Part shown: piece after piece, positions 1-64,000 of the stretch
Position numbering within the stretch: the first letter of the stretch is position 1
Layout of the letters: each line of letters starts with the position of its first letter
Source of the DNA: an uncultured Candidatus Melainabacteria bacterium
Lineage (GTDB): Bacteria; Cyanobacteriota; Vampirovibrionia; Gastranaerophilales; Gastranaerophilaceae
Length of the DNA stretch: 64,000 bases
Reading direction: 5' to 3'
Assembly (NCBI GenBank): GCA_949398305.1
Contig: CASLVD010000002.1
Coordinates: 2,942 to 66,941, forward strand
Program-made: the position numbers and the translations under genes
Notes under the pieces: generated by a model
The model's database searches: none
Told to the model about the DNA's origin: nothing
The model's input: only the letters and a program-made list of their open reading frames with translations

Positions 1-1
1 T

Positions 2-184
2 CATAATCAATTTGATAGCACAAAATTAAAAGATTTTATAAAAAATCTGAAAGAAGAATCAAATAAGAAACAAATTATTTTGGTAAGCACCGAAACAAGT
101 ATGCTAGATTATGCAGATCAGATTATTACAGTAAATCAAAAAATTAAAAATCAATCTGAAATCAAAGAAACACAACTTATATAA
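2..184 (+). CDS. C-terminal fragment of a putative ABC/AAA-type ATPase (5' end outside window)
   Basis: Frame is open from the window edge to TAA 182-184. The tail ...NKKQIILVSTETSMLDYADQIITV resembles the post-Walker-B end of SMC/ABC-like ATPases. The next gene starts 13 nt later behind GGAG (187-190). Confidence 0.4.
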   Translation, partial: HNQFDSTKLKDFIKNLKEESNKKQIILVSTETSMLDYADQIITVNQKIKNQSEIKETQLI

Positions 185-196
185 ATGGAGTAAAAT

Positions 197-1294
197 ATGA
201 CAGAAAAAATTGAAAAATTACTGAATGATGTAAACGAAATTACAATTAAACAGAAAACTATAAAAGAAACAATTGCAAAAGAAACAGGTAATAATTTTAA
301 TATATTTGAAATTACACATATTAGTCAAAAAGAAGTCCCAATGTGCAGAATTTTAACCGAACTTTTAGACCCAAACGGTTCTCATGGTCAGAATAAAATA
401 TATTTAAATTTATTTTTCAAAATAGTTTTAAAAAAGGATATTCCATTATCAGAACTAGAGGTTATAAGAGAAGAAGTAATTGAAGGTTGTCGAAGAATTG
501 ACATACTCATAAAAGACAGAACAAAAGATTTTGTAATTCCTATAGAGGTTAAAATAAATGCCTGCGACCAATCGAAACAATTATACGATTATTCAAAGAA
601 AAGAAAACCAAATGACGAAAATCCTAAAGTATATTATCTTACAAAATATGGAACAGAACCATCTATGGGAAGCAGAGAGAGTTTAAAAGATGAAGAAATT
701 GGTCTCATATCTTGGAATGTGGATATATTAAACTGGATAAGAGCTTGCATATCTGATAAAGCAACCATAAACAAAGCACCTATCAGAGAAATTTTATTGC
801 AATTTGAAACAGCAATAGAAGAGTTTACATTACAAACAAAGAAAGGCGAACTAATGGAAATTGAAAATTTATTAAAAACACAAAGCGATATTGAAAATGC
901 TTACAGTATCGCACAGGCACTAAAAAATACTTTATTAAGCCGATTTAAAGAAAAACTTGAAGAAGAACTTATAAAAATAAAACCGCTTGATGATAACAGT
1001 CAAGATGATAATGAATGGAATCTTGGATATAAATTATCTTTATCAGAAGATAAATCCCAGGTAGATGTGGCACGTATCAGCTTGGAAAATAATAGCGTAT
1101 TTAAGCTGATTCAAGTTTTGAATCCCAATGATTTATCTTGGAATAATTTTTCAAAAAACAAATTTAAAGAAAAGGTGTTTTCAATATCCTATGATACAAT
1201 CTTTGAACTTGTAAAAGAAAATAGTTTTAATGATAAAGTTAAAGAATGTGTTGATTGGATAATTGAACAACTTAAAGTAAATGGTCAAATGTAA
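197..1294 (+). CDS. PD-(D/E)XK nuclease family protein
   Basis: 365-aa ORF with SD GGAG. It has an N-terminal box ILTELLDPNGSHGQ and a core RRIDILI...IPIEVK (D...ExK). Confidence 0.6.
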   Translation: MTEKIEKLLNDVNEITIKQKTIKETIAKETGNNFNIFEITHISQKEVPMCRILTELLDPNGSHGQNKIYLNLFFKIVLKKDIPLSELEVIREEVIEGCRRIDILIKDRTKDFVIPIEVKINACDQSKQLYDYSKKRKPNDENPKVYYLTKYGTEPSMGSRESLKDEEIGLISWNVDILNWIRACISDKATINKAPIREILLQFETAIEEFTLQTKKGELMEIENLLKTQSDIENAYSIAQALKNTLLSRFKEKLEEELIKIKPLDDNSQDDNEWNLGYKLSLSEDKSQVDVARISLENNSVFKLIQVLNPNDLSWNNFSKNKFKEKVFSISYDTIFELVKENSFNDKVKECVDWIIEQLKVNGQM

Positions 1295-2925
1295 TGTCCA
1301 AGACTGCAGAATACATTTTAAAAGAATGGGAGAAGTGGAAACATCTTGAAGATATCACCATAGCCTGGAGTTTGGAATTAATTAACAGAAAAACCAATAA
1401 AGAAATATCTGATATTATTAATCTTTCTAAAGCTGAAATTAAAGCTATGGTTGATAATTTCGATATCCAAGAAAATGAAACTCTTGTTTGTGAAATTCAA
1501 AACGGTACAAAACTCACAGAAAGAGAGGAAGAATTTTCCACTCTCATAAAACAGGGTAAAAATATATCAGAAATCTCTAAAACTCTTATGGTAAGCAGGA
1601 CAAGAGTTAAAACCGTTGTTAAAATAATTTTGGCAAAAATTTTAATAGGGCTTTATGATTATTATAATGCCGAATATTCTCATGTATCAGAACTTGCACA
1701 TCCGGTTTTAGAAGGCATGCGATATTACGGTTTTATGTATGGCAAGGCATCGGGTAAAATCGATGGCTATTGGTACGAATTTGATGAAAAAGGCAAGGTT
1801 CATTTAAAAATCAAATGCGATAATTTTGAAAGGGTTGATAAAAATTGCATCATTATTTCAATTGATAAAAAATATGGTCTTATAGACAATTGTGGCAATT
1901 ATTTAATCTCTCCCAAATATGAAGAATTAAAAAAGACATTTGGTGAAAATAGTTCCCTTTTCACGGCAAAATTAAACGGAAAATACGGAGTGATTGATGA
2001 ACATGGGGAAACTATTATTGATTTTAAATATGACAATATGAAGTTTTTTGGAGATAAAGAACATATTTGTGCAAAAAATCAAGGTAAATGGGGTTTGATT
2101 AACGTTAATGAAAATATCATCGTTCCTTTCATTTACGATGAAAGTTTTAATATCTATGCCCTGCCATTTAGAAAAAACGAGGGCTTTATAGTAGAAAAAG
2201 AAGGTAAGGAAGGGGTTATTAATCTTGAGAGTAAAGTTATTATTCCTTTCGAATATGATTGTTTATGCTCAAACTTTTTTGATACTGCAAAAAGTTTGAC
2301 GGTGGCAAAAAAGAATGGTAAAAGAGGTGTTATTAACTCAAAAAACGAAACCCTTATTCCTTTTGAATACGAACATATTGAAATTTTTTCTGATGAAACA
2401 ATGTTTGTACATAATTTTAACAAGGGATATATAATTGATTTTTCAAATAAAAAAGTTTGCGATAAAGACTTTCAATTTATAAACTCCGAGGGAAACGGTG
2501 AATATTTTTGCGCTATGAAAAATGATAAAAGCGGTTTAATTGATAAATTCGGCAATATCAAAATTGATTTTAAATATGATGATTTATTCTTTATAAATAA
2601 AAATCTGCTTGTTGCAAATAAAGATTCAAAAGAAGGAATTATTGATGTTAATGAAAATATTATAGTTCCTTTTAAATATTGGTTTAAGCGTGATAAATGC
2701 TTAGATAAAGATAATACTCTTCCTGCCAGAAGTCGGGTCAATGGCAAATTGAAGTGGGGATTAATTAACCTTCAAAATGAAGTTTTAATTGATTTTAAAT
2801 TTGACATCTTAATGCCTTTTAACGATAGGGAATATACTCTTGCAATAACTCATAATAAATGGATGTATGTAAACAAAAAGGGTGAAATTTTAAAAATCGA
2901 TATTGATAATTATGTCACAAAATGA
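1294..2925 (+). CDS. WG-repeat protein with N-terminal HTH-like segments
   Basis: Start overlaps the upstream stop (TAATG). It contains many tandem WG-type repeats (KYGLID, KYGVID, KWGLIN, KEGVIN, KRGVIN, KSGLID, KEGIID, KWGLIN). The N-terminus has two short HTH-like stretches (ISDIINLSKAEIKAMV, ISEISKTLMVSRTRVKTVV). Confidence 0.75.
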   Translation: MSKTAEYILKEWEKWKHLEDITIAWSLELINRKTNKEISDIINLSKAEIKAMVDNFDIQENETLVCEIQNGTKLTEREEEFSTLIKQGKNISEISKTLMVSRTRVKTVVKIILAKILIGLYDYYNAEYSHVSELAHPVLEGMRYYGFMYGKASGKIDGYWYEFDEKGKVHLKIKCDNFERVDKNCIIISIDKKYGLIDNCGNYLISPKYEELKKTFGENSSLFTAKLNGKYGVIDEHGETIIDFKYDNMKFFGDKEHICAKNQGKWGLINVNENIIVPFIYDESFNIYALPFRKNEGFIVEKEGKEGVINLESKVIIPFEYDCLCSNFFDTAKSLTVAKKNGKRGVINSKNETLIPFEYEHIEIFSDETMFVHNFNKGYIIDFSNKKVCDKDFQFINSEGNGEYFCAMKNDKSGLIDKFGNIKIDFKYDDLFFINKNLLVANKDSKEGIIDVNENIIVPFKYWFKRDKCLDKDNTLPARSRVNGKLKWGLINLQNEVLIDFKFDILMPFNDREYTLAITHNKWMYVNKKGEILKIDIDNYVTK

Positions 2926-2950
2926 CGTATTTTTGTTATAAAATTAAATT

Positions 2951-3925
2951 ATGTCCAGATTAAATAAAGCAGCAGAAATAATAGAACTTGCAATGATGTT
3001 TCAGAATAGTTATTGCGGGTTGTGTATTGATGATATTCAAGAACATTTTGAATGCTCCCGCAGATCAGCAGAACGAATGAAGTCGCTGTTATTTGAAATG
3101 TTTCCTGAAAAAGTTGAAGAAGTTTCAACTTCTGACAAGAAAAAATACTGGCGATTTATTAAAGGAACTGCCAACATGTTAATTTCATTTACCCCTGATG
3201 ATTTTGCGAACCTTGAATACTTAAAAGGGCTATCAAACGATGAAAATAGGCAAAAAGAACTTGATGAATTAATTGCCAAAATAAAAGCTTTAACTCCGCA
3301 AAAAAATGCAATGGCACTGGAAACAGATATTGAAGCAATACTTGAATCCGAAGGTTTTGCAGTACACCAATATTCAAGAGTTAAAGCAGATAAAAAGGTT
3401 TTAGATAAACTCCGGCAAGCTATGCTTTCATTTAAAAAGGTTGAATTTGACTACAATACGGATAAGGGCTTACGCCATGTCGTATTAAACCCGTATGGTA
3501 TAATTATTTCAGATAAATATTATCTTGTTGGATTTAATGAATATGTAGACGATTTAAGACTTTATAAAGTGGATAAACTTCAAAATCTTATTGTAACAGA
3601 TGATTATTTTGAAAAAGATGAAAAATTTTTATTATCAGAATATTGTAATAATTCTTTTTCAATCTATCAGGAAGAACCAATGAGCATCACATTAGAATTT
3701 GACAAATCTGTTGCAGAAGGTGTTTTGAATTATCATTTTCATCCGACACAAAAGATAAAACAACTTGATAACGGTAATATTCAAGTAAAATTCACCTCCG
3801 GTGGTAAACTTGCCATCTGCCATGAACTTTTCAAATGGGGAACAAGTGTTAAAATCAAAAAAACAGCGGAACTTAGAAAGTACTATAAAGATTATTTAAT
3901 AAATATTTTGAATAAACAATTTTGA
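2951..3925 (+). CDS. WYL-domain transcriptional regulator (HTH + WYL + C-terminal extension)
   Basis: 324 aa. It has an N-terminal HTH-like region (IQEHFECSRRSAERMKSLL) and a central WYL-type core (YGIIISDKYYLVGFNEYVDDLRLYKVDKL). Confidence 0.75.
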   Translation: MSRLNKAAEIIELAMMFQNSYCGLCIDDIQEHFECSRRSAERMKSLLFEMFPEKVEEVSTSDKKKYWRFIKGTANMLISFTPDDFANLEYLKGLSNDENRQKELDELIAKIKALTPQKNAMALETDIEAILESEGFAVHQYSRVKADKKVLDKLRQAMLSFKKVEFDYNTDKGLRHVVLNPYGIIISDKYYLVGFNEYVDDLRLYKVDKLQNLIVTDDYFEKDEKFLLSEYCNNSFSIYQEEPMSITLEFDKSVAEGVLNYHFHPTQKIKQLDNGNIQVKFTSGGKLAICHELFKWGTSVKIKKTAELRKYYKDYLINILNKQF

Positions 3926-3950
3926 TATATAATAAGAAAAAAGGAGTTTT

Positions 3951-5477
3951 ATGTCTTTTTTTATAAATTCAAATATGTTGCTAGAAGATTATAAGTATGC
4001 TGCATTAAATATATTGTGGTTGTATGATAATGGAAAAAGAACATTAATTTTTGCATTTATTGAGTTATTTCCCAATGAATATCCCAAACCTATAAATATT
4101 CAAGAAAATAGCCACAGTGTAAAGAAAACAAATAAACGTTTATTTTTTGCAAGAATCATAGATACAGTTGAAAATATTTTAAATTGGTATAGTAATATTT
4201 CGTCCGGGAATGTTTCTCATATGTTTTGGCAAAATAATGAACCTTTTGAATTAATTAACTATGAACAAGAACCTGCTTATCCAGATCTTTTACTATCGAA
4301 TAATCTTCCATTTTTACAAGATTTCGTGGGTTGTGTAAGGTGTCATTTTTTATTTGAAAAAGATTTTCCAGAAGAAATAAGACAATTATGCCTTGATGAA
4401 GAAAACATTAATTGGATTAATGATAACTTTAAGTTTGATTTATCATTATATTCTGAGTACATTGGATCAATATGTTTAGTTGCATATAATCCGTTACTAA
4501 GAAGTGTTAATACAAAACTTATGACAAACACAAATACCAAATCTGAATCTGTGTCATTTGAAATTGAACCAAGATACAATGTTGATATTTCGGATTTAAA
4601 ATTGTTATATATAGAAAAACGGAATCTTGGATATAAATGCTTTAAAGAAGTTGCATTAAATAATCTGTATTTCATAATAGATAACATAGGAGAAGTTGAA
4701 GCTATTGGTTATGCTGTAATTTGTCCAAAAAGAGGACTATTATTATGGGAAGGTTTTCATGGTTTTATGAAAAGTTTATCTTTGAGTATGAATATTGTAA
4801 CAGGTACAAATAAGATCAATGTTCCAACTAAAAATTATGATGGTATCGAAGAAACATATGAAACTTCAAGATATAGTAGTGAAACAATTACAATTGGAGA
4901 AAACAATAAAACAAAAACAGAAACATTAGCAATTAAATTATTAAAATCAAAAAGAACAAGGGAGCAAAAAAATATAGCTCAAAATACTCAAAAACTATTT
5001 TATGAAAACCCAAAAGAGGCAACAGCATTTATTAGAAGTATTATTGCCAAAGCTCAAACAAGAATTACTATAATCGATCCCTATATTACGACCAGAGAAT
5101 TATTTAAATTTGTTTTATCGGTAAATCCAAGCGTAAAAACTACAATAATAACCTCTTCTTTGGTATTAAAAGGCGGCAAAAATAAAAATCAAGCCAAAAC
5201 TTTGTTGAAAAATATTGATAATGTGTCAAAGAATTATCATATTGAAGCAATGGTAATGCTTGGAAGAGAACCAGCTTTTCATGATAGATTTATATTTATA
5301 GATGAAGAAGTTTGGATTAGTGGAAATTCGTTGGCTGATATTGGCAAAAGAGCAAGTATTCTGATTAAATCATCAGCACCAAAAGAAATTCAAAATATTT
5401 ATTATAGCATTATAAATGACAAGCAAAAAATAACAACATTAAAAGAATGGATTGAGAACCATGAAACCGCAAATTAA
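3951..5477 (+). CDS. Hypothetical protein with C-terminal PLD-fold domain (HKD-like HxRxxxxD...SGNS motif)
   Basis: 508-aa ORF with SD AAAGGAG upstream. The motif FHDRFIFIDEEVWISGNSL is encoded at 5280-5330. I do not recognise the N-terminal ~370 aa. Confidence 0.6.
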   Translation: MSFFINSNMLLEDYKYAALNILWLYDNGKRTLIFAFIELFPNEYPKPINIQENSHSVKKTNKRLFFARIIDTVENILNWYSNISSGNVSHMFWQNNEPFELINYEQEPAYPDLLLSNNLPFLQDFVGCVRCHFLFEKDFPEEIRQLCLDEENINWINDNFKFDLSLYSEYIGSICLVAYNPLLRSVNTKLMTNTNTKSESVSFEIEPRYNVDISDLKLLYIEKRNLGYKCFKEVALNNLYFIIDNIGEVEAIGYAVICPKRGLLLWEGFHGFMKSLSLSMNIVTGTNKINVPTKNYDGIEETYETSRYSSETITIGENNKTKTETLAIKLLKSKRTREQKNIAQNTQKLFYENPKEATAFIRSIIAKAQTRITIIDPYITTRELFKFVLSVNPSVKTTIITSSLVLKGGKNKNQAKTLLKNIDNVSKNYHIEAMVMLGREPAFHDRFIFIDEEVWISGNSLADIGKRASILIKSSAPKEIQNIYYSIINDKQKITTLKEWIENHETAN

Positions 5478-6036
5478 TAATGTTATCCAAGTACCAATTC
5501 CGGAAAAATTTGCGAATAAAGAACCCAAGTTATATTTTTTGTCCGCAAATTATGAATCTGGGAAACGTGACTCTAAAGATATTGAAATTGTAAATGGTTG
5601 CTGTTTTGATAGAAATGATTTATATAGTAGTATTTTTTGGAACAATTTTGAAAAAGCTGAATATATAATTATAATTGATAAATTTTTTATAAATGAAGAT
5701 CTGGATAAAGTTATAAAAATTATGCAAAAAAATAAAAACAAAATACCAACATTTAAAATGTTTAAGCTTTATACAGAAAATGTAGATAATATTAAAAATT
5801 CTCTCAATGAAATTAAACGTATTCTTGCTGACAAATTTGCAGTATTTGAAATAAAGCACAAATACATTCATGATAGATTTGCAATATTGGATAATGAACT
5901 ATTTCATTTTGGATGTACTGTCGGAGGAAAAACCAGCGAAGGCTTTAGCGCATTTAGTTGCGGATGGGATGCTAATAAGATATCCATGCTTATAAAACAA
6001 ATTGAAAATTCTAAATTTTCAGAGAGGACTTTATGA
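5452..6036 (+). CDS. Small PLD-fold protein (single HxRxxxxD motif)
   Basis: 194 aa. It overlaps the upstream gene by 26 nt. The motif IHDRFAILDNELFHFGCTVGG is encoded from 5869. Confidence 0.55.
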   Translation: MRTMKPQINNVIQVPIPEKFANKEPKLYFLSANYESGKRDSKDIEIVNGCCFDRNDLYSSIFWNNFEKAEYIIIIDKFFINEDLDKVIKIMQKNKNKIPTFKMFKLYTENVDNIKNSLNEIKRILADKFAVFEIKHKYIHDRFAILDNELFHFGCTVGGKTSEGFSAFSCGWDANKISMLIKQIENSKFSERTL

Positions 6037-7817
6037 TAGAAACAGAAATGCAAACACCATATATGAAAGAACAATTAAAGATATATCAAACTACTGTAAG
6101 TGAATATTTGCAACTTGATGATAAAACCAAAACTTTTTTTTATGAGTTTTGTAATTTGGCATTTCAAAAAAAATACTCATATAATGAATTTATTAAAAAA
6201 TCTGACGAATATACATTGAGCGATAATATAAAATGGTACATATTGGGGAATTTTTGTGTTGATAAAGTTTTACAAACCGATTGCCAATTCATTGAGTTTT
6301 TTGAATGGTTTAATCGCTATAGTCATCTGAATGCATATCTTTTTTATAGCAAAATATTGACTGAAAAATTTCAAAATAAAACATTATTAAAAAAATATAC
6401 TGATAAACTTGATGGTATTATTGATTATGCTAACCAAACTTTTTTGAATTATATCAGAGAAGATGAAAAGCCCGCATTCAAAGAATTTTTGAAAAAGAAT
6501 GCAGAAAATTCAGATATTTTAAATATTCTAAATGACAGAACTCGTATGCATTATAGATATATATCAAATGGTGTATTATATTTTGCACTAACTCCAATAT
6601 TAAATTTAGATATTAAAAAAGTGGTAAAAATACTATCTAAAATAAATTGCATTTTTTTGTTAGAAGATTTTTTAACTATTAATACAATCGAATACGATAT
6701 AGAACTGATTTGCAAGATTTTATCTCTGGCACCAAAAATTACAAATAATAGTGAAAAATGGAACAATAAAGCTATTTTATTACCATTACTTACAATAATA
6801 TTAAATAATAATTTATTACATGTATATGAATTATATAAAAATACCACACATGAAGTTGATGATATATTAAAAAAACACATTGAATTATTCATTAAACAAT
6901 TAAAGCAAAGACCTGATTGTAATTTTTTCATCCAAAAATGGTTATTGCATCTTGTTTCAATCCTAGATTCGCGTTCTGAAACTTACAAAAAAATAACACA
7001 AATGACAATACAAATAATCGGATTAGAAATTGTAGAACAAGACGAAAGTTTTAGTAAAAATTTCTTTGAAAATGAATATTTGAGTAATAAACGTAAAGAA
7101 CTATTACTTGCCTTAATTTATACAACTGACTCTATGAATTTTCCTCAAGAATATTTGAAATTATTTAGAGATTACATATTAGATTTATCAAATAAAATAT
7201 ATATTTTATCCGATAAGTCTTTTATAAAAACTGAACATTATTTATTATCGCAATTGTTTATTGAAATTGATAAACCTGCTGATGAATGGCAAAAAATATG
7301 GAATGCTTTATATATTGAACGACAAAAAGCTATGCATTCAAATTATGAGGACAATATGCATAACATATCACACTCGCAGTATTTAATTTTAACGGGTATA
7401 GCTGTTATTGAATATTTTATTTCAAAAAAACAAGTAAATTCTGCAACTACTTTTTTTGAAAATATATGGAATGCGTTAATGGAACTTTATTTAACAATGA
7501 GATACTTTTTGCATGAAGATTTTTTGCATAATATGATTGTAAGATATATTATACTCAAAAATCTAATAGGTATTGATTTCCAATCAGAAATAAATATGGT
7601 TAAGGATAATCCTGAACTAATTTCGAATATTATTTTAAATCTAAAGAATAACAACTGTGATATAACTTTTATTTCTAAAAATGATTCAATATTACATAGC
7701 CTAAATACATGTATAACTCAATGGAAAATATCCGATAAAAAACATATAAAATTTAAAGAAAACTATTATTTAGAACTAGAAAATATTTACAACAAATATT
7801 GTTTGAAGAAATTTTAA
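6033..7817 (+). CDS. Hypothetical large alpha-helical protein
   Basis: 594-aa uninterrupted ORF. Its start overlaps the upstream stop (ATGA at 6033-6036). I recognise no motif. Confidence 0.6.
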   Translation: MIETEMQTPYMKEQLKIYQTTVSEYLQLDDKTKTFFYEFCNLAFQKKYSYNEFIKKSDEYTLSDNIKWYILGNFCVDKVLQTDCQFIEFFEWFNRYSHLNAYLFYSKILTEKFQNKTLLKKYTDKLDGIIDYANQTFLNYIREDEKPAFKEFLKKNAENSDILNILNDRTRMHYRYISNGVLYFALTPILNLDIKKVVKILSKINCIFLLEDFLTINTIEYDIELICKILSLAPKITNNSEKWNNKAILLPLLTIILNNNLLHVYELYKNTTHEVDDILKKHIELFIKQLKQRPDCNFFIQKWLLHLVSILDSRSETYKKITQMTIQIIGLEIVEQDESFSKNFFENEYLSNKRKELLLALIYTTDSMNFPQEYLKLFRDYILDLSNKIYILSDKSFIKTEHYLLSQLFIEIDKPADEWQKIWNALYIERQKAMHSNYEDNMHNISHSQYLILTGIAVIEYFISKKQVNSATTFFENIWNALMELYLTMRYFLHEDFLHNMIVRYIILKNLIGIDFQSEINMVKDNPELISNIILNLKNNNCDITFISKNDSILHSLNTCITQWKISDKKHIKFKENYYLELENIYNKYCLKKF

Positions 7818-7851
7818 TAAACTTGCATTGTATCTTTTTAACCTAAAAATT

Positions 7852-8003
7852 ACCTGTTACCTTCCTGTTAATATCCTGTTATTTATAAATTCTAAAATTC
7901 AAATAAGTCTGATATAACTAGTTAATATACTAACTGTATAGCAAAATAACAGGTTAAAAAATTTTATCAGGTTAACAGGTTGATATAGTCAGGGAGCCTG
8001 TTG
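7852..8003. repeat. Array of (A/T)CCTGTTA / TAACAGGT octamer sites
   Basis: Three direct copies sit at 7852-7859, 7863-7870 and 7874-7881 with an exact 11-bp period. Three inverted copies sit at 7947-7954, 7965-7972 (1 mismatch) and 7973-7980. One more direct copy, GCCTGTTG, is at 7996-8003. Confidence 0.6.
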
Positions 8004-8028
8004 CTCTCTGGACTGTTCGCTCCAGTAA

Positions 8029-8060
8029 CAAAAAAGGACTACCTTAGGTAGTCCTTTTTT
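8029..8060. terminator. Bidirectional rho-independent terminator
   Basis: Stem GGACTACC (8036-8043) / GGTAGTCC (8047-8054) with loop TTA. An A-tract lies on one side and a T-tract on the other. Confidence 0.7.
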
Positions 8061-8320
8061 GTTGCTGTGGTTGAGAAGTAGAGAACCCACACAAGGCATA
8101 AGCCTTGTCATTGGGTTCGAGCGGATTTACGGACGGACTGAGCGCAGCAAGTTCGGGTAGCGAACAGATTGAGTCGACAGGAGCAAAGCTCCGAAGACGA
8201 AATTCTGAGAGCATGAAGTAAATCCAAGACACTCCCACCGTCTCCACCATTAAAATACTCAAGGCTTATGACAGTCTCTTTTTTAGTACCAAATTTCCCA
8301 CACCACGCGGGCTTCCGCCA
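8061..8320. ncRNA. Unassigned GC-rich structured element (candidate ncRNA or att scar) with tmRNA-like 3' tail
   Basis: GC-rich island in an AT-rich intergenic region. Nested helices: GAACCCA 8083-8089/TGGGTTC 8112-8118, ACAAGGC 8091-8097/GCCTTGT 8102-8108, GGATTTAC 8123-8130/GTAAATCC 8218-8225, GGAGC 8180-8184/GCTCC 8188-8192. ACTCCCACCGTCTCCACCA lies at 8231-8249 on the + strand. Confidence 0.35.
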
Positions 8321-8437
8321 AATAAAGAGAATTTACTATATTACAGATAGTCAGATTTTCTCTTATATTTACCCTTTTTATTTACCCCTTCTCTTTCGGT
8401 AAATAAAAAGAGTCCTTTTTGTAATCTCAAAAACAAA

Positions 8438-9547
8438 TTAATCCAACTTTCTTTTAAATGTCCAACCGGCAAGTGATAATGTAATTATCGCTATAATGAT
8501 TAATGGGATTAAATTGACAAAAACATCCTGAAATCCCATACCTTTTAAGAAAATTCCGCGTGTCAAAACCATAAAAAATCTGACAGGATTTAACCACGTT
8601 AAATATTGCCAGAACAGTGGCATATCTTCTATTGGGGAGATAAAACCTGATAACAATACTGCCGGCATTTGAAAAGTTATTACACCCAAAATCGCCTGTT
8701 GCTGCGTTTTTGAAATTGACGATATGAAAAGTCCGACACCTACAATAGACAAAAGGGAAATAAAAACCGCAAGTAAAAATAACCAAATTGACCCCGCAAA
8801 AGGAACTTTAAAGCAGGTTATAACAATTAAAGTCATAATAAGTGTCAATATAAGAGCAATTATAAGCGGCGGAATGGTTTTCCCGAGCAAAATTTCAAAA
8901 GATGATAACGGACTTACTATAAGCTGGTCAAAAGTTCCCATTTCACGTTCTCTTGCAATAGAAAGAGCTGTCAAAAGCAGAGTTATTACAAGTGCAAGCA
9001 TCGCAATTATTACAGTTAAAATATACCACCGATATTCTAAATTGGGATTAAACCAGTTTCTTATAACAGGATTTATTGTAGCACCTTGAACTCCTGTAAT
9101 TTCTGAATTATAGCTGTTTATAATCTGCGTTGCATAACCTCCTGCAATTGCCGCGGAATTTGTCTGCCTGCCGTCAGCCACAATAAGTATATTGACAGGT
9201 TTTTGAGATTTTACGGATGAGGCAAAATCGTTATTAATGTAAATTCCGATTTGAACTTTTTGGTTATCAATTTTTTCTTTGAATTCTTTTTCGTCACTTA
9301 CGTAGTAAAATTTTCTAAATCTTGGCGAATGTTCAAAGCTTGAAATAAGTTCACGTGATTCAACAGAATTTGAGCGATCAATTAAAGCGACATCAATATT
9401 TTTAACTTCCATGGTAATTGCGTTTGCAAAAACAAAAAGCTGCAACAGAGGCATTGCAATAATTATCCCGCGAGATTTCGGATCTTTCCAGATTGTAATA
9501 AATTCTTTTTTTATAAGTGCCAAAATACGGCGCAAGCTCTCTATCAT
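8438..9547 (-). CDS. ABC-2 type transporter permease (YbhR/YhhJ-like)
   Basis: 369 aa. TM1 is followed by a large extracytoplasmic loop and a C-terminal TM bundle. It overlaps the upstream permease gene by 4 nt. Confidence 0.8.
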   Translation of the reverse strand: MIESLRRILALIKKEFITIWKDPKSRGIIIAMPLLQLFVFANAITMEVKNIDVALIDRSNSVESRELISSFEHSPRFRKFYYVSDEKEFKEKIDNQKVQIGIYINNDFASSVKSQKPVNILIVADGRQTNSAAIAGGYATQIINSYNSEITGVQGATINPVIRNWFNPNLEYRWYILTVIIAMLALVITLLLTALSIAREREMGTFDQLIVSPLSSFEILLGKTIPPLIIALILTLIMTLIVITCFKVPFAGSIWLFLLAVFISLLSIVGVGLFISSISKTQQQAILGVITFQMPAVLLSGFISPIEDMPLFWQYLTWLNPVRFFMVLTRGIFLKGMGFQDVFVNLIPLIIIAIITLSLAGWTFKRKLD

Positions 9548-10653
9548 CCTTTCAACCTCATATCCGTATTTTTATAAACCGCAATGAACAAAATCATTCC
9601 AAGAACGGTTAAGAATACTGCATTTACAAAAACAAGCTTCCATACAGTACCTGCCATAAACTCACTTTCAATAAAAGTTATAAAATATCTTGGCGGAAGA
9701 ATCATAGTTAAGTATTGAAAAAACGTAGGCATAGAATTTATCGGAAACATAAGCCCTGAAAGCAATAATGCAGGTAAAAAACCTATCCCTAAAGATACCT
9801 GACTTGCAAGAAATTGGTTTTTAAGTTTTGAAGAAATTGTTAATCCAACCCCGAGCAGTGTAAATAAAAACAGTGCACTAACTGCAAAAAGGACTAAATA
9901 ATTTCCTCTGAATGGGATTTTGAATACCGTGACACAAAGAAAAACATTAAACATCATGGAAATCATTCCAAGCGCAAAGTATGGAATATATTTTCCGAGA
10001 ACTATATCAATTTTTCTAACCTGCGTACTTAAAATCGCTTCCATAGTACCGCGTTCCCATTCGCGTGCAACCACAAGCGCGGTGAGTAAAATACCGATAA
10101 GTGTCATTGTAACAGAAATTGACCCCGGCAAAATAAAATAGTGGCTATTTAAATCCTGATTATACCAGATACGAAGCTCGGGATTTATAACAACGGGATT
10201 TGCCAAACGCCTGAATTTACTTGTATTCAGCCAGCTGTTTGCAATAGAAGTTGAGTAACTTTGAACATAATTTGCGGTATTAACTTCCGACCCGTCAGTG
10301 ATTATCAACAAATCACCTGATTGTCCGCGAGATAATTTTGTTGAAAAATCATTTGGAATAATAACTGCCCCTTTAATTTTTGAACGAGTTATGGCTTCCG
10401 TTAATTCTTGTTCGTTATCAAAAACAATAGAATCAACGTATTTGCTGTGTCCAAAAGATTTAACTAATGTTGAAATCTCAGAATTGGCATCATCATTTTT
10501 TATTCCGAGAGTAACTTTAACAGAATCAAGATTAACTCCATACATATAAATCAAAATTGACAATAATGGTAAAACAAACGCGATTATAATACTTGACGGG
10601 TCGCGAATTATCTGTAAAAATTCTTTTTTAATTAAGGCTGTTAATATTTTCAT
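9544..10653 (-). CDS. ABC-2 type transporter permease (YbhS-like)
   Basis: 369 aa with the same architecture as its neighbour. It has 4-nt overlaps on both sides. Confidence 0.8.
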   Translation of the reverse strand: MKILTALIKKEFLQIIRDPSSIIIAFVLPLLSILIYMYGVNLDSVKVTLGIKNDDANSEISTLVKSFGHSKYVDSIVFDNEQELTEAITRSKIKGAVIIPNDFSTKLSRGQSGDLLIITDGSEVNTANYVQSYSTSIANSWLNTSKFRRLANPVVINPELRIWYNQDLNSHYFILPGSISVTMTLIGILLTALVVAREWERGTMEAILSTQVRKIDIVLGKYIPYFALGMISMMFNVFLCVTVFKIPFRGNYLVLFAVSALFLFTLLGVGLTISSKLKNQFLASQVSLGIGFLPALLLSGLMFPINSMPTFFQYLTMILPPRYFITFIESEFMAGTVWKLVFVNAVFLTVLGMILFIAVYKNTDMRLKG

Positions 10654-12170
10654 TTTCCTGACTCCTTAATCAAAGTTATAAAAGCATCTTCCATTGTTGA
10701 TGCGTGAGCTTTTTGCTTTAATTCATCGGGCGTTCCGACAGCAATAGCTTCACCTTTATAAAAAAGGCTTATACGGTCGCAAAATTCGGCTTCATCCATA
10801 AAGTGTGTAGTAACAAGAATTGTAACTCCTTTTTTAGCAAGAGAAGTAATATGATTCCAGAATTCTCGTCTTGCAATAACGTCAACTCCTGATGTCGGCT
10901 CATCCAAAAATAAAATCGGCGGATTGTGGATTAGAGCACAAGCTAATGATAATCTCTGCTTAAACCCGAGAGGCAAATCTTCTGATTTTTGATTTTGAAC
11001 ATTTTTGAAATCAAAAACTTCAATGATTTCATCAACACGTTTTTTACGGTCAAGCAAGTTAATACCGTAAGCTGCGGCAAAAAATTGCAAATTTTGTCTT
11101 ACTGTTAGTTGTCCGTATAGCGAAAATTTTTGCGCCATATATCCAAGATTTGAACGAGCTTTTGCAGGGTTTTTCAAAATATCAATCCCCATAATTCTTG
11201 CAGTACCTGATGTTGGTTTAGTAAGTCCGCACATCATCTTGAAAGAAGTTGATTTTCCTGCGCCATTTGGACCTAAAAGTCCAAAAATTTCTCCACGTTT
11301 TATACAAAATGAATTGTTTTTTACAGCATAGAAATTCCCGTATTTTTTCTCTAAGTTATCTGCTTCAACAGAACATTCTGAATTATAATCAATCGGTGTA
11401 TAGTTTTGCGCAATTTTTGACGGTTCTTTTTTATATCCGCCCATAAGTTCGATAACTTTTTCCTCAAATTCCTGTGGTGTTGATGCCAAATCATGCGGTT
11501 TTCCATTATAAATAACTTTACCCCTATCTAAAACAACTGCAGTGTCAAAACTGTGAGCTTCATCAAGGTAAGCTGTTGACCACAAAACAGTTGTTTCAGG
11601 TGTTATCATTTCACGAACCATCTTCATCAAATCCCTGCGCGAAATCGGATCAACTCCGACTGATGGTTCATCAAGCAAAAGAAATTCCGGTGTCCCAAGA
11701 AGCGTACATGCAAGCCCGAGTTTTTGTTTCATTCCGCCTGACAATGCTCCTGCAAGTCTGTCCTGAAATGGTGCAAGAGAGGTAAATTCAAGCATTTTAT
11801 CAAATATTGACCCCTCACCCCGGCCCTCTCCCGCAAGGGGCGAGGGAGCATTTATCCCTTTCAAATCAGCATAAAGTTTCAAATTTTCGATAACTGTTAA
11901 ATCCTCATACAAACCGAATTTTTGGGGCATATAACCGATTTTTGAAACAAGTTCTGGTTTTTGAGTGAACGGATTCAATCCCAAAACTTCTACATTGCCG
12001 CTATCAGGTAGGAGCAGACCGATAATCAAGCGGATTAAAGTTGTCTTTCCTGCTCCGTCAGCTCCGATTAAACCTGTGATTTTACCTTTTTCTATTCCAA
12101 GTGAAAGGTTATCAATCGCAGTTAAGTTGTTAAATGTTTTTGTAAGATTTGTAATTGTAACCGTGTTCAT
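10650..12170 (-). CDS. ABC transporter ATP-binding protein with tandem NBDs (YbhF-like)
   Basis: Walker A GADGAGKT and GPNGAGKS, signatures LSGGMKQK and LPLGFKQR, Walker B LLLDEP and LFLDEP. NBD1 carries the in-frame insert APSPLAGEGRGEGS. Confidence 0.9.
   Translation of the reverse strand: MNTVTITNLTKTFNNLTAIDNLSLGIEKGKITGLIGADGAGKTTLIRLIIGLLLPDSGNVEVLGLNPFTQKPELVSKIGYMPQKFGLYEDLTVIENLKLYADLKGINAPSPLAGEGRGEGSIFDKMLEFTSLAPFQDRLAGALSGGMKQKLGLACTLLGTPEFLLLDEPSVGVDPISRRDLMKMVREMITPETTVLWSTAYLDEAHSFDTAVVLDRGKVIYNGKPHDLASTPQEFEEKVIELMGGYKKEPSKIAQNYTPIDYNSECSVEADNLEKKYGNFYAVKNNSFCIKRGEIFGLLGPNGAGKSTSFKMMCGLTKPTSGTARIMGIDILKNPAKARSNLGYMAQKFSLYGQLTVRQNLQFFAAAYGINLLDRKKRVDEIIEVFDFKNVQNQKSEDLPLGFKQRLSLACALIHNPPILFLDEPTSGVDVIARREFWNHITSLAKKGVTILVTTHFMDEAEFCDRISLFYKGEAIAVGTPDELKQKAHASTMEDAFITLIKESGK
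11801..11850. repeat. GC-rich 50-nt dispersed element, copy 1 (inside the ABC ATPase gene)
   Basis: Sequence caaatattgacccctcaccccggccctctcccgcaaggggcgagggagca. It is 48/50 identical to the reverse complement of 12176-12225 and contains an imperfect hairpin CCCTCTCCC/GGGGCGAGGG. Confidence 0.85.
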
Positions 12171-13063
12171 GGAGCTGCTCCCTCGCCCCTTGTGGGAGAG
12201 GGCTGGGGTGAGGGGTCAATATTTGCCCCTAAATCCACTTTAATAGTTACAGGCATGCCCTGTCTTAAATATTCATCAATATCGTCAATATAAACACGAA
12301 TTCTATATACCAAATCTGTTCTCAAGTCTGTTGATTGAACAGTTTTTGGGGTGAATTCAGCAACAGGTGAAATAAATCCGATTTGACCTTTGTAAGTTCT
12401 TTTTTGACCTGTTGAAGGGTTTGTACTATCCGTATAAACATTTACCTTCTGACCATATTTAATGTTTCCTAAATCTGTTTCGTTGATGTAAGCTCTGACC
12501 CAGACGGGTTTGTTTTTGGAGATTGAATATACAATTTGTCCTTTGTTAACCGTTGCTCCTGGTTCTTGAACTCTTACCATTACAATTCCGTCATCAGGTG
12601 CATAGATTTTTGTATAATCTAACTGGTTTTGTGCATAATTTTTTGCGGCAACAGAGGCATTATAATCAGCCACACTCTTATCACGTGTATTTTTTAAGGT
12701 GTCATATTCCTGTTTTGAAATAGTATCGTCTTCAACAAGCGGAGCATTGCGGTCAAACTTTTCCACGCTGTCATTTTTTATAGCGAGTGTTTTTTCAACT
12801 TCAGCTGTTGTTTTTTCAAGATTGGATTTGTAATCTTTCGCATCTAAAATTGCAATAAGTTCACCTTTTTTTACACTGTCACCTTCTTCTTTAAGCATTT
12901 TTTCAATAATTCCCGGCACTTGAAAACTCAAATCAACCTGACGGATTTCAATATTACCGTAAAGCGTAAGTTGGTTCGGATTTCCTTTTTCACGTGTTAG
13001 AAAAAATACCGTAATTCCAATAATTATTAATATTAAAATAAGTGCGATTATTTTTTTCTTCAT
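12167..13063 (-). CDS. HlyD-family membrane fusion protein (YbhG-like)
   Basis: 298 aa with an N-terminal TM anchor and a coiled-coil/barrel-sandwich pattern. Its stop overlaps the ATPase start (ATGA). Confidence 0.85.
   Translation of the reverse strand: MKKKIIALILILIIIGITVFFLTREKGNPNQLTLYGNIEIRQVDLSFQVPGIIEKMLKEEGDSVKKGELIAILDAKDYKSNLEKTTAEVEKTLAIKNDSVEKFDRNAPLVEDDTISKQEYDTLKNTRDKSVADYNASVAAKNYAQNQLDYTKIYAPDDGIVMVRVQEPGATVNKGQIVYSISKNKPVWVRAYINETDLGNIKYGQKVNVYTDSTNPSTGQKRTYKGQIGFISPVAEFTPKTVQSTDLRTDLVYRIRVYIDDIDEYLRQGMPVTIKVDLGANIDPSPQPSPTRGEGAAP
12176..12225. repeat. GC-rich 50-nt dispersed element, copy 2 (inverted; forms the 3' end of the HlyD gene)
   Basis: Its reverse complement matches copy 1 with two G-to-A differences. 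It encodes the HlyD C-terminal tail DPSPQPSPTRGEGAAP. Confidence 0.85.
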
Positions 13064-14400
13064 AATTTGCCTCCAACAGCTTTGTATAGAGTGAAATAAT
13101 TTACCAATCTTTGATTTTTTGTTTGAATTGCTTCTTTTTGAACGTCAATAAATTTTGATAAATCATTCAAATATTCCGGTGCAGAAATTGTTCCGCGGGC
13201 ATATTTTTTGCGAGAATTTTCCAAATTCTTGTATTCGTATTGAACTTTTGCAAGTGTGTTTTTATCGACTGTTGTATTATGTTTTATCAAACAAAGTGCG
13301 GTATTTACTTCTTTTACGGCTTCCAAATCTGTTTGTCTGTATTTTTCAAACAGTTCCTCATATTTTGCTTTTTGAATTTTTAGGTTTGCAATCTTTCTGC
13401 CGCCCGTAAAAATATCCTGACTTGCTCCGGCAAGTATTGCAGCCAAAGAAGATTCCCAAGAGAAAAATGTTCCCGGCGCTATTGTATTAAAAATCCATAA
13501 TCCTGTTATATTAAACCTTGGCAAGAATTCTTTTCTTGCAACACGAATATCAATTTTTGCTTTTTCTAGCATTTTTTCAGCCTGCATAACATCAGGTCTT
13601 GAAAAAATAACGTCTGATTGTATTTCATCAGGAATTGAATTTTGATATTCCAATGTTTCAAATTTTCCGCGGTTTAAATCAGAAATACAATCCGCAGATT
13701 TCCCTGTTAATACTGCAAGTTGCATTAACAAAATTTCTTGCTCTTTTTGAAATTTTTCAAGTTCGTTTTTTGCTGTTTCAAGATTTTTCGCAGAAGTATT
13801 GAGTTGTGATGTGCTAATTGTTCCATGTTCAAATTTTTTAGTATCTCGTCTTAGAATTTCTGTATAAATACCAACTTTTTCCTGTGCAAGTATAATTAGT
13901 TTGTCATATTCTAGGATATTTGTGTAAACAGTTGCAACATCTGCTAAAAGAGATAAATACACCGCTTTTTCTTCAAATTTACTTGCTTCATAAACCTTTT
14001 TTGTTCCCTTTGTTTTATCTCTGTTTTTTAATAGCAAATCTGCTTCATAATTTGCCATAAACGGTAATATAAAAGCGTTATTTTGCAATTCAAAATTATC
14101 TAATTGAGGAACATGAACTCCAAGATAATTTGCCGCAACATTGAATGATGGCAATTCCTTAGAAAAAGAATATTTGACCTGCTGTCTGTATTGTTCAACT
14201 CTGTAAGTAGCCTGTCTAGCACTATGATTATTATCAATTGCCTCATTAATATAATAATAAAGACATTCATCATTAAATTTTGCAAAAAATTCAGGATTAA
14301 GTTCGCTTCTTTCGATTGCAAAGGCAGATTGTGAGATAAGCATTAACAAAAATATCAGAACAATTCTTTTAAACAATGCCAGCCTCCTTGATAAGTGCAT
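13060..14400 (-). CDS. TolC-family outer membrane efflux protein
   Basis: 446 aa with a signal peptide (LISQSAFA) and a two-repeat OMF architecture. It overlaps the HlyD gene by 4 nt. Confidence 0.8.
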   Translation of the reverse strand: MHLSRRLALFKRIVLIFLLMLISQSAFAIERSELNPEFFAKFNDECLYYYINEAIDNNHSARQATYRVEQYRQQVKYSFSKELPSFNVAANYLGVHVPQLDNFELQNNAFILPFMANYEADLLLKNRDKTKGTKKVYEASKFEEKAVYLSLLADVATVYTNILEYDKLIILAQEKVGIYTEILRRDTKKFEHGTISTSQLNTSAKNLETAKNELEKFQKEQEILLMQLAVLTGKSADCISDLNRGKFETLEYQNSIPDEIQSDVIFSRPDVMQAEKMLEKAKIDIRVARKEFLPRFNITGLWIFNTIAPGTFFSWESSLAAILAGASQDIFTGGRKIANLKIQKAKYEELFEKYRQTDLEAVKEVNTALCLIKHNTTVDKNTLAKVQYEYKNLENSRKKYARGTISAPEYLNDLSKFIDVQKEAIQTKNQRLVNYFTLYKAVGGKL

Positions 14401-14998
14401 TGATATATAATTTTACATTTTCTTTTATAATTTTAATATCTTCTTGAATAAAATCATCTTGCCCGAGGGGGTAAAGAGAAAAATTCGGAAGTATTTTGGG
14501 TGAATTAAACTGAGAAATAATAAAAACTGTTTTGAAAATAATTTCTCTGTCATTTTCAGGTTTATTAAATATTGCACCAATAAGTTTTTTCAGATACATA
14601 AAGGCAGGAGAATTTATTGCTGATTTTTCATTCTGTTGTGCTTTTAATAAAAATATAAGCAAATCTTTTGAGATTTTTTCGGAATAAAAAAATTCAATAA
14701 TCTTATCGATAACTGTCATTAAAAGATTTATTTGACTTGTTTTATCCAAAGATGACGGTTCAATATCAAAATCAATAAAAGTTTTTGCATATTCGGTTTG
14801 TTTTTCAATTAAATCTTCAATAATACCGTTGTAAAGTTCTTGTTTACCACCCCAGAAATATGAAATCATACAAATATTAGCATCAGCTTCTTTACAAATT
14901 TGTCTGATACTAGTTCCCTCAAATCCTTGTGCGGCAAAAAGTTTTGTCGCAGCATTTAAAATTCTCTGTTTTGAATTTTCATTCTCAATCTTTTTCAT
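14369..14998 (-). CDS. TetR/AcrR-family transcriptional regulator
   Basis: 209 aa with an N-terminal TetR HTH (RILNAATKLFAAQGFEGTSIRQICKEADANICMISYFWGGKQELY). It heads the efflux operon. Confidence 0.85.
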   Translation of the reverse strand: MKKIENENSKQRILNAATKLFAAQGFEGTSIRQICKEADANICMISYFWGGKQELYNGIIEDLIEKQTEYAKTFIDFDIEPSSLDKTSQINLLMTVIDKIIEFFYSEKISKDLLIFLLKAQQNEKSAINSPAFMYLKKLIGAIFNKPENDREIIFKTVFIISQFNSPKILPNFSLYPLGQDDFIQEDIKIIKENVKLYINALIKEAGIV

Positions 14999-15042
14999 AA
15001 TTGTATATTAAAACAATCGTTTGATTTAGTCAATGCATTAAC

Positions 15043-16410
15043 TTAAATATCAATGGAATTATTTAAATTGATTCCGCCTGTTGCTTTATATATACTTATT
15101 GTTGAAATTATTGAATTGATTTTATTTGAAACTTCTTCTTTTTGAGTTAATAAATATGCTTCTTTTGAATATAGAACATCAAGATTGCCGGAAGCTCCGA
15201 TTTTATTTTTTTGTTGAGCCAAAGTGTAAATTTTTGATTGAGTATTTAATCGGTTTACACTTTCGTCATAATTTTCCATTGCGGTTTTGTATTCAAAAAC
15301 ACTTGAGTTTACTTCTTTTATTCCTTCTAAAATTGTTTTTTGATAACTATTTAGGGCTTCTTCATATTGATATTTTTTCAATTTGAAAAATGCTGCTTTC
15401 CTGCCGCCGGAAAATAAATCCATTGATGGTAAAATTCCAAGATTCAAAAACTGAGAAGGTGAATTAAATAGACTTCCAAGATGGTATGCATTTAGGCCAA
15501 TTTGACCGATAATTGTGAATTTGGGCAGAAATTCTCTTTTGGCAATTTGAACATCAAATCCTATTCTTTTAATATTTGCTTCTTCTTGTTTGAAATCCGG
15601 TCTGTTTTCTACAATTGTTGAATTGTATTCTTGAGATATATTTGTTAATAAATTTATTTGTTCGTATTTGTTTCGTTTAATGTTATCATCATAATTTACA
15701 AGATAAACTTTTAAACTTTCTTCTAAAATATCTTTTGTTAACTTGTGTTTATTTCTTTCTTCTTTTAAAGAAGTTAAAAGTTTTTCTTCTGCCAGAAGTT
15801 CGTTAACGGAACATAAACCTGCTTGATATTTTTCAGAAATCATAGAAACTATTTTTTCTTGAGTTTTAACAAGTTCATCTTGTATTTCAAGAAGTTTATC
15901 TGCTTTTATTAAATTGAAATAATCTGCTGCGAAATCTGATGTTAATGAGATATATGTTGCTCGTTCAGCTTGTTTAACAATTTCAAGTTGTTCTTTCATA
16001 CTTTTGGTTTTCAAGCGGTTTGTTCCCCAAATATCAATTTCATAACCCATTGTTAGGGGTAGCCTGTAGTTGTATTGGGAATATTTTGGAATTTGCATTG
16101 AACCAAATTGCTGTCTTGGAGCTTGTAAATCTCTATTCAAATCTCCTGAAAAATTGATAAAGGGTAATTCATTTGCAAATTGCATCTTTACAAGTTTTTC
16201 GTTTTCTTTAACTTTTAAAGCTGCATTTTTTAAATCATAATTATTGCGATATACAGTTAATAAATTATTTGTAAGATTATTATCGTGAAAACTTTCCCAC
16301 CATTCAATATTTAAATATTCAATAGTTTTTTCGTTGTTTTGTACTGTTTTTGCACTTGCAGGTAAATTTAATATTGCTATTAATAGGGTTAGTATAAAAA
16401 TTTTTTTCAT
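15043..16410 (-). CDS. TolC-family outer membrane efflux protein
   Basis: 455 aa with a signal peptide and OMF repeats. It is divergent from the marR-emrAB-like operon. Confidence 0.8.
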   Translation of the reverse strand: MKKIFILTLLIAILNLPASAKTVQNNEKTIEYLNIEWWESFHDNNLTNNLLTVYRNNYDLKNAALKVKENEKLVKMQFANELPFINFSGDLNRDLQAPRQQFGSMQIPKYSQYNYRLPLTMGYEIDIWGTNRLKTKSMKEQLEIVKQAERATYISLTSDFAADYFNLIKADKLLEIQDELVKTQEKIVSMISEKYQAGLCSVNELLAEEKLLTSLKEERNKHKLTKDILEESLKVYLVNYDDNIKRNKYEQINLLTNISQEYNSTIVENRPDFKQEEANIKRIGFDVQIAKREFLPKFTIIGQIGLNAYHLGSLFNSPSQFLNLGILPSMDLFSGGRKAAFFKLKKYQYEEALNSYQKTILEGIKEVNSSVFEYKTAMENYDESVNRLNTQSKIYTLAQQKNKIGASGNLDVLYSKEAYLLTQKEEVSNKINSIISTISIYKATGGINLNNSIDI

Positions 16411-16487
16411 AATTAGTATTCCTAAAATTTTCTTGTGATATAATTATAGCACAAGAAAATTTTATTAAGCAAATTTGGGAAAAAGAT

Positions 16488-16943
16488 ATGTTAAAAGATA
16501 TTATTGAAGAAAGAATCGGTTCTATTATTTATGTTGTCGGAACTTTGATAAGAGGATTATCATCACAAACTTTCAGTGACAGAAATTTTGGAATTACTCC
16601 GGAACAATACTTAATACTTCTTTTTATTGTTGAAAATGAAGGAGTTTATCAACGCCAGATTTGCGAAATAACATTAAAAGACAGAGCAAATGTTGCCAGA
16701 CTTATTGAAATTTTATTGAAAAAAGATTTGATTGAAAAATTTTCAGATTCAAATGGCAGAAGAATTTATAAAATACATGCAACACAAAAAGGCAAAGATT
16801 TAATCAAAAAAATAGAGCCAATGGATACTGAACTTAGAAGTTTTATTACCCGTGGTATATCCTCTGAAGATTTAGAGATTACCAAAAGAACATTGGAAAA
16901 AATTAAAGCTAATGTAATAGATAATATCAAATTACAGATTTAA
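16488..16943 (+). CDS. MarR-family transcriptional regulator
   Basis: 151 aa with winged-helix MarR length and pattern (GITPEQYLILLFIVENEGVYQRQICEITLKDRANVARLIEIL). Confidence 0.85.
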   Translation: MLKDIIEERIGSIIYVVGTLIRGLSSQTFSDRNFGITPEQYLILLFIVENEGVYQRQICEITLKDRANVARLIEILLKKDLIEKFSDSNGRRIYKIHATQKGKDLIKKIEPMDTELRSFITRGISSEDLEITKRTLEKIKANVIDNIKLQI

Positions 16944-16955
16944 AAGGAGATACAA

Positions 16956-17939
16956 ATGGAAGAAAACATAGCCGAAGTTATAAAAGAAGAAGATACCCGA
17001 CATATATTTGAAAAGAAAAGAGTAATAGTACCCTTAATCACAGCAGTAATACTTTTAGTTTTAGGATTAATTGTTTCAGTTAATTCAATATTTTATAAAT
17101 CAACAGATGATGCTTTTGTTGACGGGCATATTATTACGGTAGCTCCGAGAGTATCAGGTCCGGTTATAAAGCTGAATATCGAAGATAATCAGGAAGTTAA
17201 AAAAGGTGATTTACTGCTAGAAATTGATCCGAAAGATTATGAAACTAAGCTTAAGCAATCAAAAGCTAAGCTTGAAGAAGCCCGTGCTGCTTTAGTAAGT
17301 GCAGGAAATCAGGTAGAAAAAAGCTTTTCGGAATTAGATTTTGCTAGAAACGATTACAACAGATATTCGCAAATGTATGAAAAAGGAATTGCATCAACTC
17401 AGGATTATGATTCTTCAAAAACAAAACTTACAGCAGCTAAATCAGAAAATAAATCAGCACAAGCAAGATATGATGAACTTACGGCTTCAATCAAAAAATT
17501 AGAAGCAGAAGTTGAAGAAAATGAATTGAATCTTTCATATACGAAGATTTACGCATCTCAAGATGGTAAAATAACTCATCGTACGGTTGAACAAGGAAAT
17601 TATGTGCAAATTGCACAGCCATTGTTTGCAATCGCTAAAGATGATGTTTGGGTTGTTGCAAACTTCAAAGAAACTCAAGTGGCAAATATGAAAAAAGGGC
17701 AATCTGTAAAAATAAAAATTGACGCTTATGGACATAAGGTTTTTAACGGAAAGGTTGATAGCTTACAAATGGCTTCTGGTGCAAAGGCAAGTTTATTTCC
17801 TCCGGAAAATGCTGTCGGCAGTTATGTAAAAATTGTTCAAAGAATCCCTGTCAAAATAATTTTTACAGATGATATTTCAGGGTATAACGTTATTCCCGGC
17901 ATGTCTGTAGTTCCAACGGTAAAGGTTAGGGGTAAATAG
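16956..17939 (+). CDS. HlyD-family secretion protein (EmrA-like)
   Basis: 327 aa with an N-terminal TM and the motif TDDAFVDGHIITVAPRVSGPV typical of EmrA-type MFPs. Confidence 0.85.
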   Translation: MEENIAEVIKEEDTRHIFEKKRVIVPLITAVILLVLGLIVSVNSIFYKSTDDAFVDGHIITVAPRVSGPVIKLNIEDNQEVKKGDLLLEIDPKDYETKLKQSKAKLEEARAALVSAGNQVEKSFSELDFARNDYNRYSQMYEKGIASTQDYDSSKTKLTAAKSENKSAQARYDELTASIKKLEAEVEENELNLSYTKIYASQDGKITHRTVEQGNYVQIAQPLFAIAKDDVWVVANFKETQVANMKKGQSVKIKIDAYGHKVFNGKVDSLQMASGAKASLFPPENAVGSYVKIVQRIPVKIIFTDDISGYNVIPGMSVVPTVKVRGK

Positions 17940-17948
17940 GGGTAAATT

Positions 17949-19484
17949 ATGACAATTACTCAGATTTGCAAAAAACGAAAAGTCCCTATCTGGTTGATTG
18001 CTGTATCAATACTGATGCCGACTTCATTTTCGGCATTAGCAACTACCGCAACTAATGTTGCTATTCCGCATATATCAGGATATTTTGCGGCAACAGCAGA
18101 TGAAGCAAAATGGATTGTAACATCATATATGGTAGCAAATGCTTGTATGATTATGCTTTCCGGTTGGTTTGAACATTTACTCGGACGTAAACAGTTTATG
18201 AAAATCAGTGTTGTTATATTTACCTTAGGTGCTCTTATTTGTACGGTTGCACCTTCTTTAAATATGATGGTTCTGGGGCGTTTAATTCAGGGGATTGGCG
18301 GCGGACCTATGACACCGATGTCGCAAACTGTTTTATTATCGGCATTTCCTACTGAGAAAAAGGGACTTGCGATGTCATTATTTGGCTTTGCTGTTATGGT
18401 TTGCGCAATTTTAGGACCGTCTTTTGGTGGATTTTTGGTTGATAATCTTAATTGGCATTATATTTATTCGGTTAATATTCCGATAGGGATTGTTTCCTAT
18501 ATGTTAATTTGTCGAAATATTGAAGAAGCTGCACCAAAGATAAACAAACCGAATATGGATTTTGTTGGTATGACAGCACTTATTTTATGGCTTGTGTCGA
18601 TGCAAATAGTTCTTGATAAGGGTCAGCAGTATAATTGGTTTGATTGCGGGTGGATTTGCTGGTTATCAGGCTTTTCTCTTGTGGTTTTAACGTTCTTAAT
18701 TGTTTGGGAAATTGAAAACAAAAATTCTTTTATAAAAGTCAGATTATTTAAGGATAAGAATTTTTTCATCGGGACGATTATTTCAACTGTTGTCAGTATG
18801 GTAGTATTTACAACAATGTATCTTGCTCCGCAATTTATACAAAATATTCTTGGGTATACTGCTTTGTTAAGCGGGTTATCAATGGCTCCGAGGGTAATTT
18901 CTTGTGTTATAATGCTTGCTGTGATTCCGTTTTTAATGAGAATATATGATAGCAGATTATTAATTGCAATCGGATTTTTCTTTTTAGGACTTGCAACATT
19001 TATGTATACAAATGTGAATTTGGCAGTATCATTTTTATTTGTGTCAATTCCAAATATTCTTTTAGGGGTAGGGGTAATTTTAACGTTTATTCCAATTTCA
19101 GCATTGGCTTTAGGTACATTGCCAAAAGATCAACTTGCAAATGGTGCAAGCTTACATAATTTTTGTAAAACCATTGGTGTTGCCGTTGTAGTTTCAATGT
19201 CATCCACACTTGTTGCCAGACATTCACAAATTCACCAAAATTATTTGGTTGATAATTTGTCTAATTATAATTTAATATTTCAACAAAAAATGGCAGGTTG
19301 GGTTCATACTTTCATGAGTGGAGCATCAAGTTCATTTGCTATTAATAAAGCTAATGCTTATGCTTATAAGCAAATGATTACTCAATCAACATTATTTGCT
19401 TATGTTGATACTTTTGCTATTGTAGCTATGCTCGCATTTATACTAATTCCACTGCCATTTTTTATGAAACTTAGAAATAAATAG
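17949..19484 (+). CDS. DHA2-family MFS efflux transporter (EmrB/QacA-like)
   Basis: 511 aa with about 14 hydrophobic segments and the MFS motif GRLIQGIGGG. Confidence 0.85.
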   Translation: MTITQICKKRKVPIWLIAVSILMPTSFSALATTATNVAIPHISGYFAATADEAKWIVTSYMVANACMIMLSGWFEHLLGRKQFMKISVVIFTLGALICTVAPSLNMMVLGRLIQGIGGGPMTPMSQTVLLSAFPTEKKGLAMSLFGFAVMVCAILGPSFGGFLVDNLNWHYIYSVNIPIGIVSYMLICRNIEEAAPKINKPNMDFVGMTALILWLVSMQIVLDKGQQYNWFDCGWICWLSGFSLVVLTFLIVWEIENKNSFIKVRLFKDKNFFIGTIISTVVSMVVFTTMYLAPQFIQNILGYTALLSGLSMAPRVISCVIMLAVIPFLMRIYDSRLLIAIGFFFLGLATFMYTNVNLAVSFLFVSIPNILLGVGVILTFIPISALALGTLPKDQLANGASLHNFCKTIGVAVVVSMSSTLVARHSQIHQNYLVDNLSNYNLIFQQKMAGWVHTFMSGASSSFAINKANAYAYKQMITQSTLFAYVDTFAIVAMLAFILIPLPFFMKLRNK

Positions 19485-19490
19485 AATTGT

Positions 19491-21329
19491 TTATTTTAAA
19501 TTTTGTATATCTTTAATAATTAATTCCGGTGTTAAGTGGTATATTTTATAAAGTTCTTCAAGAGGTACTCTATCAGTGAATTCTTTTTTTGCACCGTAAT
19601 TTAAAACTTTCATATCTGAATTCCCATAAAATCTTGTGATTTTTTCTCCAAAACCACCATCTAAAATTCCACTTTCAAGTGTAATTACAATTTTATGTTC
19701 TTTCTTTAGATTATTCAAAAGTTCTTTATCAATACCTGTGAGATATACGGGATTGATTAAAGTTGCATTAATTCCTAATTGTTTTGAAATTTCAACTTTT
19801 AAATTTTCTCCTAATTGATAGAAGTTACCGGCTGCAATAATTGCTATTTCAGAGCCTTTTTTTTCAACTTTAAATTTGTTTAATTTAGAATAATCAGTTT
19901 TATCGGTTTTTCCTGTTGAAATGACGCTTCCGGAAGGAACTCTTATAGCAACAGGATGTTCTTTTTGAGTTGTTGCCCAATTAAGCATTTCTAAGTATTC
20001 TTCTTTTGTTGTTGGAGCAAGATATACAATATTAGGAATATTACTTATCAAAGATATATCAAAAGTTCCTAAATGAGTCATATCAGCTCCGCTAATACCG
20101 CCGCCAAAAATGAGAATTGTTGCAGGATTATTGTTTAAAGCTAAATCTTGAGATAATTGATCATAAGTTCTTTGTATAAATGAACTCATAACTTCCAGTA
20201 CAGGGGTTGCACCATTAGCAGCTGCACCTGAGATAAATCCGACAGCTTGTTGTTCTGCAATACCTACATCAACATAGTTTTTGCCAAGTTTTGCTCTAAC
20301 ATCAGGAGTTAAACCTGTTGCCCCCGGTGTTGCAGGACTTACTACAATCAGAGATTTATCTTTTTTGTATTTACTTAAAAGGAAGTCAGAAGTGATTTTG
20401 TTGTAATTTTCAGAAGATAATTTTGTTTGTGGTGTTAGAAATCCAGGCATTTGAAAGTGATAAGCTTCTTTATTTTCTTCAGCCGGAAGATATCCTTTAC
20501 CTTTGAGGGTATGAATATGTACAACGGTTGGTTTTGTTGTGTCTTTTACTTTTGAAAATAATTTAATCAATGCATCTGTGTTATTTCCATTTTCGAGGTA
20601 GTAATAATCAAATCCCAAAGATTTGAAAAAGTTGTTTTGAGTTTTTCCGTTTGTATCGCGTAATTCTTTTAATGCGGTATAAAGTCCGCCGTGATTTTCG
20701 GCAATTGCCATTTCATTATCGTTTACGATAATGATGAAATTACTGCCAAGAACAGCGGCATTACTTAAACCTTCTAAAGCTTCACCGCCAGAAAGTGAAC
20801 CATCACCAATAACAGCAACAATATTATATTTTTCACCTTTTAAATCTCTGGCTTTTGCCATACCTGTTGAAAGACTTAAAGATGTTGAGGTATGTCCGAC
20901 TTTGAAGTAATCATATATGCTTTCATCTTGATTTGAATATCCTGATATATTGGTATTGATTGGATTTAAAAAACCATCTTTTCTTCCTGTCAGCATTTTG
21001 TGCGGGTATATTTGGTGAGAAACATCAAATACGATTTTATCTTTAGGCGAATTGAAAACATAATGAAGAGCAATTGTAGGTTCAACAAATCCTAAATCCG
21101 GTCCTAAGTGCCCACCGATTGTGTTTGCACGATTAATAATTCCAAATCTTAAATCATCTGCAAGCAAATCAATTTGAGATTTATTAAGTTTTTTCACATC
21201 TTGAGGTGAATTAATGTTTTCTAAAACTTTCACTTGATAATCTTTATTTAAATATTCCTGACCGGCAAAAGCACAACTGCAGCTGATGCTCATTGCTGCT
21301 ATCATAGATATTAATAATTTCTTTTTCAT
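19491..21329 (-). CDS. 1-deoxy-D-xylulose-5-phosphate synthase-like transketolase with N-terminal signal-like extension
   Basis: GGHLGPDLGFVEPTIALHYVF and the GDGSLSGGEALEGLSNA TPP motif. Residues 1-23, MKKKLLISMIAAMSISCSCAFAG, look like a signal peptide. An alternative in-frame GTG lies at 21231-21233. Confidence 0.75.
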   Translation of the reverse strand: MKKKLLISMIAAMSISCSCAFAGQEYLNKDYQVKVLENINSPQDVKKLNKSQIDLLADDLRFGIINRANTIGGHLGPDLGFVEPTIALHYVFNSPKDKIVFDVSHQIYPHKMLTGRKDGFLNPINTNISGYSNQDESIYDYFKVGHTSTSLSLSTGMAKARDLKGEKYNIVAVIGDGSLSGGEALEGLSNAAVLGSNFIIIVNDNEMAIAENHGGLYTALKELRDTNGKTQNNFFKSLGFDYYYLENGNNTDALIKLFSKVKDTTKPTVVHIHTLKGKGYLPAEENKEAYHFQMPGFLTPQTKLSSENYNKITSDFLLSKYKKDKSLIVVSPATPGATGLTPDVRAKLGKNYVDVGIAEQQAVGFISGAAANGATPVLEVMSSFIQRTYDQLSQDLALNNNPATILIFGGGISGADMTHLGTFDISLISNIPNIVYLAPTTKEEYLEMLNWATTQKEHPVAIRVPSGSVISTGKTDKTDYSKLNKFKVEKKGSEIAIIAAGNFYQLGENLKVEISKQLGINATLINPVYLTGIDKELLNNLKKEHKIVITLESGILDGGFGEKITRFYGNSDMKVLNYGAKKEFTDRVPLEELYKIYHLTPELIIKDIQNLK

Positions 21330-21367
21330 GTATTATTTCCCTCTCTTTATTTTAATTATTTTAAATA

Positions 21368-21937
21368 TTAAAATTTTAGTTTATTCAGCCAATCTTTTAT
21401 TTGATTATTTGTATTTGAATCACCTTTGTTATAAACAACAAGTGGTTGCAAAACTTTAGAATCTTTAGCCAGTTTACCCATATCTTCTGCTATAGTGTAT
21501 TTACCGCCGCCACCGTGAGTAATAAACGGAACAATAGTTTTACCTTCAAAATTATTTTCACTTAAAAAAGTTTTAACCGCAGGTGCCATATCATACCACC
21601 AAGCAGGAGTTCCGACAAAAATTATGTCATAATTCAAAACATCACCATTATCTTTTAATTCCGGTTTTGTACCTTCTTCATGTTGTTTTTTTGCAACTCC
21701 ATATGCAGCTTCATTGTAATCTTTTGGATATGGAACAGCTGTTTCAATTCTAAACATATCTCCGCCTGTTATATTGTGAATTTTTTCAGCTATATATTTT
21801 GTGTTACCACCCCATGAAAAATATGCGATTAATATTTTTTTGTCCATAAGACCTCCTTGTAAATTATTATTTTGTGCAAATGTACAGCCGGTACAAATTA
21901 ATAGTATTGGTAAAATAAATAATAAAAGTTTTTTCAT
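21368..21937 (-). CDS. Flavodoxin-family protein with lipoprotein-type signal peptide
   Basis: 189 aa. It has the lipobox-like LLICTGC followed by a flavodoxin fold pattern (ILIAYFSWGGNT...FVGTPAWW). Confidence 0.7.
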   Translation of the reverse strand: MKKLLLFILPILLICTGCTFAQNNNLQGGLMDKKILIAYFSWGGNTKYIAEKIHNITGGDMFRIETAVPYPKDYNEAAYGVAKKQHEEGTKPELKDNGDVLNYDIIFVGTPAWWYDMAPAVKTFLSENNFEGKTIVPFITHGGGGKYTIAEDMGKLAKDSKVLQPLVVYNKGDSNTNNQIKDWLNKLKF

Positions 21938-21942
21938 AATAG

Positions 21943-22578
21943 TTACCTGATAAAATTAGTGAACACAACATCTTCTTGTTTTGGAAGCTCAATTCCTGCA
22001 TTTTTGCCGGCTTCAATGCATTTTAGATAATAAGCCATGTTACGTGCAAGGATTCTCATATTTTGCATTCCTTCCAAATCCTGACGGACATCATCAGGGG
22101 TATGACCATGAACCATATTCCAATATCTGCCTGAAATTATAGGCATTTGAGTAATTGTAAAATATCTGTTTAATTGATCTAATGTTGCAGTTGTGCCGGC
22201 ACGTCTTGCGCTGACAACTGCAGCTCCCGGTTTGTGTAAGAAAATATTTCCTCTGCCTGACATAAAAGCAGTGAAAAATGCTCTATTTAAGAATGAAACC
22301 GCACCTCCGGCTGCTGCTGCGTAATAAACAGGCGAACCCAGAATAAATGCATCAAAATCTTTTGCATATTCTAAAAATTCGTTTACACCATCATCAATTA
22401 CGCATTTGCCAAGTTTTGCACAAGCTCGGCAAGCTCTGCACCCGCTAATTTGTTTAGTCCCGATTTGATAAATTTCAGAGTCAATACCTTCTTCTTTTAA
22501 TGTTTTTTGAATTTCACTTAATGCAGTATAAGTACAACCATCTTTATGCGGTGAACCGTTAAATAATAAAACTTTCAT
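21943..22578 (-). CDS. Flavodoxin/NADPH-dependent FMN reductase family protein (Cys-rich, iron-sulfur flavoprotein-like)
   Basis: MKVLLFNGSPHKDGCTY start and the cysteine cluster CRACRACAKLGKC. Confidence 0.7.
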   Translation of the reverse strand: MKVLLFNGSPHKDGCTYTALSEIQKTLKEEGIDSEIYQIGTKQISGCRACRACAKLGKCVIDDGVNEFLEYAKDFDAFILGSPVYYAAAAGGAVSFLNRAFFTAFMSGRGNIFLHKPGAAVVSARRAGTTATLDQLNRYFTITQMPIISGRYWNMVHGHTPDDVRQDLEGMQNMRILARNMAYYLKCIEAGKNAGIELPKQEDVVFTNFIR

Positions 22579-22588
22579 TTATTTCTCC

Positions 22589-23605
22589 TTATTTTAATTT
22601 GCTGTATTCTTCATCTGATACTTTTTCAAGCCATTCTGTTGATGCACCTTCTGCCGGAACAGCGATTGCAATATGAGCAAACCAACTGTCAGAAGCTGCG
22701 CCATGCCAGTGTTTTACTCCTGCCGGAATGTTAACCACATCACCGGCTTTTAATTCTTGCGCAGGTTTTCCCCATTCTTGGTAATATCCTCTGCCTGATG
22801 TTACAAGAAGAATTTGTCCGCCTTTATGGTGTATATGCCAGTTATTACGGCAGCCCGGTTCAAATGTTACATTTGCACTGTTCACACCTTCAGTTGTTAA
22901 TGGTTGTAGATAACTTTGGCCTATAAAATATTGTGCATAAGCATCGTTTTTCATGCCCAATGCAAAAGCGCCGCTTCGAGCACTTTTTGTAAGGTCTAAA
23001 ATTGCATTAATTTGTTCATCAGTTAATCCGGTATTTTTACCAATTTGGATATGCGATTTCAACTGTGAGTCAACCCCTTCAAGAGAAGATAATGCAGAAA
23101 TTGTTGCAATTTCTCTTTCCTGATAAGTTAAAACTCCGCGTGCAAAAATATCAGCAAATAAATGTTCTTTTAAATATTGGTCAATTGCAGGCGCAAATGC
23201 AAAAACTCCGCCTTTAATATGTCCGCCTGTAAGCTCAACTTGAACATTGTCACCGTAAGCAAATTTATCGGTGTTTGCAGGTAAAACTTTTCCTTCTTCA
23301 CCATTTTTTATATCGGTTCTTGATTCAACAACTTTTTTAAATGTTGTTATTGCATTTAAGCTTCTTGGAAAACCACAGTATGCATACATTTGAACAAGAA
23401 TTTCTTTAATTTGGTTTGCTGTCATTTCGTTATCAAGTGCTTTACTAAGTGCTTTTTCAAGATTTTCCATATCACCGCGTGCAGTGTATGATGAGATTTT
23501 TACAATGCTTTGCTGTTTTGTTGTCAAAGTTGTATCTGCCATACAATTACCTCCAAAATTTAATATAAAAAGTGTCGAAATAATTAATAATAAAAATTTT
23601 TTCAT
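22589..23605 (-). CDS. Carboxymuconolactone decarboxylase-family + cupin fusion protein with signal peptide
   Basis: 338 aa with an N-terminal hydrophobic leader, a CMD-like middle and a C-terminal cupin (NWHIHHKGGQILLVTSGRGYY...HWHGA). Confidence 0.65.
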   Translation of the reverse strand: MKKFLLLIISTLFILNFGGNCMADTTLTTKQQSIVKISSYTARGDMENLEKALSKALDNEMTANQIKEILVQMYAYCGFPRSLNAITTFKKVVESRTDIKNGEEGKVLPANTDKFAYGDNVQVELTGGHIKGGVFAFAPAIDQYLKEHLFADIFARGVLTYQEREIATISALSSLEGVDSQLKSHIQIGKNTGLTDEQINAILDLTKSARSGAFALGMKNDAYAQYFIGQSYLQPLTTEGVNSANVTFEPGCRNNWHIHHKGGQILLVTSGRGYYQEWGKPAQELKAGDVVNIPAGVKHWHGAASDSWFAHIAIAVPAEGASTEWLEKVSDEEYSKLK

Positions 23606-23721
23606 ATTTTAAATCCTCATAATAATCCAATTTATATTATTTACAATTTTTTTTAAATTTTTAAGACCTAATTCTATCTTTTTCTTATCTAATTCTATCA
23701 TTTTTGTGCTAAAATTTTGTT

Positions 23722-24606
23722 ATGAATAAAATTGAACAACTAAAAGAAAAAATTATTAAACTATATCAAGAACCGGGATATTATGATACTCCTATTAAAG
23801 GTTTTAAAGTATCAAAAAGAGAAGTTCCAACTGAGCTTAAAAAATGTTTTTATAAACCTCTTGCGATATTATTTTTACAAGGAAGTAAACAAACTATTTT
23901 TGGTGATAAAGAATTCACTTTTAGTAAAGGTCAATATGTTGTATGTTCCGTTGATATTCCTTTGATGAGCAGGATTAAAAACGCAACAAAAGAAAATCCT
24001 TGTCTTGGGCTTGTTATAGAACTTGATTCTTATCTAATTTCTCAATTAATGACAGAAATGAATACTGCAGAATTTGAATACAATGAAAACTCAACTTGTT
24101 TTGCCGGAGCAGATGCTGATGAAGACTTAATTAGTGCATTTATGAGGTTGGTTGAGTTATTAGAACAAACTGATGATAAACAAAAAATATTAGCGCCAAT
24201 GATTATGAAAGAAATTCACTATTTGTTATTATCAGGTCCTTTGGGAAATTTGATTAAAGCTGCAAATACAAAAGGTAATCAGTATAACCAAATTGCAGAT
24301 GCGATTAATTTATTAAAAGAAAATTATAAAAAGAAAATAAATATGGATGAATTGGCAAGAAGTTTAAACCTTGCACCATCATCTTTTTATAGATATTTTA
24401 AAAATGTTACAAATGTTTCGCCTTTACAATATCAAAAACAATTAAAACTTTATGAGGCTCAACGTTTAATGTTAACGGGGGTACACAATGCAGAATCTGC
24501 AAGTTATCTTGTCGGGTATGAAAGTCCGACACAATTTAGCAGAGAATATAAAAAAATGTTTGGTAATCCTCCAAAAACAGATATTAAGAATTTAACTACT
24601 ACGTAA
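23722..24606 (+). CDS. AraC-family transcriptional regulator
   Basis: 294 aa with a C-terminal double HTH (MDELARSLNLAPSSFYRYFKNVTNVSPLQYQKQLKLYEAQRLM...PTQFSREYKKMFG). Confidence 0.85.
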   Translation: MNKIEQLKEKIIKLYQEPGYYDTPIKGFKVSKREVPTELKKCFYKPLAILFLQGSKQTIFGDKEFTFSKGQYVVCSVDIPLMSRIKNATKENPCLGLVIELDSYLISQLMTEMNTAEFEYNENSTCFAGADADEDLISAFMRLVELLEQTDDKQKILAPMIMKEIHYLLLSGPLGNLIKAANTKGNQYNQIADAINLLKENYKKKINMDELARSLNLAPSSFYRYFKNVTNVSPLQYQKQLKLYEAQRLMLTGVHNAESASYLVGYESPTQFSREYKKMFGNPPKTDIKNLTTT

Positions 24607-24618
24607 AAGGAGATTTTG

Positions 24619-25059
24619 ATGCAAGATATTAAATTATTAGGGCTTGATGCTGACGGTGTTGAAAAAGAATATTCATTAGCAGATTTTCAAGGTAAAAAAG
24701 TTGTTTTATACTTTTATCCGAAGGATAATACTTCAGGATGTACTCAAGAAGCCTGTGATTTTAGAGATAATATCAATCGTTTGACAAGTTATGCTGTTGT
24801 AATAGGTGTTAGTCCGGATAGTATAAAAAGTCATAAATCTTTCAAAGAAAAACAAAGTTTGAATTTTATTTTACTTTCTGATTCTGAACATAAGCTTGCG
24901 GAATCATTTGCAGTATGGAAAGAAAAATCAATGTATGGCAGAAAATACATGGGAATTGAACGTTCAACATTTATTCTGGATGAAAACGGCAATATAGAAA
25001 AAGAGTGGCGAAAAGTTAAAGTTAAAGGGCATGTTGATGAGGTAATTTCTTATTTATAA
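24619..25059 (+). CDS. bcp: Thiol peroxidase Bcp (peroxiredoxin)
   Basis: FYPKDNTSGCTQEACDFRD active-site box. ATG 24619 is preferred over the track's TTG 24616 because the SD AAAGGAG lies 6 nt upstream. Confidence 0.85.
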   Translation: MQDIKLLGLDADGVEKEYSLADFQGKKVVLYFYPKDNTSGCTQEACDFRDNINRLTSYAVVIGVSPDSIKSHKSFKEKQSLNFILLSDSEHKLAESFAVWKEKSMYGRKYMGIERSTFILDENGNIEKEWRKVKVKGHVDEVISYL

Positions 25060-25071
25060 TTATAAATATTA

Positions 25072-26553
25072 CTACTTTTCAATTAATTCAAATTGCGGAT
25101 ATGTTGAGCCTTTTTCGTATTTATCAGAAGCTTGTATCAGAGCTTTTTTCAAAACTTCATCAATTGTAAGCTGTGTATTATTTATAATAACATCATTTTT
25201 AGCGGCTTTTTGAAGTGTTGTGAATCCTTGACCGCCGTCTGCTATGTATGAATCAATTGCGCATTTGTATTTTTTATTTGATGGAAGTGGAGTTGAGTTT
25301 TTATCAAGTAGCGGTTTGTTATCTATATATATTTGTTTAACTTCCCAGATACCTAAAGACGGATTATTTTTTCCTTCAATTTTAACATTGTTTGAACATT
25401 GGAGGAATTTAGGGTTGCTTAAGCTATATTCGTTGTTTCTTAATGCGTGGCTAAAAACTTCAAATATTTGCTGAGAATCCAGTTCAACTGTTTTAATAGG
25501 ATTTACTGCACTCATTGTTTTTCTGAAAAGATAATTTGTTATAAATGAGTCAGGTCGATAATCCATTGGTTTCATTATGAAGCCTGTTGAGAAAAATGCA
25601 ATATCAGCGTTAGCATCTGTTTTCATGTTATCTGCTAAAAAACTGCCTATAGGACAAGGTTTTGAATATTGTTTTGTAAGGTTTAATACATAGGGTGCAA
25701 GTTTTTCTGATAATCCGGAAGATTGTTCATATTCTTCTAAATCTTTGCTAAATACTTTATCAACTTTTAAACCTTCATTTTTAATCATCTCAACATTATT
25801 TACCTGTGATGAACCGTTATTATTTATAAGATTCATTTTGTACATAGAATCGCTGAATGAGTGAGGATAATATATGTTTAACTCTGTATCAGGAGGTACA
25901 ATATCGTGGTCATGACCGCCGATAACTATATCAATTTTTATACTGTTATTTTTACAGGTTTCAACAATATCCTTACTTACAGGCATGTAATCATGATTCA
26001 AAATGATTACATTTTCAGGTTTTTCTTTTTTTATGGCATTTAAAATTTCATTTATAACATCTGTTTGCGGTTTTGGTACTATACCGAATTTTGCGGTATT
26101 AATGTTGTTGATACAAAAACCTGTAATAAATGTTCTATCCCCGTCACGGTTAACCACGGTATATGGCAGCAGCCAGTCAGGACGTTTCCCATCTGTCTGG
26201 AAGATATTTGCGCAAACGGTTTTAATTCCTTTTGATGTGAAATTTCTTATTGTATCGATAAGATAATCAAGGCTTTCTCTATTAAATCCGAAATCATTGT
26301 TGCCGATTGTTGTTACCATTTCAATGTCAGGTTTTGCGGATTTCATTTTAATATAACTGTCACGTTCAAGATTTTTGGAATAAATTCCTTTAAACATATC
26401 TCCGCAGTTTAAAAATAATACATTTTTATCATTTATTGTTTCGTGCAAAATTCTGGACAAAAAGGCCCGGGTTTTTCTGGTTTCCTGATGGGAATCTGTA
26501 ATTGCATAAATTTTTGTCAGACCGGTAAATGAGGGTTGATTGTTTGTTATCAT
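25072..26553 (-). CDS. Metallophosphatase / 5'-nucleotidase family protein
   Basis: Motifs DSHQE, GDMFKG, GNNDF, NHDY and GGHDHD, plus a C-terminal nucleotidase-like domain. It has no classical signal peptide. The N-terminus is MITNNQPSFTG. Confidence 0.75.
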   Translation of the reverse strand: MITNNQPSFTGLTKIYAITDSHQETRKTRAFLSRILHETINDKNVLFLNCGDMFKGIYSKNLERDSYIKMKSAKPDIEMVTTIGNNDFGFNRESLDYLIDTIRNFTSKGIKTVCANIFQTDGKRPDWLLPYTVVNRDGDRTFITGFCINNINTAKFGIVPKPQTDVINEILNAIKKEKPENVIILNHDYMPVSKDIVETCKNNSIKIDIVIGGHDHDIVPPDTELNIYYPHSFSDSMYKMNLINNNGSSQVNNVEMIKNEGLKVDKVFSKDLEEYEQSSGLSEKLAPYVLNLTKQYSKPCPIGSFLADNMKTDANADIAFFSTGFIMKPMDYRPDSFITNYLFRKTMSAVNPIKTVELDSQQIFEVFSHALRNNEYSLSNPKFLQCSNNVKIEGKNNPSLGIWEVKQIYIDNKPLLDKNSTPLPSNKKYKCAIDSYIADGGQGFTTLQKAAKNDVIINNTQLTIDEVLKKALIQASDKYEKGSTYPQFELIEK

Positions 26554-26697
26554 AATAATTATAATAATACATGTAAAAATAAATTTTGCTATTGTTTAAA
26601 ACAAGATTATAAGCTTGACAATGCAATGTTAATATTGCATGATAATTATTGAAGTTGATAGAGATTTTATAATAAGAATTTGAGAATTAATTAAAAT

Positions 26698-28746
26698 ATG
26701 AGCCAATTATTAAAGACTAAAATAGAGAAAAAAAAGCCTGTAGATAATATTCAATTATACTCATTTGATATTTTTGATACCTTGATTACAAGGTTAACGG
26801 CAACTCCTTATGGAATTTTTGTTCTAATGCAAAATGAGCTGTTGTCCAATAAAATGTATGAATCTATGCCGTTATATTTTAGACAAAATTTTGCTGAATA
26901 CAGACGGATGAGTGAGCATTATTTATATTCATATAATGATTGTGTAAATGGTTTTATGGATTGCACATTTGATGAAATTTATGAAAATTTGCAGTCAAAC
27001 TATAATTTAACTGATAGTGATGTTCATCAATTAAAAGAGTTGGAATTAAGAACCGAATATAACAGTATTATCGGAATTCCGGTTAATATAAATATTATAA
27101 AAGATTTAATAGCTAATGAGAAAAAAGTTATATTAATTTCTGATATGTATCATTCTGCGGATGTTATAAGAAGCTGGCTTATGAAGGTTGATAACATTTT
27201 TGCAGATGTTAAAATTTATGTTTCAAGTGAATGCAGATGTAAAAAACGCGGTTCTGAATTATTTAAATATGTACAAAAACTTGAAAATGTTCCATATGAA
27301 AATTGGCATCATTATGGTGATAATGAGGTTTCTGATTTTCAGGATGCGGCAGCTATTGGTATTAAAGCAGAGAAATTCCTTTATACCAATTTAAAACCAT
27401 ATGAAAAAAAAGTAATTAATAAATATGTTAATGATACTGAAATACAGCTTTTAATAGGCTGTGCAAAAAATGTCAGATTATTGTCTGATGATTCAAAATT
27501 CGATTTAGGTGCATCTTTAACTGCTCCTATTTTAATTCCTTATGTTTTATGGGTTTTAGATGAAGCTGTTAAGAAAAATTTTAAAAGACTATATTTTATA
27601 GCACGTGACGGATTTATTTTAAAAGAAATAGCTGATTATATTATTAAAACCCGCAGTCTAAATATAGAAACAAAATATATTTACGGCTCCCGTGCAGCAT
27701 GGCAAAAGCCGTCTATTGCAGTATGTTTGGATAATCTTGATCCGATTATTATGCAATACGGTTTAAATAAAGAATTCTTAAGTAAAGCTCTTGGTGTCAG
27801 CGAAAAACGTTTAACAAAGTTTTTGCCTGAAAATTTGCGTGAATCAAACAAGAATTTTAATAAAGAGCAAAGAAAAGAAATCCTTGATGCATTGAAGGGC
27901 AACAAAAAATATATTTCAAAACTTCAATCTGAGAATATTGAAAAATGTGAAAATTTAATTGGTTATATGAAGCAGGAAATTGATTTTTCTGATGATAACT
28001 TTGCGTTTGTGGATTTATCCGGAAGCGGTGTAACGCAAAATTGTCTGGCATCAGTTATAAATACGTTCTATGATAAGCCGATTAATTCATTCTATTTTAG
28101 AAATGGTATTTATAAAGTTGAACCAAAAAATGTAAACAGATTTTATTTTATTCAAAGAAATGATGCTTGTGCGCTTTTAGAATTAACTTCGCGTGCTCCG
28201 CACGGTCAAACAACAGGATATAAATGTAATTCAGAAGGTAAATATGAACCGATTTTAGATAAAAATGATGTTGATACAAAATCCTGGGGATTTGATGCTT
28301 ATTTACAAGGGATTCTTTCTTTTGTACAGGGATATGAAGTTATATCAAGAAATTATTCTATTGATTGCAGATTCCCTGTTATTGCGAACGAGTATTCTGA
28401 TTGGCTTAAAACAGCGATTGATAAAGAAACAGCTGATGGTTTAGGGACAATTGTTTATGCCCATGTAGGTTCGCATGAAGGCAGGGAAGTCGCTCCAAAA
28501 ATTACGAGATTTCAGGCTTTTAAATACCTTTTGGGTATAAGTGATTTAAATACGGATTTGTATAGATTATCTTATGAACGCTCTAAAACCAGTGTTAAAA
28601 AGATTTTGAAGTATAAAGAAATTCATCCGGATTTAAGAAAACAGCTTATTCATGTTCACTTTATAAAGAAAAAGAAAGAGTTTTTTATAAATATTCTTGG
28701 TATAAGAATCAGTTTAAAAAGCTTGATATGGGGAAAGGATAAATAA
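26698..28746 (+). CDS. HAD-superfamily domain protein of the glycan locus
   Basis: 682 aa. It has the N-terminal DxDxT box SFDIFDTLITR and a second similar module around YFIARDGFILKE. Confidence 0.55.
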   Translation: MSQLLKTKIEKKKPVDNIQLYSFDIFDTLITRLTATPYGIFVLMQNELLSNKMYESMPLYFRQNFAEYRRMSEHYLYSYNDCVNGFMDCTFDEIYENLQSNYNLTDSDVHQLKELELRTEYNSIIGIPVNINIIKDLIANEKKVILISDMYHSADVIRSWLMKVDNIFADVKIYVSSECRCKKRGSELFKYVQKLENVPYENWHHYGDNEVSDFQDAAAIGIKAEKFLYTNLKPYEKKVINKYVNDTEIQLLIGCAKNVRLLSDDSKFDLGASLTAPILIPYVLWVLDEAVKKNFKRLYFIARDGFILKEIADYIIKTRSLNIETKYIYGSRAAWQKPSIAVCLDNLDPIIMQYGLNKEFLSKALGVSEKRLTKFLPENLRESNKNFNKEQRKEILDALKGNKKYISKLQSENIEKCENLIGYMKQEIDFSDDNFAFVDLSGSGVTQNCLASVINTFYDKPINSFYFRNGIYKVEPKNVNRFYFIQRNDACALLELTSRAPHGQTTGYKCNSEGKYEPILDKNDVDTKSWGFDAYLQGILSFVQGYEVISRNYSIDCRFPVIANEYSDWLKTAIDKETADGLGTIVYAHVGSHEGREVAPKITRFQAFKYLLGISDLNTDLYRLSYERSKTSVKKILKYKEIHPDLRKQLIHVHFIKKKKEFFINILGIRISLKSLIWGKDK

Positions 28747-29735
28747 TGAAATTTGAAAATATAATTGGAGTTTATAATTCCGGTAATTATAAAATATTAA
28801 ACATCTTTGGAATTAAGTTAAAATTTAAAAACAAACATGCTGTTATTCTTAATCGAATGAGAAATATGCAAAGAGATTTAGTTAAGCAGAATAAACGATT
28901 GATTACAACTGCACTTCTTCACCAAAAAACTTTTTCAAGATTCAAGGGGATAAATAGAGGAAATGATGTATTACTTGTTGGAGCAGGTCCAAGCTTGAAT
29001 CATCTTGAACCTATTGAAGGTACAGTTAATGTTGGTTTAAATCGAACATTTATATTTGATAAAATTAAAATGGATTATCTTTTTGCGATTGATAAAGTCG
29101 GAATTGAGCAGTATTACGATGGTTTTATCAATTACAGACCTGATGAATGTATAAAGTTTGTAGGAGATCAAAATTTAGGTGCAGATTTTCAAATTCCCGA
29201 ATATGTGGCGTTAGAATCAAAAGCCTTAAGATACAAAACTTGTACCAAATTGTATCCGAGTGATTTTACACTGGATATTGATTCAGAACCTTTGGGAAAT
29301 TTCTGTACCGTATCATTACAAGCAATGCAATTTATATTATTTACTTACCCGAAAAGGGTTTATATTGCAGGAATTGACTGTAATATGACAAAAGCCGGAC
29401 ATTTTTCCGGCAAATCTTTTGATACATCAAAACGCAATGAAGATTCTCAGAAGAATGATGATAATTCAATTATATTCTGGAGTCGTTTAAAAGATTTTGC
29501 GGCTTGTTATTACCCTGATACAGAAATTGTTTCAATAAATCCTGTGGGGCTGCGAGGAATATTTAAGGAAGTCTGGACAGAATCGTATTTGGCTGAACAC
29601 CCTGAAATCCGTGCAGAATTGGGAAATGATATAGAAATATTATCTAATTTCGCAAATAATCAGAAAATCGGGGGGGGGGTAACCCTTTTAGGCCCTTATT
29701 TACAGCGTTTCAGGCGAAGGCGATTTGCAGCATAA
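28746..29735 (+). CDS. DUF115/MptE-like (motility-accessory-factor type) putative ulosonic-acid glycosyltransferase
   Basis: VGAGPSLNHLEPIEG and RVYIAGIDCN boxes. The C-terminal 20 aa are read through a G10 tract. Confidence 0.65.
   Translation: MKFENIIGVYNSGNYKILNIFGIKLKFKNKHAVILNRMRNMQRDLVKQNKRLITTALLHQKTFSRFKGINRGNDVLLVGAGPSLNHLEPIEGTVNVGLNRTFIFDKIKMDYLFAIDKVGIEQYYDGFINYRPDECIKFVGDQNLGADFQIPEYVALESKALRYKTCTKLYPSDFTLDIDSEPLGNFCTVSLQAMQFILFTYPKRVYIAGIDCNMTKAGHFSGKSFDTSKRNEDSQKNDDNSIIFWSRLKDFAACYYPDTEIVSINPVGLRGIFKEVWTESYLAEHPEIRAELGNDIEILSNFANNQKIGGGVTLLGPYLQRFRRRRFAA
29664..29735 (+). repeat. Poly-G junction cassette, copy A (G10 at 29670-29679)
   Basis: aaaatc-G10-taaccctttta...gcgttt.ag.cg.agg...tgcagcataa aligns with 32144-32213. 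Confidence 0.8.
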
Positions 29736-29770
29736 AAAATTGTTTGAAGTTGAAAATAGGGGAAATTAAA

Positions 29771-30688
29771 ATGGCAAAATTTGATAAAATAATTGGTATA
29801 TATAACGAAAATTATTATAAAATCATCAATATTTTTGGATTTAAAATTAAATTAAAGAATAGTAATCAACAATTGTATAAGAAAATGGATAAATTACATA
29901 ATGATTTAAATAGGAATATGCAAAAAAACATATCTGTATATGTTCAGCATGATAAGGCCTTTTCAGGTTATAAAAATGCTATGTACGGAAAAGATGTTTT
30001 CCTTATTGCAACAGGTCCTACATTAAATTACTTTAATCCTGTTGATGGTGCTGTGTATGTTGGCTGTAATGCTGCGTTTAAGTATGAAAAAGTTAAACTG
30101 GATTACTTATTTATGCAGGATTATGAAGCTGTGAAAGACTATATTGATGAAGTCCCGAATTTTGTAACTCCTGAATGTAAATTGTTTTATGGATATACTT
30201 GTGAGTATAAAAAAAGCAGAAGCAAGGTGATCCCTGAAAGTACTGCAATAAAACACGGTGCGATGCGTTATTATACGGATTGGGCAGATATAAAAGGTTT
30301 TAGACCGGAATTTGTGTGTGATATTACAACCCAGCCTTTGTGCTGTTATGGGACAGTTGCGTTTCCTTCTATGCAGTTTAATTTGTGGACTAATCCGAAA
30401 AGGATATATTTAGTCGGCTGTGACTGCTCAAGCAGCCATTATGATAAATCTAAGCTTGGTGATAATTTGGATGATTTAACTCATTTAATTAAAAAATGGA
30501 TTAAATTAAAGAACTTTGCTGATGCCTATTATCCTGATACGGAAATTATTTCAGTGAATCCTGTGGGGCTGCGAGGAATATTTAAGGAAGTCTGGACAGA
30601 ATCGTATTTGGCTGAACACCCTGAAATCCGTGATGAACTTGGCGATAAGATAGAAATTTTACAAACAAAAGAGGTAATGAATGTCTAA
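29771..30688 (+). CDS. DUF115/MptE-like putative glycosyltransferase (paralog)
   Basis: IATGPTLNYFNPVDG and RIYLVGCDCS boxes. ATG 29771 is preferred because MAKFDKIIGIYNENYYKIINIFGFKIKLKN parallels the paralog's N-terminus. The track start, TTG 29744, lies in the junction cassette. Confidence 0.7.
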   Translation: MAKFDKIIGIYNENYYKIINIFGFKIKLKNSNQQLYKKMDKLHNDLNRNMQKNISVYVQHDKAFSGYKNAMYGKDVFLIATGPTLNYFNPVDGAVYVGCNAAFKYEKVKLDYLFMQDYEAVKDYIDEVPNFVTPECKLFYGYTCEYKKSRSKVIPESTAIKHGAMRYYTDWADIKGFRPEFVCDITTQPLCCYGTVAFPSMQFNLWTNPKRIYLVGCDCSSSHYDKSKLGDNLDDLTHLIKKWIKLKNFADAYYPDTEIISVNPVGLRGIFKEVWTESYLAEHPEIRDELGDKIEILQTKEVMNV

Positions 30689-31415
30689 AACTTTGATATT
30701 TTTGGATTTTGACGGTGTGCTTTGTGACAGCGTAAAAGAAGCTTATTTACTTACACGTTTCGCGTATAAAAATACAGATGTAAAGCAGCCGATAGATGAA
30801 GAAAATTATCAAATGTTTCATAATTACCGTTTTCTTGTTGCAAACAGCTGGCAATATTATATTTTGGCAGATATTTTGGAAAATTTTTCTTATAAGAATG
30901 CTGATTTTATCGAAGCCCGCTACAAATACATTGTGTCTCAAGGAAAAACTGACAAATGTGACGAATTTAATAAAAAGTTTCTTGGTAAAAGAAAAGAACT
31001 TATGGAGCAGGATTTTGAATTTTGGAACGGCTTGGAAACTCCTACAAACTTTTTGCAAAAGTTAAAAAATATTATAGCACAGGCTGATGATTCATCATTT
31101 GCGATTCTTTCTACAAAAAATAAAGATGCTATTATTAAAAAATTTAATTTCTGGGGTGTGGAGTTTGATTCGGATTTAATTTTTGATAAAAAAGATTTGG
31201 AAAATTTATCTAAAGGTGAATTTATAAAAAGATATTTGGATTCTCATTCTGATATTGATGAAGCAATATTGATTGATGATAATGAAGATAACATCAACAG
31301 TTGTGCAAATATCGAGAATCTAAAAGCGTGTTTAACTTCGTGGGGATATTTAAAGTCTCCTGAAGGTAAAATGAGTGAAGATGATGTATTAAAAATAATA
31401 AAGGAGAGTGTATGA
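30681..31415 (+). CDS. HAD-like hydrolase (putative sugar-acid phosphate phosphatase)
   Basis: IFLDFDGVLCDS motif I and LIDDNEDN motif IV-like. It overlaps both neighbours (8 nt and 4 nt). Confidence 0.6.
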   Translation: MSKTLIFLDFDGVLCDSVKEAYLLTRFAYKNTDVKQPIDEENYQMFHNYRFLVANSWQYYILADILENFSYKNADFIEARYKYIVSQGKTDKCDEFNKKFLGKRKELMEQDFEFWNGLETPTNFLQKLKNIIAQADDSSFAILSTKNKDAIIKKFNFWGVEFDSDLIFDKKDLENLSKGEFIKRYLDSHSDIDEAILIDDNEDNINSCANIENLKACLTSWGYLKSPEGKMSEDDVLKIIKESV

Positions 31416-32173
31416 ATATAGTCGGAGTAATACCTGCCCGCTACCAGTCAACAAGATTTCCGGGGAAACCCCTTGCTGATATTTGCGGCAAACCTATGAT
31501 TTGGTGGGTTTATAATCAGGTAAAAAAAGTAGAAGCTCTATCAGAGGTTTATGTTGCAACAGATGACGAGCGTATTAAAACAGAATGCGAAAAATACGAT
31601 ATCAAAGTTGTAATGACAAAAGATACGCATAAAACACATCTGGACAGGTTAGCTGAATTTGTTCAAATAATTGATGCGGATTTTTACATTAATATTAATG
31701 GTGACGAACCGCTTATTGACCCTAAAAATATTGCAAAATTAGTACCAAATGGTGTTTCGCCTGATGAATTTTATTTTGCTAATGCTATGACACTAGTGAA
31801 AAATCCTGTGGAAGTTGTTGATAATGCGCGTATTAAAATTGTCACAGATGTTGACGGTTATGGGCTTTATATGGCAAGAACACCGATTCCATATCCGAAA
31901 GGTTCTTCAAATTTTGAGTATAAAAAATTTGTTGGGATTCAGTGCTTTAGTAAATCTGCGCTTGAATTTTGCGGTGTAACAGAACGCGGAGAAATCGAAG
32001 GTATTGAAGATATTGATGAATATAGATTTTTAGAACATGGTAAAAAAGTTAAATTTATACCTGTAGATGCTTCATCATTTTCTGTTGATACCAAAAAAGA
32101 TTTGGAAAAAGTCCGTGAAATGTTAAAAACTTCGCAGAATATTAAAATTTCGGGGGGGGGTAACCCTTTATAG
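31412..32173 (+). CDS. KdsB-like cytidylyltransferase (CMP-ulosonic acid synthetase)
   Basis: N-terminus VGVIPARYQSTRFPGKPLADICGKPMIWWV is the KdsB signature. The C-terminal codons run through a G9 tract. Confidence 0.75.
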   Translation: MNIVGVIPARYQSTRFPGKPLADICGKPMIWWVYNQVKKVEALSEVYVATDDERIKTECEKYDIKVVMTKDTHKTHLDRLAEFVQIIDADFYININGDEPLIDPKNIAKLVPNGVSPDEFYFANAMTLVKNPVEVVDNARIKIVTDVDGYGLYMARTPIPYPKGSSNFEYKKFVGIQCFSKSALEFCGVTERGEIEGIEDIDEYRFLEHGKKVKFIPVDASSFSVDTKKDLEKVREMLKTSQNIKISGGGNPL

Positions 32174-32213
32174 CTTATATTCAGAGCGTTTTAGCGGGAG
32201 GGCTGCAGCATGA
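32144..32213 (+). repeat. Poly-G junction cassette, copy B (G9 at 32152-32160)
   Basis: Homologous to 29664-29735. It ends in gcagcATGA, which supplies the start codon of the next gene. Confidence 0.8.
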
Positions 32214-32869
32214 TAAAAGTGTTAATCCCTGTCCGCGCCGGCTCTGTTAGAGTTAAAAACAAAAATATAAAACCTTTTGCAGATAGTAATCTTCTTACAA
32301 TAAAAGTAGAACAGATGAAACGAATTAAAGGTATTGATGGTGTAATTGTAAATTCAAATTCTGATGAAATGCTTGAAATCGCAGCCGGTCTGGGTGCAGA
32401 AGCAGTGAAAAGAGATGAATATTTCGCATCAAGTACTGTTTGTATGAACGAGGTTTACAAAAATATGGCAGAAAATTCTGATTGTGATACAATAATTTTT
32501 GCGGATGCGACAAATCCTTTAATCAAGGATGAAACCATTGAACATTGTATCAAAGCATATTTTGAAAATCTTGATGAATATGACTCACTTACAACAGTTA
32601 ACGAGATTAAACAGTTCATGTGGCAAGATGGCAAACCGATAAATTATGATGCGGCTAACAAGCCTAAAAGTCAGGATTTACCTGATATTGTAGCTTTAAA
32701 TCATGCCATAAGTATTATTCCAAGAAAATTGATGATTGAAAAAATGGATATTATCGGATACAAGCCAAATTTGTTTAAAATCGACTCTGTTGAGGCAACA
32801 GATATTGACAATGAAATAGATTTCGAATTCGCAGAATTTATGTATAAAAAATACAGGATGGTGAATTAA
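32210..32869 (+). CDS. Acylneuraminate cytidylyltransferase-family protein (NeuA/PseF-like)
   Basis: LIPVRAGSVRVKNKNIKPF N-terminal box of CMP-nonulosonate synthetases. 219 aa. Confidence 0.7.
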   Translation: MIKVLIPVRAGSVRVKNKNIKPFADSNLLTIKVEQMKRIKGIDGVIVNSNSDEMLEIAAGLGAEAVKRDEYFASSTVCMNEVYKNMAENSDCDTIIFADATNPLIKDETIEHCIKAYFENLDEYDSLTTVNEIKQFMWQDGKPINYDAANKPKSQDLPDIVALNHAISIIPRKLMIEKMDIIGYKPNLFKIDSVEATDIDNEIDFEFAEFMYKKYRMVN

Positions 32870-32871
32870 GA

Positions 32872-34449
32872 ATGAATGATATAAAAGTTTTAGATTGTAC
32901 TTTAAGAGATGGCGGATACGTTAATAAATGGGATTTCGGATTTAAGCGTATTGTGAAAATCTTGAAAAATCTTAACAACGCAAAAATAGATTATGCTGAA
33001 ATAGGATTTTTGAAAGATTGTGAATACGATAAAGAAAAATCTGTTTTTAACGAAATAAAAGAGATTGAAAATATTCTGCCAGAAGAAAGTCTTTATTCTA
33101 AAACTGTAGCTATGATTGTTTTCGGGCAATTTAGCAAGTCAAAACTTGTTCCTAAAACACCTGATATAAAACTTGATTCAATTCGTGTAACTTTTAAAAA
33201 ACATGAAATTAAAGATGTGTTTTCTTATTTCAAAAAAATTAAAGACTGCGGATATGAGGTTTTTGTAAATCCTACAAACATTGAAACTTATTCTGACAGT
33301 GAATTATTAGATTTAATTGAAAAAGTAAATAAATTAAAACCTTACGGGTTTTCTATTGTTGATACAAACGGGGTTTTGAAAGAAAGAAATCTGCAAAGGT
33401 TGTATTATCTTATTGATAATAATTTGGATGAAGATATTGCGCTTTGTTTCCACTCGCATAATAATCTTCAGCTTTCATTTTCTAACGCTCAGTGTCTTAT
33501 GAAGGTTAACCGTAATCGCCAATTGATTATTGATTCAACAATATTTGGCATGGGCAGAGGGGCAGGAAATCTTTGTACAGAGCTTTTAACCGAATATATC
33601 AACGATAATTATGATGGTAATTATGATATTATTCCTATTTTAAAAATTATTGATGAACAGATTAACCCTATATTTGCAAACACTCCGTGGGGCTATTCAG
33701 TGCCTTACTATCTAGCGGCAAAAAATCACTGCCATCCGAATTATGCAAAATATTTGGTTGAAAAACAAACTGTTCCGGTTGAAGTGATAAATAATTTGTT
33801 AAAACTTGTTCCGAATAATAAAAAATCACTCTATGATACAAATTTAATCCGTCAGATTTATCTGGATAATTTTTCTCATAAAATTGATGATACTGACACA
33901 GTAAAATATTTGAAAGAAACTCTTGAAGGTAAAGATTTGCTTGTTATTGCGCCGGGTAAAACTTTGATGCAGGAGCAGGAAAAAATTGATAATTATATCA
34001 AAAGTGAGAATCCGTTTATAATTTCTTTAAATTTTGATCCGGAAAATTATTCGCAAGATTTAGTATTTATTACTAATTTAAAAAGGTTTTCATCAATAGA
34101 AAACAATGATAAACCGCTTGTTGTAACTTCAAACATTGAATCTATTCCGCAAAATGCAAAATTGCTTAACTATTCATCATATTTGAATAATTCACGTATG
34201 TTTGATAACACTGCTTTAATGCTATTAAAACTTTTGGGTAAAATTGGTGTAAAAAAAGTTACTTTTGCAGGTCTTGACGGATTTAACACTAAAACAACCG
34301 AAAATTATATCAGCAATGAATTCGTAAATAACGGCAAAGAAGGCGAAGAATTTGATGAAAGAAATCAAATTATGAGCGAAGAATTGCAAAAATTTGCAAA
34401 GAAAATTGATATAAAATTCCTGACAAAATCGCAGTATACAATAAATTAA
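32872..34449 (+). CDS. HMGL-type aldolase (DRE-TIM barrel) fused to a C-terminal DUF115-like domain
   Basis: VLDCTLRDGG and CFHSHNNLQL metal-ligand boxes. The C-terminal half repeats the DUF115 boxes (DLLVIAPGKTL; KVTFAGLDGF). Confidence 0.6.
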   Translation: MNDIKVLDCTLRDGGYVNKWDFGFKRIVKILKNLNNAKIDYAEIGFLKDCEYDKEKSVFNEIKEIENILPEESLYSKTVAMIVFGQFSKSKLVPKTPDIKLDSIRVTFKKHEIKDVFSYFKKIKDCGYEVFVNPTNIETYSDSELLDLIEKVNKLKPYGFSIVDTNGVLKERNLQRLYYLIDNNLDEDIALCFHSHNNLQLSFSNAQCLMKVNRNRQLIIDSTIFGMGRGAGNLCTELLTEYINDNYDGNYDIIPILKIIDEQINPIFANTPWGYSVPYYLAAKNHCHPNYAKYLVEKQTVPVEVINNLLKLVPNNKKSLYDTNLIRQIYLDNFSHKIDDTDTVKYLKETLEGKDLLVIAPGKTLMQEQEKIDNYIKSENPFIISLNFDPENYSQDLVFITNLKRFSSIENNDKPLVVTSNIESIPQNAKLLNYSSYLNNSRMFDNTALMLLKLLGKIGVKKVTFAGLDGFNTKTTENYISNEFVNNGKEGEEFDERNQIMSEELQKFAKKIDIKFLTKSQYTIN

Positions 34450-35006
34450 CTGATTTTTGATGAAACTTCATTTTTCATCGCATCATAAATTTTGTATGTC
34501 ATATAGCAATCTTGTTCGGCTCTGTGATGACCTGAGGAATCAATCTTATAATAATCTGCAACAAGGTTTAATTTGTGGTGCTTAAGATCGCAAATTTTTC
34601 GTGACATTGCGCAGGTATCAATGTAATCATTTGAAAATTCTTTATTGAAGTATTTTTGATAATTATCATAAATAAAATTAATATCGAAATTAACATTATG
34701 ACCAATTACAACATCTTGTCCGATAAATTCAATATATTTATCAAGAACATTATCTATTGGCTGTGCTGTTTCAACCATTTTATTTGTAATACCTGTTAAA
34801 TTAGAGATAAAATAATTTATTTTGCTTTTAGGTTTAACAAGAGTTGTGAATTTTTCACTTATTTTATTTTGTCGAATTTTTATTGCCGAAAGCTCTATAA
34901 TTTCGTTTCTTAAACTTGAAAGACCTGTTGTTTCAATGTCTATAACTGTATAATCATCAGGAAGCGTGTTAATATTATTCCCTTTTTTTCGAATTTGTGT
35001 AGTCAT
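34446..35006 (-). CDS. DEDDh 3'-5' exonuclease (DNA polymerase III epsilon-like)
   Basis: Exo motifs VIDIETTGL, GHNVNFDINF and HHRAEQDC. Confidence 0.8.
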   Translation of the reverse strand: MTTQIRKKGNNINTLPDDYTVIDIETTGLSSLRNEIIELSAIKIRQNKISEKFTTLVKPKSKINYFISNLTGITNKMVETAQPIDNVLDKYIEFIGQDVVIGHNVNFDINFIYDNYQKYFNKEFSNDYIDTCAMSRKICDLKHHKLNLVADYYKIDSSGHHRAEQDCYMTYKIYDAMKNEVSSKIS

Positions 35007-35031
35007 AATAATTTTTTAGCATAAAATTTTA

Positions 35032-35568
35032 ATGGTGGCAAAAAATATTTTTACAGGGTTTATATTAAATATGGAAGTTTCATTTACAGGTATTCATAAT
35101 TTACATATAGGAAAGAAAACATATTCAAAATTCGGTTCATATGTTGACAGCACGGGAATAATAAAACGCGGAAACAAAGATTACACGGAAGTTTTAATCA
35201 AGTGTGATTTATCTGATGATGCGCAGGGTAATCATTTGAGCGAATTTCATGAAACACTTTCAAAGTGCAGACCGTGTTATCACGTTAATTGTATTAATCA
35301 TCAAAAACCTAATCAATTTACTTTGTTGATGAAACATTTTGGGGTAAAAGATGATGTAGCTGATGTTTTGAATTCGAATTTCAAAATTAATGATTATGAT
35401 ATTATGCTTGATGAACGTGAAATTTTACCGTTGTTTTCTTTTATGGCAAAAATAACAAGACAAATTGCGCTTGCAAAAGGTCCTTCAGATGCTCAAAAAC
35501 AATATGCGAAATTTGTTAATCATGGTATTCATAACGAAGCAATGAATTATATTGAAAACATTATGTAA
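35032..35568 (+). CDS. Hypothetical protein
   Basis: 178-aa ORF with an alternative start at ATG 35071. The N-terminus carries NIFTG and VSFTG motifs. Confidence 0.5.
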   Translation: MVAKNIFTGFILNMEVSFTGIHNLHIGKKTYSKFGSYVDSTGIIKRGNKDYTEVLIKCDLSDDAQGNHLSEFHETLSKCRPCYHVNCINHQKPNQFTLLMKHFGVKDDVADVLNSNFKINDYDIMLDEREILPLFSFMAKITRQIALAKGPSDAQKQYAKFVNHGIHNEAMNYIENIM

Positions 35569-35644
35569 TATTTATTATAATAACCTTGAAGCAGGAATTT
35601 CATAATATATAATTATTTGGTAGAGGATTTAAGAGAATTAAGTT

Positions 35645-36628
35645 ATGGAAAATTATCCTGTTGATATTGTATATTTGTGGTGTGATTCATCAGATGATGT
35701 GTGGCGAACTAAGAAAAATGATGAGTTACGCAAACTTGGCAAAACTACAGATAATGATTCCACTGGAGACTGCAGGTTTATTGATAATGATGAACTAAAA
35801 TATTCTCTGCGTTCTTTGGAAAAATATGCACCATGGATAAATAATATTTTTATAGTAACTGACAGTCAGGTGCCTAAATGGCTTGATACAACAAATCCTA
35901 AAATTAAAATTATTGACCATAAAGAAATACTGCCGGAAGATGTTTTACCGACTTTTAATGCTTCGGCTATTGAAACGGCATTACATAAGATTCCGAATTT
36001 ATCAGAACATTTTTTATTCGCAAATGATGATATGTTTTTTGCACGACCTGTACAAAAAAGTTTCTTTTTTGATGAAAAAGATACTAAACCTATTTTTAGA
36101 TTTTCAAAAAGACGAATTATAAATAAAACTTATAAACATCTTTACGGATATATGATTTCATCAGCTTATAAACTTGTTGAACAAAAATATGGAAAGTCTT
36201 TTCCATATTTCCCACACCATAATATTGATGCTTATTGTAAATCAGATATAGAAAAATGTTATAATGAATTTTTGGAAGGTTTTGAAAAGACTGCAAGACA
36301 AAAATTCCGTGAAAAAGATTGTATTCAGCGTTCAATTTTTGGATACTATTCGATTGCATGCGGCTGTGCATCGCCAAAAATTGTTAACAACTTTGCGGCT
36401 AAAATTTCTGATTTAATACATAAAAAATCTCAAGATTCTATGATGTTTGTCTTGAAAAAGAATAAATTATCACAAATAATTAAACACAGACCATATTTGT
36501 TTTGTATAAATGACAGTTCTGAAACCTGTGATGAGGATAGAGCAGCAATGAAAGAATTTTTAGAAAAAGAGTTTCCGCAGCAATCAAAGTTTGAGAAAAT
36601 GGGAATCACAAGGGAGATTAAAGAATGA
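35645..36628 (+). CDS. Stealth-family capsule/glycan hexose-1-phosphate transferase
   Basis: Stealth conserved regions DIVYLWCDSSDDVW, ELKYSLRSLEKYAPWINNIFIVTD and FNASAIETALHKIPNLSEHFLFANDDMFF. Confidence 0.8.
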   Translation: MENYPVDIVYLWCDSSDDVWRTKKNDELRKLGKTTDNDSTGDCRFIDNDELKYSLRSLEKYAPWINNIFIVTDSQVPKWLDTTNPKIKIIDHKEILPEDVLPTFNASAIETALHKIPNLSEHFLFANDDMFFARPVQKSFFFDEKDTKPIFRFSKRRIINKTYKHLYGYMISSAYKLVEQKYGKSFPYFPHHNIDAYCKSDIEKCYNEFLEGFEKTARQKFREKDCIQRSIFGYYSIACGCASPKIVNNFAAKISDLIHKKSQDSMMFVLKKNKLSQIIKHRPYLFCINDSSETCDEDRAAMKEFLEKEFPQQSKFEKMGITREIKE

Positions 36629-37620
36629 TTTTAGTAACTGGCGGTGCCGGATATATTGGCAGTCATAATGTAATAACTCTTATGGAATCAGGATACGATG
36701 TTGTAATATTTGACAGCTTGGAACTTGGTCATATTGAAACAGTAGAAGCATTGCGTAAGATTGATGCAAAAGGAAAAGTTGTTGATTTTATAAAAGGAGA
36801 CTTACAGAATTACAACGAAATTTATGAAGTTTTTAAGAAACATAAAATTGACTCGGTTGTACATTTTGCTGCATATTCTCAGGTGGCAGAGTCTGTAAAA
36901 AATCCTCAAAAATACTATTTTAACAATGTTTTTGGAACTTTAAATCTTCTGAAAGCAATGCTTAGTTTTGATGTTAAAAGAATCGTATTTTCGTCAACTG
37001 CAGCGACATATGGCGAGCCGGATTATGTTCCGATAGATGAAAATCATCCGCAAGTCCCGATAAATACATATGGTAAAACAAAATTAATGATAGAAAATAT
37101 TATGGATGATTATGATAAAGCTTACGGTTTAAAAAGTGTTCGTTTAAGATATTTTAATGTTGCTGGTGCAGATAGTAAAATTCGTGTTGGCGAATGGCAT
37201 GAACCTGAAACACATTTGATTCCTAATATTTTGAAATCAACTTTTAGCGGCGGTAAAACGTTTCAAATGTTCGGAACTGATTACCCGACAAAAGACGGAA
37301 CATGTGTAAGAGATTATATTAATATAGAAGACCTTGCAAATGCTCATGTTCTTGCACTAAAATATTTAGAAAATGGCGGTGTTACAAGCTTTTTTAATCT
37401 TGGTACAAATGAAGGCAGCAGTGTAAAAGAAGTGTTTACAACCTGTGAAAAGATTACCGGAAAACAAATTCCTGTTGATATAAAAGGAAGACGTGAAGGT
37501 GATCCGGCAACTCTAATAGCAGATAATAAAAAAGCTAAAGAAGTTTTAGGCTGGAATCCTGAAAAAATACTCGAAGAAAGTATTATATCAGCTTATAATT
37601 GGGAAAAAACATTAAAATAA
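36625..37620 (+). CDS. galE: UDP-glucose 4-epimerase
   Basis: GGAGYIGSH Rossmann motif, YGKTK catalytic motif, 331 aa. Confidence 0.9.
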   Translation: MILVTGGAGYIGSHNVITLMESGYDVVIFDSLELGHIETVEALRKIDAKGKVVDFIKGDLQNYNEIYEVFKKHKIDSVVHFAAYSQVAESVKNPQKYYFNNVFGTLNLLKAMLSFDVKRIVFSSTAATYGEPDYVPIDENHPQVPINTYGKTKLMIENIMDDYDKAYGLKSVRLRYFNVAGADSKIRVGEWHEPETHLIPNILKSTFSGGKTFQMFGTDYPTKDGTCVRDYINIEDLANAHVLALKYLENGGVTSFFNLGTNEGSSVKEVFTTCEKITGKQIPVDIKGRREGDPATLIADNKKAKEVLGWNPEKILEESIISAYNWEKTLK

Positions 37621-37635
37621 ATTGCAGAGGAAGTT

Positions 37636-39423
37636 ATGGAAAAATTTCAAGATTTAATAAAACTATTTGACAAAGACGGAGTAATGAAAAATTACGCTAA
37701 AGTTATACCGTATTTTAAAAAATACTGGTTTAGAACTGCTCTTGCATTAGGGCTTGCAATTCCGATAGGTTCACTGGATGCGGTTATTGCCCTTTCGTTA
37801 AAACCTTATATGGATATTGTCATGGTTGATAAAACCGTACAATCTCCATGGTATATCCCGCTTTTAATTGTGGCATTTACTTCAACCCAGGGGTTGTTAA
37901 ATTATCTTTCAACATATATGAATGCGTGGGTTGGCGGTAAGGTTACAAATGATTTTAAAAAGACTTTGTATAACAAATTAATGCACAAAGATTCGTCATT
38001 TTTTGATATGCGAACTTCAGGTGATATTATGCGCTGGTTTAATAATGACGTTAATACTGCCTGCGGAAGTTTATTGAATAACTTGAAAACAGGTATATCA
38101 AGAATATTTTCATCTCTGTCTTTAATCTGCGTATTGCTTTATAATTCCTGGCAATTAGCGATTATTGCGATTGTTGTTTTAATTTGTGCAGTTGTTCCTT
38201 TAACAAAAATGCGTGCAATGATTAAAGCTATAACAGATAAATCAGAATCAGCAGGCGGTAAAGTTATCACAGCATATAACGAAGCTTTTGCAGGAAACAA
38301 AGTTGTTACGGCATATAACTTATATGATTATCAAAATAAAATTTTTGATAATGTATTAGACAGCGTATTTGGTTTAGGTATGAAAATTACTCAGAAAACC
38401 GGCTGGTTATCTCCTATGATGCATATTGTCGTATCTGTCGGAATTGCTGCAGTTATCGGTTTGGGAAGCTATATGATTGTTAAAGGAACAATTACAAGCG
38501 GTAACTTTGTATCATTTATTACAGCGTTGATTATGCTTTACACACCTATCAAATTGTTAGGAAACAATGCAAAAAATATGCAAAATGCCCTTTTGGCTTT
38601 AGAACGTGTAATAAAACAACTTGAAGCCCAGCCTGCTATCAAAACAAAAGCAGATGCAAAAACTCTTACAGGTATGAATGATTCTATTGAATTTAAAAAT
38701 GTTAATTTTGAATACAGAAAAAATAAACCTGTTTTGAAAAACGTTTCATTTACTGTTAAAAAAGGTGAAACTTTTGCTCTTGTCGGCAATTCAGGCGGCG
38801 GTAAAAGTACTATAGTTAATCTGATTCCGCGATTTTATGATATTAAATCCGGAAATGTCATGATTGACGGGGTTGATGTACGTGATATTACGCTTGAATC
38901 CTTAAGAGATAATATTTCTATAGTATTTCAGGATAATTTCCTATTTTCCGGTACTATCAGAGAAAATATTATGCTTGGTAATTTGAACGCTACAGAAGAA
39001 GAATTAAGAAAAGCGCTTAAAGATTCTTATTTAGAAGATTTTGTAAACAGTCTTGAAAAAGGACTTGAAACAAATATCGGTGAGCGCGGTGTTTTACTTT
39101 CCGGCGGTCAAAAACAAAGAATCGGAATTGCCCGTGCATTTTTGAAAAATGCTCCGATATTGATTCTTGATGAAGCAACAAGTGCTCTTGATAATGAAGC
39201 AGAAAAAATTGTTCAACAGGCAATTGAAAACCTGATGAAAGACAGAACAGTTTTTGTTATCGCACACAGACTTACAACAGTTCAAAATGCTGACAGAATC
39301 GCAGTTATTAAAAACGGTGAGCTTGTTGAACTCGGTAATCATAACGAACTTGTACATATTGAAAACGGCGTTTATAAACATCTTTATGAATCACAGTTCG
39401 CAAAAGTAGGGGCTGCAGTTTAA
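37636..39423 (+). CDS. ABC exporter, fused permease/ATPase (MsbA-like)
   Basis: 595 aa with a six-TM N-terminal half. Walker A GNSGGGKST, signature LSGGQKQRIGIARA, Walker B ILILDEATSALD. Confidence 0.85.
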   Translation: MEKFQDLIKLFDKDGVMKNYAKVIPYFKKYWFRTALALGLAIPIGSLDAVIALSLKPYMDIVMVDKTVQSPWYIPLLIVAFTSTQGLLNYLSTYMNAWVGGKVTNDFKKTLYNKLMHKDSSFFDMRTSGDIMRWFNNDVNTACGSLLNNLKTGISRIFSSLSLICVLLYNSWQLAIIAIVVLICAVVPLTKMRAMIKAITDKSESAGGKVITAYNEAFAGNKVVTAYNLYDYQNKIFDNVLDSVFGLGMKITQKTGWLSPMMHIVVSVGIAAVIGLGSYMIVKGTITSGNFVSFITALIMLYTPIKLLGNNAKNMQNALLALERVIKQLEAQPAIKTKADAKTLTGMNDSIEFKNVNFEYRKNKPVLKNVSFTVKKGETFALVGNSGGGKSTIVNLIPRFYDIKSGNVMIDGVDVRDITLESLRDNISIVFQDNFLFSGTIRENIMLGNLNATEEELRKALKDSYLEDFVNSLEKGLETNIGERGVLLSGGQKQRIGIARAFLKNAPILILDEATSALDNEAEKIVQQAIENLMKDRTVFVIAHRLTTVQNADRIAVIKNGELVELGNHNELVHIENGVYKHLYESQFAKVGAAV

Positions 39424-39467
39424 ACAGATAGCAAAAAATATTTTTACAGGTTTTATATATTGTAGAA

Positions 39468-39496
39468 TTGACAATTATTATTTACTGTAATAATAT
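39468..39496 (+). promoter_or_regulatory. Sigma70-type promoter candidate for the small ORF
   Basis: TTGACA (39468-39473), 17-nt spacer, TAATAT (39491-39496). Confidence 0.45.
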
Positions 39497-39520
39497 AATT
39501 TCAAAAGGAAAAGGAAAATA

Positions 39521-39607
39521 ATGAAAAACAACACTATGATGATGCAAATTATGATGATGCAAAGCCTAAATTCAGGCGGTCATTGTTATGCGAATCGAAT
39601 GTGTTAA
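39521..39607 (+). CDS. 28-codon Met-rich small ORF (leader peptide or secreted peptide): MKNNTMMMQIMMMQSLNSGGHCYANRMC
   Basis: It is not in the ORF track. SD AAGGAAAAGGA lies 5-10 nt upstream of the ATG, it has its own promoter candidate, and a strong terminator lies 24 nt after the TAA. Confidence 0.55.
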   Translation: MKNNTMMMQIMMMQSLNSGGHCYANRMC

Positions 39608-39630
39608 GATTTCAAGATAACAAATTATAA

Positions 39631-39657
39631 GGACCGCCTGAAAGGCGGTCCTTTTTT
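39631..39657 (+). terminator. Rho-independent terminator (possible attenuator)
   Basis: GGACCGCC (39631-39638), loop TGAAA, GGCGGTCC (39644-39651), then TTTTTT. The 5' arm can alternatively pair with CAGGCGGTC at 39573-39581. Confidence 0.8.
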
Positions 39658-39690
39658 AGTGAGAAATTTTAACATATAAGGGAAAAGAAA

Positions 39691-41046
39691 ATGATTCAAT
39701 CAATAAATAGCAATAATATTCAATTTAAACAAAATACATTACCTTCATTTAAAGGCGCACAAAAAGAATTCACACGTAGTACAAAATATTTGGATAAATT
39801 TTTAAAATCGCAGGAAAATTTATCATCAACAAGATTTATTCAGGGAACTTTGACAAACTGGTTTCCAAAAGCTGTATTATCAAGGAGCTTTATTGATTTT
39901 AGTGAATTTACCTTTTTAGAATTTATAGAGTCAGGAATATTTTATTTCGCAGCACCGTTTTTTGGAGAACATTTATTCAGAAAAGGTTTGTTTAAAAAAA
40001 TTCAGCCTAAAAAAGTTAGAGATGATGTTGTAAAAAACCTTGCATTAGGTGTTGAGAAAATCAAAAATTCAAACTTAGATAAAACTTTAAAAAACAGACT
40101 TATAACAACAAAAGGCGGGTTATTACTGGCATGTATTACCGTTCCGGCATTAGAGTATGCGCTGGGTTTTGCTAAAAATTTATTTACTTTAAAAGTCTTT
40201 AAGGTTAGTGATTTTAATAATGTGGCAAACTTAAACAAAAATAAAACCGAAAATAATGAACAGCAGCAAAGGGTTGAAAAACATTCAAAAAGTGTTCTTG
40301 TAAAAACAGGTTTATTGTCAGCTGCCGGAATCGGTTCAGGGCTTGCACTTGCCAGATTCGGACATAATTCAAAAGCTGCACGCAAATTTTCTGAAATTTT
40401 ACTTGAACCGGGCGAACAGATCTCAAAACTTTTGCATAAAATTGGTTTAAAATCTGCTAAGACAGATGATTTCTTAAAAGATTACCTAAAATTGGATTTT
40501 GTAAATAATAACGGCAAACTTGCGCTAAGTAAAGGTCAGCTTGCTGTGACTTGTATTACAGGTTTATTTGGTTATTCAAGTGCCGCTAAAGACAGAGGAA
40601 AACTTGATTTTTATGAGGTTTGGACAAGAGTTCCGCTTGTGGTTTTATACACGATTTTTGGTTCTTCAATATTAGATGCCGGATTTAAGAAAATTTTGGC
40701 AAATAAAGGAAAATTCCCTGAACTTATCAAACGCGGTAAGGACGGAGTTATTGAAAATGTTCCGTCTAGAAAAGAGTTGCCAAAAATAGCAGAAAAACTT
40801 TCTAAATTGAATAACACATCAGTTGATGCTGAACTTGCAAAACTTATTAAGCAAAAAGCTGTAATAACAGGTGTTCCTTATTTATTCAGTTTAATCGCAA
40901 TGGGCTTTACATTAAGTGCTGTTTCGAGAATCTGGACAAAATACAGATATGATCATCAGGTTAAACCACAAGAACAAAACTCTTCACAAGATTTTGTTAA
41001 CACAAATCCGGCATTTCAAGGGTTTAAATTGAGTGTTCAAAAATAA
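39691..41046 (+). CDS. Hypothetical protein with hydrophobic segments
   Basis: 451-aa ORF with SD AAGGGAAAAG. The N-terminus is MIQSINSNNIQFKQNTLPSFKG. Confidence 0.55.
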   Translation: MIQSINSNNIQFKQNTLPSFKGAQKEFTRSTKYLDKFLKSQENLSSTRFIQGTLTNWFPKAVLSRSFIDFSEFTFLEFIESGIFYFAAPFFGEHLFRKGLFKKIQPKKVRDDVVKNLALGVEKIKNSNLDKTLKNRLITTKGGLLLACITVPALEYALGFAKNLFTLKVFKVSDFNNVANLNKNKTENNEQQQRVEKHSKSVLVKTGLLSAAGIGSGLALARFGHNSKAARKFSEILLEPGEQISKLLHKIGLKSAKTDDFLKDYLKLDFVNNNGKLALSKGQLAVTCITGLFGYSSAAKDRGKLDFYEVWTRVPLVVLYTIFGSSILDAGFKKILANKGKFPELIKRGKDGVIENVPSRKELPKIAEKLSKLNNTSVDAELAKLIKQKAVITGVPYLFSLIAMGFTLSAVSRIWTKYRYDHQVKPQEQNSSQDFVNTNPAFQGFKLSVQK

Positions 41047-41644
41047 ATTCCGCAAGTTTTTTGGCAATAATTTTATGAGATTCGATTGTATAATGCAGCC
41101 CGTCAGTTTTTGACGGGTTTGTAATTTCATTAAAATCAAAATATAAACAGTTATTTTCGACAGCCTTTTTAGCAAAAATCGGAAAAAGTTTTTGAATTTT
41201 TTCGATTGAATTTTTATCAAACATCATTGAAAACCTGCTTGTAAGAATATTTTCGGTAATTTTCACCGGTGGAATTATGATAATTTGAGTTTCCGGGTTA
41301 ACATTTCGGATTGAATCAATAAGATGCTGTAACCCGTTTTGTAAATTTGTTTCATTTAAATCATAGAAAAACTGTGCATCATTAGTTCCGACAGCAAGAA
41401 TACAAATATTTATATCTCTGCGGTTCTGTAAAAATATAGGTAAATACTCGCCGCCGCTTTGTTTTAGCCCTTCAGGGTTTTTGAAAAATCCGGTGCGGTT
41501 GTTCATTCCTTCTTCGATTATTTCAAAATTTGGTAAAATTTCAGATAGAATCCCGCTCCAGCGTTCATTTTTTGCGTATCTTCCGCAGGTTTCAGGAATA
41601 AATCCGAATGTATTTGAATCTCCGTAACATAGTATTTTTTTCAT
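41024..41644 (-). CDS. SGNH/GDSL-family hydrolase
   Basis: ILCYGDSNTFG block I and GTND block III. Confidence 0.8.
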   Translation of the reverse strand: MKKILCYGDSNTFGFIPETCGRYAKNERWSGILSEILPNFEIIEEGMNNRTGFFKNPEGLKQSGGEYLPIFLQNRRDINICILAVGTNDAQFFYDLNETNLQNGLQHLIDSIRNVNPETQIIIIPPVKITENILTSRFSMMFDKNSIEKIQKLFPIFAKKAVENNCLYFDFNEITNPSKTDGLHYTIESHKIIAKKLAEFIFEHSI

Positions 41645-41670
41645 AGGATTATTATATAATATAAATTACT

Positions 41671-42135
41671 ATGACACAAATTTTGAAAAAATATTTTTAT
41701 GATACACCTGTTGGCAGGCTTGGAATAGCAGAGAAAGACGGCAAAATTTCACAAGTATCTTTTTTTGATACGGTTAAAGGTGAATTATTGGAAACACCTT
41801 TGATAAAAGAAGCATATAGGCAGCTTGATGAGTATTTTAAAGGTAAAAGAAAAAGTTTTGATTTGCCGCTTTTACTTGATGGAACAGAATTCCAAATAAA
41901 GGTTTGGAAGGTTTTAATGACAATTGATTATGGTAAAACCGCATCATATGGTGATGTCGCAAAACTTATAGGCAGCCCAAAAGCTTCGCGTGCTGTTGGC
42001 AGTGCGAATAATAAAAATAAAATAGCAATCATAATTCCGTGTCACCGTGTAATCGGTTCAAACGGTACTCTTACCGGTTACGCCGGAGGACTTGAAATTA
42101 AACAATATTTACTGGATTTAGAACAAAATAGTTAA
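41671..42135 (+). CDS. ogt: Methylated-DNA--protein-cysteine methyltransferase
   Basis: IIPCHRVIG active site. 154 aa. Confidence 0.9.
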   Translation: MTQILKKYFYDTPVGRLGIAEKDGKISQVSFFDTVKGELLETPLIKEAYRQLDEYFKGKRKSFDLPLLLDGTEFQIKVWKVLMTIDYGKTASYGDVAKLIGSPKASRAVGSANNKNKIAIIIPCHRVIGSNGTLTGYAGGLEIKQYLLDLEQNS

Positions 42136-42503
42136 TCTTTATTTTTTAGTTTGTCTTTAGCAAATTTATCTCTTAAAAATCTGCTTTTTGTTTCTGTTGC
42201 CGGCTGTTCAGAATCCTTTTGAATATTAGTAGTATTATTAATATTTACATTTGTGGCCCAGCCTTTTTCAAGACCGTTATAATATTGATTTTCGTGTTTA
42301 ATGGCTCTTTTTCTTGCACCGGCTCTTGCTCTGTTTTCAGGTGTAAAAGCAGCGTTTCTGCCAAATTGTGCTTCAAGCGGTGCAGGTGCTCCATATGAAG
42401 AAGATGCAGGAGTTCCTGTATTCATATACTGCACGTGATAAGTTGCATTTGCTGCAGTTGATGTTACTCCTATGACCAAAAGTGCTAATAAAAATTTTTT
42501 CAT
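42132..42503 (-). CDS. Small secreted basic protein, paralog 1
   Basis: Start moved to ATG 42503 because GGAGG lies 6 nt upstream. It has a signal peptide ending ANA and shares ATYHVxYMNTG...GRNAAFTP with 42957-43325. Confidence 0.6.
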   Translation of the reverse strand: MKKFLLALLVIGVTSTAANATYHVQYMNTGTPASSSYGAPAPLEAQFGRNAAFTPENRARAGARKRAIKHENQYYNGLEKGWATNVNINNTTNIQKDSEQPATETKSRFLRDKFAKDKLKNKD

Positions 42504-42571
42504 AAAACCTCCAAATTTTTTATTATTATACAATTTATAACGGAAGTTTTCAATATTTGTTCATTTTAATT

Positions 42572-42946
42572 TTAATTTTTGCAAGCGTTATTTACACCGT
42601 AATAAGTAATTCCGCCGCAAGAAATGGTTTTATACTGCGGAATTTGAAAGTCTTTGTTAAATCTTGACGGGGTATTATTTTGTACTTTTGCTGTTATCGG
42701 ATGCTGTCTTTTCATACCTGATTGGTGTTTTACGATATTTTTTTGATATTCTGGGGTGTATATATATTTTGGTCTGACATGAGCCATTCTTTTTTGGGGT
42801 TTGGAAAATCTTTTATTTGGCTTGGCAAATCTGGTTTTCGGGTGAGCGTAACCAGTACGGCAGTAATAGCCGGTACACATATATGAGGCATTTGAGCTTA
42901 AACCGGTAAATAAAAATATTAATAATGTAAGAAAAACTTTTTTCAT
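42572..42946 (-). CDS. Small secreted basic protein, paralog 2
   Basis: It has a signal peptide and a basic PK-rich core. It shares the C-terminal RFNK...GITYY motif with 42957-43325. Confidence 0.55.
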   Translation of the reverse strand: MKKVFLTLLIFLFTGLSSNASYMCTGYYCRTGYAHPKTRFAKPNKRFSKPQKRMAHVRPKYIYTPEYQKNIVKHQSGMKRQHPITAKVQNNTPSRFNKDFQIPQYKTISCGGITYYGVNNACKN

Positions 42947-42956
42947 TTACAAATCC

Positions 42957-43325
42957 TTAGTTATAATATGTAATGCCGTTACGTGTGTATGTTTTTTGAG
43001 CTGTAATTTTGTAGTTTTTGTTGAATCTTGAAATTTCCATTGGAGCACGAGATGCTGTAGAAATTACAGGTCTTTTATTATAACAGTTTGCACATCTTGC
43101 CTGTTCTCCTCTAAGGTGCGCATAATGTCTTCTTGTTGAAGCAATTCTTGCTCTGCCGGCAGGTGTGAAAGCAGCATTACGCCCGAATGATGCACTAATT
43201 GGTCTTGGTGCTCCGTAATGAGAGTGAGATACAGCACCGGTGTTCATATAATGAACGTGATAAGTCGCATTTGCTGTAGTTGTTGTAAGTAATAATACCA
43301 AAACTGTTAATATAAATTTTTTCAT
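42957..43325 (-). CDS. Small secreted basic protein, paralog 3
   Basis: Start at ATG 43325 (MKKFIL). It has a signal peptide ending ANA and similarity to both neighbours. Confidence 0.6.
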   Translation of the reverse strand: MKKFILTVLVLLLTTTTANATYHVHYMNTGAVSHSHYGAPRPISASFGRNAAFTPAGRARIASTRRHYAHLRGEQARCANCYNKRPVISTASRAPMEISRFNKNYKITAQKTYTRNGITYYN

Positions 43326-43421
43326 TGGCACAAACCTTCTACTTTTCCCTTGTATCTATTTAACGACAATGAAAATAATTTGTGCTATTTATTAATGATA
43401 ACCGTTACTATTCTTTACAAA

Positions 43422-43805
43422 TTAGTTTAGTATAAGAATTCCGGAATTTAAGTATAGGGCGAAAATAACCTGCAAAAGATATGGTATCAATAGAAATCCT
43501 GCAAGTTTTGATATTTTGAAAAAATAAATTATAGTTAAAGTTAAAAATATAAGAAGAAAAACAACATCAATAAGCCCTAAAGTGATTGATTTCATCTCGA
43601 AAAACACATAACTCCAGGTAAAGTTTAAAATTAGTTGAAAAAGAAACAGGGTTATTGCGATATGTTTATCTGTTGAGTCGGGTTTAGATAATATAACAAA
43701 AAAAGCAATAGTCATCAGAAAATATAAAATACTCCACGCAATAGGAAAATATGACGGAGGCGGAGTTAACGGCGGTTTAGTAAGTGATGAGTACCAAGAA
43801 TTCAT
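43422..43805 (-). CDS. tspO: TspO/MBR-family protein, short form lacking the first TM helix
   Basis: It starts directly at the WYSSLTKPPLTPPPSYFPIAWSILY box. It is 127 aa versus about 150-160 aa for typical TspO. Confidence 0.7.
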   Translation of the reverse strand: MNSWYSSLTKPPLTPPPSYFPIAWSILYFLMTIAFFVILSKPDSTDKHIAITLFLFQLILNFTWSYVFFEMKSITLGLIDVVFLLIFLTLTIIYFFKISKLAGFLLIPYLLQVIFALYLNSGILILN

Positions 43806-43850
43806 AGTATAATTTTTTATTATCTGAAATATTTTCCATCCCGCTAGCAG

Positions 43851-44057
43851 TTAATCTATTAATGTAAATCTTAAAGTACCTTTATTATCAATTGTTTCAT
43901 TCCACATTGATTTTGGGCGAATCCATATTTGCCCGTCTTTTGTTGATTCGTAAACAATCATTTCTTCTAAATTTTCGGAATTTTTTCCTATGGCAATGAT
44001 TTTATAAATATTTCCTTTGTAGTGTTTATAAATTTTACCGACTATTATTTTTTGCAT
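43851..44057 (-). CDS. DUF1653-like small protein
   Basis: YKHYKGNIYKIIAIGKNSE...MIVYES...WIRPKSMW pattern. Confidence 0.6.
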   Translation of the reverse strand: MQKIIVGKIYKHYKGNIYKIIAIGKNSENLEEMIVYESTKDGQIWIRPKSMWNETIDNKGTLRFTLID

Positions 44058-44167
44058 AGTTAAATTATATCAGAAATATTGTAACAATTTGTGAATATTT
44101 TATCAATTATTAGAAAAAATATTTTTTTATAACTATGTAAACAGGGGAATAAAAAGGGGATAAATTT

Positions 44168-44605
44168 ATGGCTGATGATAATGTAATTGCAGGGATAAGA
44201 TTTGGCAGTGGTACAGGAGCAAGAGTTGTTTCTACTGATCAAGATATAAGAAATGGTTTGACCCGTGTTAAAACAACTATGGGAACATTTGTATTTAGAG
44301 GCTCACAACCTTTGGATTCAAATGGTTTTGAAACAGGTGTGATTCATAGAGTGACAAATGATGATATTGCAAGCGGTCCGGATAAGTATTTTACGATAGC
44401 ATCCGAAATAAATATACCTATGACATTTATTGCTGATGAAAATACACCAAGAGGTTTAAGTATTTCTTCATCAAAAGGTAATATTAAAATCAATGCAAAA
44501 AACGGACGTGAAAACCTAATATTATTTATGGGTGCACCAAATGCAAGAGTTGTAGAAAAAGATGATAATGATGAAATCAAAGTAAAAAACTTTGGTAAAT
44601 GGTAA
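44168..44605 (+). CDS. Hypothetical protein
   Basis: 145-aa ORF with a purine-rich SD (AAAAGGGGA) upstream. Confidence 0.5.
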   Translation: MADDNVIAGIRFGSGTGARVVSTDQDIRNGLTRVKTTMGTFVFRGSQPLDSNGFETGVIHRVTNDDIASGPDKYFTIASEINIPMTFIADENTPRGLSISSSKGNIKINAKNGRENLILFMGAPNARVVEKDDNDEIKVKNFGKW

Positions 44606-44612
44606 TTTAATT

Positions 44613-45350
44613 TTATCCTAATTTTAAAACGGCGCTATGACGTAATGTTGTAGCGTTTTCGTTTCTGTATGAGAAAAATTTATTATTATCGTGAACGGTA
44701 CAATATGGGCAAACATCAACTTCTTTTACTCCGATTTCTTCCAACTGTTGTTTATTAATGTTTTTCAAATCAACGAAAATTTGTCCTTCACGGATTTCAT
44801 AAAGTCCTTCAAAATTATTGACAGTTTTTGATAATTTTTCATAAACTTCTTCACCGACATTATAACAGCAAAAACCAATAGCAGGACCAATAACAGCAAC
44901 TACATCTGCAGGATTTGTATTAAAATTTATACCCATTTTTTGAACAGTTTTCGGGGCAATTTTTTGAGCTGTTCCGCGCCATCCTGCATGAGCTATTGCT
45001 CCGATATTTTGTTTTTTGTCATATAAAATTACCGGAGTACAGTCTGCAAAATTTAAGAAAATTCCGAGGTTTTTTTTCGTTAAAATTAACGCATCCGTTT
45101 CAGGGTAGTCATGACGTGTTTCTATTGCTATATCTATATTTGCGCTATGTGTTTGTGTCGGAGAAATTAGATTTTTAGAAGAAATATTTAAATAATCTGC
45201 AATGATTTTTTTATTTTCTTCTATCAATAAGTTATTGTTCATTTCTTTATCACAAATACAAATATCTCGTGTTGTAAAAAACGTGTTAGCATTTTTAATC
45301 AAGTCTGATTTTAATATATTTTTTCCGTTGATTTTTTCAAAGTAAAACAT
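44613..45350 (-). CDS. pgeF: Peptidoglycan editing factor PgeF (YfiH/laccase-domain family)
   Basis: QTHSANI, TDALIL, ADCTPV and HAGWRGT boxes. Confidence 0.85.
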   Translation of the reverse strand: MFYFEKINGKNILKSDLIKNANTFFTTRDICICDKEMNNNLLIEENKKIIADYLNISSKNLISPTQTHSANIDIAIETRHDYPETDALILTKKNLGIFLNFADCTPVILYDKKQNIGAIAHAGWRGTAQKIAPKTVQKMGINFNTNPADVVAVIGPAIGFCCYNVGEEVYEKLSKTVNNFEGLYEIREGQIFVDLKNINKQQLEEIGVKEVDVCPYCTVHDNNKFFSYRNENATTLRHSAVLKLG

Positions 45351-45438
45351 AATTTTATTATACCCGAAATTAATATTAACTCAATTTAGTGCCAATGGGC
45401 AGTAGACTATTGACACATAATTGGTAAATATTAATAAT

Positions 45439-45660
45439 ATGTCAAATATTGTAGCCAAAAAATTAGCAAAGAAAATAATAAGATTACGAAAAGAACGTGG
45501 TATGTCGCAGGAAGAATTAGCTTTTATCGCGGGTCTGGATAGAACTTATGTAGGCAGGATTGAGAATTTAAAAAGAAATCCTACTTTAAATACTCTGGTA
45601 AAAATCGCCACAGCATTTGATATGGACGTATATGAATTGCTAAATTTTAATCAAATGTAA
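45439..45660 (+). CDS. XRE-family HTH transcriptional regulator
   Basis: LRKERGMSQEELAFIAGLDRTYVGRIENLKRNPTLNTLVKIA. ATG 45439 is preferred over the track's TTG 45421. Confidence 0.8.
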   Translation: MSNIVAKKLAKKIIRLRKERGMSQEELAFIAGLDRTYVGRIENLKRNPTLNTLVKIATAFDMDVYELLNFNQM

Positions 45661-46146
45661 GAAAATATAAATGGATTGCTTCTTCGAATGAGGAAGGGTA
45701 ATATAGTTCTTTTTCAATGAAGATGGTAGAAAGTTTTGTCATACAAGGGTTTTGGCGAAATCGTCAAAACCCTTTATTTATGCAATGTTCAAAATAATCC
45801 TCAAGAATGACTTGACACTGAAACCCTTATATAATCAAACTTTCAGTAAGTAAAAATATTTACCCCTTTGGACCTGTAAATTTTTGTTAAGAAAAATGAA
45901 AAGTTTTACCGAAAAACATGCCTTATTTGCTTGACTATTAAAATTGAAGTAATATGATGGAATAACATGCAAAAGTAAAGTTGGGCGAAGTGTGCCTAAA
46001 TCTTGGAAATTTGATTACAAGCGGATTTCACCAACATTTACAAATCCCTGAAATTGCAGTTATTTGCCAATTATGGCAGAGGGTTTACAGCCTTAAGTTA
46101 GAAAAATTGTTTATAGTAGTACACCATTATTAAATGAGGTGAATTA

Positions 46147-49100
46147 ATGTCTGAGACAAAATATGCAAAAAGAGTAACGCCAATGGGTATTCCTCATACT
46201 CGTTTGGACGATTTACCGGACCTTATTGAAGTGCAAAAAAAATCGTTTGAATGGTTTTTAAAAGAAGGTTTGAAAGAAGAATTACTTTCATTCTCTCCTA
46301 TTAAAGACTATACAGGCAGATTAGAATTACACTTCTTACCAAACTATACTTTCGATAATGCAAAGTATACAGTTGAAGAAGCAAGAATTCATGACGCAAC
46401 TTATGCAAAACAATTACGCGTTATGATTAGATTAGTTAACCGTGACAGCGGTGAAATTAAAGAACAAGAAGTTTACATCGGCGACATCCCTACAATGACT
46501 GACAAAGGTACTTTCATTGTAAACGGTGCAGAACGTGTTATCGTATCACAAATCGTTCGTTCTCCTGGTGTTTACTTCAAATGCGATCCGTCACCTACAG
46601 GAAAACGTTTGTATAACGCTACAATGATTCCTAACCGCGGTGCTTGGTTGAAAATCGAAACAGATTCTAACGACATTATCCACGTTAAAATCGACAAAAA
46701 CAGAAAAATCTTAGCTACAACTTTATTAAAAGCTATGGGTATTACTGTTTCTGAAATGGAATCAAAATTCACTCACTTTGAATTCTTGAAAAAGACTTTG
46801 GAAAAAGATCCTACAGAAACTACAGATGAAGCTTTAATTGAATTGTACAAAAAATTAAGACCTGGTGATCCTGCATCTCCTCAAGGCGGACGCCAAATCT
46901 TAGAATCAAGATTCTTTGATGAAAAGAAATACGATATCGGTCGTGTTGGTCGTTATAAATTAAACAAAAAATTAAACTTAAATATACCAAACAACCAAAG
47001 AACATTAACTGTTGAAGATATTGTTTCAACAATTGAATACTTAATCAACTTAACTTATGATGAAGGTCAATTGGATGATATCGACCACTTGGGTAACAGA
47101 AGAATCCGTTCAGTTGGTGAATTGTTACAAAACCAATTCAGAGTAGGTCTTTCAAGAATCGAAAGAATCGTTAAAGAAAGAATGACTCTTCAAGATTCTG
47201 AAACTTTAACACCGTTGAACTTATTGAATACTAAACCTTTAGTTGCTTCATTAAAAGAATTTTTCGGTTCTTCACAGTTATCACAGTTTATGGACCAGAC
47301 AAACCCTCTTGCTGAATTGACTCACAAACGTCGTATTTCAGCTTTAGGACCTGGCGGTTTACAAAGAGAAAGGGCAGGATTCGCGGTTCGTGATATTCAC
47401 CCTTCTCACTACGGACGTATTTGTCCTATCGAAACTCCGGAAGGTCCGAACGCAGGTTTGATTGGTTCACTTGCAACTCACGCTAAAGTTAACGATTACG
47501 GTTTTGTTGAATCTCCGTTCTTTGTTGTTAAAGACGGTGTTGTGACTGATGAAGTTGTTTATATGACAGCAGATGCTGACGAAAATTTCCGTTGTGCTCC
47601 TGCTGACGTTAAATTAACAAAAGACAGAAGATTTGTTGAGTCAATGGTTCCTGCAAGATATCGTTCAGAATTTATTATGACAGAAGCTTCTAAAGTTGAC
47701 TATGTGGGTGTTTGCCCTATCCAAATCATTTCAGTTGCGACTTCAATGATTCCGTTCATCGAACACGACGATGCTAACCGTGCATTGATGGGTTCTAACA
47801 TGCAGCGTCAAGCAGTACCTCTTTTAATCACTCAAAGACCAAGAGTTGGTACAGGGCTTGAATCTCGTGTTGCAAAAGACTCAGGTATGGTTATTGTATC
47901 TGATGTAGACGGTACAGTTGAAAGAGTTGTTGGTGAAGAAATTGTAATCAGAGATGTACAAGGTAAGCCGCATATTTACACTCTAATGAAATATGTACGT
48001 TCTAACCAAGATACTTGTATTAACCAAAGACCTATTGTTCACGAAGGCGACAAAGTTAAAGCCGGCGATGTAATTGCTGATGGTGCTTCAACTTGCGGCG
48101 GCGAACTTTCATTAGGTAAAAACATCTTGGTTGCTTATATGCCTTGGGAAGGTTATAACTTCGAGGATGCTATCTTACTTTCAGAAAGATGCGTTCACGA
48201 TGATATCTTCACATCATTACACATTGAAAAATTAGAAATCGAAGCTCGTCAAACTAAACTTGGACCGGAAGAAATTACACGTGAAATTCCAAACGTTTCA
48301 GAAGATGCTCTAAGACATTTGGACGAACGCGGTATTGTTCGTATCGGTGCTCGTGTTTACGCTGACGATATATTAGTTGGTAAAGTTACACCTAAAGGTG
48401 AATCTGAACATCCGCCTGAAGAAAAATTATTAAGAGCAATCTTCGCTGAAAAAGCAAGAGATGTTAAAGATAATTCACTTCGCGTACCTCACGGAGAAGG
48501 CGGTAGAGTACTTGACGTAAAAGTATTCGACAGAGAAAAAGGTGATGAACTTCCACCTGGTGCTAATACAGTTATCAGAGTTTACATTGCTCAAAAACGT
48601 AAAGTTTCTGTAGGTGATAAACTTTCAGGACGTCACGGTAACAAAGGTATCGTATCACGTATCTTGCCAAAAGAAGATATGCCATTCTTACCTGATGGTA
48701 CTCCTGTAGATATCGTATTGAACCCATTGGGTGTACCTTCTCGTATGAACGTTGGTCAAACTTATGAATTATTGTTAGGTTTGGCTGCATACTTGACAGG
48801 TGATCATTACGAAGCACCATCATTTGATGAAATGTACGGTGAAAACCAATCAGAAATCGCAACAAAAGCTGAACTTCTTAGAGGTATCAAAGAATCAGGC
48901 TGCGATTGGGTTGGCGAAGACGGTAAGGTAATGCTTATTGACGGTAGAACCGGTGAACCATTCGACAGACCTGTAGCTGTTGGTTTAACTTACTTCTTGA
49001 AACTTGTCCACTTGGTTGATGATAAAATCCACGCTCGTTCAACCGGTCCTTACTCATTAGTAACTCAACAACCTTTGGGTGGTAAGGCTCAATTCGGTGG

Positions 49101-49464
49101 ACAAAGATTCGGAGAAATGGAAGTTTGGGCATTGGAAGCTTACGGTGCTGCTTATACACTTCAAGAAATGTTAACAATCAAATCAGATGATGTTAACGGA
49201 CGTAACAGAGCGTATGAAGCTATCGTTAAAGGTGACAATATTCCAAGACCTGGTATTCCTGAATCATTCAAAGTACTTGTAAGAGAATTACAAAGTATCG
49301 GTTTAGATATAACAGTAGCGAAGAAAGACGGTCAGGAAGTAGACTTGATGACAGATATGGACGACTTGAGAAAAGCTGCTCCAAAAAGAACTCTGTCAGA
49401 TGTTGATTCTGAGTTGTTGAATATCAACTTCTTTGAAACACCTACCACTTTTGGAGATCTATAA
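46147..49464 (+). CDS. rpoB: DNA-directed RNA polymerase subunit beta
   Basis: 1105 aa with canonical blocks ([39 protein letters not shown]). Confidence 0.98.
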
Positions 49465-49533
49465 TAAGTAATGTGTGATTGGCGGGATATTTTCCCGCCG
49501 GATTCACCAAATTGAAAAAGGAGAACATTATAA

Positions 49534-51243
49534 ATGTCAACAAGTATTGATTATTTTGATTATATACGAATAAGTATTGCCTCTCCGGACAGAATACTTC
49601 AATGGTCTCACGGCGAAGTTACCAAACCGGAAACAATAAATTATCGTACATTAAAACCGGAAAGAGACGGTTTATTCTGTGAAAGAATTTTCGGGCCGAC
49701 AAAGGACTGGGAATGCTATTGCGGAAAATATAAAAGAGTAAGACATAAAGGTATTATCTGTGAACGCTGCGGTGTTGAAGTTACTGATTCAAAAGTTCGC
49801 CGTCACAGAATGGGACATATTAAACTTGCAGCACCGGTTTCTCATATCTGGTTCTTAAAAGGTATCCCTTCATATCTTGGTTTACTTTTAGATATGACTT
49901 TGAAAGATCTTGAACAAGTTATCTATTTCAACAGCTATGTTGTAATTGATGGCGGCGACAGTGATTTCAAAAAACTTCAATTGTTAACTGAAGAAGAATA
50001 CGAAGATTATATGGCTGAAAACGAAGAATCAACTTTAAAAGTTGGTATCGGCGCAGAAGCTATTAAAGAACTTCTTGCTGAAGTTGATATCAAAGCTTTA
50101 GCAGAAGAAATCAGAACAGAACTTGCAGGAAACGTAACTTCTGTTCAGAAAAAATCTAAATTAATTAAGAGATTAAGATTATTAGATTCTTTAATCTCAT
50201 CAGATACAAATCCAACTTGGATGATTATGGATGTACTTCCTGTAACACCGCCTGATTTAAGACCTATGGTTCAATTAGACGGCGGACGTTTCGCGACATC
50301 AGATTTAAACGACTTATACAGACGTGTAATTAACAGAAACAACCGTTTACAAAGATTGTTGGAAATGGGTGCTCCTGAAATTATCGTAAGAAACGAAAAA
50401 CGTATGTTACAAGAAGCAGTTGATGCTCTTATCGATAACGGAAGACGCGGCAGAACAGTCGTTGGTCCGAACAACAGAGCGTTAAAATCACTATCTAACA
50501 TTATTGAAGGTAAACAAGGTCGTTTCCGTCAAAACTTGTTAGGTAAACGTGTTGACTACTCAGGTCGTTCAGTAATCGTTGTTGGTCCGACTCTTCAATT
50601 GAACCAGTGCGGTCTGCCAAAAGAAATGGCAATCGAACTATTCAAACCGTTTGTTGTTAACAAACTTATCGAAAGAGGATACGTTCAAAACATCAAATCA
50701 GCTAAGAAGAAAATCGAAAGATCTGAACACATCGTTTGGGATATCTTAGAAGAGGTTATTGACGGACATCCGGTTATGTTAAACCGTGCTCCAACCCTTC
50801 ACAGATTAGGTATTCAGGCATTCGAACCGAAATTGGTAGAAGGCCGTGCAATCCAACTTCACCCGCTTGCTTGTACAGCGTTCAACGCTGACTTTGACGG
50901 TGACCAAATGGCTGTTCACGTTCCTCTTTCTATTGAAGCTCAAGCTGAAGCAAGAATGTTGATGTTAGCTACTAACAACTTGTTAGCTCCTGCTAACGGT
51001 AAACCAATCGTAACACCTTCTCAGGATATGGTATTGGGTATGTATTACTTAACTACTATCAAAGATCCGTCTCAAGAAGTTAAGGGTTACTTCTATAACT
51101 TCCAGGATGCAATCTCTGCTCTTGAAGTAGGTGTAATCAAGCTTCACGACAAAATCATCGTTAGAGATGAAAAAGGTGAAAGATTAGAAACTACAGTTGG
51201 TAGAATTATCTTCAACGAAGAGGTTAGAAAAGCACTTGTGTAA
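49534..51243 (+). CDS. rpoC1: RNA polymerase subunit gamma (N-terminal part of a split beta-prime)
   Basis: 569 aa with the zinc-binding [23 protein letters not shown] and the catalytic [12 protein letters not shown]. It ends in TAA at 51241-51243. Confidence 0.95.
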
Positions 51244-51288
51244 GTGTAAAAATCAGTGTAAAAATTAACTAATTGAAGGAAAATTAGA

Positions 51289-54200
51289 ATGGAAAGAACA
51301 TATACAAATACAAAAAAATCACCTGATTTCATTAACAAACAAATGGACAAGGGTTCTTTGAAAAAATTGTTAGGTCAGATGTATTTGGAATACGGCGGTG
51401 CTAAAGCAGCAGCATTAGCCAATGCTCTTAAAAACTTAGGTTATAAGTATGCAACCGTTTCCGGTACAACAATTTCAATTGCAGACCTTTCAGTTCCTGA
51501 ATCTAAAAAAGAGTTATTGAAATCAGCTGAAAAAGAAATTGAAAAATCAACAAACAGATACCTTAAAGGTGAAATTACAGAGGTAGAAAGATATACAAAA
51601 GTTATCGATACTTGGTCTGAAACAACAGCAAAATTGACAGAACAGGTTGTAGAAAACTTTGATAGATTAAACCCTGTATATATGATGGCATTCTCCGGAG
51701 CTCGTGGTAACTTATCACAGGTTTCACAGCTGGTTGGTATGCGTGGTTTGATGGCAGATGCGCAAGGTCAAATCATCGACTTACCGATTAAATCAAACTT
51801 TAAAGAAGGTTTGTCAGTAACTGAATACATCATTTCATCATACGGTGCACGTAAAGGTCTTGTAGATACAGCGTTAAAAACAGCTGACTCAGGTTACTTA
51901 ACAAGACGTCTTGTTGACGTAGCACAAGATGTAATTATTAGAGCTGATGATTGCCATACAACAAAATATATCGATCTTAAATCTATCATGGATGGCGATG
52001 TAGTTATTGTTCCGTTAATCGACAGATTGTTAGGAAGAACAGTAGCTCAGGACATTTGTGATGCTGAAGGTAACGTTTTAGTTGCTAACGGTACTACAAT
52101 GGATCGTGATGATATTAAGAAAATCTCAGGTCTGGATTTACACGAACTTAGAGTTCGTTCAGGTTTGACTTGTGGACTTGAATATGGTGTATGTCAAAAA
52201 TGTTATGGCTGGGCAATGACAACTCAAAAACTTGTTGATATCGGTGAAGCAATCGGTATTATCGCAGCTCAGTCAATCGGTGAACCTGGTACACAGCTTA
52301 CAATGAGAACCTTCCACACAGGTGGTGCGGTAGGAGTTAAAGAAGCTAAAAAAGAAATCTTAGCTCGTGAAGCCGGTGTTGTTGTTTCTAAAATCAAAGC
52401 AAGAGAACTTAGAACACGTCACGGGGATATCGTTCAGGTTTCTATGTATGAAGCTGATATTGAAGTTAAAGGCGAAAAAAGAACTACTAAATATCACATT
52501 CCTGCAGGTGCTACATTATTTATTACTGACGGAATGGAAGTTGCTAAAGGCTTCAAAATGGCTGAACACGCTCCATCATCAGTTGGTGACAGCTCTCGTT
52601 TAACAGAAAAAGCTACAAAAGATATTACAACTGATATTTCAGGTGAAGTAGTATTTGAAGACTTCAAAGCTGATGAAAAGAAAGACAGACAAGGTAACGT
52701 TTCAAGAACAACTAACAAACAAGGTATTATTTGGGTATTAGGCGGTGACGTTTATACTCTTCCTGGTGGTTCAAGAATTCTTGTTAAAGACGGTCAGAAA
52801 ATTTCTGAAGGCGAAAAACTTGCTGAAACTTTAACAATTTCTGAACACGGCGGTGAAGTTAGAGTTGGTGAAGATTTAGTTATCGAAGAAGCTATATTTG
52901 ACGGTAAAAAGATTAAGAAAATTGTTCAAGGTAAAGAATTGACAATTGTTATCGCATCTTTAAGCCCTGAAAATGCTTCATTTGAACAAACTAAAAAAGA
53001 ACAACTTTGGACAGTTGATAAAACCGGTGAAAAATATATCGTTAAAGCTCCTGTTGATACAACAGTTGAAAACGGTATGATTATTGCAGAACTTATTGAT
53101 GATGAGTGTGCTGTAACATCATCAGGTGAAATCAGATACGTTGATGTTGAAGTTGATGAAAATCAAATCATTACAAAACCTGGTAAAGTTGTATTTATTC
53201 CTGAAGAAATTCACCAAATCAATAAAGATTCAACATTGAAAATGGTTGAAAACGGAACAACAGTTACAGCTGGTACTGAAATTGTTAAAGACGTTTACTG
53301 CCATATCGATGGTGTTGTAGAATTCAAAGAATATAACGATGTAATTCACGAAATTACTGTAAGACCTGGTGAAGTTCATACTTTATCGAGTATTTCAGAA
53401 TTGAAAGTTGATGAAGGTGAAGTTGTTAAAAAAGGTACAGTTATCGCAGAAGGTATCAAAGCTAAAGAAACATCTATTGTTACAATAATGGATTCTTCAG
53501 TTGATGAGTTACCTCTTGATGATTTAGATGAAGAATTAGATTCAGCTTTATCATTAGATGACGATTCAATTGCTAACCAGCCTGTACAAATTCTTGTAAG
53601 ACCGGTTCAAGTATTAGAAGTTAATCAGAAAGATGTATCAATTGCGTTCAATACAACTGATGAATTAATTGATATTATCCCTGTAACTCAACTTCAATAC
53701 AAAGACGGTGCAAGAGTTAGAAATGTTGACGGTGCTACAATCACAAGAACATCTTTAGTTCTTCAAATGCAAGGTTACTTATCACACCTTAAAGGTATGG
53801 TAGAACTTGATTCACAAGGTTCATTGAGAATTGTTGTACTTGAAAACTTAATCGTTCGTCGTGAAATGGAAGGTTCTGCTAATTCATCTCTTCAAACAGA
53901 ATTACTTGTTAAAGACGGTGAAACAATTGAACCGAAAACACCGGTTGCAAAAACTCAAGTTTTAGCAATGCATGATGCAATAGCATCAATCAAATCTGAT
54001 GATGAAGAAGTAAGAAGACTTCTTTTAATCTCTCAAAGCTCTGAAACAACAGTTTCTGTAAAAGGAAAAGCAGTTGTTAAGAAAGGTGACTTTGTAAAAA
54101 CTGATAAAGTCTTAGCTGAAAGCGGTGAAACTTCTCCTGTTTCAGGTGTTGTTACTGCTGTTAATAAAGGCGAAGTTTCTATCAGAAACGGACGTCCTTA

Positions 54201-55140
54201 CTTAATTAGCCCTGGTACAATGCTTCAAATCGATTCAGGTGCTCTTGTTTTAAGAGGTGACTTACTTGCAACATTAGTATTTGAAAGAGAAAAAACAGGC
54301 GATATTGTTCAAGGTCTTCCAAAAGTAGAAGAGCTTCTTGAAGGTAGAAAACCTAAAGATTGTGCTATTTTAGCAGAATATGACGGTACTGCAAAAATTG
54401 AAATTGATGATGATGGTTTGCCAAGATTATTCTTGACAGATGCTGACGGTTCATCAACTGAGATTAAATACGCAATTGACTCAAATGTAATTGTTTCTAA
54501 CGGACAAAAAATTACAAAAGGTCAACCGTTAACTTCAGGACCTATGAATCCTCATGATGTTATGAGATTATGCGGTCCGGAAGCTGCTCAGCAATATCTT
54601 GTAGACGAAGTACAACGTGTATACCGTTCTCAAGGTGTAGAAATTGCTGATAAACACATTGAAATCATTGTTCGTCAGATGACTAAGAAAGTTAAGGTAA
54701 TTGATGCCGGCGATACTAACTTGTTACCTGGTGAATTGATAGAAATGCAAACATTCGAAAAAGAAAATAAAGCAGCAGAAGAAGCAGGTAAAACTCTTGC
54801 AACTTGTGAATACATGTTGTTAGGTATTACAAAAGCTTCATTGAATACTGAATCATTCATCTCAGCAGCTTCATTCCAGGAAACAACAAGAATCCTTACA
54901 GAAGCAGCAGTTGATGGTAAAAAAGACTTGTTAAGAGGTTTGAAAGAAAACGTTATTATCGGTCGTCTAATTCCTGCAGGTACAGGTTTCCATCACTTGA
55001 TTAATGCTGATGAAGAACGTGACAGAGAAGAAAGAAAACGCGCTGTTGCTCAAAGAAATCAAGCTCGTAAACCTTCTGCGATTTTAGAAGAAATCGAAGG
55101 AATGTTTGGTGCACCTGATTTTAATTTGGACGAAGAATAA
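51289..55140 (+). CDS. rpoC2: RNA polymerase subunit beta-prime (C-terminal part of the split subunit)
   Basis: 1283 aa with its own SD GAAGGA. Trigger-loop halves are MRTFHTGG (from 52303) and [15 protein letters not shown] (from 54298), separated by about 650 aa by my count. Confidence 0.95.
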
Positions 55141-55160
55141 TTTTCTTAATTCCATAAGAT

Positions 55161-55199
55161 AAAAAAGCCCCCTCGAAAATATCGAGGGGGCTTTCTCTT
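55161..55199 (+). terminator. Rho-independent terminator after rpoC2
   Basis: AGCCCCCTCGA (55166-55176) / TCGAGGGGGCT (55182-55192) followed by a T-rich run. Confidence 0.8.
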
Positions 55200-55213
55200 G
55201 AATATTTGATATA

Positions 55214-55250
55214 AAATAAGGGCGGGATTGAAAATCCCGCCCTTATTTTT
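55214..55250. terminator. Bidirectional terminator hairpin at the thrC 3' end
   Basis: AAGGGCGGGATT (55218-55229), loop, AATCCCGCCCTT (55233-55244), flanked by A/T runs. Confidence 0.7.
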
Positions 55251-56307
55251 ATATGTTCATAACTTTTAAAATATCATTTAATTCTGCGGATGTTTTCTTA
55301 ACATCTGCGTTTGAATATTTTATAGCGTTATCAGGGTCTTTTAATCCGTTTCCTGTTAGGATACAAACAATTTTTGAACCCTCTTTAACAAGTCCATGGG
55401 AGTGTGCCTGAATTAGTCCTGCAACAGATGCAGCTGAAGCCGGTTCAGCTAATATTCCTTCACTAGATGCAATAAGTTTATAAGCTTCTACGATTTGCTC
55501 GTCAGTTACAGAATCTATTTTACCCTTGCTTTCATCACGAGCGGCTTCTGCTTGTTTCCAGCTTGCAGGGTTACCGATACGGATAGCTGTTGCAAGAGTT
55601 TCAGGGTTCATTATACGTTCACCGCGAACAATTGCGGCTGAACCTTCTGCTTCGTATCCCATCATTTGCGGCAGTGCAGGGATTATACCTAAATTATACC
55701 ATTCTTTGTAACCTTTCCAGTAAGCTGTGATATTTCCTGCGTTTCCTACAGGGATGAAGTGATAATCCGGAGCTTGTCCAAGTGCTTCACAGATTTCAAA
55801 TGCACCGGTTTTTTGACCTTCAATTCTGTATGGATTTACTGAATTAACAAGAGTTATTGGATATTTTTCAGAAATTTCGCGAACCATTTCAAGCGCACGG
55901 TCAAAGTTTCCTTGAATTGCAATGATTTCAGCACCGTACATCATAGCTTGAGAAAGTTTACCAAGTGCGATGTATCCGTCAGGAATTAAAACATATGTTT
56001 TTAATCCTGCTTTAGCACCGTATGCCGCAGCTGATGCTGAAGTATTTCCTGTTGAGGCACAAATAATAGCGCCGGAACCTGATTCTTTAGCTTTTGTTAC
56101 TGCCATTGTCATACCACGGTCTTTGAAGCTTCCTGTCGGGTTGCAGCCTTCAAATTTCAAATAAATTTCGGCATCAAGTCCGATTTTTTTAGCTAAGTTA
56201 TTTGCTTTGATAAGCGGAGTATTACCTTCGTTAAGTGTTACAATAGGTGTTGAATCAGTTACAGGTAAAAACTCTCTGTATTTATTTATTAATCCTTGAT
56301 AATACAT
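55249..56307 (-). CDS. thrC: Threonine synthase
   Basis: PLP-lysine box [12 protein letters not shown]. 352 aa. Confidence 0.92.
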
Positions 56308-56457
56308 AATTTTTCCTCTTCTTTATACTTTTTAAACAATTGTACTATAGATGTAACGAAATGTAAATATAAATTTTAAAATGCCTCAAACCCGAAATCG
56401 GAACTATTCGTATAGCAGGTTGGCATGGCAATGAGTTGATGGGCAGTGGTTAAATAT

Positions 56458-56491
56458 GCAGACGCCGGAAAATTTATTTTCCGGCGTCTGC
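56458..56491 (-). terminator. Terminator hairpin directly after the hom stop codon
   Basis: 15-bp stem GCAGACGCCGGAAAA / TTTTCCGGCGTCTGC with loop TTTA. The T-tract on the minus strand is weak. Confidence 0.6.
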
Positions 56492-56493
56492 TT

Positions 56494-57768
56494 TTATATT
56501 TGAACTCTTATTAAGCTGTTAACTTTCGTTATTGCAGGGTCGTTGTTGAAGATTTCAATAACTTTTTGCATATCTTTTTCTTTGGAAAGTTCTGTAATAA
56601 CAGTGATTTTTGCGGTATTATCACCGGCAACTTCTTTTTGTACAATACTTGCTAAGCTTATGTTATTGTCTTCGCAAGCTTTACCGATACGTCCGATTAC
56701 ACCTTTGCTGTTTTGTGCTGTAATTGAGATATAATATTTATTTTCTGTTTCTGAAACATCCATCATTACAGCGTTTTCACAGTGGCGGCATCTCATCATC
56801 GGCAGGAGATAATCTGTTCTGCCTAATTCTGATGATATCGCTAAAATGTCACCTACAACAGAGCTTGCTGTCGGGAATTCTCCTGCGCCCGGGCCTGAAA
56901 GTGTTACATCACCTACAGGATGACCTGTAAGACTTACCGCATTTGTTACATAGTCAATATGTGCTAATGTTTTTGATTTTGGAACAAGCATTGGATGAAC
57001 TCTTACATCTGCTCTGCCGTCATTATTTAATTCTGCTGACGCGATGAGTTTAATTTTATACCCCATCTCATTTGCAGCTTTCATATCATCAGGGCTGATT
57101 TTTGTTATACCTTCACGGTAAACTTTATCGATTTTAATTCTTTTTCCAAATGCAATTGTCGCAAGGGTTGTGATTTTGTATGCCGCATCAAATCCTTCAA
57201 CATCACCTGTCGGATCTGCTTCTGCGTATCCAAGTTCTTGAGATTCTTTTAGAACTTCGGCATATGATGCGCCTTGTACATCCATTTTGGTAAGGATGTA
57301 GTTTGTTGTGCCGTTTAAAATTGCTTTGATTTTATTTATTTTATTGCCTGCTAAAATTGTTTTAATCGGCATAATCAAAGGAATTCCGCCTGCAATAGCG
57401 GCTTCATATAAAACAACTTTGTTGTGTTCTTCTGCAAAATTAAAAAGTTCTTCCCCGTGTTTTGCAAGAAGTTCTTTGTTTGCAGTAACAATATGTTTAC
57501 CGTTTTTAATTGCTGTTTTAATTAAATCAAACGCAGGTTCAATTCCGCCGACAAGTTCAGCAACAATCTGAATTTCAGGATCATTGACAACTTCATACGG
57601 ATTGTCTGTGATAATACTTTCATCCAAATTTTCGATATTACGTTTTTTGTTTTTATTGCGAACTGCAATTTTTACTATTTCTATATTTTTAAAATTTTGA
57701 AGGGTTTTAAACACACCGCTTCCGACTGTGCCCAGTCCTATAAGTCCGATTTTAATTTTATTTTCCAT
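56494..57768 (-). CDS. hom: Homoserine dehydrogenase with C-terminal ACT domain
   Basis: GLIGLGTVGSG NAD box and a central catalytic domain. 424 aa. Confidence 0.92.
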   Translation of the reverse strand: MENKIKIGLIGLGTVGSGVFKTLQNFKNIEIVKIAVRNKNKKRNIENLDESIITDNPYEVVNDPEIQIVAELVGGIEPAFDLIKTAIKNGKHIVTANKELLAKHGEELFNFAEEHNKVVLYEAAIAGGIPLIMPIKTILAGNKINKIKAILNGTTNYILTKMDVQGASYAEVLKESQELGYAEADPTGDVEGFDAAYKITTLATIAFGKRIKIDKVYREGITKISPDDMKAANEMGYKIKLIASAELNNDGRADVRVHPMLVPKSKTLAHIDYVTNAVSLTGHPVGDVTLSGPGAGEFPTASSVVGDILAISSELGRTDYLLPMMRCRHCENAVMMDVSETENKYYISITAQNSKGVIGRIGKACEDNNISLASIVQKEVAGDNTAKITVITELSKEKDMQKVIEIFNNDPAITKVNSLIRVQI

Positions 57769-57893
57769 AAAATTCAGTATATCATAAAGGGGTAAATATT
57801 ACTACATTTTAACATGTCTCTTGCAAAATAGTATTTTTGGGTTATTATGATAGTACTGAAGTAAGAAAACTAGCTAGAAAAGGAAATAAAATC

Positions 57894-58085
57894 ATGGCAA
57901 AACATTGTGAAATTTGTGGAAAAGCTCCAATTAAAGCAGCTAAATTAACATTTTCTCATAAACAAATCGTTCATACCCAAGAACCTAACTTACAATCAGT
58001 TAAAGCTGTTGTAAACGGTGTAACAAAAAGAATCAGAGTATGTACTTCTTGTTTAAAAGCAGGAAAAGTTCAAAAAGCTATATAA
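57894..58085 (+). CDS. rpmB: 50S ribosomal protein L28
   Basis: MAKHCEICGKAP...SH...PNLQ...RVCTSCLKAGK pattern. ATG 57894 has SD AAAGGAA. The track's longer TTG start is rejected. Confidence 0.85.
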   Translation: MAKHCEICGKAPIKAAKLTFSHKQIVHTQEPNLQSVKAVVNGVTKRIRVCTSCLKAGKVQKAI

Positions 58086-58104
58086 TTGAAGTTTAGAAAT
58101 TTAT

Positions 58105-58135
58105 AAAAAAGAACTCCAAATGGGGTTCTTTTTTA
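58105..58135 (+). terminator. Rho-independent terminator after rpmB
   Basis: GAACTCC / GGGGTTC stem (one G-U pair) with an A-run before and TTTTTT after. Confidence 0.75.
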
Positions 58136-58244
58136 TTGCTAATAATTATCTTGTTACATTTCTTTAAGTTTATCAAAAATCGTTTGCCTGTTTTTTATGA
58201 ATGTAATAAAATGATGTTGGGAATGTTTTAAGGGATAGATAAGA

Positions 58245-58769
58245 ATGATAAAAGACAGATTAAATGAGAGAACTTTAACACCTCAAGAGGTTAGAACTAT
58301 TTTGAAAGCTGATAACAAAGAAATAGTTGATTTGTGCAAGAAAGCAGCAATCAAACCTAGAAAAAATGCAAAAGGTCATACTTATTTTTCTTATGATGAG
58401 GTAAAAAATTTGAGAAAAGTTCAAGCACAGGTAAATGGAGCTGTAACAAGCCCTGTAGCAGTTAGAACTCCTGTAATGGCAGGTGCTTCTGCTCAAAATA
58501 ACAGCGCTGCTGTAAGAAGTATTTTAAATACTTTGCAGGAATTAGAAGTTAAACTAAGCAACAAAATTGCTAAAGTTATTGATGAAAAACTTGAAGGCAT
58601 GGATGATGTTGTTGTTGAATTGATTCGTTGCAAAACTGATAATGAAACATTAAAACAAAAAATCGTTGACTTGAACAAAGAAGTGTATCAGTTGAAAAAC
58701 GAACTAAACAGCTACAAACCTGTTGCATTAGGTTTTTATAAGAAAAAAGAAGTTTACGTTTGGGAATAA
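58245..58769 (+). CDS. Hypothetical protein with N-terminal HTH-like segment and coiled coil
   Basis: 174-aa ORF immediately upstream of recA. Confidence 0.5.
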   Translation: MIKDRLNERTLTPQEVRTILKADNKEIVDLCKKAAIKPRKNAKGHTYFSYDEVKNLRKVQAQVNGAVTSPVAVRTPVMAGASAQNNSAAVRSILNTLQELEVKLSNKIAKVIDEKLEGMDDVVVELIRCKTDNETLKQKIVDLNKEVYQLKNELNSYKPVALGFYKKKEVYVWE

Positions 58770-58783
58770 GAGGAATATAAATA

Positions 58784-59803
58784 ATGGCAGGGAAAGAATC
58801 ACCGGCAGTAAATGTTAGCGATGAAAGAAATAAGGCGCTAAAGTTAGCTATTGAAAAAATTGAAAAAGACTTTGGTAAAGGTTCAATAATGAAGCTCGGT
58901 GATAAAACTACGGTAAATGTTGATGCTATCCCGACCGGCGCTCTGTCATTAGATGTTGCTCTTGGTATCGGCGGTATTCCGCGCGGTCGTATTATCGAAA
59001 TTTATGGTCCTGAATCTTCAGGTAAAACAACTTTAGCCCAGCATATTGTTGCTGAATGTCAGAAAAAAGGCGGTATTGCAGCATTTGTTGATGCTGAGCA
59101 TGCTTTAGACCCTGAATATGCGCGTGCACTTGGTGTTCAGGTTGATGATTTACTAATTTCTCAGCCGGATACAGGTGAACAAGCTTTAGATATTACAGAA
59201 GAACTTGTTCGTTCAGGTGCTGTTGATATTGTTGTTGTTGACTCTGTTGCAGCTCTTGTTCCAAAAGCTGAAATCGAAGGTTCTATGGAAGATCAGCAAA
59301 TGGGCTTGCAAGCTCGTTTGATGTCAAAAGCTTTGAGAAAATTAACCGGTATTATCGGTAAAACAAATACTACAGTTATTTTTATCAACCAATTACGTAT
59401 GAAAATAGGTGTTATGTATGGTAATCCTGAAACTACAACAGGTGGTAATGCTTTAAAATATTATGCTTCTGTTCGTATGGAAATCAGACGTACTGAAGGA
59501 CTTAAAGGTGATGACGGAGATATTGGAAACCACGTTAGAGTGCGTGTTTTGAAAAACAAAGTTGCTCCACCGTTTAGAACTGCTGAATTTGATATTGTAT
59601 TCGGTAAAGGTATTTCAAAAATCGGTAATATTTTAGATGTTGCGGTTAACCTTGATATTGTTAAAAAAGCCGGAGCATGGTTTAGCTATAATGAAGAAAA
59701 ACTAGGACAAGGCAGAGAAAAAGCTAAGGAATTCTTAGAACAAAATCCTGAAATCTTAGCTGAAGTTGAAACTCTTGTTCGTGAAAAATTGGCTCAAGGT
59801 TAA
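58784..59803 (+). CDS. recA: Recombinase RecA
   Basis: Walker [10 protein letters not shown] and [32 protein letters not shown]. Confidence 0.98.
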
Positions 59804-59948
59804 TTTTGTAAAGTTTTGTATATGCCTCAAGGGATTTAAACCCTTTATTTGCATAGCTTTTTAGCTTTTGTGTTAAAATTTTTTTACACACTAGCAAATT
59901 TAATCATGTTTATATTTAACATAAAAAGAAATCAATCAGGAGGCAAAT

Positions 59949-60902
59949 ATGCAAATTAGTCAGATTAATAATTTCAGAATGAGTTCATCAAGACCTCTTG
60001 CAAAAGCTAATTCAACAAAACCTGCTATGCAAGATGTTGCTTTTACCGGTGATGATAAGAAAAAAAGTTCACGTGCAATGCGTGCGGCAAGAGATTTAGC
60101 AATCGCATCTATGTTTTTAGCGCCGGTTGCAACTTCTTTAACAAGCTGTGATAAAGATGATTACGGTTATGTAAGAGCAGAAGCTCATGCTTGGAGTGGA
60201 ATCGGAAGCTATATTGATTCTACAGCATGTAATCATCCTACCGATACTATTATTAAATGGTGGTACGGATATCAAAGACCGTTACCTTTAGATTCTTTGT
60301 TAAATAACATGGGTAATTGGGGTATTGATGGTGCTGATGGCGATATGAATGATTCAACATCTAGAAGAAATATTGTTCACTACGAGGGTGTTCGAGAATG
60401 GGAATACGGTTCCAGAGAAATTGGTGACATGAATATCGGTGAATCTTCAAAACATATTTTAGTTTATGATACTGAAATTAAAGATTATAAAGGTGCTCAC
60501 GAATCTTATGGTAAAAGAGTCCTAAGATTCCCTTCAGGAAGTTTTACAATTAAAAAAGAAGACGGAACTGTTTTAAGAGCTCCAAAAGGGCTATTTGTTG
60601 AAGAATATGAAAATGAATTTGATGAAAAGAACGGTTCAATTTTAGATTGTAAAATTAAATCAAGAGCATTTGTACAAACAAATGGTGATACTTTAAATGT
60701 TGCAAGACGAAAGGGAACTTCCGAATTTGTTGAGACTGGAAAAGTTGCAAAAGGTTATCTTGGCGCAAATTCAATTCTGTTGAAAAACTTAATTGGTGAA
60801 TATCCAACAGATGATCATTTCGTAGATTTCAAGGTTGAAGCAGTAAACGATAATGAACTACGTAAAAGATACGTTGAATATATGGATAAAAAAGAAGACT
60901 AA
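59949..60902 (+). CDS. Hypothetical lipoprotein-like protein
   Basis: 317 aa with a hydrophobic segment ending in the lipobox-like LTSC. The N-terminus is MQISQINNFRM...DVAFTG. SD is AGGAGG. Confidence 0.55.
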   Translation: MQISQINNFRMSSSRPLAKANSTKPAMQDVAFTGDDKKKSSRAMRAARDLAIASMFLAPVATSLTSCDKDDYGYVRAEAHAWSGIGSYIDSTACNHPTDTIIKWWYGYQRPLPLDSLLNNMGNWGIDGADGDMNDSTSRRNIVHYEGVREWEYGSREIGDMNIGESSKHILVYDTEIKDYKGAHESYGKRVLRFPSGSFTIKKEDGTVLRAPKGLFVEEYENEFDEKNGSILDCKIKSRAFVQTNGDTLNVARRKGTSEFVETGKVAKGYLGANSILLKNLIGEYPTDDHFVDFKVEAVNDNELRKRYVEYMDKKED

Positions 60903-60933
60903 AAGATAAGGCAATATTGATTAAACTCGAGAT

Positions 60934-60964
60934 AAAAAGACCTCTTTTTAAGAGGTCTTTTTAT
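60934..60964 (+). terminator. Rho-independent terminator
   Basis: AAAAAGACCTCTT / AAGAGGTCTTTTT hairpin. Confidence 0.75.
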
Positions 60965-60990
60965 GTTGTTTTACATAATAATTATTATAT

Positions 60991-61221
60991 GCAGGGGCAT
61001 ATGCAGCCCCTGACCCTGCACCAGCAATTCTTTTTCTTTGTTGCGAGGCAAAGAAAAAGAATTCTGGACAAGAAAAAGAAACCCGCTGCCTATATACGGG
61101 TAGTAAATTCAACCCTAAGCGTGTAAACTCACTAATCTGTCATTCCGGACTCGATCCGGAATCTATTCATTTGTCCGTTCAAACAATACACGCTTCGTTA
61201 TTGTTTCATTAACTACCCGTA
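60991..61221. repeat. Cluster of nested palindromic elements (MITE-like or structured RNA)
   Basis: Hairpins: CAGGGGC 60992-60998/GCCCCTG 61006-61012, and 19-20-bp arms 61021-61040/61049-61067. A three-tier palindrome follows: TACGGGTAGT 61095-61104/ACTACCCGTA 61212-61221, AAGCGTGTA 61117-61125/TACACGCTT 61187-61195, ATTCCGG 61142-61148/CCGGAAT 61156-61162. Confidence 0.7.
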
Positions 61222-61271
61222 ATCATGTTGCAAAGTATAAATATCTTTTAGATATTTACCCCTAATAATTA

Positions 61272-61634
61272 TTATGTTTCGATTTTGGAATTTAAAATTT
61301 CTAATATGTGTTTTAGTCTTTGTTTATCGTGTGTATGCCACCAGCCTATAAGTGTTTCAAATGCAGTTGCCTGACGGTATTCTGATTGCATATTTCGTCT
61401 GCCGACAGGTATAGGAAGATTTCTTGCACGGCGTGTTAATTCAATTTCTTCTTCTGTTAAATTTGATTCCAAAAAATGTAAAAGTTCGCATTGAGTTGAT
61501 GTTTTCACAAGATTAGTTGTAATTTGGTGAAGCTTTTTTGAATTATTTGTAATACGAATAGTTTTTTCGCGTATGAAAATTTCCCATACCGCGTCACCTA
61601 AATATGCATAATTTCTTAAATTAATTTCTTCCAT
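61272..61634 (-). CDS. mrnC: Mini-ribonuclease 3
   Basis: AYLGDAVWEIFIRE, ELTRRARN and ATAFETLIGW boxes. 120 aa. Confidence 0.85.
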   Translation of the reverse strand: MEEINLRNYAYLGDAVWEIFIREKTIRITNNSKKLHQITTNLVKTSTQCELLHFLESNLTEEEIELTRRARNLPIPVGRRNMQSEYRQATAFETLIGWWHTHDKQRLKHILEILNSKIET

Positions 61635-61731
61635 ATGCTGATTTTACTACAAATTTTTTTTAATTACACTAAGCAGAGGATGGAATTTAATTTTTTGCAT
61701 TATAATATTGTATGGTTAATTGAGAGAAAAT

Positions 61732-61821
61732 ATGAAAAAGATTTTAATAATTTTGGGAATATTAGTTTGTGTAAACCTGCTTATTATGACAATTAGCAGA
61801 GCTTTTGCAGCTTCAATTTAG
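61732..61821 (+). CDS. 29-codon signal-peptide-like small ORF (MKKILIILGILVCVNLLIMTISRAFAASI)
   Basis: It is not in the ORF track. Its TAG stop overlaps the TAGGAG SD of the next gene. Coding status is uncertain. Confidence 0.3.
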   Translation: MKKILIILGILVCVNLLIMTISRAFAASI

Positions 61822-61829
61822 GAGAAAAA

Positions 61830-62312
61830 ATGAAAAAACTATTACTTTTAACGGCTTTAATACTTTTTGGTACAATAGTTTTTGCTGAAGTTAACATGCC
61901 GTCAGCACCGACTTACGCACCATCACGCTCAGTATCAACCCCGTCATCATATAAAAAGACAGTACCTAATAACAAAATAACAACTCCGGCGGCAGTATCA
62001 GGAACTAAACTTACTGACCAGGATAAAAAAGAATTTTATGATAATTTCATACCATCAATGTTTTCATCATTGGAACAAAGTTTGTTATCAAAAGGATTTA
62101 CTCAAAGTAGTGTTGGAAAATATATCGGAACATTGAAATCCCGAATGAATCGTACAAGTTTTGAAAATGCAACTTGGGCTTGTATTTCAAAGTATACTCT
62201 GGAAACTTTAGATGCTAATGCTGAAAGTATTACTGATGAATGTTTTGGTAGTTGGCTGAATAAATTTTTTATTAATGATAATAAAGATTTAATGAATTTA
62301 TTACAAAAATAA
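61830..62312 (+). CDS. Hypothetical secreted protein
   Basis: 160 aa with a signal peptide (TIVFA-EV). SD is AGGAG. Confidence 0.55.
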   Translation: MKKLLLLTALILFGTIVFAEVNMPSAPTYAPSRSVSTPSSYKKTVPNNKITTPAAVSGTKLTDQDKKEFYDNFIPSMFSSLEQSLLSKGFTQSSVGKYIGTLKSRMNRTSFENATWACISKYTLETLDANAESITDECFGSWLNKFFINDNKDLMNLLQK

Positions 62313-62313
62313 A

Positions 62314-62355
62314 ATAACAAGAGCTCTATAATCAATATAGAGCTCTTGTTTTATT
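62314..62355. terminator. Bidirectional terminator between convergent genes
   Basis: 15-bp stem AACAAGAGCTCTATA (62316-62330) / TATAGAGCTCTTGTT (62336-62350). Confidence 0.75.
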
Positions 62356-62367
62356 AATATCTTAAAC

Positions 62368-63831
62368 TTAGATATTTGCTAATTTTTTATAAAAATCATT
62401 AGCCTGTTCAAATTTATAAGCAAAATTGAACAATTTAGTTTCTTGAAGTTGTGGAGCAAGAATTTGTAAGCCGATTGGCATACCTGAATTGTCAAATCCT
62501 GCCGGAACACTGATACCAGGTAATCCTGCAAGGTTACAGCTAATTGTTGCAATATCTGTCAAATACATTGCCAGCGGATCAGATGATTTTGCACCAAGTT
62601 CAAATGCTGTATTAGGGCAAGTTGGTGAAATAAGTACATCAACTTGTTTAAATGCTTCGCTAAATTCTTCTGTTACAAGTGCTCTCATTTGCTGTGCTTT
62701 TTTGTAGTAAGCATCATAATAGCCTGATGATAGAGCGTATGTACCAAGCATTATACGGCGTTTAACTTCCGGACCGAAACCTTCTGCTCTTGTTTTTGTG
62801 TACATTTCAAGTAAGTTTTCAGGGTTTGCTGTTCTGTAGCCGTATTTTACCCCGTCAAATCTTGCTAAGTTTGATGAACATTCGGCAGTTGCTAAGATGT
62901 AGTATATTCCGATTGAATATTTTAGTTTTTTCAATGAAATTTCAACAATTTCACAGCCTAATTTTTTATATGTTTCGATAGCATTTTGAAGTGCTTGCTG
63001 AACTTCAGGTGTCAAACCTTCTTCCATAAGTTCTTTAATTACGCCGACTTTTTTACCTTTGATATCGCCGTTTAAGCCTTGTGCATAGTGTTCAACTGGT
63101 AAATCTAAAGATGTTGAATCTTTAGGGTCGTGACCTGAAATAACTTCAAGTAAATTTGCGGCATCTTCAACAGTTCTTGCAAATGGTCCAATCTGGTCTA
63201 AAGATGACGCGAATGCAATTAAACCGTAGCGTGAAACTCTTCCGTATGTAGGTTTCATACCGACAATACCGCAGAAGCTTGCAGGTAAACGGATTGAACC
63301 GCCGGTATCAGAACCAAGTGCTAAAGTTGCTTCGCAAGAAGCTACACTTGCTGCTGAACCGCCTGATGAACCGCCTGGAACTTTATTTAAATCCCAAGGG
63401 TTGTGAACTTTGTTAAATGCAGAGTTTTCGTTTGATGAACCCATTGCAAATTCGTCTAAGTTAGCTTTACCAACGATTGGAACAAGATTTCCTAATAGTT
63501 TTTCGGTAACGGTTGCGTTGTATGGAGAAACAAAGTTTTCCAAAATCTTAGAGGATGCGGTTGTTTTTGAACCGATTAAATTCATATTATCTTTCAAGGC
63601 AAGCGGAATACCGGCAAGAAGCGGTAATTCTTCACCTTTAGCGATTTTTTCATCAACTTTTTTAGCAGTTTCCATTGCGGTGTCTTTTGTTAATGAATTG
63701 AATGCGCCAAGTTTATCTTCTACAGAATTTATTCTGTCAAACGCTGCCTGAGTTAATTCAACAGCGGAAATTTCTTTATTTTTTAAAGCTCTGCTTTGTT
63801 CTGTTGCAGATTTTTTTAACAGCTCGTTCAT
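62368..63831 (-). CDS. gatA: Glutamyl-tRNA(Gln)/aspartyl-tRNA(Asn) amidotransferase subunit A
   Basis: Amidase signature GGSSGGSAASVA...GSDTGGSIRLPA. 487 aa. Confidence 0.95.
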   Translation of the reverse strand: MNELLKKSATEQSRALKNKEISAVELTQAAFDRINSVEDKLGAFNSLTKDTAMETAKKVDEKIAKGEELPLLAGIPLALKDNMNLIGSKTTASSKILENFVSPYNATVTEKLLGNLVPIVGKANLDEFAMGSSNENSAFNKVHNPWDLNKVPGGSSGGSAASVASCEATLALGSDTGGSIRLPASFCGIVGMKPTYGRVSRYGLIAFASSLDQIGPFARTVEDAANLLEVISGHDPKDSTSLDLPVEHYAQGLNGDIKGKKVGVIKELMEEGLTPEVQQALQNAIETYKKLGCEIVEISLKKLKYSIGIYYILATAECSSNLARFDGVKYGYRTANPENLLEMYTKTRAEGFGPEVKRRIMLGTYALSSGYYDAYYKKAQQMRALVTEEFSEAFKQVDVLISPTCPNTAFELGAKSSDPLAMYLTDIATISCNLAGLPGISVPAGFDNSGMPIGLQILAPQLQETKLFNFAYKFEQANDFYKKLANI

Positions 63832-63897
63832 AATATCTCCTTAAGGCTAATTCTCAAGAAAATTATATGACAAACACAGTTTTCAAGCAAGTGAACT

Positions 63898-63999
63898 CTA
63901 TATGGTTTTACCCAGTGATTTTGTGATTTTTGAATGGATAATGTTTGCCTGGTTTAGATATTCTGTTAATTTTTCATAATTTTGAACTTTTTCGCCGTA
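63898..63999 (-). CDS. 3' end of an unidentified CDS (5' end outside window)
   Basis: Minus-strand frame is open from the window edge (...YGEKVQNYEKLTEYLNQANIIHSKITKSLGKTI) to the stop at 63898-63900. It does not look like GatC. Confidence 0.3.
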   Translation of the reverse strand, partial: YGEKVQNYEKLTEYLNQANIIHSKITKSLGKTI

Positions 64000-64000
64000 C

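Follow-up and report, generated by a model that had tools for sequence, protein, structure and literature searches.

The stretch of DNA that was analysed (the window) comprises 64,000 nucleotides of contig CASLVD010000002.1 from an uncultured Candidatus Melainabacteria bacterium, and near its start lies a block of four genes, all read on the plus strand. An ORF check of the window found each of them where the original prediction had placed it: a 324-aa wHTH-WYL-WCX regulator (2951..3925) and, 25 nt after its end, gene A (3951..5477; 508 aa), followed by gene B (5452..6036; 194 aa) and gene C (6033..7817; 594 aa). The A-B-C trio spans 3.9 kb and is translationally coupled. Gene A has a strong AAGGAG ribosome-binding site 7 nt before its ATG, and the ATG of C overlaps the TGA of B at 6033-6036 in the ATGA that had been described. 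The 26-nt overlap described for A and B depends on a TTG start for B at 5452, whereas in the gene calls of a 99 %-identical contig B starts with the ATG at 5461, giving a B of 191 aa and a 17-nt overlap; the two genes overlap with either start. The AT-richness claimed for the block was confirmed for the trio, at 25.2 % GC vs 32-34 % across the rest of the window. A promoter and terminator scan gave chance-level results (59 promoter sites vs 58.2 expected), and no membrane segment was predicted in A, B or C.

The product of gene A begins with a beta-rich domain (aa 1-315, nt 3951-4895); a linker helix then leads to the PLD-like domain at its C-terminus (aa 347-502, nt 4989-5456). The view that these genes match no named system had to be abandoned, since A passes the curated NCBIfam model NF040700, the "VPA1262 family N-terminal domain", with 181.7 bits against a cut-off of 80 (residues 63-473 on positions 2-459 of the 478-position profile), and is a member of that family; for the A proteins of trios in other phyla the scores are 108-380 bits. 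A 2006 paper on VPA1262 showed nothing more than a 1851-nt PCR product obtained with VPA1262-specific primers. In a preprint of 3 August 2026 the VPA1262 family (NF040699, ~1026 aa) was named Juno, and its full-length proteins, with anti-phage protection known only for those of Vibrio and Pantoea, reduced plaque numbers in E. coli more than 100-fold for T4, Bas35, Bas45 and lambda-vir when expressed alone (10.64898/2026.08.01.741415). Our comparison of A with Juno was made indirectly, via the models NF040700 and NF040699. Membership of the latter is defined by a full-length match to its 1026-position profile with at least 325 bits; the A protein of the window gave no match to it at E <= 0.1, and related trio A proteins reached 25-47 bits, in the PLD region (positions 345-554) only. 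As C and the partner proteins also showed no similarity to the C-terminal half of Juno when compared with NF040699, the Juno phenotype transfers to the trio by partial homology only. Searches of plasmids by tblastn with the A proteins of the window and of Klebsiella found N-domain-type proteins only, and a blastn search of E. coli genomes for VPA1262/Juno found nothing.

That A ends in a PLD-fold domain had been proposed at the outset, and the AF2 model of A (pLDDT 82.5) does have the fold of the phospholipase D (HKD) superfamily. Foldseek matched the model, with E-values of 5.7e-7 to 4e-4, to TrmBL2 (the best, at 5.7e-7), NucT (3e-6; TM 0.63 to target), FAM83 (1e-5), the phosphatidylserine synthase PssA and PLD2. 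Among sequence models, PADLOC PDC-S05 recognised the domain (1.5e-16, 58.5 bits, profile positions 168-302 only), Pfam PLDc_2 fell below its 27-bit cut-off at 21.1 bits, and Pfam MIT_C also matched, at 20 bits. PDC-S05 was likewise matched by B (7e-9, 33.3 bits), which, judged by sequence comparison, is a single-domain paralogue of the PLD-like domain of A: in hhalign its motif region aligned with that of the A family (E 6.7e-5), and a B profile matched the C-termini of A proteins with 1e-5 to 1e-9.

The active site of the PLD superfamily is built from two HKD half-sites, as established for Nuc, BfiI and NucT, and one HKD-like half-site is present in each of the two paralogous domains. In A it reads H444-D-R446-x4-D451 (HDRFIFID; 5280..5303, plus strand) and is followed by G458-N-S460, and in B it is of the same type, H140-D-R-x4-D147 (HDRFAILD; 5869..5892, plus strand), followed by HFGCTVGG; the full spacings are H-D-R-x4-D-x6-G-N-S and H-D-R-x4-D-x6-G-x-T, respectively. 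The HKD-like motif proposed for both proteins is there, but as a variant, H-x-R rather than the canonical H-x-K (H-x-K-x4-D...G-S-x-N), with Arg in place of Lys in every member of the family. Arg can in principle take the phosphate-binding role of Lys; as the motif is H-x-R and not H-x-K, catalysis is something we infer. The motif was found in 31 of 33 A ORFs, the two exceptions being N-terminal fragments, and residues H444, D445, R446, D451, W455, G458 and S460 are invariant in 17 closer homologues and also in 14 diverse ones, apart from D451, which in the latter is nearly invariant. All 22 complete B proteins have H-D-R, and 21 of them the trailing D.

These residues bear directly on the alternative that survives best, although we consider it unlikely, namely that the PLD-like domains are non-catalytic binding modules comparable to those of TrmB/TrmBL2, FAM83 and MITD1, and that the cassette binds a ligand, nucleic acid or a membrane and cleaves no phosphodiesters. 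It could even then be a defence or addiction module, whose effector would be a host factor that it recruits or some activity of the N-terminal domain of A that escaped recognition. Two of the top Foldseek matches, TrmBL2 and FAM83, are PLD folds without catalysis, and the MIT_C match, the sub-threshold PLDc_2 score and the replacement of Lys by Arg throughout the family all point the same way. Such non-catalytic folds, however, have usually lost the His, whereas here the His, Asp, Arg, Asp and Gly-x-Ser are (nearly) invariant even where the identity of A proteins falls to 13-22 %, and every complete B retains the H-D-R, a pattern typical of an active site; moreover, NucT, PssA and PLD2 are significant structural matches as well.

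The 594-aa product of gene C, originally described as all-helical and free of recognisable motifs, has kept that description. Its AF2 model (pLDDT 88.1, pTM 0.85) is an all-alpha solenoid of the helical-repeat type with 34 helices, and it matched no family in Pfam, PADLOC, NCBIfam or PHROGs. Foldseek searches of the PDB and the BFVD/viral libraries yielded generic HEAT, karyopherin and Sel1 repeats (E >= 1.5e-3, TM 0.2-0.3), and a specific structural identity, e.g., karyopherin, was rejected because all of the matches were to generic repeat proteins. A profile search of 1.84 billion representatives retrieved only 48 relatives, the longer ones of ~480-715 aa; as none exceeds 715 aa, the idea that C occurs as a fusion partner of another protein was set aside. 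A metagenome scan with C found nothing, and PDB sequence searches with A, B and C as single sequences, and with A and C as profiles, gave no real relatives. C is a large alpha-solenoid essentially restricted to the A-B-C context; it represents a rare protein family whose fold is predicted with confidence and for which no relatives are known.

Whether the trio is conserved as a unit had been put forward as a check on the original prediction, and the answer is that A-B-C is co-inherited across three phyla. The genes occur in the same order, overlapping or abutting, in ~20 distinct loci, and do so without exception wherever A is full-length, belongs to the trio clade and has enough downstream DNA (the window, L001, L003, L007-L009, L015-L021, L028, L030, L032-L034, L037 and L040-L042). 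Over these loci the identity of A ranges from 99 % to 22 %, and the hosts are Cyanobacteriota (gut Melainabacteria), Bacillota (a Selenomonas MAG) and Pseudomonadota, the last with alpha-, beta- and gamma-proteobacterial plasmids of Azospirillum, Burkholderia and Klebsiella. Two-gene forms exist in alphaproteobacteria. The scan of genome contigs with an alignment of closer A proteins reached only proteins with a near-exact motif (13 loci), and a protein-database search started from a diverse alignment of A added nothing to the 17 proteins found before, its candidates being saturated by low-complexity words. Scans of phage genomes and viral contigs with A gave no match.

The regulator is a different matter. 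Its WYL and WCX domains exceed their Pfam cut-offs (38.1 bits against 21.8 and 24.3 against 23.9) and accompany an N-terminal HTH; the PADLOC WYL model matches with 1e-22. DriD, which is an activator, is its closest solved relative (PDB 8TP8; E 2e-31, residues 3-305 aligned to full-length DriD) and was the only one of the regulators of this kind matched in the PDB sequence search, BrxR and CapW not being reached at E <= 0.01. A weak 16-nt inverted repeat (81 %) lies at 2907-2946, before the start codon. CapW and DriD are sensors of ssDNA (PMC11662680, PMC10853764). The block had been read as a WYL-regulator-led operon, but a WYL gene accompanies the trio in two island lineages only, the clade of the window (L006, L014, L015) and L041, and in L041 it comes after PDDEXK_4 genes and is separated from the trio by a 1199-aa SIR2 gene. 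For this reason the WYL gene is an island-level accessory and not a component of the system.

The island itself extends to either side of the block. Upstream are a PDDEXK_4 nuclease (197-1294; PADLOC PDC-S26, 8e-56) and a WG-repeat/LuxR-HTH protein (1294-2925), and so the nuclease of the "second nuclease/ATPase module" that had been proposed is in the window; in relatives a small ATPase-like ORF lies upstream, but the window begins too late to include it. The right end of the island (7853..8025) consists of three direct CCTGTTA heptamers (7853-7881) facing three TAACAGG heptamers (7947-7983), and then a conserved GC-rich terminus, GGGAGCCTGTTGCT...GGACTGTTCGCTCCA, that ends at ~8024. L014, L006 and L015 are homologous to the window up to 8024-8026 and have unrelated flanks from there on, so the att-like scar suspected here really is the end of a mobile element, and the same island was found in different flanks. 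In 13 of 14 loci the trio has a lower GC content than both flanks.

Surroundings of defence and mobile genes, as anticipated from the window, are usual for the trio across its loci, most of the neighbours being defence or prophage genes, integrases or plasmids. Besides the PDC-S26 gene of the window they include AbiE (adjoining L001 and L042), SIR2 (L002, L016, L017 and L041), Abi_2 and TIR-TPR (L018), a type II restriction-modification pair with an integrase and an AbiJ-like gene (L040), an integrase, a resolvase and UvrD (L003), and terminase and ParB-methylase genes (near L033, L006 and L041); the context of L034 is plain housekeeping. A pathway context, which the original prediction had named as evidence against itself, was encountered in part, in that 4 of ~18 distinct contexts (L019, L020, L022 and L036) are polysaccharide or teichoic-acid-type clusters in which the trio homologues are co-directional with their neighbours and separated by gaps of a few nucleotides. 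They contain, in L019, GT2, a cytidylyltransferase, GT8 and an ABC exporter; in L020, a TagF-like glycerophosphotransferase, FkbM and TylF methyltransferases and UDP-galactopyranose mutase; in L022, DegT, a Wzx-like flippase and GT2; and in L036, an EpsG-like protein. A PADLOC "mad3" match of a neighbour in L019 was discarded as evidence of defence, as Pfam identified it as an ordinary ABC exporter.

Such clusters, together with the phosphatidylserine synthase among the structural matches, would suit an envelope-related enzyme complex with a function in surface-polysaccharide loci, where a phosphotransferase or hydrolase of PLD type would have phosphodiesters linked to lipids or glycopolymers as its substrates. 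We regard this as improbable, for trios ~40 % identical to those of the clusters adjoin restriction-modification, Abi, SIR2, TIR, integrase and terminase genes or are plasmid-borne, with no glycan genes nearby, and A, B and C are without a predicted membrane segment. In addition, the trio of L020 and of L022 has a GC content below that of the flanking glycan genes, which suggests insertion into a variable locus, and the Juno relatives are protective in the absence of any partner. Least probable of all is a selfish addiction or competition module (a toxin with regulators, or anti-plasmid/anti-prophage exclusion) of benefit to the mobile element and not to host immunity: the cassette is indeed always on islands, prophage ends or plasmids, and the packaging module of a prophage-like element adjoins it in L033, L041 and the clade of the window. 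Such a role shares part of its mechanism with defence, though, and against it stand the absence of a conserved antitoxin-like small gene, the large size of the cassette and the phage protection given by its relatives.

Our preferred reading, to which we assign a probability of roughly 0.55, is that A-B-C is a self-contained, horizontally mobile cassette, most likely for defence against phages or other invading DNA, and a multi-gene relative of single-gene Juno; with it, a known phage-defence family most likely gains a multi-gene relative that had not been described. Under the preferred reading the A, B and C proteins would form one complex. As PLD active sites need two half-sites, the PLD-like domain of A would pair with B, or each would pair with itself, to create a phosphodiesterase centre, and since PLD domains with a single half-site are typically nucleases, this predicted centre probably cuts nucleic acid. 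The beta-rich N-terminal domain of A, the solenoid C, or both may sense infection or restrain the enzyme, and in the island of the window the DriD/CapW-like WYL regulator probably boosts expression in response to ssDNA arising from damage or infection. A more elaborate form of the proposal, which we offer tentatively as a possibility short of an expectation, is a distinct three-component immune system in which A and B give one H-D-R half-site each to a heteromeric PLD-type phosphodiesterase, the alpha-solenoid C senses or gates, and Juno and the two-gene alphaproteobacterial forms are fused or reduced versions. To our knowledge, half-sites contributed by two different polypeptides have been described for no PLD enzyme.

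Juno is newly reported, without a mechanism, and its N-terminal module evidently also occurs in a shorter protein that has two further proteins as obligate partners, in a cassette spread by plasmids, prophage-like islands and integrative elements. The split form places candidate functions, a second half-site and a helical partner, on separate polypeptides, and should therefore make the family easier to dissect genetically and biochemically. There is also a warning for annotation, namely that genes labelled "VPA1262 family N-terminal domain-containing protein" are usually the first of a two- or three-gene unit.

Among known systems, the analogy originally drawn with DISARM DrmC did not hold up beyond the general likeness of PLD-fold proteins in multi-gene defence systems, which extends to MkoB and MkoC of Mokosh. 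No DrmC model matched, PADLOC giving PDC-S05 (domain only) and a weak MkoC. DISARM as such, with DrmC beside the DrmA/DrmB helicase/DUF1998 core, was rejected because no Drm model matches any of the six island proteins; Mokosh, in which an MkoA/MkoC-type RNA helicase accompanies a PLD nuclease, was rejected because the MkoC match, of only 21.4 bits, is confined to the last 180 positions of the model, and there is no helicase. In contrast to DISARM and Mokosh, the partners in the trio include neither a helicase nor a methylase, and no PADLOC model is related to C. PDC-S05 is a PADLOC single-gene candidate of which one member was reported to be protective (10.1101/2024.09.26.614923). A and B share its H-D-R type PLD-like C-terminal domain (profile positions 156-302), but true members (L023, L024, L039) are of ~300 aa, score 412-435 bits over positions 2-302, differ in their N-terminal half and have no B or C partners. 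In Nuc, NucT, BfiI and Zucchini, as in the trio, the PLD fold is small and each domain has a single half-site, an arrangement in which the active site needs two domains, and NucT is a significant structural match; here, however, H-x-R-x4-D...G-N-S stands in place of H-x-K-x4-D...G-S-x-N, and identity is 13-14 %. The regulator resembles BrxR, CapW and DriD in its three-domain architecture, its position on the 5' side of defence genes and its ssDNA-sensing relatives, and differs in that its gene is not a conserved companion of the trio. The closest comparison is with Juno, itself experimentally anti-phage, which likewise occupies mobile "armoury" islands and has the same ~480-residue N-terminal module, the beta-rich domain plus PLD-like H-D-R domain that defines NF040700; but where a single protein of ~1000 residues is sufficient in Juno, here a protein half that size has the genes B and C downstream as obligate partners.

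The original prediction, of a WYL-led operon encoding two PLD-fold proteins and a helical protein as a candidate anti-phage system, was borne out as an observation, in that the ORF list holds the four co-directional genes claimed: a WYL regulator (2951-3925), a 508-aa protein (A, 3951-5477), a 194-aa PLD-like protein (B, 5452-6036) and a 594-aa helical protein (C, 6033-7817). Upstream of these, in the same direction and part of the same island, are two more genes, one for a PD-(D/E)XK_4 nuclease (197-1294, plus strand; PADLOC candidate PDC-S26, 8e-56, 188 bits) and, sharing one base with it, one (1294-2925, plus strand) for a 543-aa protein in which a LuxR-type HTH is combined with six WG beta-repeats. 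The GC content of region 1-8000 is 24-30 %, compared with 34-38 % in the neighbouring ABC-transporter genes, and that of the A-B-C trio alone is 25.2 %, versus 32-34 % in the remainder of the window. Read directly, the junctions showed an AAGGAG 7 nt ahead of the ATG of A, two possible starts for B (TTG at 5452 or ATG at 5461, the latter picked by the gene caller on a 99 %-identical contig), and the TGA of B shared with the ATG of C as ATGA.

Loci came from four sources, namely contigs encoding homologues, a tblastn search of plasmids, and scans of genome contigs and of metagenomes; profiles of the three proteins were then used to score all of their ORFs. Wherever a full-length A of this clade was present with sufficient downstream DNA, B and then C followed, overlapping or a few nt apart, across ~20 distinct loci in which the identity of A ranged from 99 % down to 22 %. 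The hosts were gut Melainabacteria/Gastranaerophilales MAGs, in one of which (locus L014) the sequence is 98 % identical to the window over 8 kb, and a Selenomonas ruminantium MAG, and in Azospirillum, Burkholderia glumae and Klebsiella variicola the trio is plasmid-borne. In L022 and L036, what comes after A and B is a soluble protein about as large as C that the C profile does not recognise. On four alphaproteobacterial plasmids (L010-L013, of Rhizobium tumorigenes, Methylorubrum extorquens CM4, Bradyrhizobium septentrionale and Gluconobacter sphaericus) there is a two-gene form, in which a protein of NCBIfam family NF040700 is immediately followed by an unannotated partner of ~490-660 aa, with no B-like gene; this partner is 594-659 aa in three of the four, and its family gave a weak collinear hhalign match to C (72 % probability).

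Conservation as a unit therefore holds for A-B-C, but excludes the WYL gene, which is present alongside the trio only in the window clade (L006, L014 and L015) and at one other locus, L041, so that the system as such is not WYL-led. At L041 a terminase gene comes first, then HTH, two PDDEXK_4 genes, WYL, a small ORF and the gene for a 1199-aa SIR2 protein, with A-B-C last, and from this distribution and order the WYL gene travels with the PDDEXK_4 genes, outside the cassette and at the head of a prophage-like cargo region. Since two PDDEXK_4 genes precede WYL in L041, the regulator may be part of the upstream PDDEXK_4/WG-repeat module rather than of the trio. The WYL protein passes Pfam WYL and WCX, and its residues 3-305 align (2e-31) to Caulobacter DriD (PDB 8TP8/8TPK), a transcription activator that senses ssDNA (PMC11662680, PMC10853764). 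Expression coupled to single-stranded DNA has been shown for CapW and DriD (PMC11662680, PMC10853764), and in this island the WYL regulator probably ties expression to the same signal.

In the AF2 model of A (pLDDT 82.5), residues 1-315 form a beta-rich N-terminal domain and, past a linker helix, residues 347-502 form a C-terminal alpha/beta domain, which matched the PLD-fold structures TrmBL2 (5.7e-7) and H. pylori NucT (3e-6; TM 0.63 on target), as well as FAM83, phosphatidylserine synthase and PLD2. In Pfam, A falls below the PLDc_2 cut-off of 27 bits, scoring 21.1. B is a paralogue of the C-terminal domain of A (PDC-S05 match 7e-9; hhalign to the A family 6.7e-5), and the B-family profile in turn matches the C-termini of A proteins. 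Both carry H-D-R-x4-D, an HKD variant in which Arg replaces Lys, followed by a Gly-rich turn, and none of the residues H, D, R, W, G and S varies among 14 A proteins with identity down to 13-22 %. H-D-R is kept in every complete A and B protein examined. C has a confident AF2 model (pLDDT 88, pTM 0.85), an all-helical solenoid whose similarity to repeat proteins in structure searches is generic only, and it has no match in Pfam, PADLOC, NCBIfam or PHROGs and none by sequence in the PDB. Among 1.84 billion representative proteins, a profile search found only 48 relatives, the longer of which are ~480-715 aa, with none above 715 aa; the remaining ones are shorter and probably partial.

What the analysis shows is a mobile trio whose genes are translationally coupled and strictly inherited together, with a conserved half-site motif on each of two polypeptides and a solenoid protein as dedicated partner. 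Catalytic centres in the PLD superfamily, whose enzymes are metal-independent, are made of two HKD half-sites, as is established from the dimers of Nuc, BfiI and NucT. Because two half-sites are needed, the PLD-like domain of A would pair with B or with itself, and either pairing may yield a phosphodiesterase, whose substrate, by analogy with other single-half-site PLD domains, is probably nucleic acid. A, B and C may assemble into a complex, in which the unique beta-rich domain of A and/or C could detect infection or hold the enzyme back. It is unlikely that the PLD-like domains are instead non-catalytic binding domains.

Genes of defence systems or mobile elements next to the trio include AbiE (L001, L042), SIR2/Dsr1-like genes (L002, L016, L017, L041), Abi_2/PD-T4-5 with a TIR-TPR protein (L018), a type II restriction-modification pair with an integrase, a resolvase and an AbiJ-like ATPase (L040), an integrase, a resolvase and a UvrD helicase (L003), and ParB-methylase, DUF5681 and terminase genes (L033, L006, L041), as well as IS elements and recombinases on three plasmids. 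In 13 of 14 loci the trio is lower in GC than either flank. An envelope or glycopolymer function, which we regard as improbable, is suggested by four other contexts (L019, L020, L022 and L036), in which the trio lies co-directional and tightly spaced within polysaccharide/teichoic-acid-type clusters, with the upstream gene only 1-3 nt away in L019 and L020; none of A, B and C has a hydrophobic segment of membrane-spanning length. The genes of these clusters include GT2, GT8, a TagF-like enzyme, FkbM, a Wzx-like flippase, an EpsG-like protein and UDP-galactopyranose mutase. Together with the housekeeping genes that flank the trio in L034 and a scan of phage genomes and viral contigs that found nothing, the glycan-cluster loci count against a pure defence reading. 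Least probable of all is a selfish module of the mobile element. That the trio acts in defence or against invaders is likely, and the fuller statement, a defence cassette that includes a catalytic PLD-type effector, is given a probability of about 0.55; to this extent the proposed interpretation stands as a probable defence cassette.

The island's left end lies outside the window. Its right terminus (7853-8067) comprises heptamers, three CCTGTTA facing three TAACAGG in the last 170 nt, and then a conserved GC-rich end (…GGACTGTTCGCTCCA, ~8024). The island ends at 8024-8026, where homology to L014, L006 and L015 stops, the same island sitting in unrelated flanks in each, and a near-perfect 22-nt hairpin (8023-8067) spans the junction. 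Just beyond it is a GC-rich ~165-nt structured RNA motif (8081-8246, plus strand) with no match in Rfam 15 and none to tRNA or tmRNA. Further copies occur in L016 (3766-3939), L028 (4318-4465) and L021 (4711-4890), a covariance model built from two copies finding the other two at 110 and 44 bits. In the model-fitted alignment of the four, 98 % of cells are paired, and compensatory changes are seen in 22 of 45 pairs, compared with at most two in slid controls. The motif is on the same strand as the trio, 0.26-4 kb away, in all four loci, and could be a new ncRNA acting as an island-integration hot spot in Gastranaerophilales. The core genes adjoining the island (8438-14400, minus strand), judged from their translations only, resemble an ordinary efflux operon, with two ABC-2 permeases, a double ABC ATPase, an HlyD-like adaptor and a TolC-like outer-membrane protein. 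Here, two inverted copies (96 % identical) of a ~50-nt GC-rich palindromic element, at 11801-11850 and 12176-12225, are both in frame within genes, one adding 'SPLAGEGRGEGS' to the ABC protein (10650-12170, minus strand), in its first ATPase domain, while the HlyD-like protein (12167-13063, minus strand) has the other as its C-terminal 'PSPQPSPTRGEGA'. The pattern is reminiscent of Rickettsia-type palindromic elements, which insert in frame.

Nor is the trio nameless, as had been supposed, since A falls in an annotated family with a full-length relative that has just been validated. A passes NF040700, "VPA1262 family N-terminal domain-containing protein", a model of 478 positions and "domain" type, with 181.7 bits (cut-off 80). 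Against NF040699, the full-length "VPA1262 family protein" (1026 positions, cut-off 325 bits), A has no match at E <= 0.1, related trio A proteins reach 25-47 bits over positions 345-554 only, i.e., the PLD region, and none of C and the partner proteins match even at E <= 10. The VPA1262 family was renamed "Juno" in a preprint dated 3 August 2026, in which a V. parahaemolyticus and a P. agglomerans gene, each on its own, are reported to give E. coli >100-fold protection, the phages resisted being T4, Bas35, Bas45 and lambda-vir (10.64898/2026.08.01.741415). In VPaI-6, by an order inferred from locus numbering, VPA1262 has Septu (VPA1260-1261) on one side and the T6SS effector VPA1263 on the other, and thus stands alone. 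PDC-S05, for which protection by one gene has been reported (10.1101/2024.09.26.614923), shares the PLD-like domain with A, but its true members, of ~300 aa, reach 412-435 bits, against 58 bits for A, over the domain only. Full-length PDC-S05 members of ~300-340 aa occur in six further loci from Clostridiales and other MAGs (L023-L026, L038, L039), with the H-D-R PLD-like domain of A and B and without B or C partners. The analogy drawn with DISARM did not hold, as no DISARM model matches, and Mokosh was rejected, MkoC reaching only 21 bits. A literature search of limited coverage found no paper describing the trio, which is best classed as a multi-gene form of Juno/PLD-type defence. It brings a rare, structurally confident partner family without known relatives (C), and it offers a naturally split version of Juno, a system without a known mechanism, none being reported in the preprint (10.64898/2026.08.01.741415).

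Follow-up and report, generated by a model that had tools for sequence, protein, structure and literature searches.

A length-variable poly-G tract at a gene junction in a putative surface-glycan operon of gut Gastranaerophilales

Mutable homopolymer tracts that act as genetic switches are well known in Campylobacter and Helicobacter, and Neisseria also makes use of stochastic surface variation. The Gastranaerophilales are uncultured, non-photosynthetic relatives of the cyanobacteria that live in animal guts, and to our knowledge almost nothing has been learned of the ways in which they cope with phages or with the immune system of the host. A stretch of 64 kb from this lineage (hereafter the window) carries a run of ten G residues at the junction of two paralogous genes, and an earlier note, made from the letters alone, had read this run as a slipped-strand switch in a Melainabacterium. 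The origin is borne out, as exact and near-identical proteins are named 'Candidatus Gastranaerophilales' by NCBI and the window has split rpoC1/rpoC2. The question raised by the locus is whether the run truly varies in length, and what such variation would mean for the proteins encoded on either side of it.

The run lies in an operon that, by annotation, would comprise two sialyltransferase-like DUF115 paralogs, two CMP-sugar cytidylyltransferases, HAD-like proteins and an aldolase-like enzyme. Its features, in window coordinates, are as follows:

26698–28746, plus strand: 682-aa protein with a weak HAD-IA signature (TIGR01549, E 4.5e-5), the operon's first gene
28746–29735, plus strand: paralog 1, a DUF115-like/sialyltransferase-like putative glycosyltransferase, 329 aa in the G10 state
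ending at 29682 (window numbering), plus strand: paralog 1 in the common G9 state, 311 aa
29540–29613, plus strand: 74-nt stretch identical to 30559–30632 in paralog 2
29646–29735, plus strand: module copy 1, in which the final 8 codons of paralog 1 lead into the G tract, then TAACCCTTT and the tail region to GCAGCATAA
29670–29679, plus strand: poly-G tract of site 1, G10 in the window; G8, G9 and G10 in public assemblies
29680–29682, plus strand: TAA stop used at G9 (also at G6 and G12)
29771–30688, plus strand: paralog 2, DUF115-like, 305 aa, the C-terminal half of the 646/647-aa fusion at G8/G11
30681–31415, plus strand: HAD-like hydrolase, 244 aa
31412–32173, plus strand: KdsB-like CMP-ulosonic acid cytidylyltransferase, 253 aa in the G9 state, C-terminus ...GGGNPL
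32128–32213, plus strand: module copy 2, made up of the end of the kdsB-like gene, the G tract, TAACCCTTT, a GGGAGGG Shine-Dalgarno and an ATGA overlap with the next gene
32152–32160, plus strand: poly-G tract of site 2, G9 in the window; G8, G9 and G10 in public assemblies
32210–32869, plus strand: second cytidylyltransferase, 219 aa, with a weak PseF/NeuA-like match
32872–34449, plus strand: HMGL-like aldolase/synthase-type protein, 525 aa, the operon's last gene

The stop of the 682-aa gene overlaps the start of paralog 1, and the pairing of this gene with a DUF115-like gene is kept in a sister species. Paralog 2 begins, as a point of correction, at the ATG of 29771–29773; a Shine-Dalgarno-like AGGGGA of its own precedes it by 8 nt, and at its 3' end the last codons run into the start of the gene that follows (ATGTCTAA). 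A Stealth protein, an epimerase and an ABC exporter are among the other annotated neighbours. The ORFs annotated, which are part of those in the window, contained no flagellin gene.

The assignment of the two paralogs to DUF115, as first proposed, is supported by homologues and by fold similarity, while their own Pfam signal is weak. Paralog 2 reaches 19.6 bits against PF01973 (E 8.6e-4), below the gathering cut-off of 34.6, and a Pfam scan of paralog 1 gave no PF01973 match; the family does match 8 of 15 aligned homologues at E<1e-3 (best 2.3e-6), and many database homologues bear a precomputed PF01973 annotation. NCBIfam and a profile search of PDB sequences returned nothing for either paralog. 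With an AlphaFold (AF2) model of paralog 1 (pLDDT 83.9), the top Foldseek matches were Cst-II and Cst-I of C. jejuni (E 2.5e-5 to 6e-4, probability 1.0, TM 0.35–0.50), and the HPPK kinase MptE (8sd5) was matched as well. The predicted fold of paralog 1 thus resembles the GT42 sialyltransferases Cst-I and Cst-II and the PF01973 family (MptE-like, formerly DUF115), and the neighbouring cytidylyltransferases fit a CMP-sugar donor, but sequence identity is only 13–16% and the window proteins fall under the PF01973 gathering threshold.

Runs of this kind are rare in such DNA. The window has a GC content of 32.5%, and across its 64 kb only two runs of G or C exceed a length of 5, the G10 at 29670–29679, as the earlier note had placed it, and a G9 at 32152–32160; under a first-order Markov model 0.09 runs of at least 8 are expected against these 2. 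In 446 kb of Gastranaerophilales DUF115 loci there are 6 runs of at least 8 against 1.14 expected, again more than composition would give.

At site 1 the ten G residues (...cagaaaatc GGGGGGGGGG taaccctttt...) lie inside the 329-aa ORF of paralog 1, the first G falling at codon 309 of 329. Re-translation with 6 to 13 G upheld the three reading-frame outcomes that had been proposed. With G9 (likewise G6 and G12) the TAA comes right behind GGG and the protein ends at 311 aa; with G10 (likewise G7 and G13) it gains the tail VTLLGPYLQRFRRRRFAA and reaches 329 aa; with G8 or G11 no stop intervenes, and translation would continue into the ORF of paralog 2 to give a fused protein of 646 or 647 aa. The C-terminal sequence is accordingly nothing, a basic tail of 18 aa, or a read-through into paralog 2, and the predicted peptides diagnostic of the last two are VTLLGPYLQR for the tail (G10) and GGGNPFRPLFTAFQAK for the fusion junction. 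A complete enzyme domain is kept in each of these products, as it is in every frame of site 2 (250, 253 and 266/267 aa by re-translation), and at neither window tract does a change of frame abolish the product. Because the site-1 tract lies about 300 codons into its gene, a change of length resets only the C-terminus; no catalytic domain is removed in any frame, and therefore no ON/OFF phenotype is predictable. With the whole enzyme retained in all three frames, the layout is one of C-terminal and fusion switching, not of an ON/OFF switch. The tail peptides VTLLGPYLQRFRRRRFAA at site 1 and VTLYSLYSERFSGRAAA at site 2 are not conserved in character.

All three site-1 outcomes exist in nature. 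Exact-protein counts in public assemblies gave, at site 1, 304 contigs with G9, 14 with G10 and 2 with the G8 fusion, and, at site 2, 468 with G9, 30 with G8 and 7 with G10, counts that may include one sample assembled twice by the ENA and Logan pipelines. Minority lengths thus make up about 5–7% of assemblies, and the fusion 2 of 320; one of the two fusion contigs (L003) was read, and it carries the 646-aa product, close to the size of about 640 aa that had been anticipated. With G10 in only 14 contigs against 304 for G9, the window shows one of the less common states and G9 prevails, so that the product described earlier as a truncation, whose stop directly after GGG is real, is in fact the usual form of the protein. 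Among the loci fetched, the combinations of site 1 and site 2 were (10,9), (9,9), (10,8), (8,9) and (9,10). Over up to about 9–10 kb the variant loci differ from the window only in the tracts, one SNP and one scaffold gap, the last being a 17-nt difference in L005 that proved to be a run of N without biological meaning. Tract length therefore differs between otherwise matching genomes at both sites, whereas eight A/T runs of 7–8 nt in the compared region never varied. At site 2, G8 and G9 occur in the same strain backgrounds, as seen in the pairs P0036 (59 contigs) and P0040 (8), and P0037 (27) and P0039 (9).

The tract singled out at first is real but not unique, since it belongs to a diverged copy of a module of about 90 nt; the other copy, likewise with a G tract of variable length, lies 2.5 kb downstream, where the KdsB-like gene ends. 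The two copies are 74% identical (alignment score 82, against −15 ± 8 in shuffles); copy 1 has ATA in place of the downstream ATG present in copy 2, and its Shine-Dalgarno is also weakened. At site 2, G8 or G11 places the TGA of the upstream gene on the ATG of the next one (ATGA), while the stops reached with G9 and G10 precede that ATG by 37 and 46 nt. Module copy 2 with G9 is kept in a GTDB representative genome (L024) whose paralog 1 is 93% identical, and in a JGI contig of the same type (L105). A widespread mobile element was considered and rejected, as a regular-expression scan of 1.3 Mb of related loci returned L024 only, at site 2, and a scan of JGI metagenomes returned one real match (L105) and one chance match. 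In species whose KdsB-like protein is at most 85% identical, the KdsB-like junction has no tract and the module is absent there.

The paralogs share 44% amino-acid identity, and their 74-nt identical stretch (29540–29613 and 30559–30632) lies within a 179-nt repeat of 83% identity. Some strains carry a single hybrid gene of 307 aa in place of the pair, with 1,019 bp less between the paralog repeats, and the site-1 module copy is located inside this strain-variable segment, which many strains do not have. Misassembly across the exact repeat was rejected as the main explanation of the hybrid, because the contigs have their own SNPs on both sides and because the same arrangement recurs in further strains, represented by hundreds of contigs. 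Acquisition of the second paralog was probably the occasion on which the site-2 junction was copied, giving rise to the site-1 tract.

Several other roles for the tracts were considered and set aside. No promoter-like hexamer pair surrounds either tract, promoter-like sites occur as often as shuffles predict, and no terminator-like site lies at either tract. Rfam searches of 28500–33000 gave chance-level snoRNA-type matches only, and the folding of the module copies was no better than that of shuffles (z = −1.1, 0.3, 0.1). The tail frames end in -AA, as an ssrA-like Ala-Ala degron would, but their codons overlap the region just before the downstream start, which is a simpler explanation.

A related case is found in a sister Gastranaerophilales species, where a 52%-identical homologue carries the tract in mid-gene and was seen with G11, G12, G13 and G14. 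Here G13 leaves the protein intact (302/306 aa), while the other lengths truncate it (98- and 115-aa fragments), and this homologue is the only one in which a change of frame turns the product on or off. The G14 state lies on a chromosome assembled with HiCanu, and one G11 contig has a coverage of 1.6. Other Gastranaerophilales have more G/C tracts in their glycan genes, including one that fuses two cytidylyltransferase ORFs. These cases suggest that poly-G variation of glycan genes recurs in the lineage.

We consider it probable (roughly 0.6) that the G10 run, within a surface-glycan operon of gut Gastranaerophilales, is a genuine, hypermutable homopolymer and that it brings about C-terminal and fusion phase variation through slippage. 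Single G residues would be gained and lost by slipped-strand mispairing at replication, with C-terminal or fusion variation as the consequence and possibly an altered translational coupling to the downstream gene; the glycan enzymes would be modulated, not switched off. The length variation expected of a Campylobacter-type switch is thus present, but no frame loses the enzyme, and the maf-like ON/OFF behaviour implied by the earlier note does not apply. It is very unlikely that the lengths are homopolymer miscalls or polishing errors around a fixed true length. In its favour, short-read chemistry is known to handle poly-G runs poorly, the minority states amount to a few percent, most site-2 G10 cases are on short contigs, many of them of 1–4 kb, and one sister-species G11 contig has low coverage; yet variants are found on contigs of 50–200 kb, 11 of the 18 G10 contigs read being at least 50 kb long, and they come from three sources (ENA scaffolds, Logan and an NCBI MAG). 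They also recur in several strain backgrounds at 12–25%, the two sites vary independently while A/T runs stay constant, and the sister-species tract has four lengths, one of them from a long-read assembly. Recoding, in which the RNA polymerase would slip or the ribosome would shift frame on the G run to yield several products per genotype, is extremely improbable. Long homopolymers can cause transcriptional slippage and all three frames encode plausible products, but neither a stimulatory RNA structure, by the z-scores above and the Rfam search, nor a known slippery heptamer was found, and the length variation observed directly in DNA is enough to explain the variants.

A possible, though rather unlikely, alternative is that the tracts are neutral by-products, fast-mutating where any frame is tolerated, and that the duplicated junction is a relic not used as a switch. 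Full enzymes in all frames, the rarity of the fusion and the lack of conservation of the tails would all agree with this, as would the nature of site 1 as a degenerate copy of site 2 (ATG to ATA, weakened Shine-Dalgarno) in a dispensable 1,019-bp segment. The two sites share G9 as their commonest length, yet this length selects a different module frame at each, which fits mutational equilibrium better than selection on the product, and by our estimate a fusion frame would stay open over some 30 codons with a chance of about 9% at this composition. Neutrality is harder to reconcile with uninterrupted G9–G10 runs being kept at 32.5% GC by several strains that have diverged and also by another GTDB representative genome, with the roughly five-fold enrichment of G/C tracts in Gastranaerophilales glycan loci, with the sister-species mid-gene tract that clearly turns a homologous enzyme on and off, and with the exact ATGA stop/start overlap made by G8 at site 2. 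A bolder extension of the phase-variation reading, which we regard as doubtful, is that the module of about 90 nt is a self-contained, copyable junction switch, consisting of a poly-G run, a stop directly behind it in one frame, an ATGA frame, and a Shine-Dalgarno with a start, in which tract length would set whether neighbouring genes are uncoupled, coupled or fused, and which would have been copied to a new junction in the operon. If so, then together with the mid-gene ON/OFF tracts of the sister species, poly-G contingency would be a general strategy by which gut Melainabacteria vary their surface glycans.

With variable poly-G tracts in their glycan genes, the Gastranaerophilales may share the stochastic surface-variation strategy of Campylobacter, Helicobacter and Neisseria, a suggestion that draws on hundreds of public assemblies and includes the clear ON/OFF case of the sister species; we found no report of poly-G switching in this lineage in the literature. 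A practical consequence is that annotations of metagenome-assembled genomes will differ between samples for biological reasons (311, 329 or 646 aa; split or intact genes), and since they differ by tract state, public assemblies can be used as a population survey of tract states.

The contingency loci of C. jejuni (maf/DUF115, flagellar glycosylation, LOS and capsule) offer a close and familiar parallel, with the same uninterrupted G runs of 8–11 in the glycan-modification genes of a host-associated bacterium with AT-rich DNA, the same DUF115/sialyltransferase-like fold class, the same variation between otherwise matching genomes and the same modal length, which is nine in C. jejuni (PMC3401435). 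Unlike those of C. jejuni, the window tracts lie at the 3' ends of genes and truncate no enzyme, and the organism belongs to a cyanobacterial lineage; the mid-gene ON/OFF layout of the C. jejuni type is found only in the sister-species homologue. C-terminal phase variation and tract-dependent fusion of adjacent coding sequences have already been described in H. canadensis (Snyder et al. 2010, PMC2823697). No new mechanism is presented here. Shared with H. canadensis are poly-G tracts late in the frame, full-length proteins with differing C-termini, one read-through into the next coding sequence, and the clustering of tracts in glycan and surface loci, and population-level length variation has been reported for that species (PMC2823697). 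The present locus differs in that it comes from another phylum, that the fused partners are paralogs of each other, and that the tract is part of a module of about 90 nt which occurs twice in one operon and whose second copy has a frame ending on the downstream start.

The earlier note had placed a run of ten G inside the first of two DUF115-like putative glycosyltransferase genes (paralogs 1 and 2), and the run lies there as described. Apart from it (site 1), the window, at 32.5% GC, contains just one further G run longer than 5 (site 2) and no C run longer than 5, while 0.09 runs of 8 or more are expected under a first-order Markov model. The features concerned are as follows.

Features of the operon and its tracts
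26698-34449, operon: 682-aa HAD-like gene, paralog 1, paralog 2, HAD-like gene, two cytidylyltransferase genes, HMGL-like aldolase-type gene
28746..29735, ORF, paralog 1
29646..29735, module copy 1
29670-29679, G10 tract, site 1
29771..30688, ORF, paralog 2
31412..32173, ORF, KdsB-like cytidylyltransferase (PF02348, E 8e-43; NCBIfam CMP-Kdo synthetase subfamilies)
32128..32213, module copy 2
32152-32160, G9 tract, site 2, 3' end of the KdsB-like ORF
34446..35006, reverse strand, short exonuclease gene

Immediately downstream of the exonuclease gene come an ORF of 178 aa and genes for a Stealth protein, an epimerase/dehydratase and an ABC exporter. Elsewhere in the window (46147-55140), rpoB precedes an rpoC split into rpoC1 (569 aa) and rpoC2 (1283 aa), the cyanobacterial arrangement, which fits a Melainabacteria origin; identical or near-identical NCBI proteins are labelled 'Candidatus Gastranaerophilales bacterium', and representative genomes of related bacteria stem from mouse-gut catalogues.

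When paralog 1 was re-translated with 6 to 13 G, the predicted tail, early stop and fusion were all reproduced. With G9, a TAA stands immediately 3' of Gly-Gly-Gly (311 aa); with G10, VTLLGPYLQRFRRRRFAA is appended (329 aa); and with G8 or G11, a spacer without a stop joins the frame to paralog 2 (646 or 647 aa). At site 2, the protein ends in ...GGGNPL with G9 (253 aa) and in ...GGG with G10 (250 aa), whereas with G8 or G11 it ends in ...VTLYSLYSERFSGRAAA (266 or 267 aa), its TGA overlapping the downstream ATG as ATGA. In one strain (protein tail ...GGETLYS), the TAA after the site-2 tract appears, from the protein sequence, to have undergone a T to A change that would abolish the immediate stop. 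Readings of the tracts as structured RNA or as promoter or terminator elements were dropped, since no Rfam family, significant fold or such pattern was found at them.

The paralogs are 44% identical to each other. PF01973 matches paralog 2 weakly (19.6 bits, below the cut-off of 34.6), paralog 1 not at all, and 8 of 15 homologues. The AlphaFold model of paralog 1 (pLDDT 83.9) resembles Cst-II and Cst-I, two sialyltransferases of C. jejuni, as well as the MptE kinase, and a putative role of the paralogs as CMP-ulosonic-acid transferases is a reasonable inference.

Both tracts are carried by a module whose copies are 74% identical across ~90 nt (alignment score 82, against -15 +/- 8 for shuffles). 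They share a 24-nt 5' flank (AAyTTCGCA.AATA..AAAA..TC), the G run itself followed by TAACCCTTT, and, farther 3', AGCGTTTyAG and TGCAGCAT. At the end of the site-2 copy stand a GGGAGGG Shine-Dalgarno and the start codon (ATG) of the gene that follows, which encodes the 219-aa second cytidylyltransferase; the corresponding positions at site 1 are decayed, with ATA in place of ATG. Scans of related loci (1.3 Mb) and of JGI metagenomes gave no extra copies. Site 2 is confined to this species group and is present with G9 in two fetched loci (L024, L105); in more distant species, the HMGL-like gene directly follows the KdsB-like gene. Homologues with no more than 65% identity terminate in ...EIL.SKEV.NV, which overlaps the HAD gene start, and carry no tract. 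Many strains of the species group (hundreds of contigs) have one 307-aa gene, in which the body of paralog 1 is joined to the tail of paralog 2. The two paralogs share an identical 74-nt stretch (29540-29613 = 30559-30632) within a 179-nt repeat of 83% identity, and the single-gene strains (hybrid-gene loci L110-L113) are 1,019 bp shorter between the repeats. Site 1 thus lies in a strain-variable segment; paralog 2 and the site-1 tract are themselves polymorphic, being present in some strains and absent from others. Site 1 resembles a duplicate of the site-2 junction that would have been brought in together with paralog 2. The last codons of paralog 2 (30674-30688; ...M N V, stop) overlap the HAD gene start (ATGTCTAA), and homologues down to ~50% identity retain the terminal -NV, for which the overlap is the probable cause.

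Each predicted variant protein was sought by exact sequence in a collection of 15 billion proteins.

Contigs per tract length (one sample may count twice, ENA + Logan)
Site 1: G8, 2 (646-aa fusion); G9, 304; G10, 14
Site 2: G8, 30; G9, 468; G10, 7

The same search at G6, G7 and G11-G14 for both sites, and at G5 for site 2, gave zero contigs. Tract length thus differs among related assemblies, and the ~640-aa fusion foreseen in the earlier note is encoded at G8. G9 is the usual length at both sites, the G10 of the window being a minority state at site 1. Such differences could have arisen as sequencing or assembly artefacts, but the changes recur in independent strain backgrounds, the two sites vary independently of each other, and variant lengths sit on long contigs from three sources; of the 18 G10 contigs read, 11 have a length of at least 50 kb. 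Fetched variant loci show the (site 1, site 2) combinations (10,9), (9,9), (10,8), (8,9) and (9,10), and two strain backgrounds contain both G8 and G9 at site 2 (P0036, G9, 59 contigs, with P0040, G8, 8; P0037, 27 contigs, with P0039, 9). In alignments with the window that span up to ~9-10 kb, the fetched loci differ, besides the tracts, by one SNP and one scaffolding N run; the eight A/T runs of 7-8 nt that these alignments contain are all invariant, a modest control because the loci had been picked as variants. We conclude that the tracts are real and, judging from these sequences, very probably hypermutable.

In a sister Gastranaerophilales species, a 52% identical DUF115 homologue carries its tract near codon 89 and adjoins a counterpart of the 682-aa gene; the tract lengths observed are G11, G12, G13 and G14 (L018-L023, L038, L106-L109; L018:5267). 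Intact proteins (302/306 aa) occur at G13 only; the other lengths yield N-terminal fragments of 98 and 115 aa plus C-terminal fragments, and G14 lies on a 2.0-Mb HiCanu-assembled chromosome. This mid-gene tract is a classical switch. The C-terminus of the homologue occurs in two alternative forms (...VEIEYLN and ...VEIEKEYYYSL); these and the ...GGETLYS tail at site 2 come from the protein set P0039, P0057 and P0164. Across 446 kb of Gastranaerophilales DUF115 loci, 6 runs of 8 or more were observed against 1.14 expected; non-Gastranaerophilales loci overall had 15, close to the 12 expected by composition. Further runs were seen 3' of rpmI/rplT near a contig end (G13, L023:6780); where two cytidylyltransferase-like ORFs meet, fused into one 464-aa ORF in the assembly of another Gastranaerophilales MAG (G10, L048:13691); in the same MAG, 53 codons from the end of an ORF of 250 aa (G9, L048:15020) that looks, by sequence, like a hexapeptide acetyltransferase, with no Pfam match at E <= 0.001; 65 codons from the start of a short-chain dehydrogenase gene on a Gastranaerophilales chromosome assembled with hifiasm (G10, L088:5782); and close to where a hexapeptide-transferase ORF ends in a further MAG (C9, L032:3022). 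MAGs labelled Alphaproteobacteria, Akkermansia or Lachnospiraceae likewise contain G/C runs of 9-14 close to DUF115-like genes (L029, L031, L046, L070, L073, L090, L095, L097, L100).

Every frame keeps all domains at both sites, and hence neither tract is an ON/OFF switch. The tract anatomy given in the earlier note holds; the Campylobacter-like ON/OFF switching that it implied does not apply to this site, although the sister species has such a switch. G9 is the most frequent length at both sites, yet selects a different module frame at each; since, moreover, the tail peptides of the two sites are unlike each other and the fusion state is rare (2/320), a strong selected function of any particular product is doubtful. 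Structurally, just one feature is suggestive: at G8/G11 the site-2 stop falls exactly on the downstream start, through which tract length could tune translational coupling to that gene. Full-text literature searches yielded no account of phase variation by repeats in Melainabacteria; the type itself is already known. The tracts belong to the C-terminal/fusion type of poly-G contingency tract, resembling the 'C-terminal phase variation' of Helicobacter canadensis, which includes tract-dependent fusion of adjacent CDSs (PMC2823697). Their modal length of nine is also that of C. jejuni poly-G tracts, where it has been ascribed to mutational patterns rather than selection (PMC3401435).

What the first reader, a model, noticed from the sequence alone, without database searches (positions are those of the whole stretch)
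35032..35094. Recurrent N-terminal [PVA]-[SA]-F-[TK]-G motif on otherwise unrelated proteins: possible lineage-specific sorting or processing tag
Four proteins in this window carry the same short motif within their first 35 residues, usually after an N/Q/I/S-rich start. The metallophosphatase has MITNNQPSFTG (motif at 26521-26532, minus strand). The 35032 ORF has MVAKNIFTGF...MEVSFTG (35047-35058 and 35080-35091). The 39691 protein has MIQSINSNNIQFKQNTLPSFKG (39745-39756). The 59949 lipoprotein-like protein has MQISQINNFRM...MQDVAFTG (60039-60050). By my rough estimate, chance occurrence of SF[TK]G in the first 35 residues of about 60 proteins is well below one, yet three exact and two near copies are present. 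The metallophosphatase/5'-nucleotidase family is normally exported, but this member has no classical signal peptide. The motif does not match prepilin (G/FTLIE), Tat or lipobox signals that I know.
Basis: seen in the sequence. Interest (0 to 1): 0.6.

Follow-up and report, generated by a model that had tools for sequence, protein, structure and literature searches.

The report
Shared N-terminal leader tag in Melainabacteria
Unrelated proteins of this human-gut relative of cyanobacteria (Gastranaerophilales) start with the same kind of flexible leader ending in a short Ser-Phe-x-Gly motif, which in one enzyme family sits where other bacteria have an export signal, so it looks like an undescribed address tag whose destination is still unknown.

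Summary
The motif is present at all the stated coordinates, with one correction. The 35032 ORF really starts at 35071 (MEVSFTG), so its first "IFTG" lies upstream of the protein.

The motif is more than chance:
- Orthologues of all four window proteins keep x-[STAN]-F-x-G, in two families inside otherwise hypervariable leaders.
- In this genome the motif is about twofold enriched in the first 80 residues (65 against 35 after shuffling, z 4.8). It is not enriched later in proteins, nor for reversed or permuted motifs.
- An Obscuribacter-like control genome of the same class shows no excess.

The leader has three parts: a conserved start (M-x-I/V-x-x-I/V-N/S), a polar spacer of very variable length, and the F-x-G motif at a fixed distance before the folded body. 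About 40 mostly orphan proteins carry it.

In the metallophosphatase family, distant relatives have Sec signal peptides where this clade has the leader. In the lipoprotein family the leader precedes a lipoprotein signal peptide.

My best reading is an undescribed cytoplasm-side address tag (0.45). The destination is unknown. A link to the lineage's filament-less flagellar-type export machine is only circumstantial. The scan noted a similar portable leader before, on other Melainabacteria DNA (e1-3990753).

The parts
26521..26553 (-). Leader of the metallophosphatase/5'-nucleotidase paralogue: MITNNQPSFTG. The motif SFTG is at 26521-26532.
   Evidence: The three orthologues found in 60 relatives have MKIISNKYNQNFNG, MQIYNRPNISFNG and MIYNNNQKYNPSFNG. 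The paralogue clade, found in about 28 genomes, starts M-x-TNIYAITDSH with no leader.
25072..26520 (-). Body of the metallophosphatase (Metallophos plus 5_nucleotid_C domains). It has no Sec signal peptide.
   Evidence: Pfam. In some searches, distant relatives carry Sec-type signal peptides, while 22 close relatives carry a leader with F-x-G 9 or 11 residues before the D-x-H motif.
35032..35070 (+). Upstream extension of the ORF, probably not translated. It contains the IFTG near-copy at 35047-35058.
   Evidence: at least 24 of 36 homologues are 164-166 aa and start at the second Met; residues 1-14 have pLDDT below 50.
35071..35568 (+). Orphan protein of 165 aa starting MEVSFTG, with the motif at 35080-35091. 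Here the motif follows the start codon directly.
   Evidence: F18 and G20 are invariant and S17 is at least 90% conserved in 21 homologues. VSF forms a short strand, TG a turn, and a long hairpin follows (mean pLDDT 88); no fold match.
39691..39756 (+). Leader of the 451-aa helical membrane-associated protein: MIQSINSNNIQFKQNTLPSFKG. The motif SFKG is at 39745-39756.
   Evidence: MI[PTSKQ] opens 105 of 115 homologues. Phe lies 7-63 residues from the N-terminus but mostly 19 or 17 residues before the conserved body; residues 1-24 are disordered.
39757..41046 (+). Body of the 451-aa protein. A second copy of the motif, P440-AFQG-444 at 41008-41022, lies in a disordered C-terminal tail.
   Evidence: F442 and G444 are at least 90% conserved; residues 427-451 are disordered and the rest is all-helical; no fold match.
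59949..60050 (+). Leader of the 317-aa lipoprotein precursor: MQISQINNFRM...QDVAFTG. The motif AFTG is at 60039-60050.
   Evidence: Orthologues across the genus keep MQ[VI]NSI at the start, a variable polar spacer and [VLI]-x-F-x-[GSA]. AGGAGG lies 6 nt upstream of 59949.
60051..60149 (+). Charged patch, hydrophobic core and lipobox (SLTSC, Cys67). This is a lipoprotein signal peptide placed behind the leader.
   Evidence: the h-region and [LVM][TS][SG]C are conserved in orthologues. Some orthologues have no Met between the leader and the h-region, so the leader is part of the precursor.

Best explanation
This is a real, lineage-specific, three-part N-terminal leader.

Anatomy:
1. A conserved extreme N-terminus, roughly M-x-I/V-x-x-I/V-N/S (for example MIQSINS, MQISQIN, MITNN).
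2. A disordered spacer rich in N, Q, S, T, K and P. Its length and sequence drift freely between orthologues, from 0 to about 60 residues.
3. A short linear motif, hydrophobic or Pro, then [STAN]-F-[TKQSRN]-G, kept at a fixed short distance in front of whatever comes next. That can be a soluble enzyme domain, a helical membrane protein or a lipoprotein signal peptide.

Shown: the anatomy, its conservation, its N-terminal enrichment, its restriction to this lineage, and that it replaces the Sec signal peptide in one normally exported enzyme family.

Inferred: the motif and the N-terminal start are recognised from the cytoplasmic side by a common partner. The leader then works as an address tag that routes about 40 mostly orphan proteins, before or instead of Sec export.

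Unknown: the partner and the destination. The leading candidate, held at about 0.2, is the gate of the filament-less flagellar-type export machine that every Gastranaerophilales genome searched retains.
For: Conservation inside hypervariable sequence:
- 451-aa family: 86 of 115 homologues keep [STANQ]F.[GAS], and most of the rest have close variants. The Phe-to-body distance has modes of 19 and 17, while Phe lies 7-63 residues from the N-terminus.
- 317-aa family: orthologues across the genus keep the start and the motif.
- Metallophosphatase clade: 22 diverged members have F-x-G 9 or 11 residues before the catalytic Asp, with Phe at residues 8-47.
- Alpha/beta hydrolase orthologue...QQPNFGS.

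Enrichment and specificity:
- 65 against 35.1 in residues 2-80 (z 4.8), with none later in proteins.
- Reversed and permuted controls are flat.
- The N-terminal start pattern co-occurs with the motif at odds ratio about 6 (p 4e-5, pattern chosen post hoc).
- Clear examples occur in another family of the order, although the statistics there are weak (z 1.9).
- A FlhA-less control genome of the same class shows no excess (14 against 13.7).

Signal swap: 64 distant metallophosphatase relatives have Sec-type N-termini where this clade has the leader.

With/without paralogue pair: metallophosphatase C17 against the window copy.

Disorder: the leader, including the motif, has pLDDT below 50 in the 451-aa family.

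Cargo: 18 of 20 carriers tested have no Pfam hit above the gathering cut-off, and 27 of 38 have no TM-like segment.

Codons for the motif vary, so selection acts on the protein.
Against: - No experiment or computation here shows sorting, binding or cleavage.
- The motif always sits at a fixed distance from the body. In the 165-aa protein it is predicted as part of the fold.
- In the PGI-like paralogue the F-[ST]-G stretch aligns with V-x-I-G in other families of the order. That looks like the first strand of the domain.
- Enrichment is modest. FKG ranks 59th and FTG 115th of 5704 N-terminally enriched tripeptides. In genome G050 it is not significant.
- The cargo is heterogeneous (soluble enzymes, polytopic proteins, a pre-lipoprotein), which no single known route handles.
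- Several membrane carriers are paralogues, so there are fewer independent acquisitions than carriers.
- The census of about 40 carriers is hand-curated.
Confidence: 0.45

Rival explanations
1. There is no common partner. In each family x-S-F-x-G is simply the first strand and Gly turn (an N-cap) of the folded domain. It is preceded by a neutral, drifting, AT-rich-coded tail. The recurrence reflects composition, convergence and paralogy.
For: - The motif keeps a fixed distance to the body in every family.
- It is predicted as a strand plus turn that is part of the fold in the 165-aa protein.
- In the PGI-like paralogue it aligns with V-x-I-G of relatives.
- Overall enrichment is only about twofold and is weak in G050.
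- Several carriers are paralogues.
Against: - In the 451-aa family the motif lies in a segment with pLDDT below 50, 19 residues from the first helix. The motif recurs in that protein's disordered C-terminal tail.
- In the lipoprotein family the motif precedes a signal peptide, not a fold.
- Shuffling within segments controls for composition and still gives z 4.8.
- The extreme N-terminus is also conserved and co-occurs with the motif.
- A control genome of the same class shows no excess.
Confidence: 0.23
2. The motif is a cytoplasmic docking motif unrelated to export. It tethers diverse proteins, through their disordered N-terminal tails, to one hub. The hub could be a membrane-proximal scaffold, a polar or division complex, or an adaptor for regulated proteolysis.
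For: - The leader is on the cytoplasmic side in every topology seen: in front of a signal peptide, and in the N-in tails of membrane proteins.
- The 451-aa family carries the motif at both disordered termini. That fits a binding motif better than an N-terminal export signal.
Against: - In the lipoprotein family the leader is lost with the signal peptide, so it cannot tether the mature protein.
- It occupies the place of a Sec signal peptide in an enzyme family that is otherwise exported.
- A carrier with a C-terminal LysM domain and no signal peptide suggests an extracytoplasmic destination.
Confidence: 0.17
3. The leader is a propeptide, and F-x-G marks the site where an endopeptidase releases the mature protein. 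This could act alone or after targeting.
For: - Variable distance from the N-terminus and fixed short distance to the body is typical of cleavage sites.
- The -1 position is a small residue (S, T, A or N) and +1 is Phe. This resembles the [GA]|F-T-L site of the roughly 100 pilin-like proteins of this genome.
Against: - Leaders of 2-10 residues (MEVSFTG, MITNNQPSFTG) make a propeptide pointless.
- No hydrophobic helix or Glu+5 follows the motif, as a prepilin peptidase would need.
- The C-terminal copy in the 451-aa family cannot be a leader cleavage site.
- No candidate peptidase was identified.
Confidence: 0.12

Closest known systems
Bipartite export signal of early flagellar (rod/hook) subunits: hydrophobic extreme N-terminus plus gate recognition motif docking at FlhBc (Bryant et al. 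2022, PMC8983047)
   Same: Both have two separate elements: small hydrophobic residues at the extreme N-terminus and a Phe-centred motif downstream, joined by an unstructured spacer. No cleavable hydrophobic core is involved. The genome encodes a flagellar-type export gate but neither hook nor flagellin.
   Different: [quoted passage not shown] Here the Phe is often at residues 7-14.
- This lineage's own FlgD has a separate FLQLL element of the kind I take, from my own knowledge, to be the gate recognition motif (F-x-x-x-hydrophobic).
- The residues after the F of F-x-G do not fit F-x-x-x-hydrophobic.
- The cargo includes polytopic proteins and a pre-lipoprotein.
- No binding to the gate was shown.
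N-terminal extensions of Sec signal peptides with conserved motifs: ESPR of autotransporters/TpsA, and YSIRK-G/S signal peptides of Gram-positive surface proteins (from my own knowledge)
   Same: In both, a conserved motif sits N-terminal to an otherwise ordinary signal peptide and is thought to steer where or how fast export happens. The 317-aa lipoprotein family and C11_5736 have exactly this arrangement.
   Different: Most carriers here have no signal peptide at all behind the leader. The sequences are unrelated, and the spacer is hypervariable.
Chloroplast transit peptides with the semi-conserved FGLK motif (from my own knowledge)
   Same: Both are N-terminal, uncharged, hydroxyl- or amide-rich, unstructured and of very variable length. 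Both carry a loosely conserved Phe-Gly-type motif. Both are found on duplicated housekeeping-type enzymes beside leaderless copies. The lineage is the sister group of Cyanobacteria. Distant homologues in other orders have x-R-F-G-Q.
   Different: The resemblance is only in style. There is no organelle and no TOC/TIC machinery, and homology cannot be tested with such short, degenerate motifs.
Prepilin (class III) signal, [GA]|F-T-L-x-E plus a hydrophobic helix, abundant in this genome
   Same: Both have a small residue followed by Phe-Thr near the N-terminus. FTLA occurs 97 times and TLAE 105 times in this genome.
   Different: The motif carriers have no Leu+3 or Glu+5, no hydrophobic helix after the motif and no short basic leader.
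Portable N-terminal leader noted earlier by this scan in another Melainabacteria genome (e1-3990753)
   Same: The lineage is the same and so is the idea: a flexible leader of about 55 residues on one of two tandem enzyme paralogues and on other unrelated families.
   Different: I could not see that leader's sequence, and this genome has no M49 peptidase. Identity of the two leaders is therefore unverified.

Membership tests
Sec (type I) signal peptide | Positively charged n-region followed within about 30 residues of the N-terminus by a hydrophobic core of 10-15 residues and an A-x-A type site | tested here: not met
   27 of 38 carriers have no TM-like hydrophobic segment at all. The metallophosphatase clade has a maximum 11-residue hydropathy below 1.5, against above 2.3 in Sec-bearing relatives.
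Lipoprotein (type II) signal peptide | Hydrophobic core ending in a lipobox [LVI][ASTVI][GAS]C | tested here: met
   Met only for the 317-aa family: h-region plus SLTSC with Cys67, conserved in orthologues. It lies behind the leader and is a separate element. The motif itself is not a lipobox.
Tat signal peptide | Twin-arginine motif [ST]-R-R-x-F-L-K before a hydrophobic core | tested here: not met
   No R-R precedes the Phe in any of the 24 clear carriers, and most have no hydrophobic core. This was read by eye; no Tat predictor was run.
Prepilin / class III signal | Short basic leader, G or A at -1, F-T-L-x-E, then a hydrophobic helix of about 20 residues | tested here: not met
   The motif is F-[TKQ]-G with no Glu+5 and no following hydrophobic helix. 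The genuine pilin-like N-termini of the genome form a separate, much stronger signal.
Flagellar T3SS early-substrate signal | Hydrophobic residues at the extreme N-terminus | tested here: met
   I/V at positions 2-3 and 5-6 in most carriers. The pattern co-occurs with the motif at odds ratio about 6. The pattern was chosen post hoc.
Flagellar T3SS early-substrate signal | A gate recognition motif (F-x-x-x-hydrophobic by my own knowledge) lying 30 or more residues from the N-terminus, with at least 26 residues between the two signals (PMC8983047) | tested here: not met
   Phe lies 7-63 residues from the N-terminus (median 24) in the 451-aa family and at 8-47 in the metallophosphatase clade. Residues +3/+4 after Phe are not consistently hydrophobic. 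The spacing rule is quoted.
Flagellar T3SS early-substrate signal | Docking at FlhBc or the export gate | tested here: inconclusive
   One structure-prediction job of the leader against FlhBc and the soluble FlhAc paralogue gave no answer. This is evidence neither for nor against.
Bacterial microcompartment or encapsulin targeting peptide | Amphipathic helix or G-S-L-K-G-type peptide on cargo, plus shell genes in the genome | not tested
   Considered because of the with/without paralogue pair. Shell and encapsulin genes were not searched. Membrane-protein and pre-lipoprotein carriers argue against it.

The most novel reading that the evidence does not exclude
The leader is the export signal of the second, filament-less flagellar-type secretion machine. 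Every Gastranaerophilales genome searched keeps this machine (FlhA 'type B', FlhB, FliOPQR, FliF/G/H, four rod proteins; no hook, no flagellin). The roughly 40 leader-bearing orphans and enzyme paralogues would then be its long-missing substrates. That would make it a new secretion pathway in the sister lineage of Cyanobacteria, with its own recognisable signal.
Probability: 0.2. Interest if true: 0.85.

Novelty: new variant of a known kind. Interest (0 to 1): 0.6.

Why it matters
Gastranaerophilales are widespread, uncultured gut bacteria, and a large share of their proteins have no known family. A recognisable leader would group about 2% of the proteome, including duplicated metabolic-type enzymes, into one functional class. 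It would also give a handle for finding their destination.

If the tag feeds the lineage's orphan flagellum-derived machine, two unexplained features would explain each other, and a new secretion signal would be defined. Even if the destination is different, a conserved motif placed in front of a lipoprotein signal peptide, and in place of Sec signals, is not covered by current signal predictors. Those predictors would therefore misassign the location of these proteins.

Tried and rejected
- Nucleotide-level element: rejected, because codons for S, T and G vary freely.
- C-terminal enrichment of the motif genome-wide: none. The C-terminal copy is peculiar to the 451-aa family.
- Sigma-28-type promoter scan upstream of all genes: no association with leader genes.
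- Structure prediction of the leader (451-aa family alignment, residues 1-50) with the soluble FlhAc paralogue and FlhBc: no answer, score 0.00. This is not evidence either way.
- Fold searches of the 165-aa and 451-aa models (Foldseek PDB, and VIA-align wide for the first): nothing above noise, best Z 5.2.
- Protein atlas search for the 451-aa protein: only unnamed Melainabacteria clusters.
- PGI-like paralogue as a clean with/without pair: downgraded, because its F-T-G aligns with the first strand of relatives.
- Gene neighbourhood: 5 leader genes in 3 places lie within 3 kb of flagellar-type genes, against about 1.3 expected. This is my rough count and is suggestive only.
- Literature: no description found of such a leader, or of type III secretion, in Melainabacteria.
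- Cluster look-up for names of the metallophosphatase relatives: none carried a name.

Full report
**The observation**

The window is C2:2942-66941 of a 1.92-Mb, 33.7% GC genome. Earlier notes of this scan place it in human-gut Gastranaerophilales. All five tetrapeptides are at the stated coordinates.

One correction is needed. At least 24 of the 36 homologues of the 35032 ORF are 164-166 aa long and begin at its second Met, and the rare longer N-termini are not conserved. AlphaFold leaves residues 1-14 disordered. The protein therefore starts at 35071 as MEVSFTG, and the IFTG near-copy at 35047-35058 is not part of it.

The other three starts stand:
- 59949 has AGGAGG six bases upstream. Some orthologues have no Met between the leader and the signal peptide.
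- The 451-aa family opens with MI[PTSKQ] in 105 of 115 members.

**Is it more than chance?**

There are 32 hits genome-wide, 8 of them in the first 40 residues against about 4 expected. SFTG overall is 15 against 5.4 expected.

The orthologue alignments showed that the motif is broader: [STAN]-F-[KQTNRSG]-G.
- The broad form occurs 65 times in residues 2-80 of my 1,961 ORF products. Shuffling each segment gives 35.1 +/- 6.2, and none of 300 shuffles reaches 65.
- [ST]F[KQT]G gives 21 against 7.3.
- Residues 80-160 and 160-240 show no excess.
- Reversed and permuted motifs are flat along the proteins.
- In an unbiased k-mer ranking of N-terminal enrichment, FKG is 59th and FTG 115th of 5,704 tripeptides. 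They rank behind the hydrophobic words of signal peptides.
- Codons for the motif vary freely, so the signal is in the protein.

Two further genomes were sampled.
- In 800 kb of genome G050, from another family of the order, the statistic is weak (22 against 14.4, z 1.9). Individual leaders are nevertheless unmistakable, and some are orthologous to carriers here.
- In 800 kb of G222, from a FlhA-less family of the same class, there is no excess (14 against 13.7) and no leader-like example.

The feature is therefore lineage-specific and not a general property of proteins.

**Conservation in the four window families**

- 165-aa family: M-x-[VI]-S-F-[TKE]-G-I-x-N-L, with F and G invariant.
- Metallophosphatase: only three orthologues were found in 60 relatives, with QNFNG, ISFNG and PSFNG. 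A paralogue clade in about 28 genomes starts directly with the first strand, M-x-TNIYAITDSH.
- 451-aa family: 86 of 115 members keep [STANQ]F.[GAS], and most others have near variants. The Phe lies 7-63 residues from the N-terminus but 19 or 17 residues before the conserved body.
- 317-aa family: orthologues across the genus keep MQ[VI]NSI at the start, a drifting N/Q/P/K spacer and [VLI]-x-F-x-[GSA]. Then come a charged patch, a hydrophobic core and a lipobox.

**Anatomy**

The motif is the last part of a three-part leader:
1. A conserved start with I/V at positions 2-3 and 5-6, followed by N or S.
2. A polar spacer that is hypervariable in length and sequence.
3. The F-x-G motif at a fixed distance before the body.

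The start pattern and the motif co-occur with an odds ratio of about 6 in this genome (p 4e-5). The pattern was chosen after looking at the data, so this figure is indicative only.

Listing proteins with the start pattern adds variants such as FMG, FGA, FGG and FAG. By hand I count about 24 clear and about 14 variant carriers, roughly 2% of ORFs. That matches the statistical excess of about 30.

**What carries it**

- Of 20 carriers outside the window, 18 have no Pfam hit above the gathering cut-off. The exceptions are an alpha/beta hydrolase and an EF-hand plus LysM protein. Three of the four window proteins have none either.
- 27 of 38 carriers have no TM-like segment.
- Several membrane carriers are paralogues of each other. 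In one group the motif is internal, at about residue 200.
- Three of the four metallophosphatase paralogues of the genome carry leaders, and none has a Sec signal.
- A divergent PGI-like protein with the motif sits beside a canonical PGI. Its F-[ST]-G aligns with V-x-I-G in other families, so it may be the first strand of the domain. I do not count it as a clean case.

**Signal swap**

A search of 1.84 billion representative proteins with the metallophosphatase found 110 full-length relatives among the 150 best hits.
- 64 of them, all distant, have a Sec-type hydrophobic N-terminus.
- 22 close ones have no hydrophobic N-terminus. They have a leader that starts MK[VI], MQ[VI], MI, ML and so on, and ends in x-F-x-G exactly 9 or 11 residues before the catalytic Asp. 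The Phe itself lies at residues 8-47.

In a family that is otherwise exported, the leader stands where the signal peptide stands. This is my strongest argument that the leader concerns localisation. It would equally be seen if the clade had become cytoplasmic and F-x-G were a clade-specific structural cap.

**Structure**

- 451-aa family: the leader including the motif (residues 1-24) and the C-terminal tail (427-451) are disordered. The tail holds a second, conserved P-x-F-x-G-F-K (F442 and G444 at least 90% conserved).
- 165-aa protein: VSF is a short strand and TG a turn leading into a long hairpin.
- Neither model matches a solved fold.

The motif therefore behaves as a linear motif in a disordered tail in one family and as an edge of the fold in another.

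**A candidate destination**

The genome has the following flagellar-type genes:
- FlhA, FliH, a FliG-like protein and FliF together in one cluster.
- FlhB beside a possible FliA-like sigma-factor gene (assigned by eye only).
- FliOPQR.
- Four rod proteins.
- A soluble FlhA-C paralogue and a second FliF-like gene.

It has no flagellin and no further rod- or hook-type protein.

All 121 genomes of the order that I searched have this lower-scoring 'type B' FlhA. Other families of the order, and a few genera of the window's own family, have in addition a canonical higher-scoring one. Soo et al. 2014 (PMC4040986) already noted that most Gastranaerophilales keep only a subset of flagellar genes. Two earlier notes of this scan describe the same second, filament-less machine.

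Some leader genes lie beside its genes:
- Two next to flhB.
- Two next to the FlhA-C paralogue.
- One near the second FliF-like gene.
- In G050, two directly upstream of flgF.

The known bipartite signal of rod and hook subunits, a hydrophobic N-terminus plus a gate recognition motif (PMC8983047), is the nearest mechanistic model. The fit is poor in detail:
- That signal needs at least 26 residues between its parts. Many leaders here are shorter.
- This lineage's FlgD has a separate FLQLL element that I take, from my own knowledge, to be the gate recognition motif.
- A pre-lipoprotein and polytopic proteins are odd substrates.

I hold this link at about 0.2.

**Rivals**

- A purely structural or compositional origin (0.23) is favoured by the fixed distance to the body. 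It is disfavoured by the disordered context, the copy in front of a signal peptide, the conserved start and the control genome.
- A cytoplasmic hub-binding motif (0.17) fits the double-ended 451-aa protein. It does not fit the lipoprotein, which loses the leader with its signal peptide.
- A processing site (0.12) fits the geometry. It does not fit leaders of two to ten residues.

**Comparison with known signals, and novelty**

The leader fails the defining features of Sec, Tat and prepilin signals. It is distinct from the lipobox that follows it in one family. I found no description of it in the literature held here.

This window therefore adds sequence anatomy, statistics, the signal-swap evidence and the arrangement in front of a signal peptide, rather than a first sighting.

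I class it as a new variant of a known kind, namely N-terminal address or recognition tags. Its function is unproven.

Noticed in passing
L081:404-1150 (G000:C3:45864-46610) and genome-wide: About 100 ORFs carry a near-identical type IV pilin-like N-terminus ([GA]FTLAEVLITLGIIGVVAAMTIP). FTLA occurs 97 times against 8.6 expected and TLAE 105 against 13. About 5% of the proteome therefore uses a class III signal, with Ala nearly as common as Gly at -1.
   Followed up: partly
L081, L085, L086, L087, L088, L092-L094 (G000 contigs C3, C22, C46, C57, C49, C7): A filament-less flagellar-type machine is present: FlhA, FlhB, FliOPQR, FliF, a FliG-like protein, FliH, four rod proteins, a soluble FlhA-C paralogue and a second FliF-like gene. 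No flagellin or hook was found. All 121 order genomes searched have this 'type B' FlhA. Other families of the order and a few genera of the window's own family also have a canonical second copy.
   Followed up: partly
window 60147-60170: The residues after the lipobox Cys67 of the 317-aa lipoprotein are acidic (CDKDD; CDDDG, CEDDG and CDKE in orthologues). This resembles the surface-export signal of Bacteroidota lipoproteins.
   Followed up: no
L032 and L037 (G000:C68:4071-5150, C60:6845-7966): Two leader-bearing paralogues of about 360 aa end in GGIHC, the catalytic-Cys signature of agmatine or peptidyl-arginine deiminase-type enzymes. They have no Pfam or NCBIfam hit. The assignment is by eye only.
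   Followed up: no
L033 (G000:C8:3249-4547) and L168 (C51:12652-13746): A divergent glucose-6-phosphate-isomerase-like paralogue (NCBIfam E 1e-18, far below the family cut-off) exists beside a canonical PGI. It is conserved across the window's own family and found in several other families of the order.
   Followed up: partly
window 39745-39790: In the 451-aa family the F-x-G motif is followed 5-8 residues later by a second, similar element ([NEQ]-F-[ST]-[KR]-G/S-T-K). The leader therefore ends in a tandem pair of Phe motifs.
   Followed up: no
L155, L156, L163, L164 (G234 and G219, another order): Distant homologues of the 451-aa protein in higher-GC relatives start M-x-x-S-V-S-[FY] and carry x-R-F-G-Q before the conserved body. 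The leader idea may thus extend beyond Gastranaerophilales with a different motif flavour.
   Followed up: partly
window 35071-35568: The 165-aa protein sits between a DnaQ-like exonuclease gene and a glycan-synthesis operon. It is confidently predicted (pLDDT 88) and matches no solved fold.
   Followed up: partly

Follow-up and report, generated by a model that had tools for sequence, protein, structure and literature searches.

A probable methionine-codon transcription attenuator ahead of a methionine-poor protein gene in Gastranaerophilales

The leader-peptide attenuators of Proteobacteria (trpL, hisL, pheL, leuL, thrL, and ilvL) consist of a short translated ORF, in which codons for a single amino acid are clustered, and an intrinsic terminator ahead of the structural gene. 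In these classic systems, the terminator overlaps with an antiterminator, the 5' strand of which lies just past the stretch covered by a ribosome that has stalled at the regulatory codons. Starvation for the amino acid of the leader switches expression on. To our knowledge, the known leader-peptide attenuators use Trp, His, Phe, Leu, Thr, Ile/Val, or Cys codons, and we know of none described so far in which Met codons serve this role. For methionine status, the known sensors are SAM riboswitches, T-boxes, and protein regulators. According to a survey from 2010, leader peptides had until then been known from Proteobacteria and Actinobacteria; the survey itself contributed a His leader from Firmicutes, located upstream of hisS/hisZ in bacilli (PMC2965389). 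Leader peptides have been described in Actinobacteria (PMC1262725), and the ilv-leu operon of Staphylococcus aureus is preceded by a leucine-rich attenuator peptide (PMC5794164). These leaders outside the Proteobacteria, like the unit described below, speak for attenuation arising repeatedly across phyla, with the amino acid set by the leader codons, but they are of the His, Leu, Ile, Trp, or Cys type, and their targets are known biosynthesis or aminoacylation genes.

Here, we describe a unit at positions 39468-39690 of a 64-kb stretch of DNA (hereafter, the window), which shares the short ORF, the codon cluster, the terminator, and the overlapping antiterminator with the classic attenuators, and for which induction upon starvation for the leader amino acid is likewise proposed. 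It differs from them in that the codons are Met codons, in that the host belongs to the Melainabacteria/Vampirovibrionia, and in that the target is a single gene for a probable membrane protein rather than a biosynthetic operon. The close relatives of the genes in the window are found in genome bins of the Gastranaerophilales (Melainabacteria/Vampirovibrionia). The window has a G+C content of about 31% and carries a split rpoC.

All elements of the unit are located on the plus strand. The promoter (39468-39496) consists of a -35 box TTGACA (39468-39473), a 17-nt spacer, and a -10 box TAATAT (39491-39496), and the TAATAT and TTGACA combination was also picked up by a promoter scan. The ribosome-binding site AAAAGGAAAAGGAAAATA (39504-39520), with the purine-rich sequence AAAAGGAAAAGGAAAA, precedes a leader ORF of 28 codons (39521-39607) that starts with ATG at 39521, ends with TAA at 39605-39607, and encodes the peptide MKNNTMMMQIMMMQSLNSGGHCYANRMC. 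The intrinsic terminator (39629-39657) has a 5' arm at 39629-39639 (strand C), a loop at 39640-39642, a 3' arm at 39643-39653 (strand D), and a T-run that extends to 39657. Its stem (39629-39653) is composed of 11 base pairs, seven of which are G-C pairs, and is closed by a 3-nt loop and followed by the T-run. The regulated gene, which encodes a protein of 451 amino acids (39691-41046), always lies directly downstream of the leader. It is followed by a terminator-like hairpin (41097-41119), and since the next gene, encoding a GDSL hydrolase, is convergent on the minus strand, the regulated unit consists of a single gene. Upstream of the leader unit are genes for a Stealth-family protein, a GalE-type epimerase, and an ABC exporter of 595 amino acids. 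The promoter, Shine-Dalgarno sequence, start and stop codons, terminator, and next gene at 39691 had all been proposed in a first-pass annotation made from the sequence alone, and every one of them was recovered. The same annotation had described the ORF as rich in Met, with two Met runs. Eight of the 28 codons are indeed ATG, and given an ATG usage of 2.25% in the window, the probability of finding at least seven internal Met residues in 27 codons is 1.8e-6. The two runs, ATGATGATG, at 39536-39544 and 39551-39559, are the proposed stall sites and the most conserved part of the peptide. A double Met run of this kind is found at a single site in the 64-kb window, compared with 0.01 sites expected by chance. 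No other leader-like ORF combined with a terminator was detected in the window, and a scan of 502,674 nt of related loci revealed no Met-run leaders besides this unit.

To examine how widely the unit is conserved, species-representative genomes were scanned with the 451-aa protein, which yielded 63 loci with 52-97% identity, and the leaders were compared at the 57 of these that had at least 250 nt upstream of the homolog. The whole leader unit was present in all 57 Gastranaerophilales loci with enough upstream DNA, where it sits about 140-260 nt ahead of the 451-aa homolog. In nearly all of them, a TTGACA-like -35 box is located about 48-64 nt 5' of the leader start codon, and a -10 box is also present. 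In 57 of 58 leaders, the start codon is preceded at a distance of 5-13 nt by a Shine-Dalgarno motif that contains GG; this motif resembles the ribosome-binding site of the downstream gene. The start codon is ATG in 56 of the 57 relatives and GTG in one (L026). The ORFs are 24-34 codons long, most often 28, and contain 7-12 Met codons each, arranged as MMM-x-MMM(M). Where indels occur in the variable N-terminal part, ahead of the Met runs, they have a length of 3 nt. While the Met runs themselves are kept, the residue between or after them varies (Q, N, Y, S, I, C, or R), and the type of stop codon varies too, although its position is nearly fixed. The relatives also contain a G-rich strand with the sequence AGGYGGY. 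A terminator with a perfect stem and a T-run was found by the scan at 56 of the 57 loci, and the remaining one (L012) has a single mismatched pair.

These patterns bear on whether the Met triplets are read as codons. It could be argued that the AUG repeats are not translated but are bound by an RNA-binding protein similar to TRAP or HutP, or by another factor, that would select between the antiterminator and the terminator. The triplet repeats do adjoin the antiterminator strand, and within Gastranaerophilales the nucleotides ATGATGATGCAAATGATGATG show very high conservation. We nevertheless regard this explanation as very unlikely, given a ribosome-binding site at the right distance, an in-frame start that has changed once from ATG to GTG, indels of 3 nt, and a stop codon that is kept in position. 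Moreover, the repeats of remote homologs differ in their nucleotides, yet remain in-frame Met codons. The binding sites of TRAP and HutP are spaced repeats, whereas the triplets of the leader are contiguous. A metagenome scan with ATGATGATGCAAATGATGATG was uninformative on whether the leader occurs in other gene contexts, since the query was too unspecific and only 6 of the 120 loci among the matches listed contained the real motif. All six had a start codon after the leader at the usual distance, and where the reading frame was visible, it opened like the 451-aa homologs.

The RNA of the unit can adopt two mutually exclusive structures. The first-pass annotation had pointed out that CAGGCGGTC at 39573-39581, inside the ORF, is complementary to 39632-39640 in the terminator, and this match turned out to be longer than described. 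The sequence TTCAGGCGGTC at 39571-39581 (strand B), which spans codons N17-H21 including the two Gly codons, is a perfect 11-nt complement of GACCGCCTGAA at 39632-39642, corresponding to the 5' arm and loop of the terminator. Positions 39632-39642 of the terminator thus serve also as the 3' strand of the antiterminator. The minimum-free-energy fold of 39500-39665 adopts the antiterminator pairing with an energy of -42.8 kcal/mol (z = -4.1), which was not equaled by any of 200 shuffled sequences.

In the alignment of the 57 loci, both helices show covariation. RNAalifold recovered the terminator with compensatory changes, among which the middle pair is G-C in 27 sequences and A-U in another 27. 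When the 3' arm of the terminator was removed, the antiterminator was recovered in its place. In this alignment, 95.3% of the cells in the antiterminator are paired, and both sides have changed in four of eight pairs. Its covariation score was 0.351, compared with 0.194 for shuffled alignments (0 of 500 reached the observed score) and 0.04-0.12 for controls in which the strands were slid relative to each other. A second alignment, anchored on sequence motifs and containing 53 distinct sequences, gave the same picture. Here, the 7-bp core of the antiterminator is 96-100% paired, again with compensatory changes, and at one core position the combinations T-A, C-G, and T-G occur 25, 17, and 11 times, while C-A is absent, although independence of the two sides would predict about eight C-A combinations. 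The pairing runs on into the terminator loop, and the first flanking position is paired in 75% of the sequences with six types of pairs, a level that was not reached in any of 2000 permutations. Since the loop nucleotides would otherwise be free to vary, it is hard to explain this extension except by selection for the alternative helix. The mean energy of the B:C duplex was -16.8 kcal/mol for cognate strands, -13.2 kcal/mol for non-cognate strands, and -8.2 kcal/mol for shuffled strands. Conservation of the ORF in relatives and covariation of both helices, which the first-pass annotation had named as a check on its reading, were thus both found.

Other pairings within the leader are less clear. 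The 1:2 pairing (GAUG..GCC with GGUCAUU) was predicted by RNAalifold but shows almost no covariation, so that a segment 1:2 "anti-antiterminator" of the trp type is weakly indicated in this unit. An inner B-C hairpin (UUGUUGUGC...GCAACAA), with the stop codon in its loop, appeared in single-sequence folds but was not recovered by RNAalifold. A pairing between AUGAUGAUG and CAUUGUUGU via G-U wobbles, spotted by eye, was discarded, as the folds gave no support for it. The unit also differs from the trp type in that the 5' strand of the antiterminator is placed deep within the ORF, ending 20-24 nt ahead of the stop codon at most loci.

The covariation also accounts for a feature of the peptide that had invited a different interpretation. 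The first-pass annotation had offered as an alternative that SLNSGG followed by HCYANRMC, with its two Cys residues, represents a double-glycine leader and a disulfide-cyclised 8-mer, exported by the ABC transporter encoded directly upstream. A related possibility is that the product is a metal-binding peptide rich in Met, His, and Cys; in either case the ORF would encode a functional small peptide with its own terminator, and the complementarity to the terminator would be incidental. However, the Gly-Gly codons, together with the preceding residue, show covariation with the terminator, which argues that this part of the peptide is dictated by RNA pairing. The putative core is variable, with HCYANRMC, HFVANRMC, HCLARMR, HCFVRM, SHYLLRM, and a truncated HCYAN among the relatives, and there is neither a signal peptide nor a modification enzyme nearby. 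The 595-aa ABC protein consists of the ABC_membrane and ABC_tran domains only and lacks the C39 peptidase domain. Although the exporter gene does lie just upstream in the window, as had been noted, this is not a conserved linkage: it is near the unit at only 18 of the 63 loci, at variable distance and often with other DNA in between, whereas the 451-aa gene is present at all 63, from which it follows that the leader unit goes with the 451-aa gene rather than with the exporter. With the C39 domain, a conserved linkage, and a conserved core peptide all missing, we rejected the double-glycine peptide with a dedicated exporter, and we consider a functional small peptide of any such kind to be highly improbable.

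The spacing of the elements is compatible with control by a translating ribosome. Counted from the first nucleotide of the final Met codon, the core of strand B is 17 nt away and the extended pairing about 14 nt, and this stretch is free of indels in most of the family. With a codon in the A site, a ribosome protects roughly 12-13 nt downstream. A ribosome stalled at the last Met codon would consequently stop shortly before B. The distance from the leader stop codon to the terminator is 17-28 nt at all loci but one.

Taken together, the conservation at 57 loci, the covariation of both helices, the footprint geometry, and the depletion of Met in the regulated protein (see below) support the interpretation that the unit is probably a ribosome-mediated transcription attenuator with Met codons, in line with the main proposal of the first-pass annotation. 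According to the model, transcription would begin at the unit's own promoter, and a ribosome would translate the 28-codon ORF. When charged tRNA-Met is scarce, the ribosome would stall on one of the six clustered AUG codons (39536-39559), with its front edge stopping just 5' of strand B (39571-39581). Strand B would then be free to pair with the 5' arm and loop of the terminator (39632-39642) once these have been transcribed, the terminator hairpin would not form, and RNA polymerase would read into the 451-aa gene. When Met is plentiful, the ribosome would pass over B towards the stop codon, which is located between B and C. It would thus first cover B and then sit between B and C while C and D are made, so that B could not pair in time, the C:D terminator would form, and transcription would end near 39657. 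Classic attenuators follow this logic. Because the stop codon is 20-24 nt beyond B rather than adjacent to it, the blocking of B by an unstalled ribosome is argued from timing and steric hindrance. The stalling, the response to Met, and the role of Met supply as the signal are inferred.

The 451-aa protein itself had no match in Pfam, NCBIfam, or the PDB sequence set in sequence and profile searches, and it belongs to a small family with 207 representatives at the 50% identity level. The AlphaFold2 model is confident and all-helical (pLDDT 88, pTM 0.82), and a Foldseek search with this model against the PDB gave no meaningful fold match (best TM about 0.2). The protein is very basic, with a net charge of about +32, and contains five or six hydrophobic helices. 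It is probably a membrane protein and possibly a transporter. The protein contains a single internal Met in 450 residues (0.22%; Poisson P = 0.0012), which is the lowest share among the 48 ORFs of at least 150 amino acids in the window (median 2.0%). The median Met content is 0.47% in 119 close homologs compared with 1.9% in the distant representatives. It is an established observation that proteins needed during starvation for an amino acid are depleted in that amino acid (PMC4209129), and under the attenuation model the nearly Met-free membrane protein could be made during Met starvation.

To learn more about the relationship between the leader and the protein, distant homologs were chosen by identity rank, as prospective predictions (Trp-free or Met-poor proteins), or as a control, and the DNA encoding them was looked up. 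Three of the homologs chosen by identity rank alone have WW or WWW leaders, and all three proteins have zero Trp: P0134 (L186; 8 Met), with LSWWRLL in its leader, P0137 (L184; 9 Met), with QSWWSLS, and P0142 (L188; 7 Met), the leader of which ends in NWWWQV before the stop. The L186 leader shows textbook 1:2, 2:3, and 3:4 segments. A fourth homolog chosen by rank, P0123 (L185; 47% identity), has 4 Met residues and the Met leader MIKNLMAMMMCMMCMSKFDRQVLL, which ends at a stop codon. Among the prospective predictions, the Trp-free P0216 (L190; 0 Trp) has a WW leader ending in NNCWWRL, although the arrangement of this leader is at odds with simple attenuation logic. The two Met-poor proteins both have Met-run leaders followed by a terminator: P0159 (L193; 35% identity, 44% G+C), with 3 Met in 531 amino acids and the leader MTTFTAMMMCMMMAPKGCRFVDCMNQR, and P0270 (L194), with 2 Met in 489 amino acids and a leader ending in STMMMCTFSIESMPY. 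One prediction missed, in that the Trp-free P0239 (L195; 0 Trp) has a leader without Trp codons that ends in two Cys codons. The two homologs of normal composition, P0136 (L187; 11 Met, 5 Trp), chosen by identity rank, and the control P0197 (L192; 21 Met, 14 Trp), have neither a Met-run nor a Trp leader. For two further picks, P0140 and P0262, the contigs end too near the gene to show a leader. The remote Met leaders contain MAMMMCMMCM in L185 and MMMCMMM in L193, and the former shows that it is the Met codons that are conserved, not the Gln codons or the exact nucleotides. The near absence of Met from the 451-aa protein and the lack of Trp in homologs behind Trp leaders lend indirect support to a role of these proteins in supplying the respective amino acid.

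Overall, the codon type of the leader and the amino acid missing from the regulated protein go together. This match is predicted by attenuation that senses amino acid supply, but not by a functional peptide or an arrest peptide. The latter alternative would resemble TnaC, SpeFL, and ErmCL, which are also short upstream ORFs whose ribosome occupancy controls a downstream gene. Arrest of the ribosome by the nascent peptide, in response to a small molecule or to translation stress, could drive the same switch in place of the supply of charged tRNA-Met. The nearly invariant CGA-AUG near the stop codon and the conserved M-M-M-Q pattern may be read as an arrest motif, and the regulated protein has no recognisable function related to Met. 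In TnaC, SpeFL, and ErmCL, however, a conserved peptide senses a ligand in the exit tunnel and acts on Rho termination or translation, whereas in the Met unit only the Met codons are conserved and the target is an intrinsic terminator. Outside the Met codons, the peptide shows little conservation: the Gln positions carry N, Y, S, I, C, or R in other leaders, and the C-terminal part differs in both sequence and length. In addition, the sister lineages carry WW or WWW, which is a hallmark of supply-sensing leaders, and arrest does not predict that the regulated proteins should lack exactly the amino acid encoded in the leader. We therefore consider peptide arrest to be an unlikely driver of the switch.

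The 451-aa family could conceivably represent a new class of membrane proteins for amino acid starvation, for example importers that have switched between Met and Trp as substrates. Under this tentative reading, which we put forward as a possibility that is rather less than even, the codons of the leader (Met, Trp, and perhaps Cys) and the purging of the same amino acid from the protein would have co-evolved repeatedly, and the identity of the leader codons could reveal the specificity of uncharacterised family members. Irrespective of this reading, leader codons for Met or Trp, paired with a regulated protein that lacks the amino acid in question, represent an unusually clean natural experiment. 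The pairing hints in a testable way at what a protein family without annotation or known fold may do and suggests a general route to starvation-induced genes in uncultured organisms.

The Met unit is also distinct from the described RNA elements that respond to Met. S-box (SAM-I) riboswitches and Met T-boxes likewise use competing terminator and antiterminator helices to report Met or SAM status. They do so by binding SAM or uncharged tRNA directly, without a need for translation. The Met leader is about 150 nt long and lacks a Stem I and a specifier loop. None of the Rfam leader families (Trp_leader, Phe_leader, His_leader, Leu_leader, and Thr_leader) matched the window at their gathering thresholds. 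Partial matches below the thresholds were located mainly over the terminator (22 bits versus 55 for Phe_leader and 18 versus 41 for Trp_leader). The T-box and SAM families were absent from the Rfam matches to 39420-39700, even at E <= 10. The first-pass annotation had remarked that Met-codon leaders are not a standard mechanism, and in agreement with this, no bacterial leader peptide with Met codons was found in Rfam 15 or in the literature searched. The unit would therefore be new in its regulatory amino acid and its lineage, and its target gene is unusual. With a conserved attenuator of the Met-codon type, the leader-peptide mechanism would gain a new amino acid and would extend to the non-photosynthetic sister lineage of Cyanobacteria, whose members are common in animal guts and for the most part uncultured.

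One conserved feature has no place in the attenuator model. The Arg-Met codons CGA-ATG at 39596-39601, two to three codons before the stop, fall in nearly invariant columns of the alignment, and could either set the dwell time of the ribosome between B and C or be part of an RNA element. The CGA codon is rare and accounts for only 27 of the 497 Arg codons in the window, and Met is among the last four residues in 55 of the 57 leaders.

Upstream of four distant homologs of the 451-aa protein, the leader position is taken by a short ORF that contains tandem Trp codons (WW or WWW). These leader regions are located at 2838-2968 in L184, 409-562 in L186, 89-180 in L188 and 849-966 in L190, and in all four the ORF is accompanied by segments that resemble a terminator and an antiterminator. 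The homologs encoded downstream of these WW/WWW leaders contain no Trp residues at all. The arrangement in L190 is at odds with the simple model, in which a ribosome stalled on the regulatory codons permits antitermination and read-through, because the sole T-run is located directly downstream of segment 3.

The leader of P0239, the homolog encoded at L195, is located at about positions 836-1000 of that locus and encodes the peptide MSSVIFTALIMDMCSSAPEVGPCC, which is unlike the other leaders. Its last two sense codons are both Cys codons, and a strong terminator is placed downstream of it. P0239 (53% G+C) lacks Trp and contains a single Cys. The leader at L195 may represent a third, Cys-type leader.

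In the window, the Met-rich leader ORF contains the codon pair CGA-AUG (Arg-Met) at positions 39596-39601, two to three codons upstream of the stop codon, and this pair is near-invariant among the relatives. CGA is a rare Arg codon, accounting for 27 of the 497 Arg codons in the window. The pair might serve as a site where the ribosome pauses or dwells, or might instead be an RNA element.

The AlphaFold2 model of the 451-aa protein (39691-41046) is confident, with a pLDDT of 88, and a Foldseek search of this model against the PDB gave no meaningful match. The protein is strongly basic, with 55 Lys residues and a net charge of about +32, and contains five to six hydrophobic helices. Its fold may be a new one among membrane proteins. 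The genome bin CM_BacZag150.40 contains two contigs (L035 and L040) with one homolog on each, both showing 67-68% identity to the query; these copies could be paralogs or reflect a mixture of strains in the bin.

A long cluster of genes on the same strand (26698-39423), which stops just upstream of the leader unit, encodes a Stealth CR2 protein, a GalE-type epimerase and an MsbA-like ABC exporter, among others, and looks like a cluster for surface-polysaccharide biosynthesis and export. Its adjacency to the leader unit is not conserved. Three tandem paralogous genes on the minus strand (42132-43331) encode small proteins of 133, 124 and 124 aa with signal-peptide-like N-termini, two of which share the motif ATYHVQYMNTG/ATYHVHYMNTG; a Pfam search with one of the three gave no match. 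The segment at 46147-55140 contains rpoB followed by a split rpoC, consisting of an rpoC1-like ORF of 569 aa (49534-51243) and a second ORF of 1283 aa (51289-55140). A split rpoC is a hallmark of the cyanobacterial lineage, and its presence here is consistent with the assignment to Melainabacteria.
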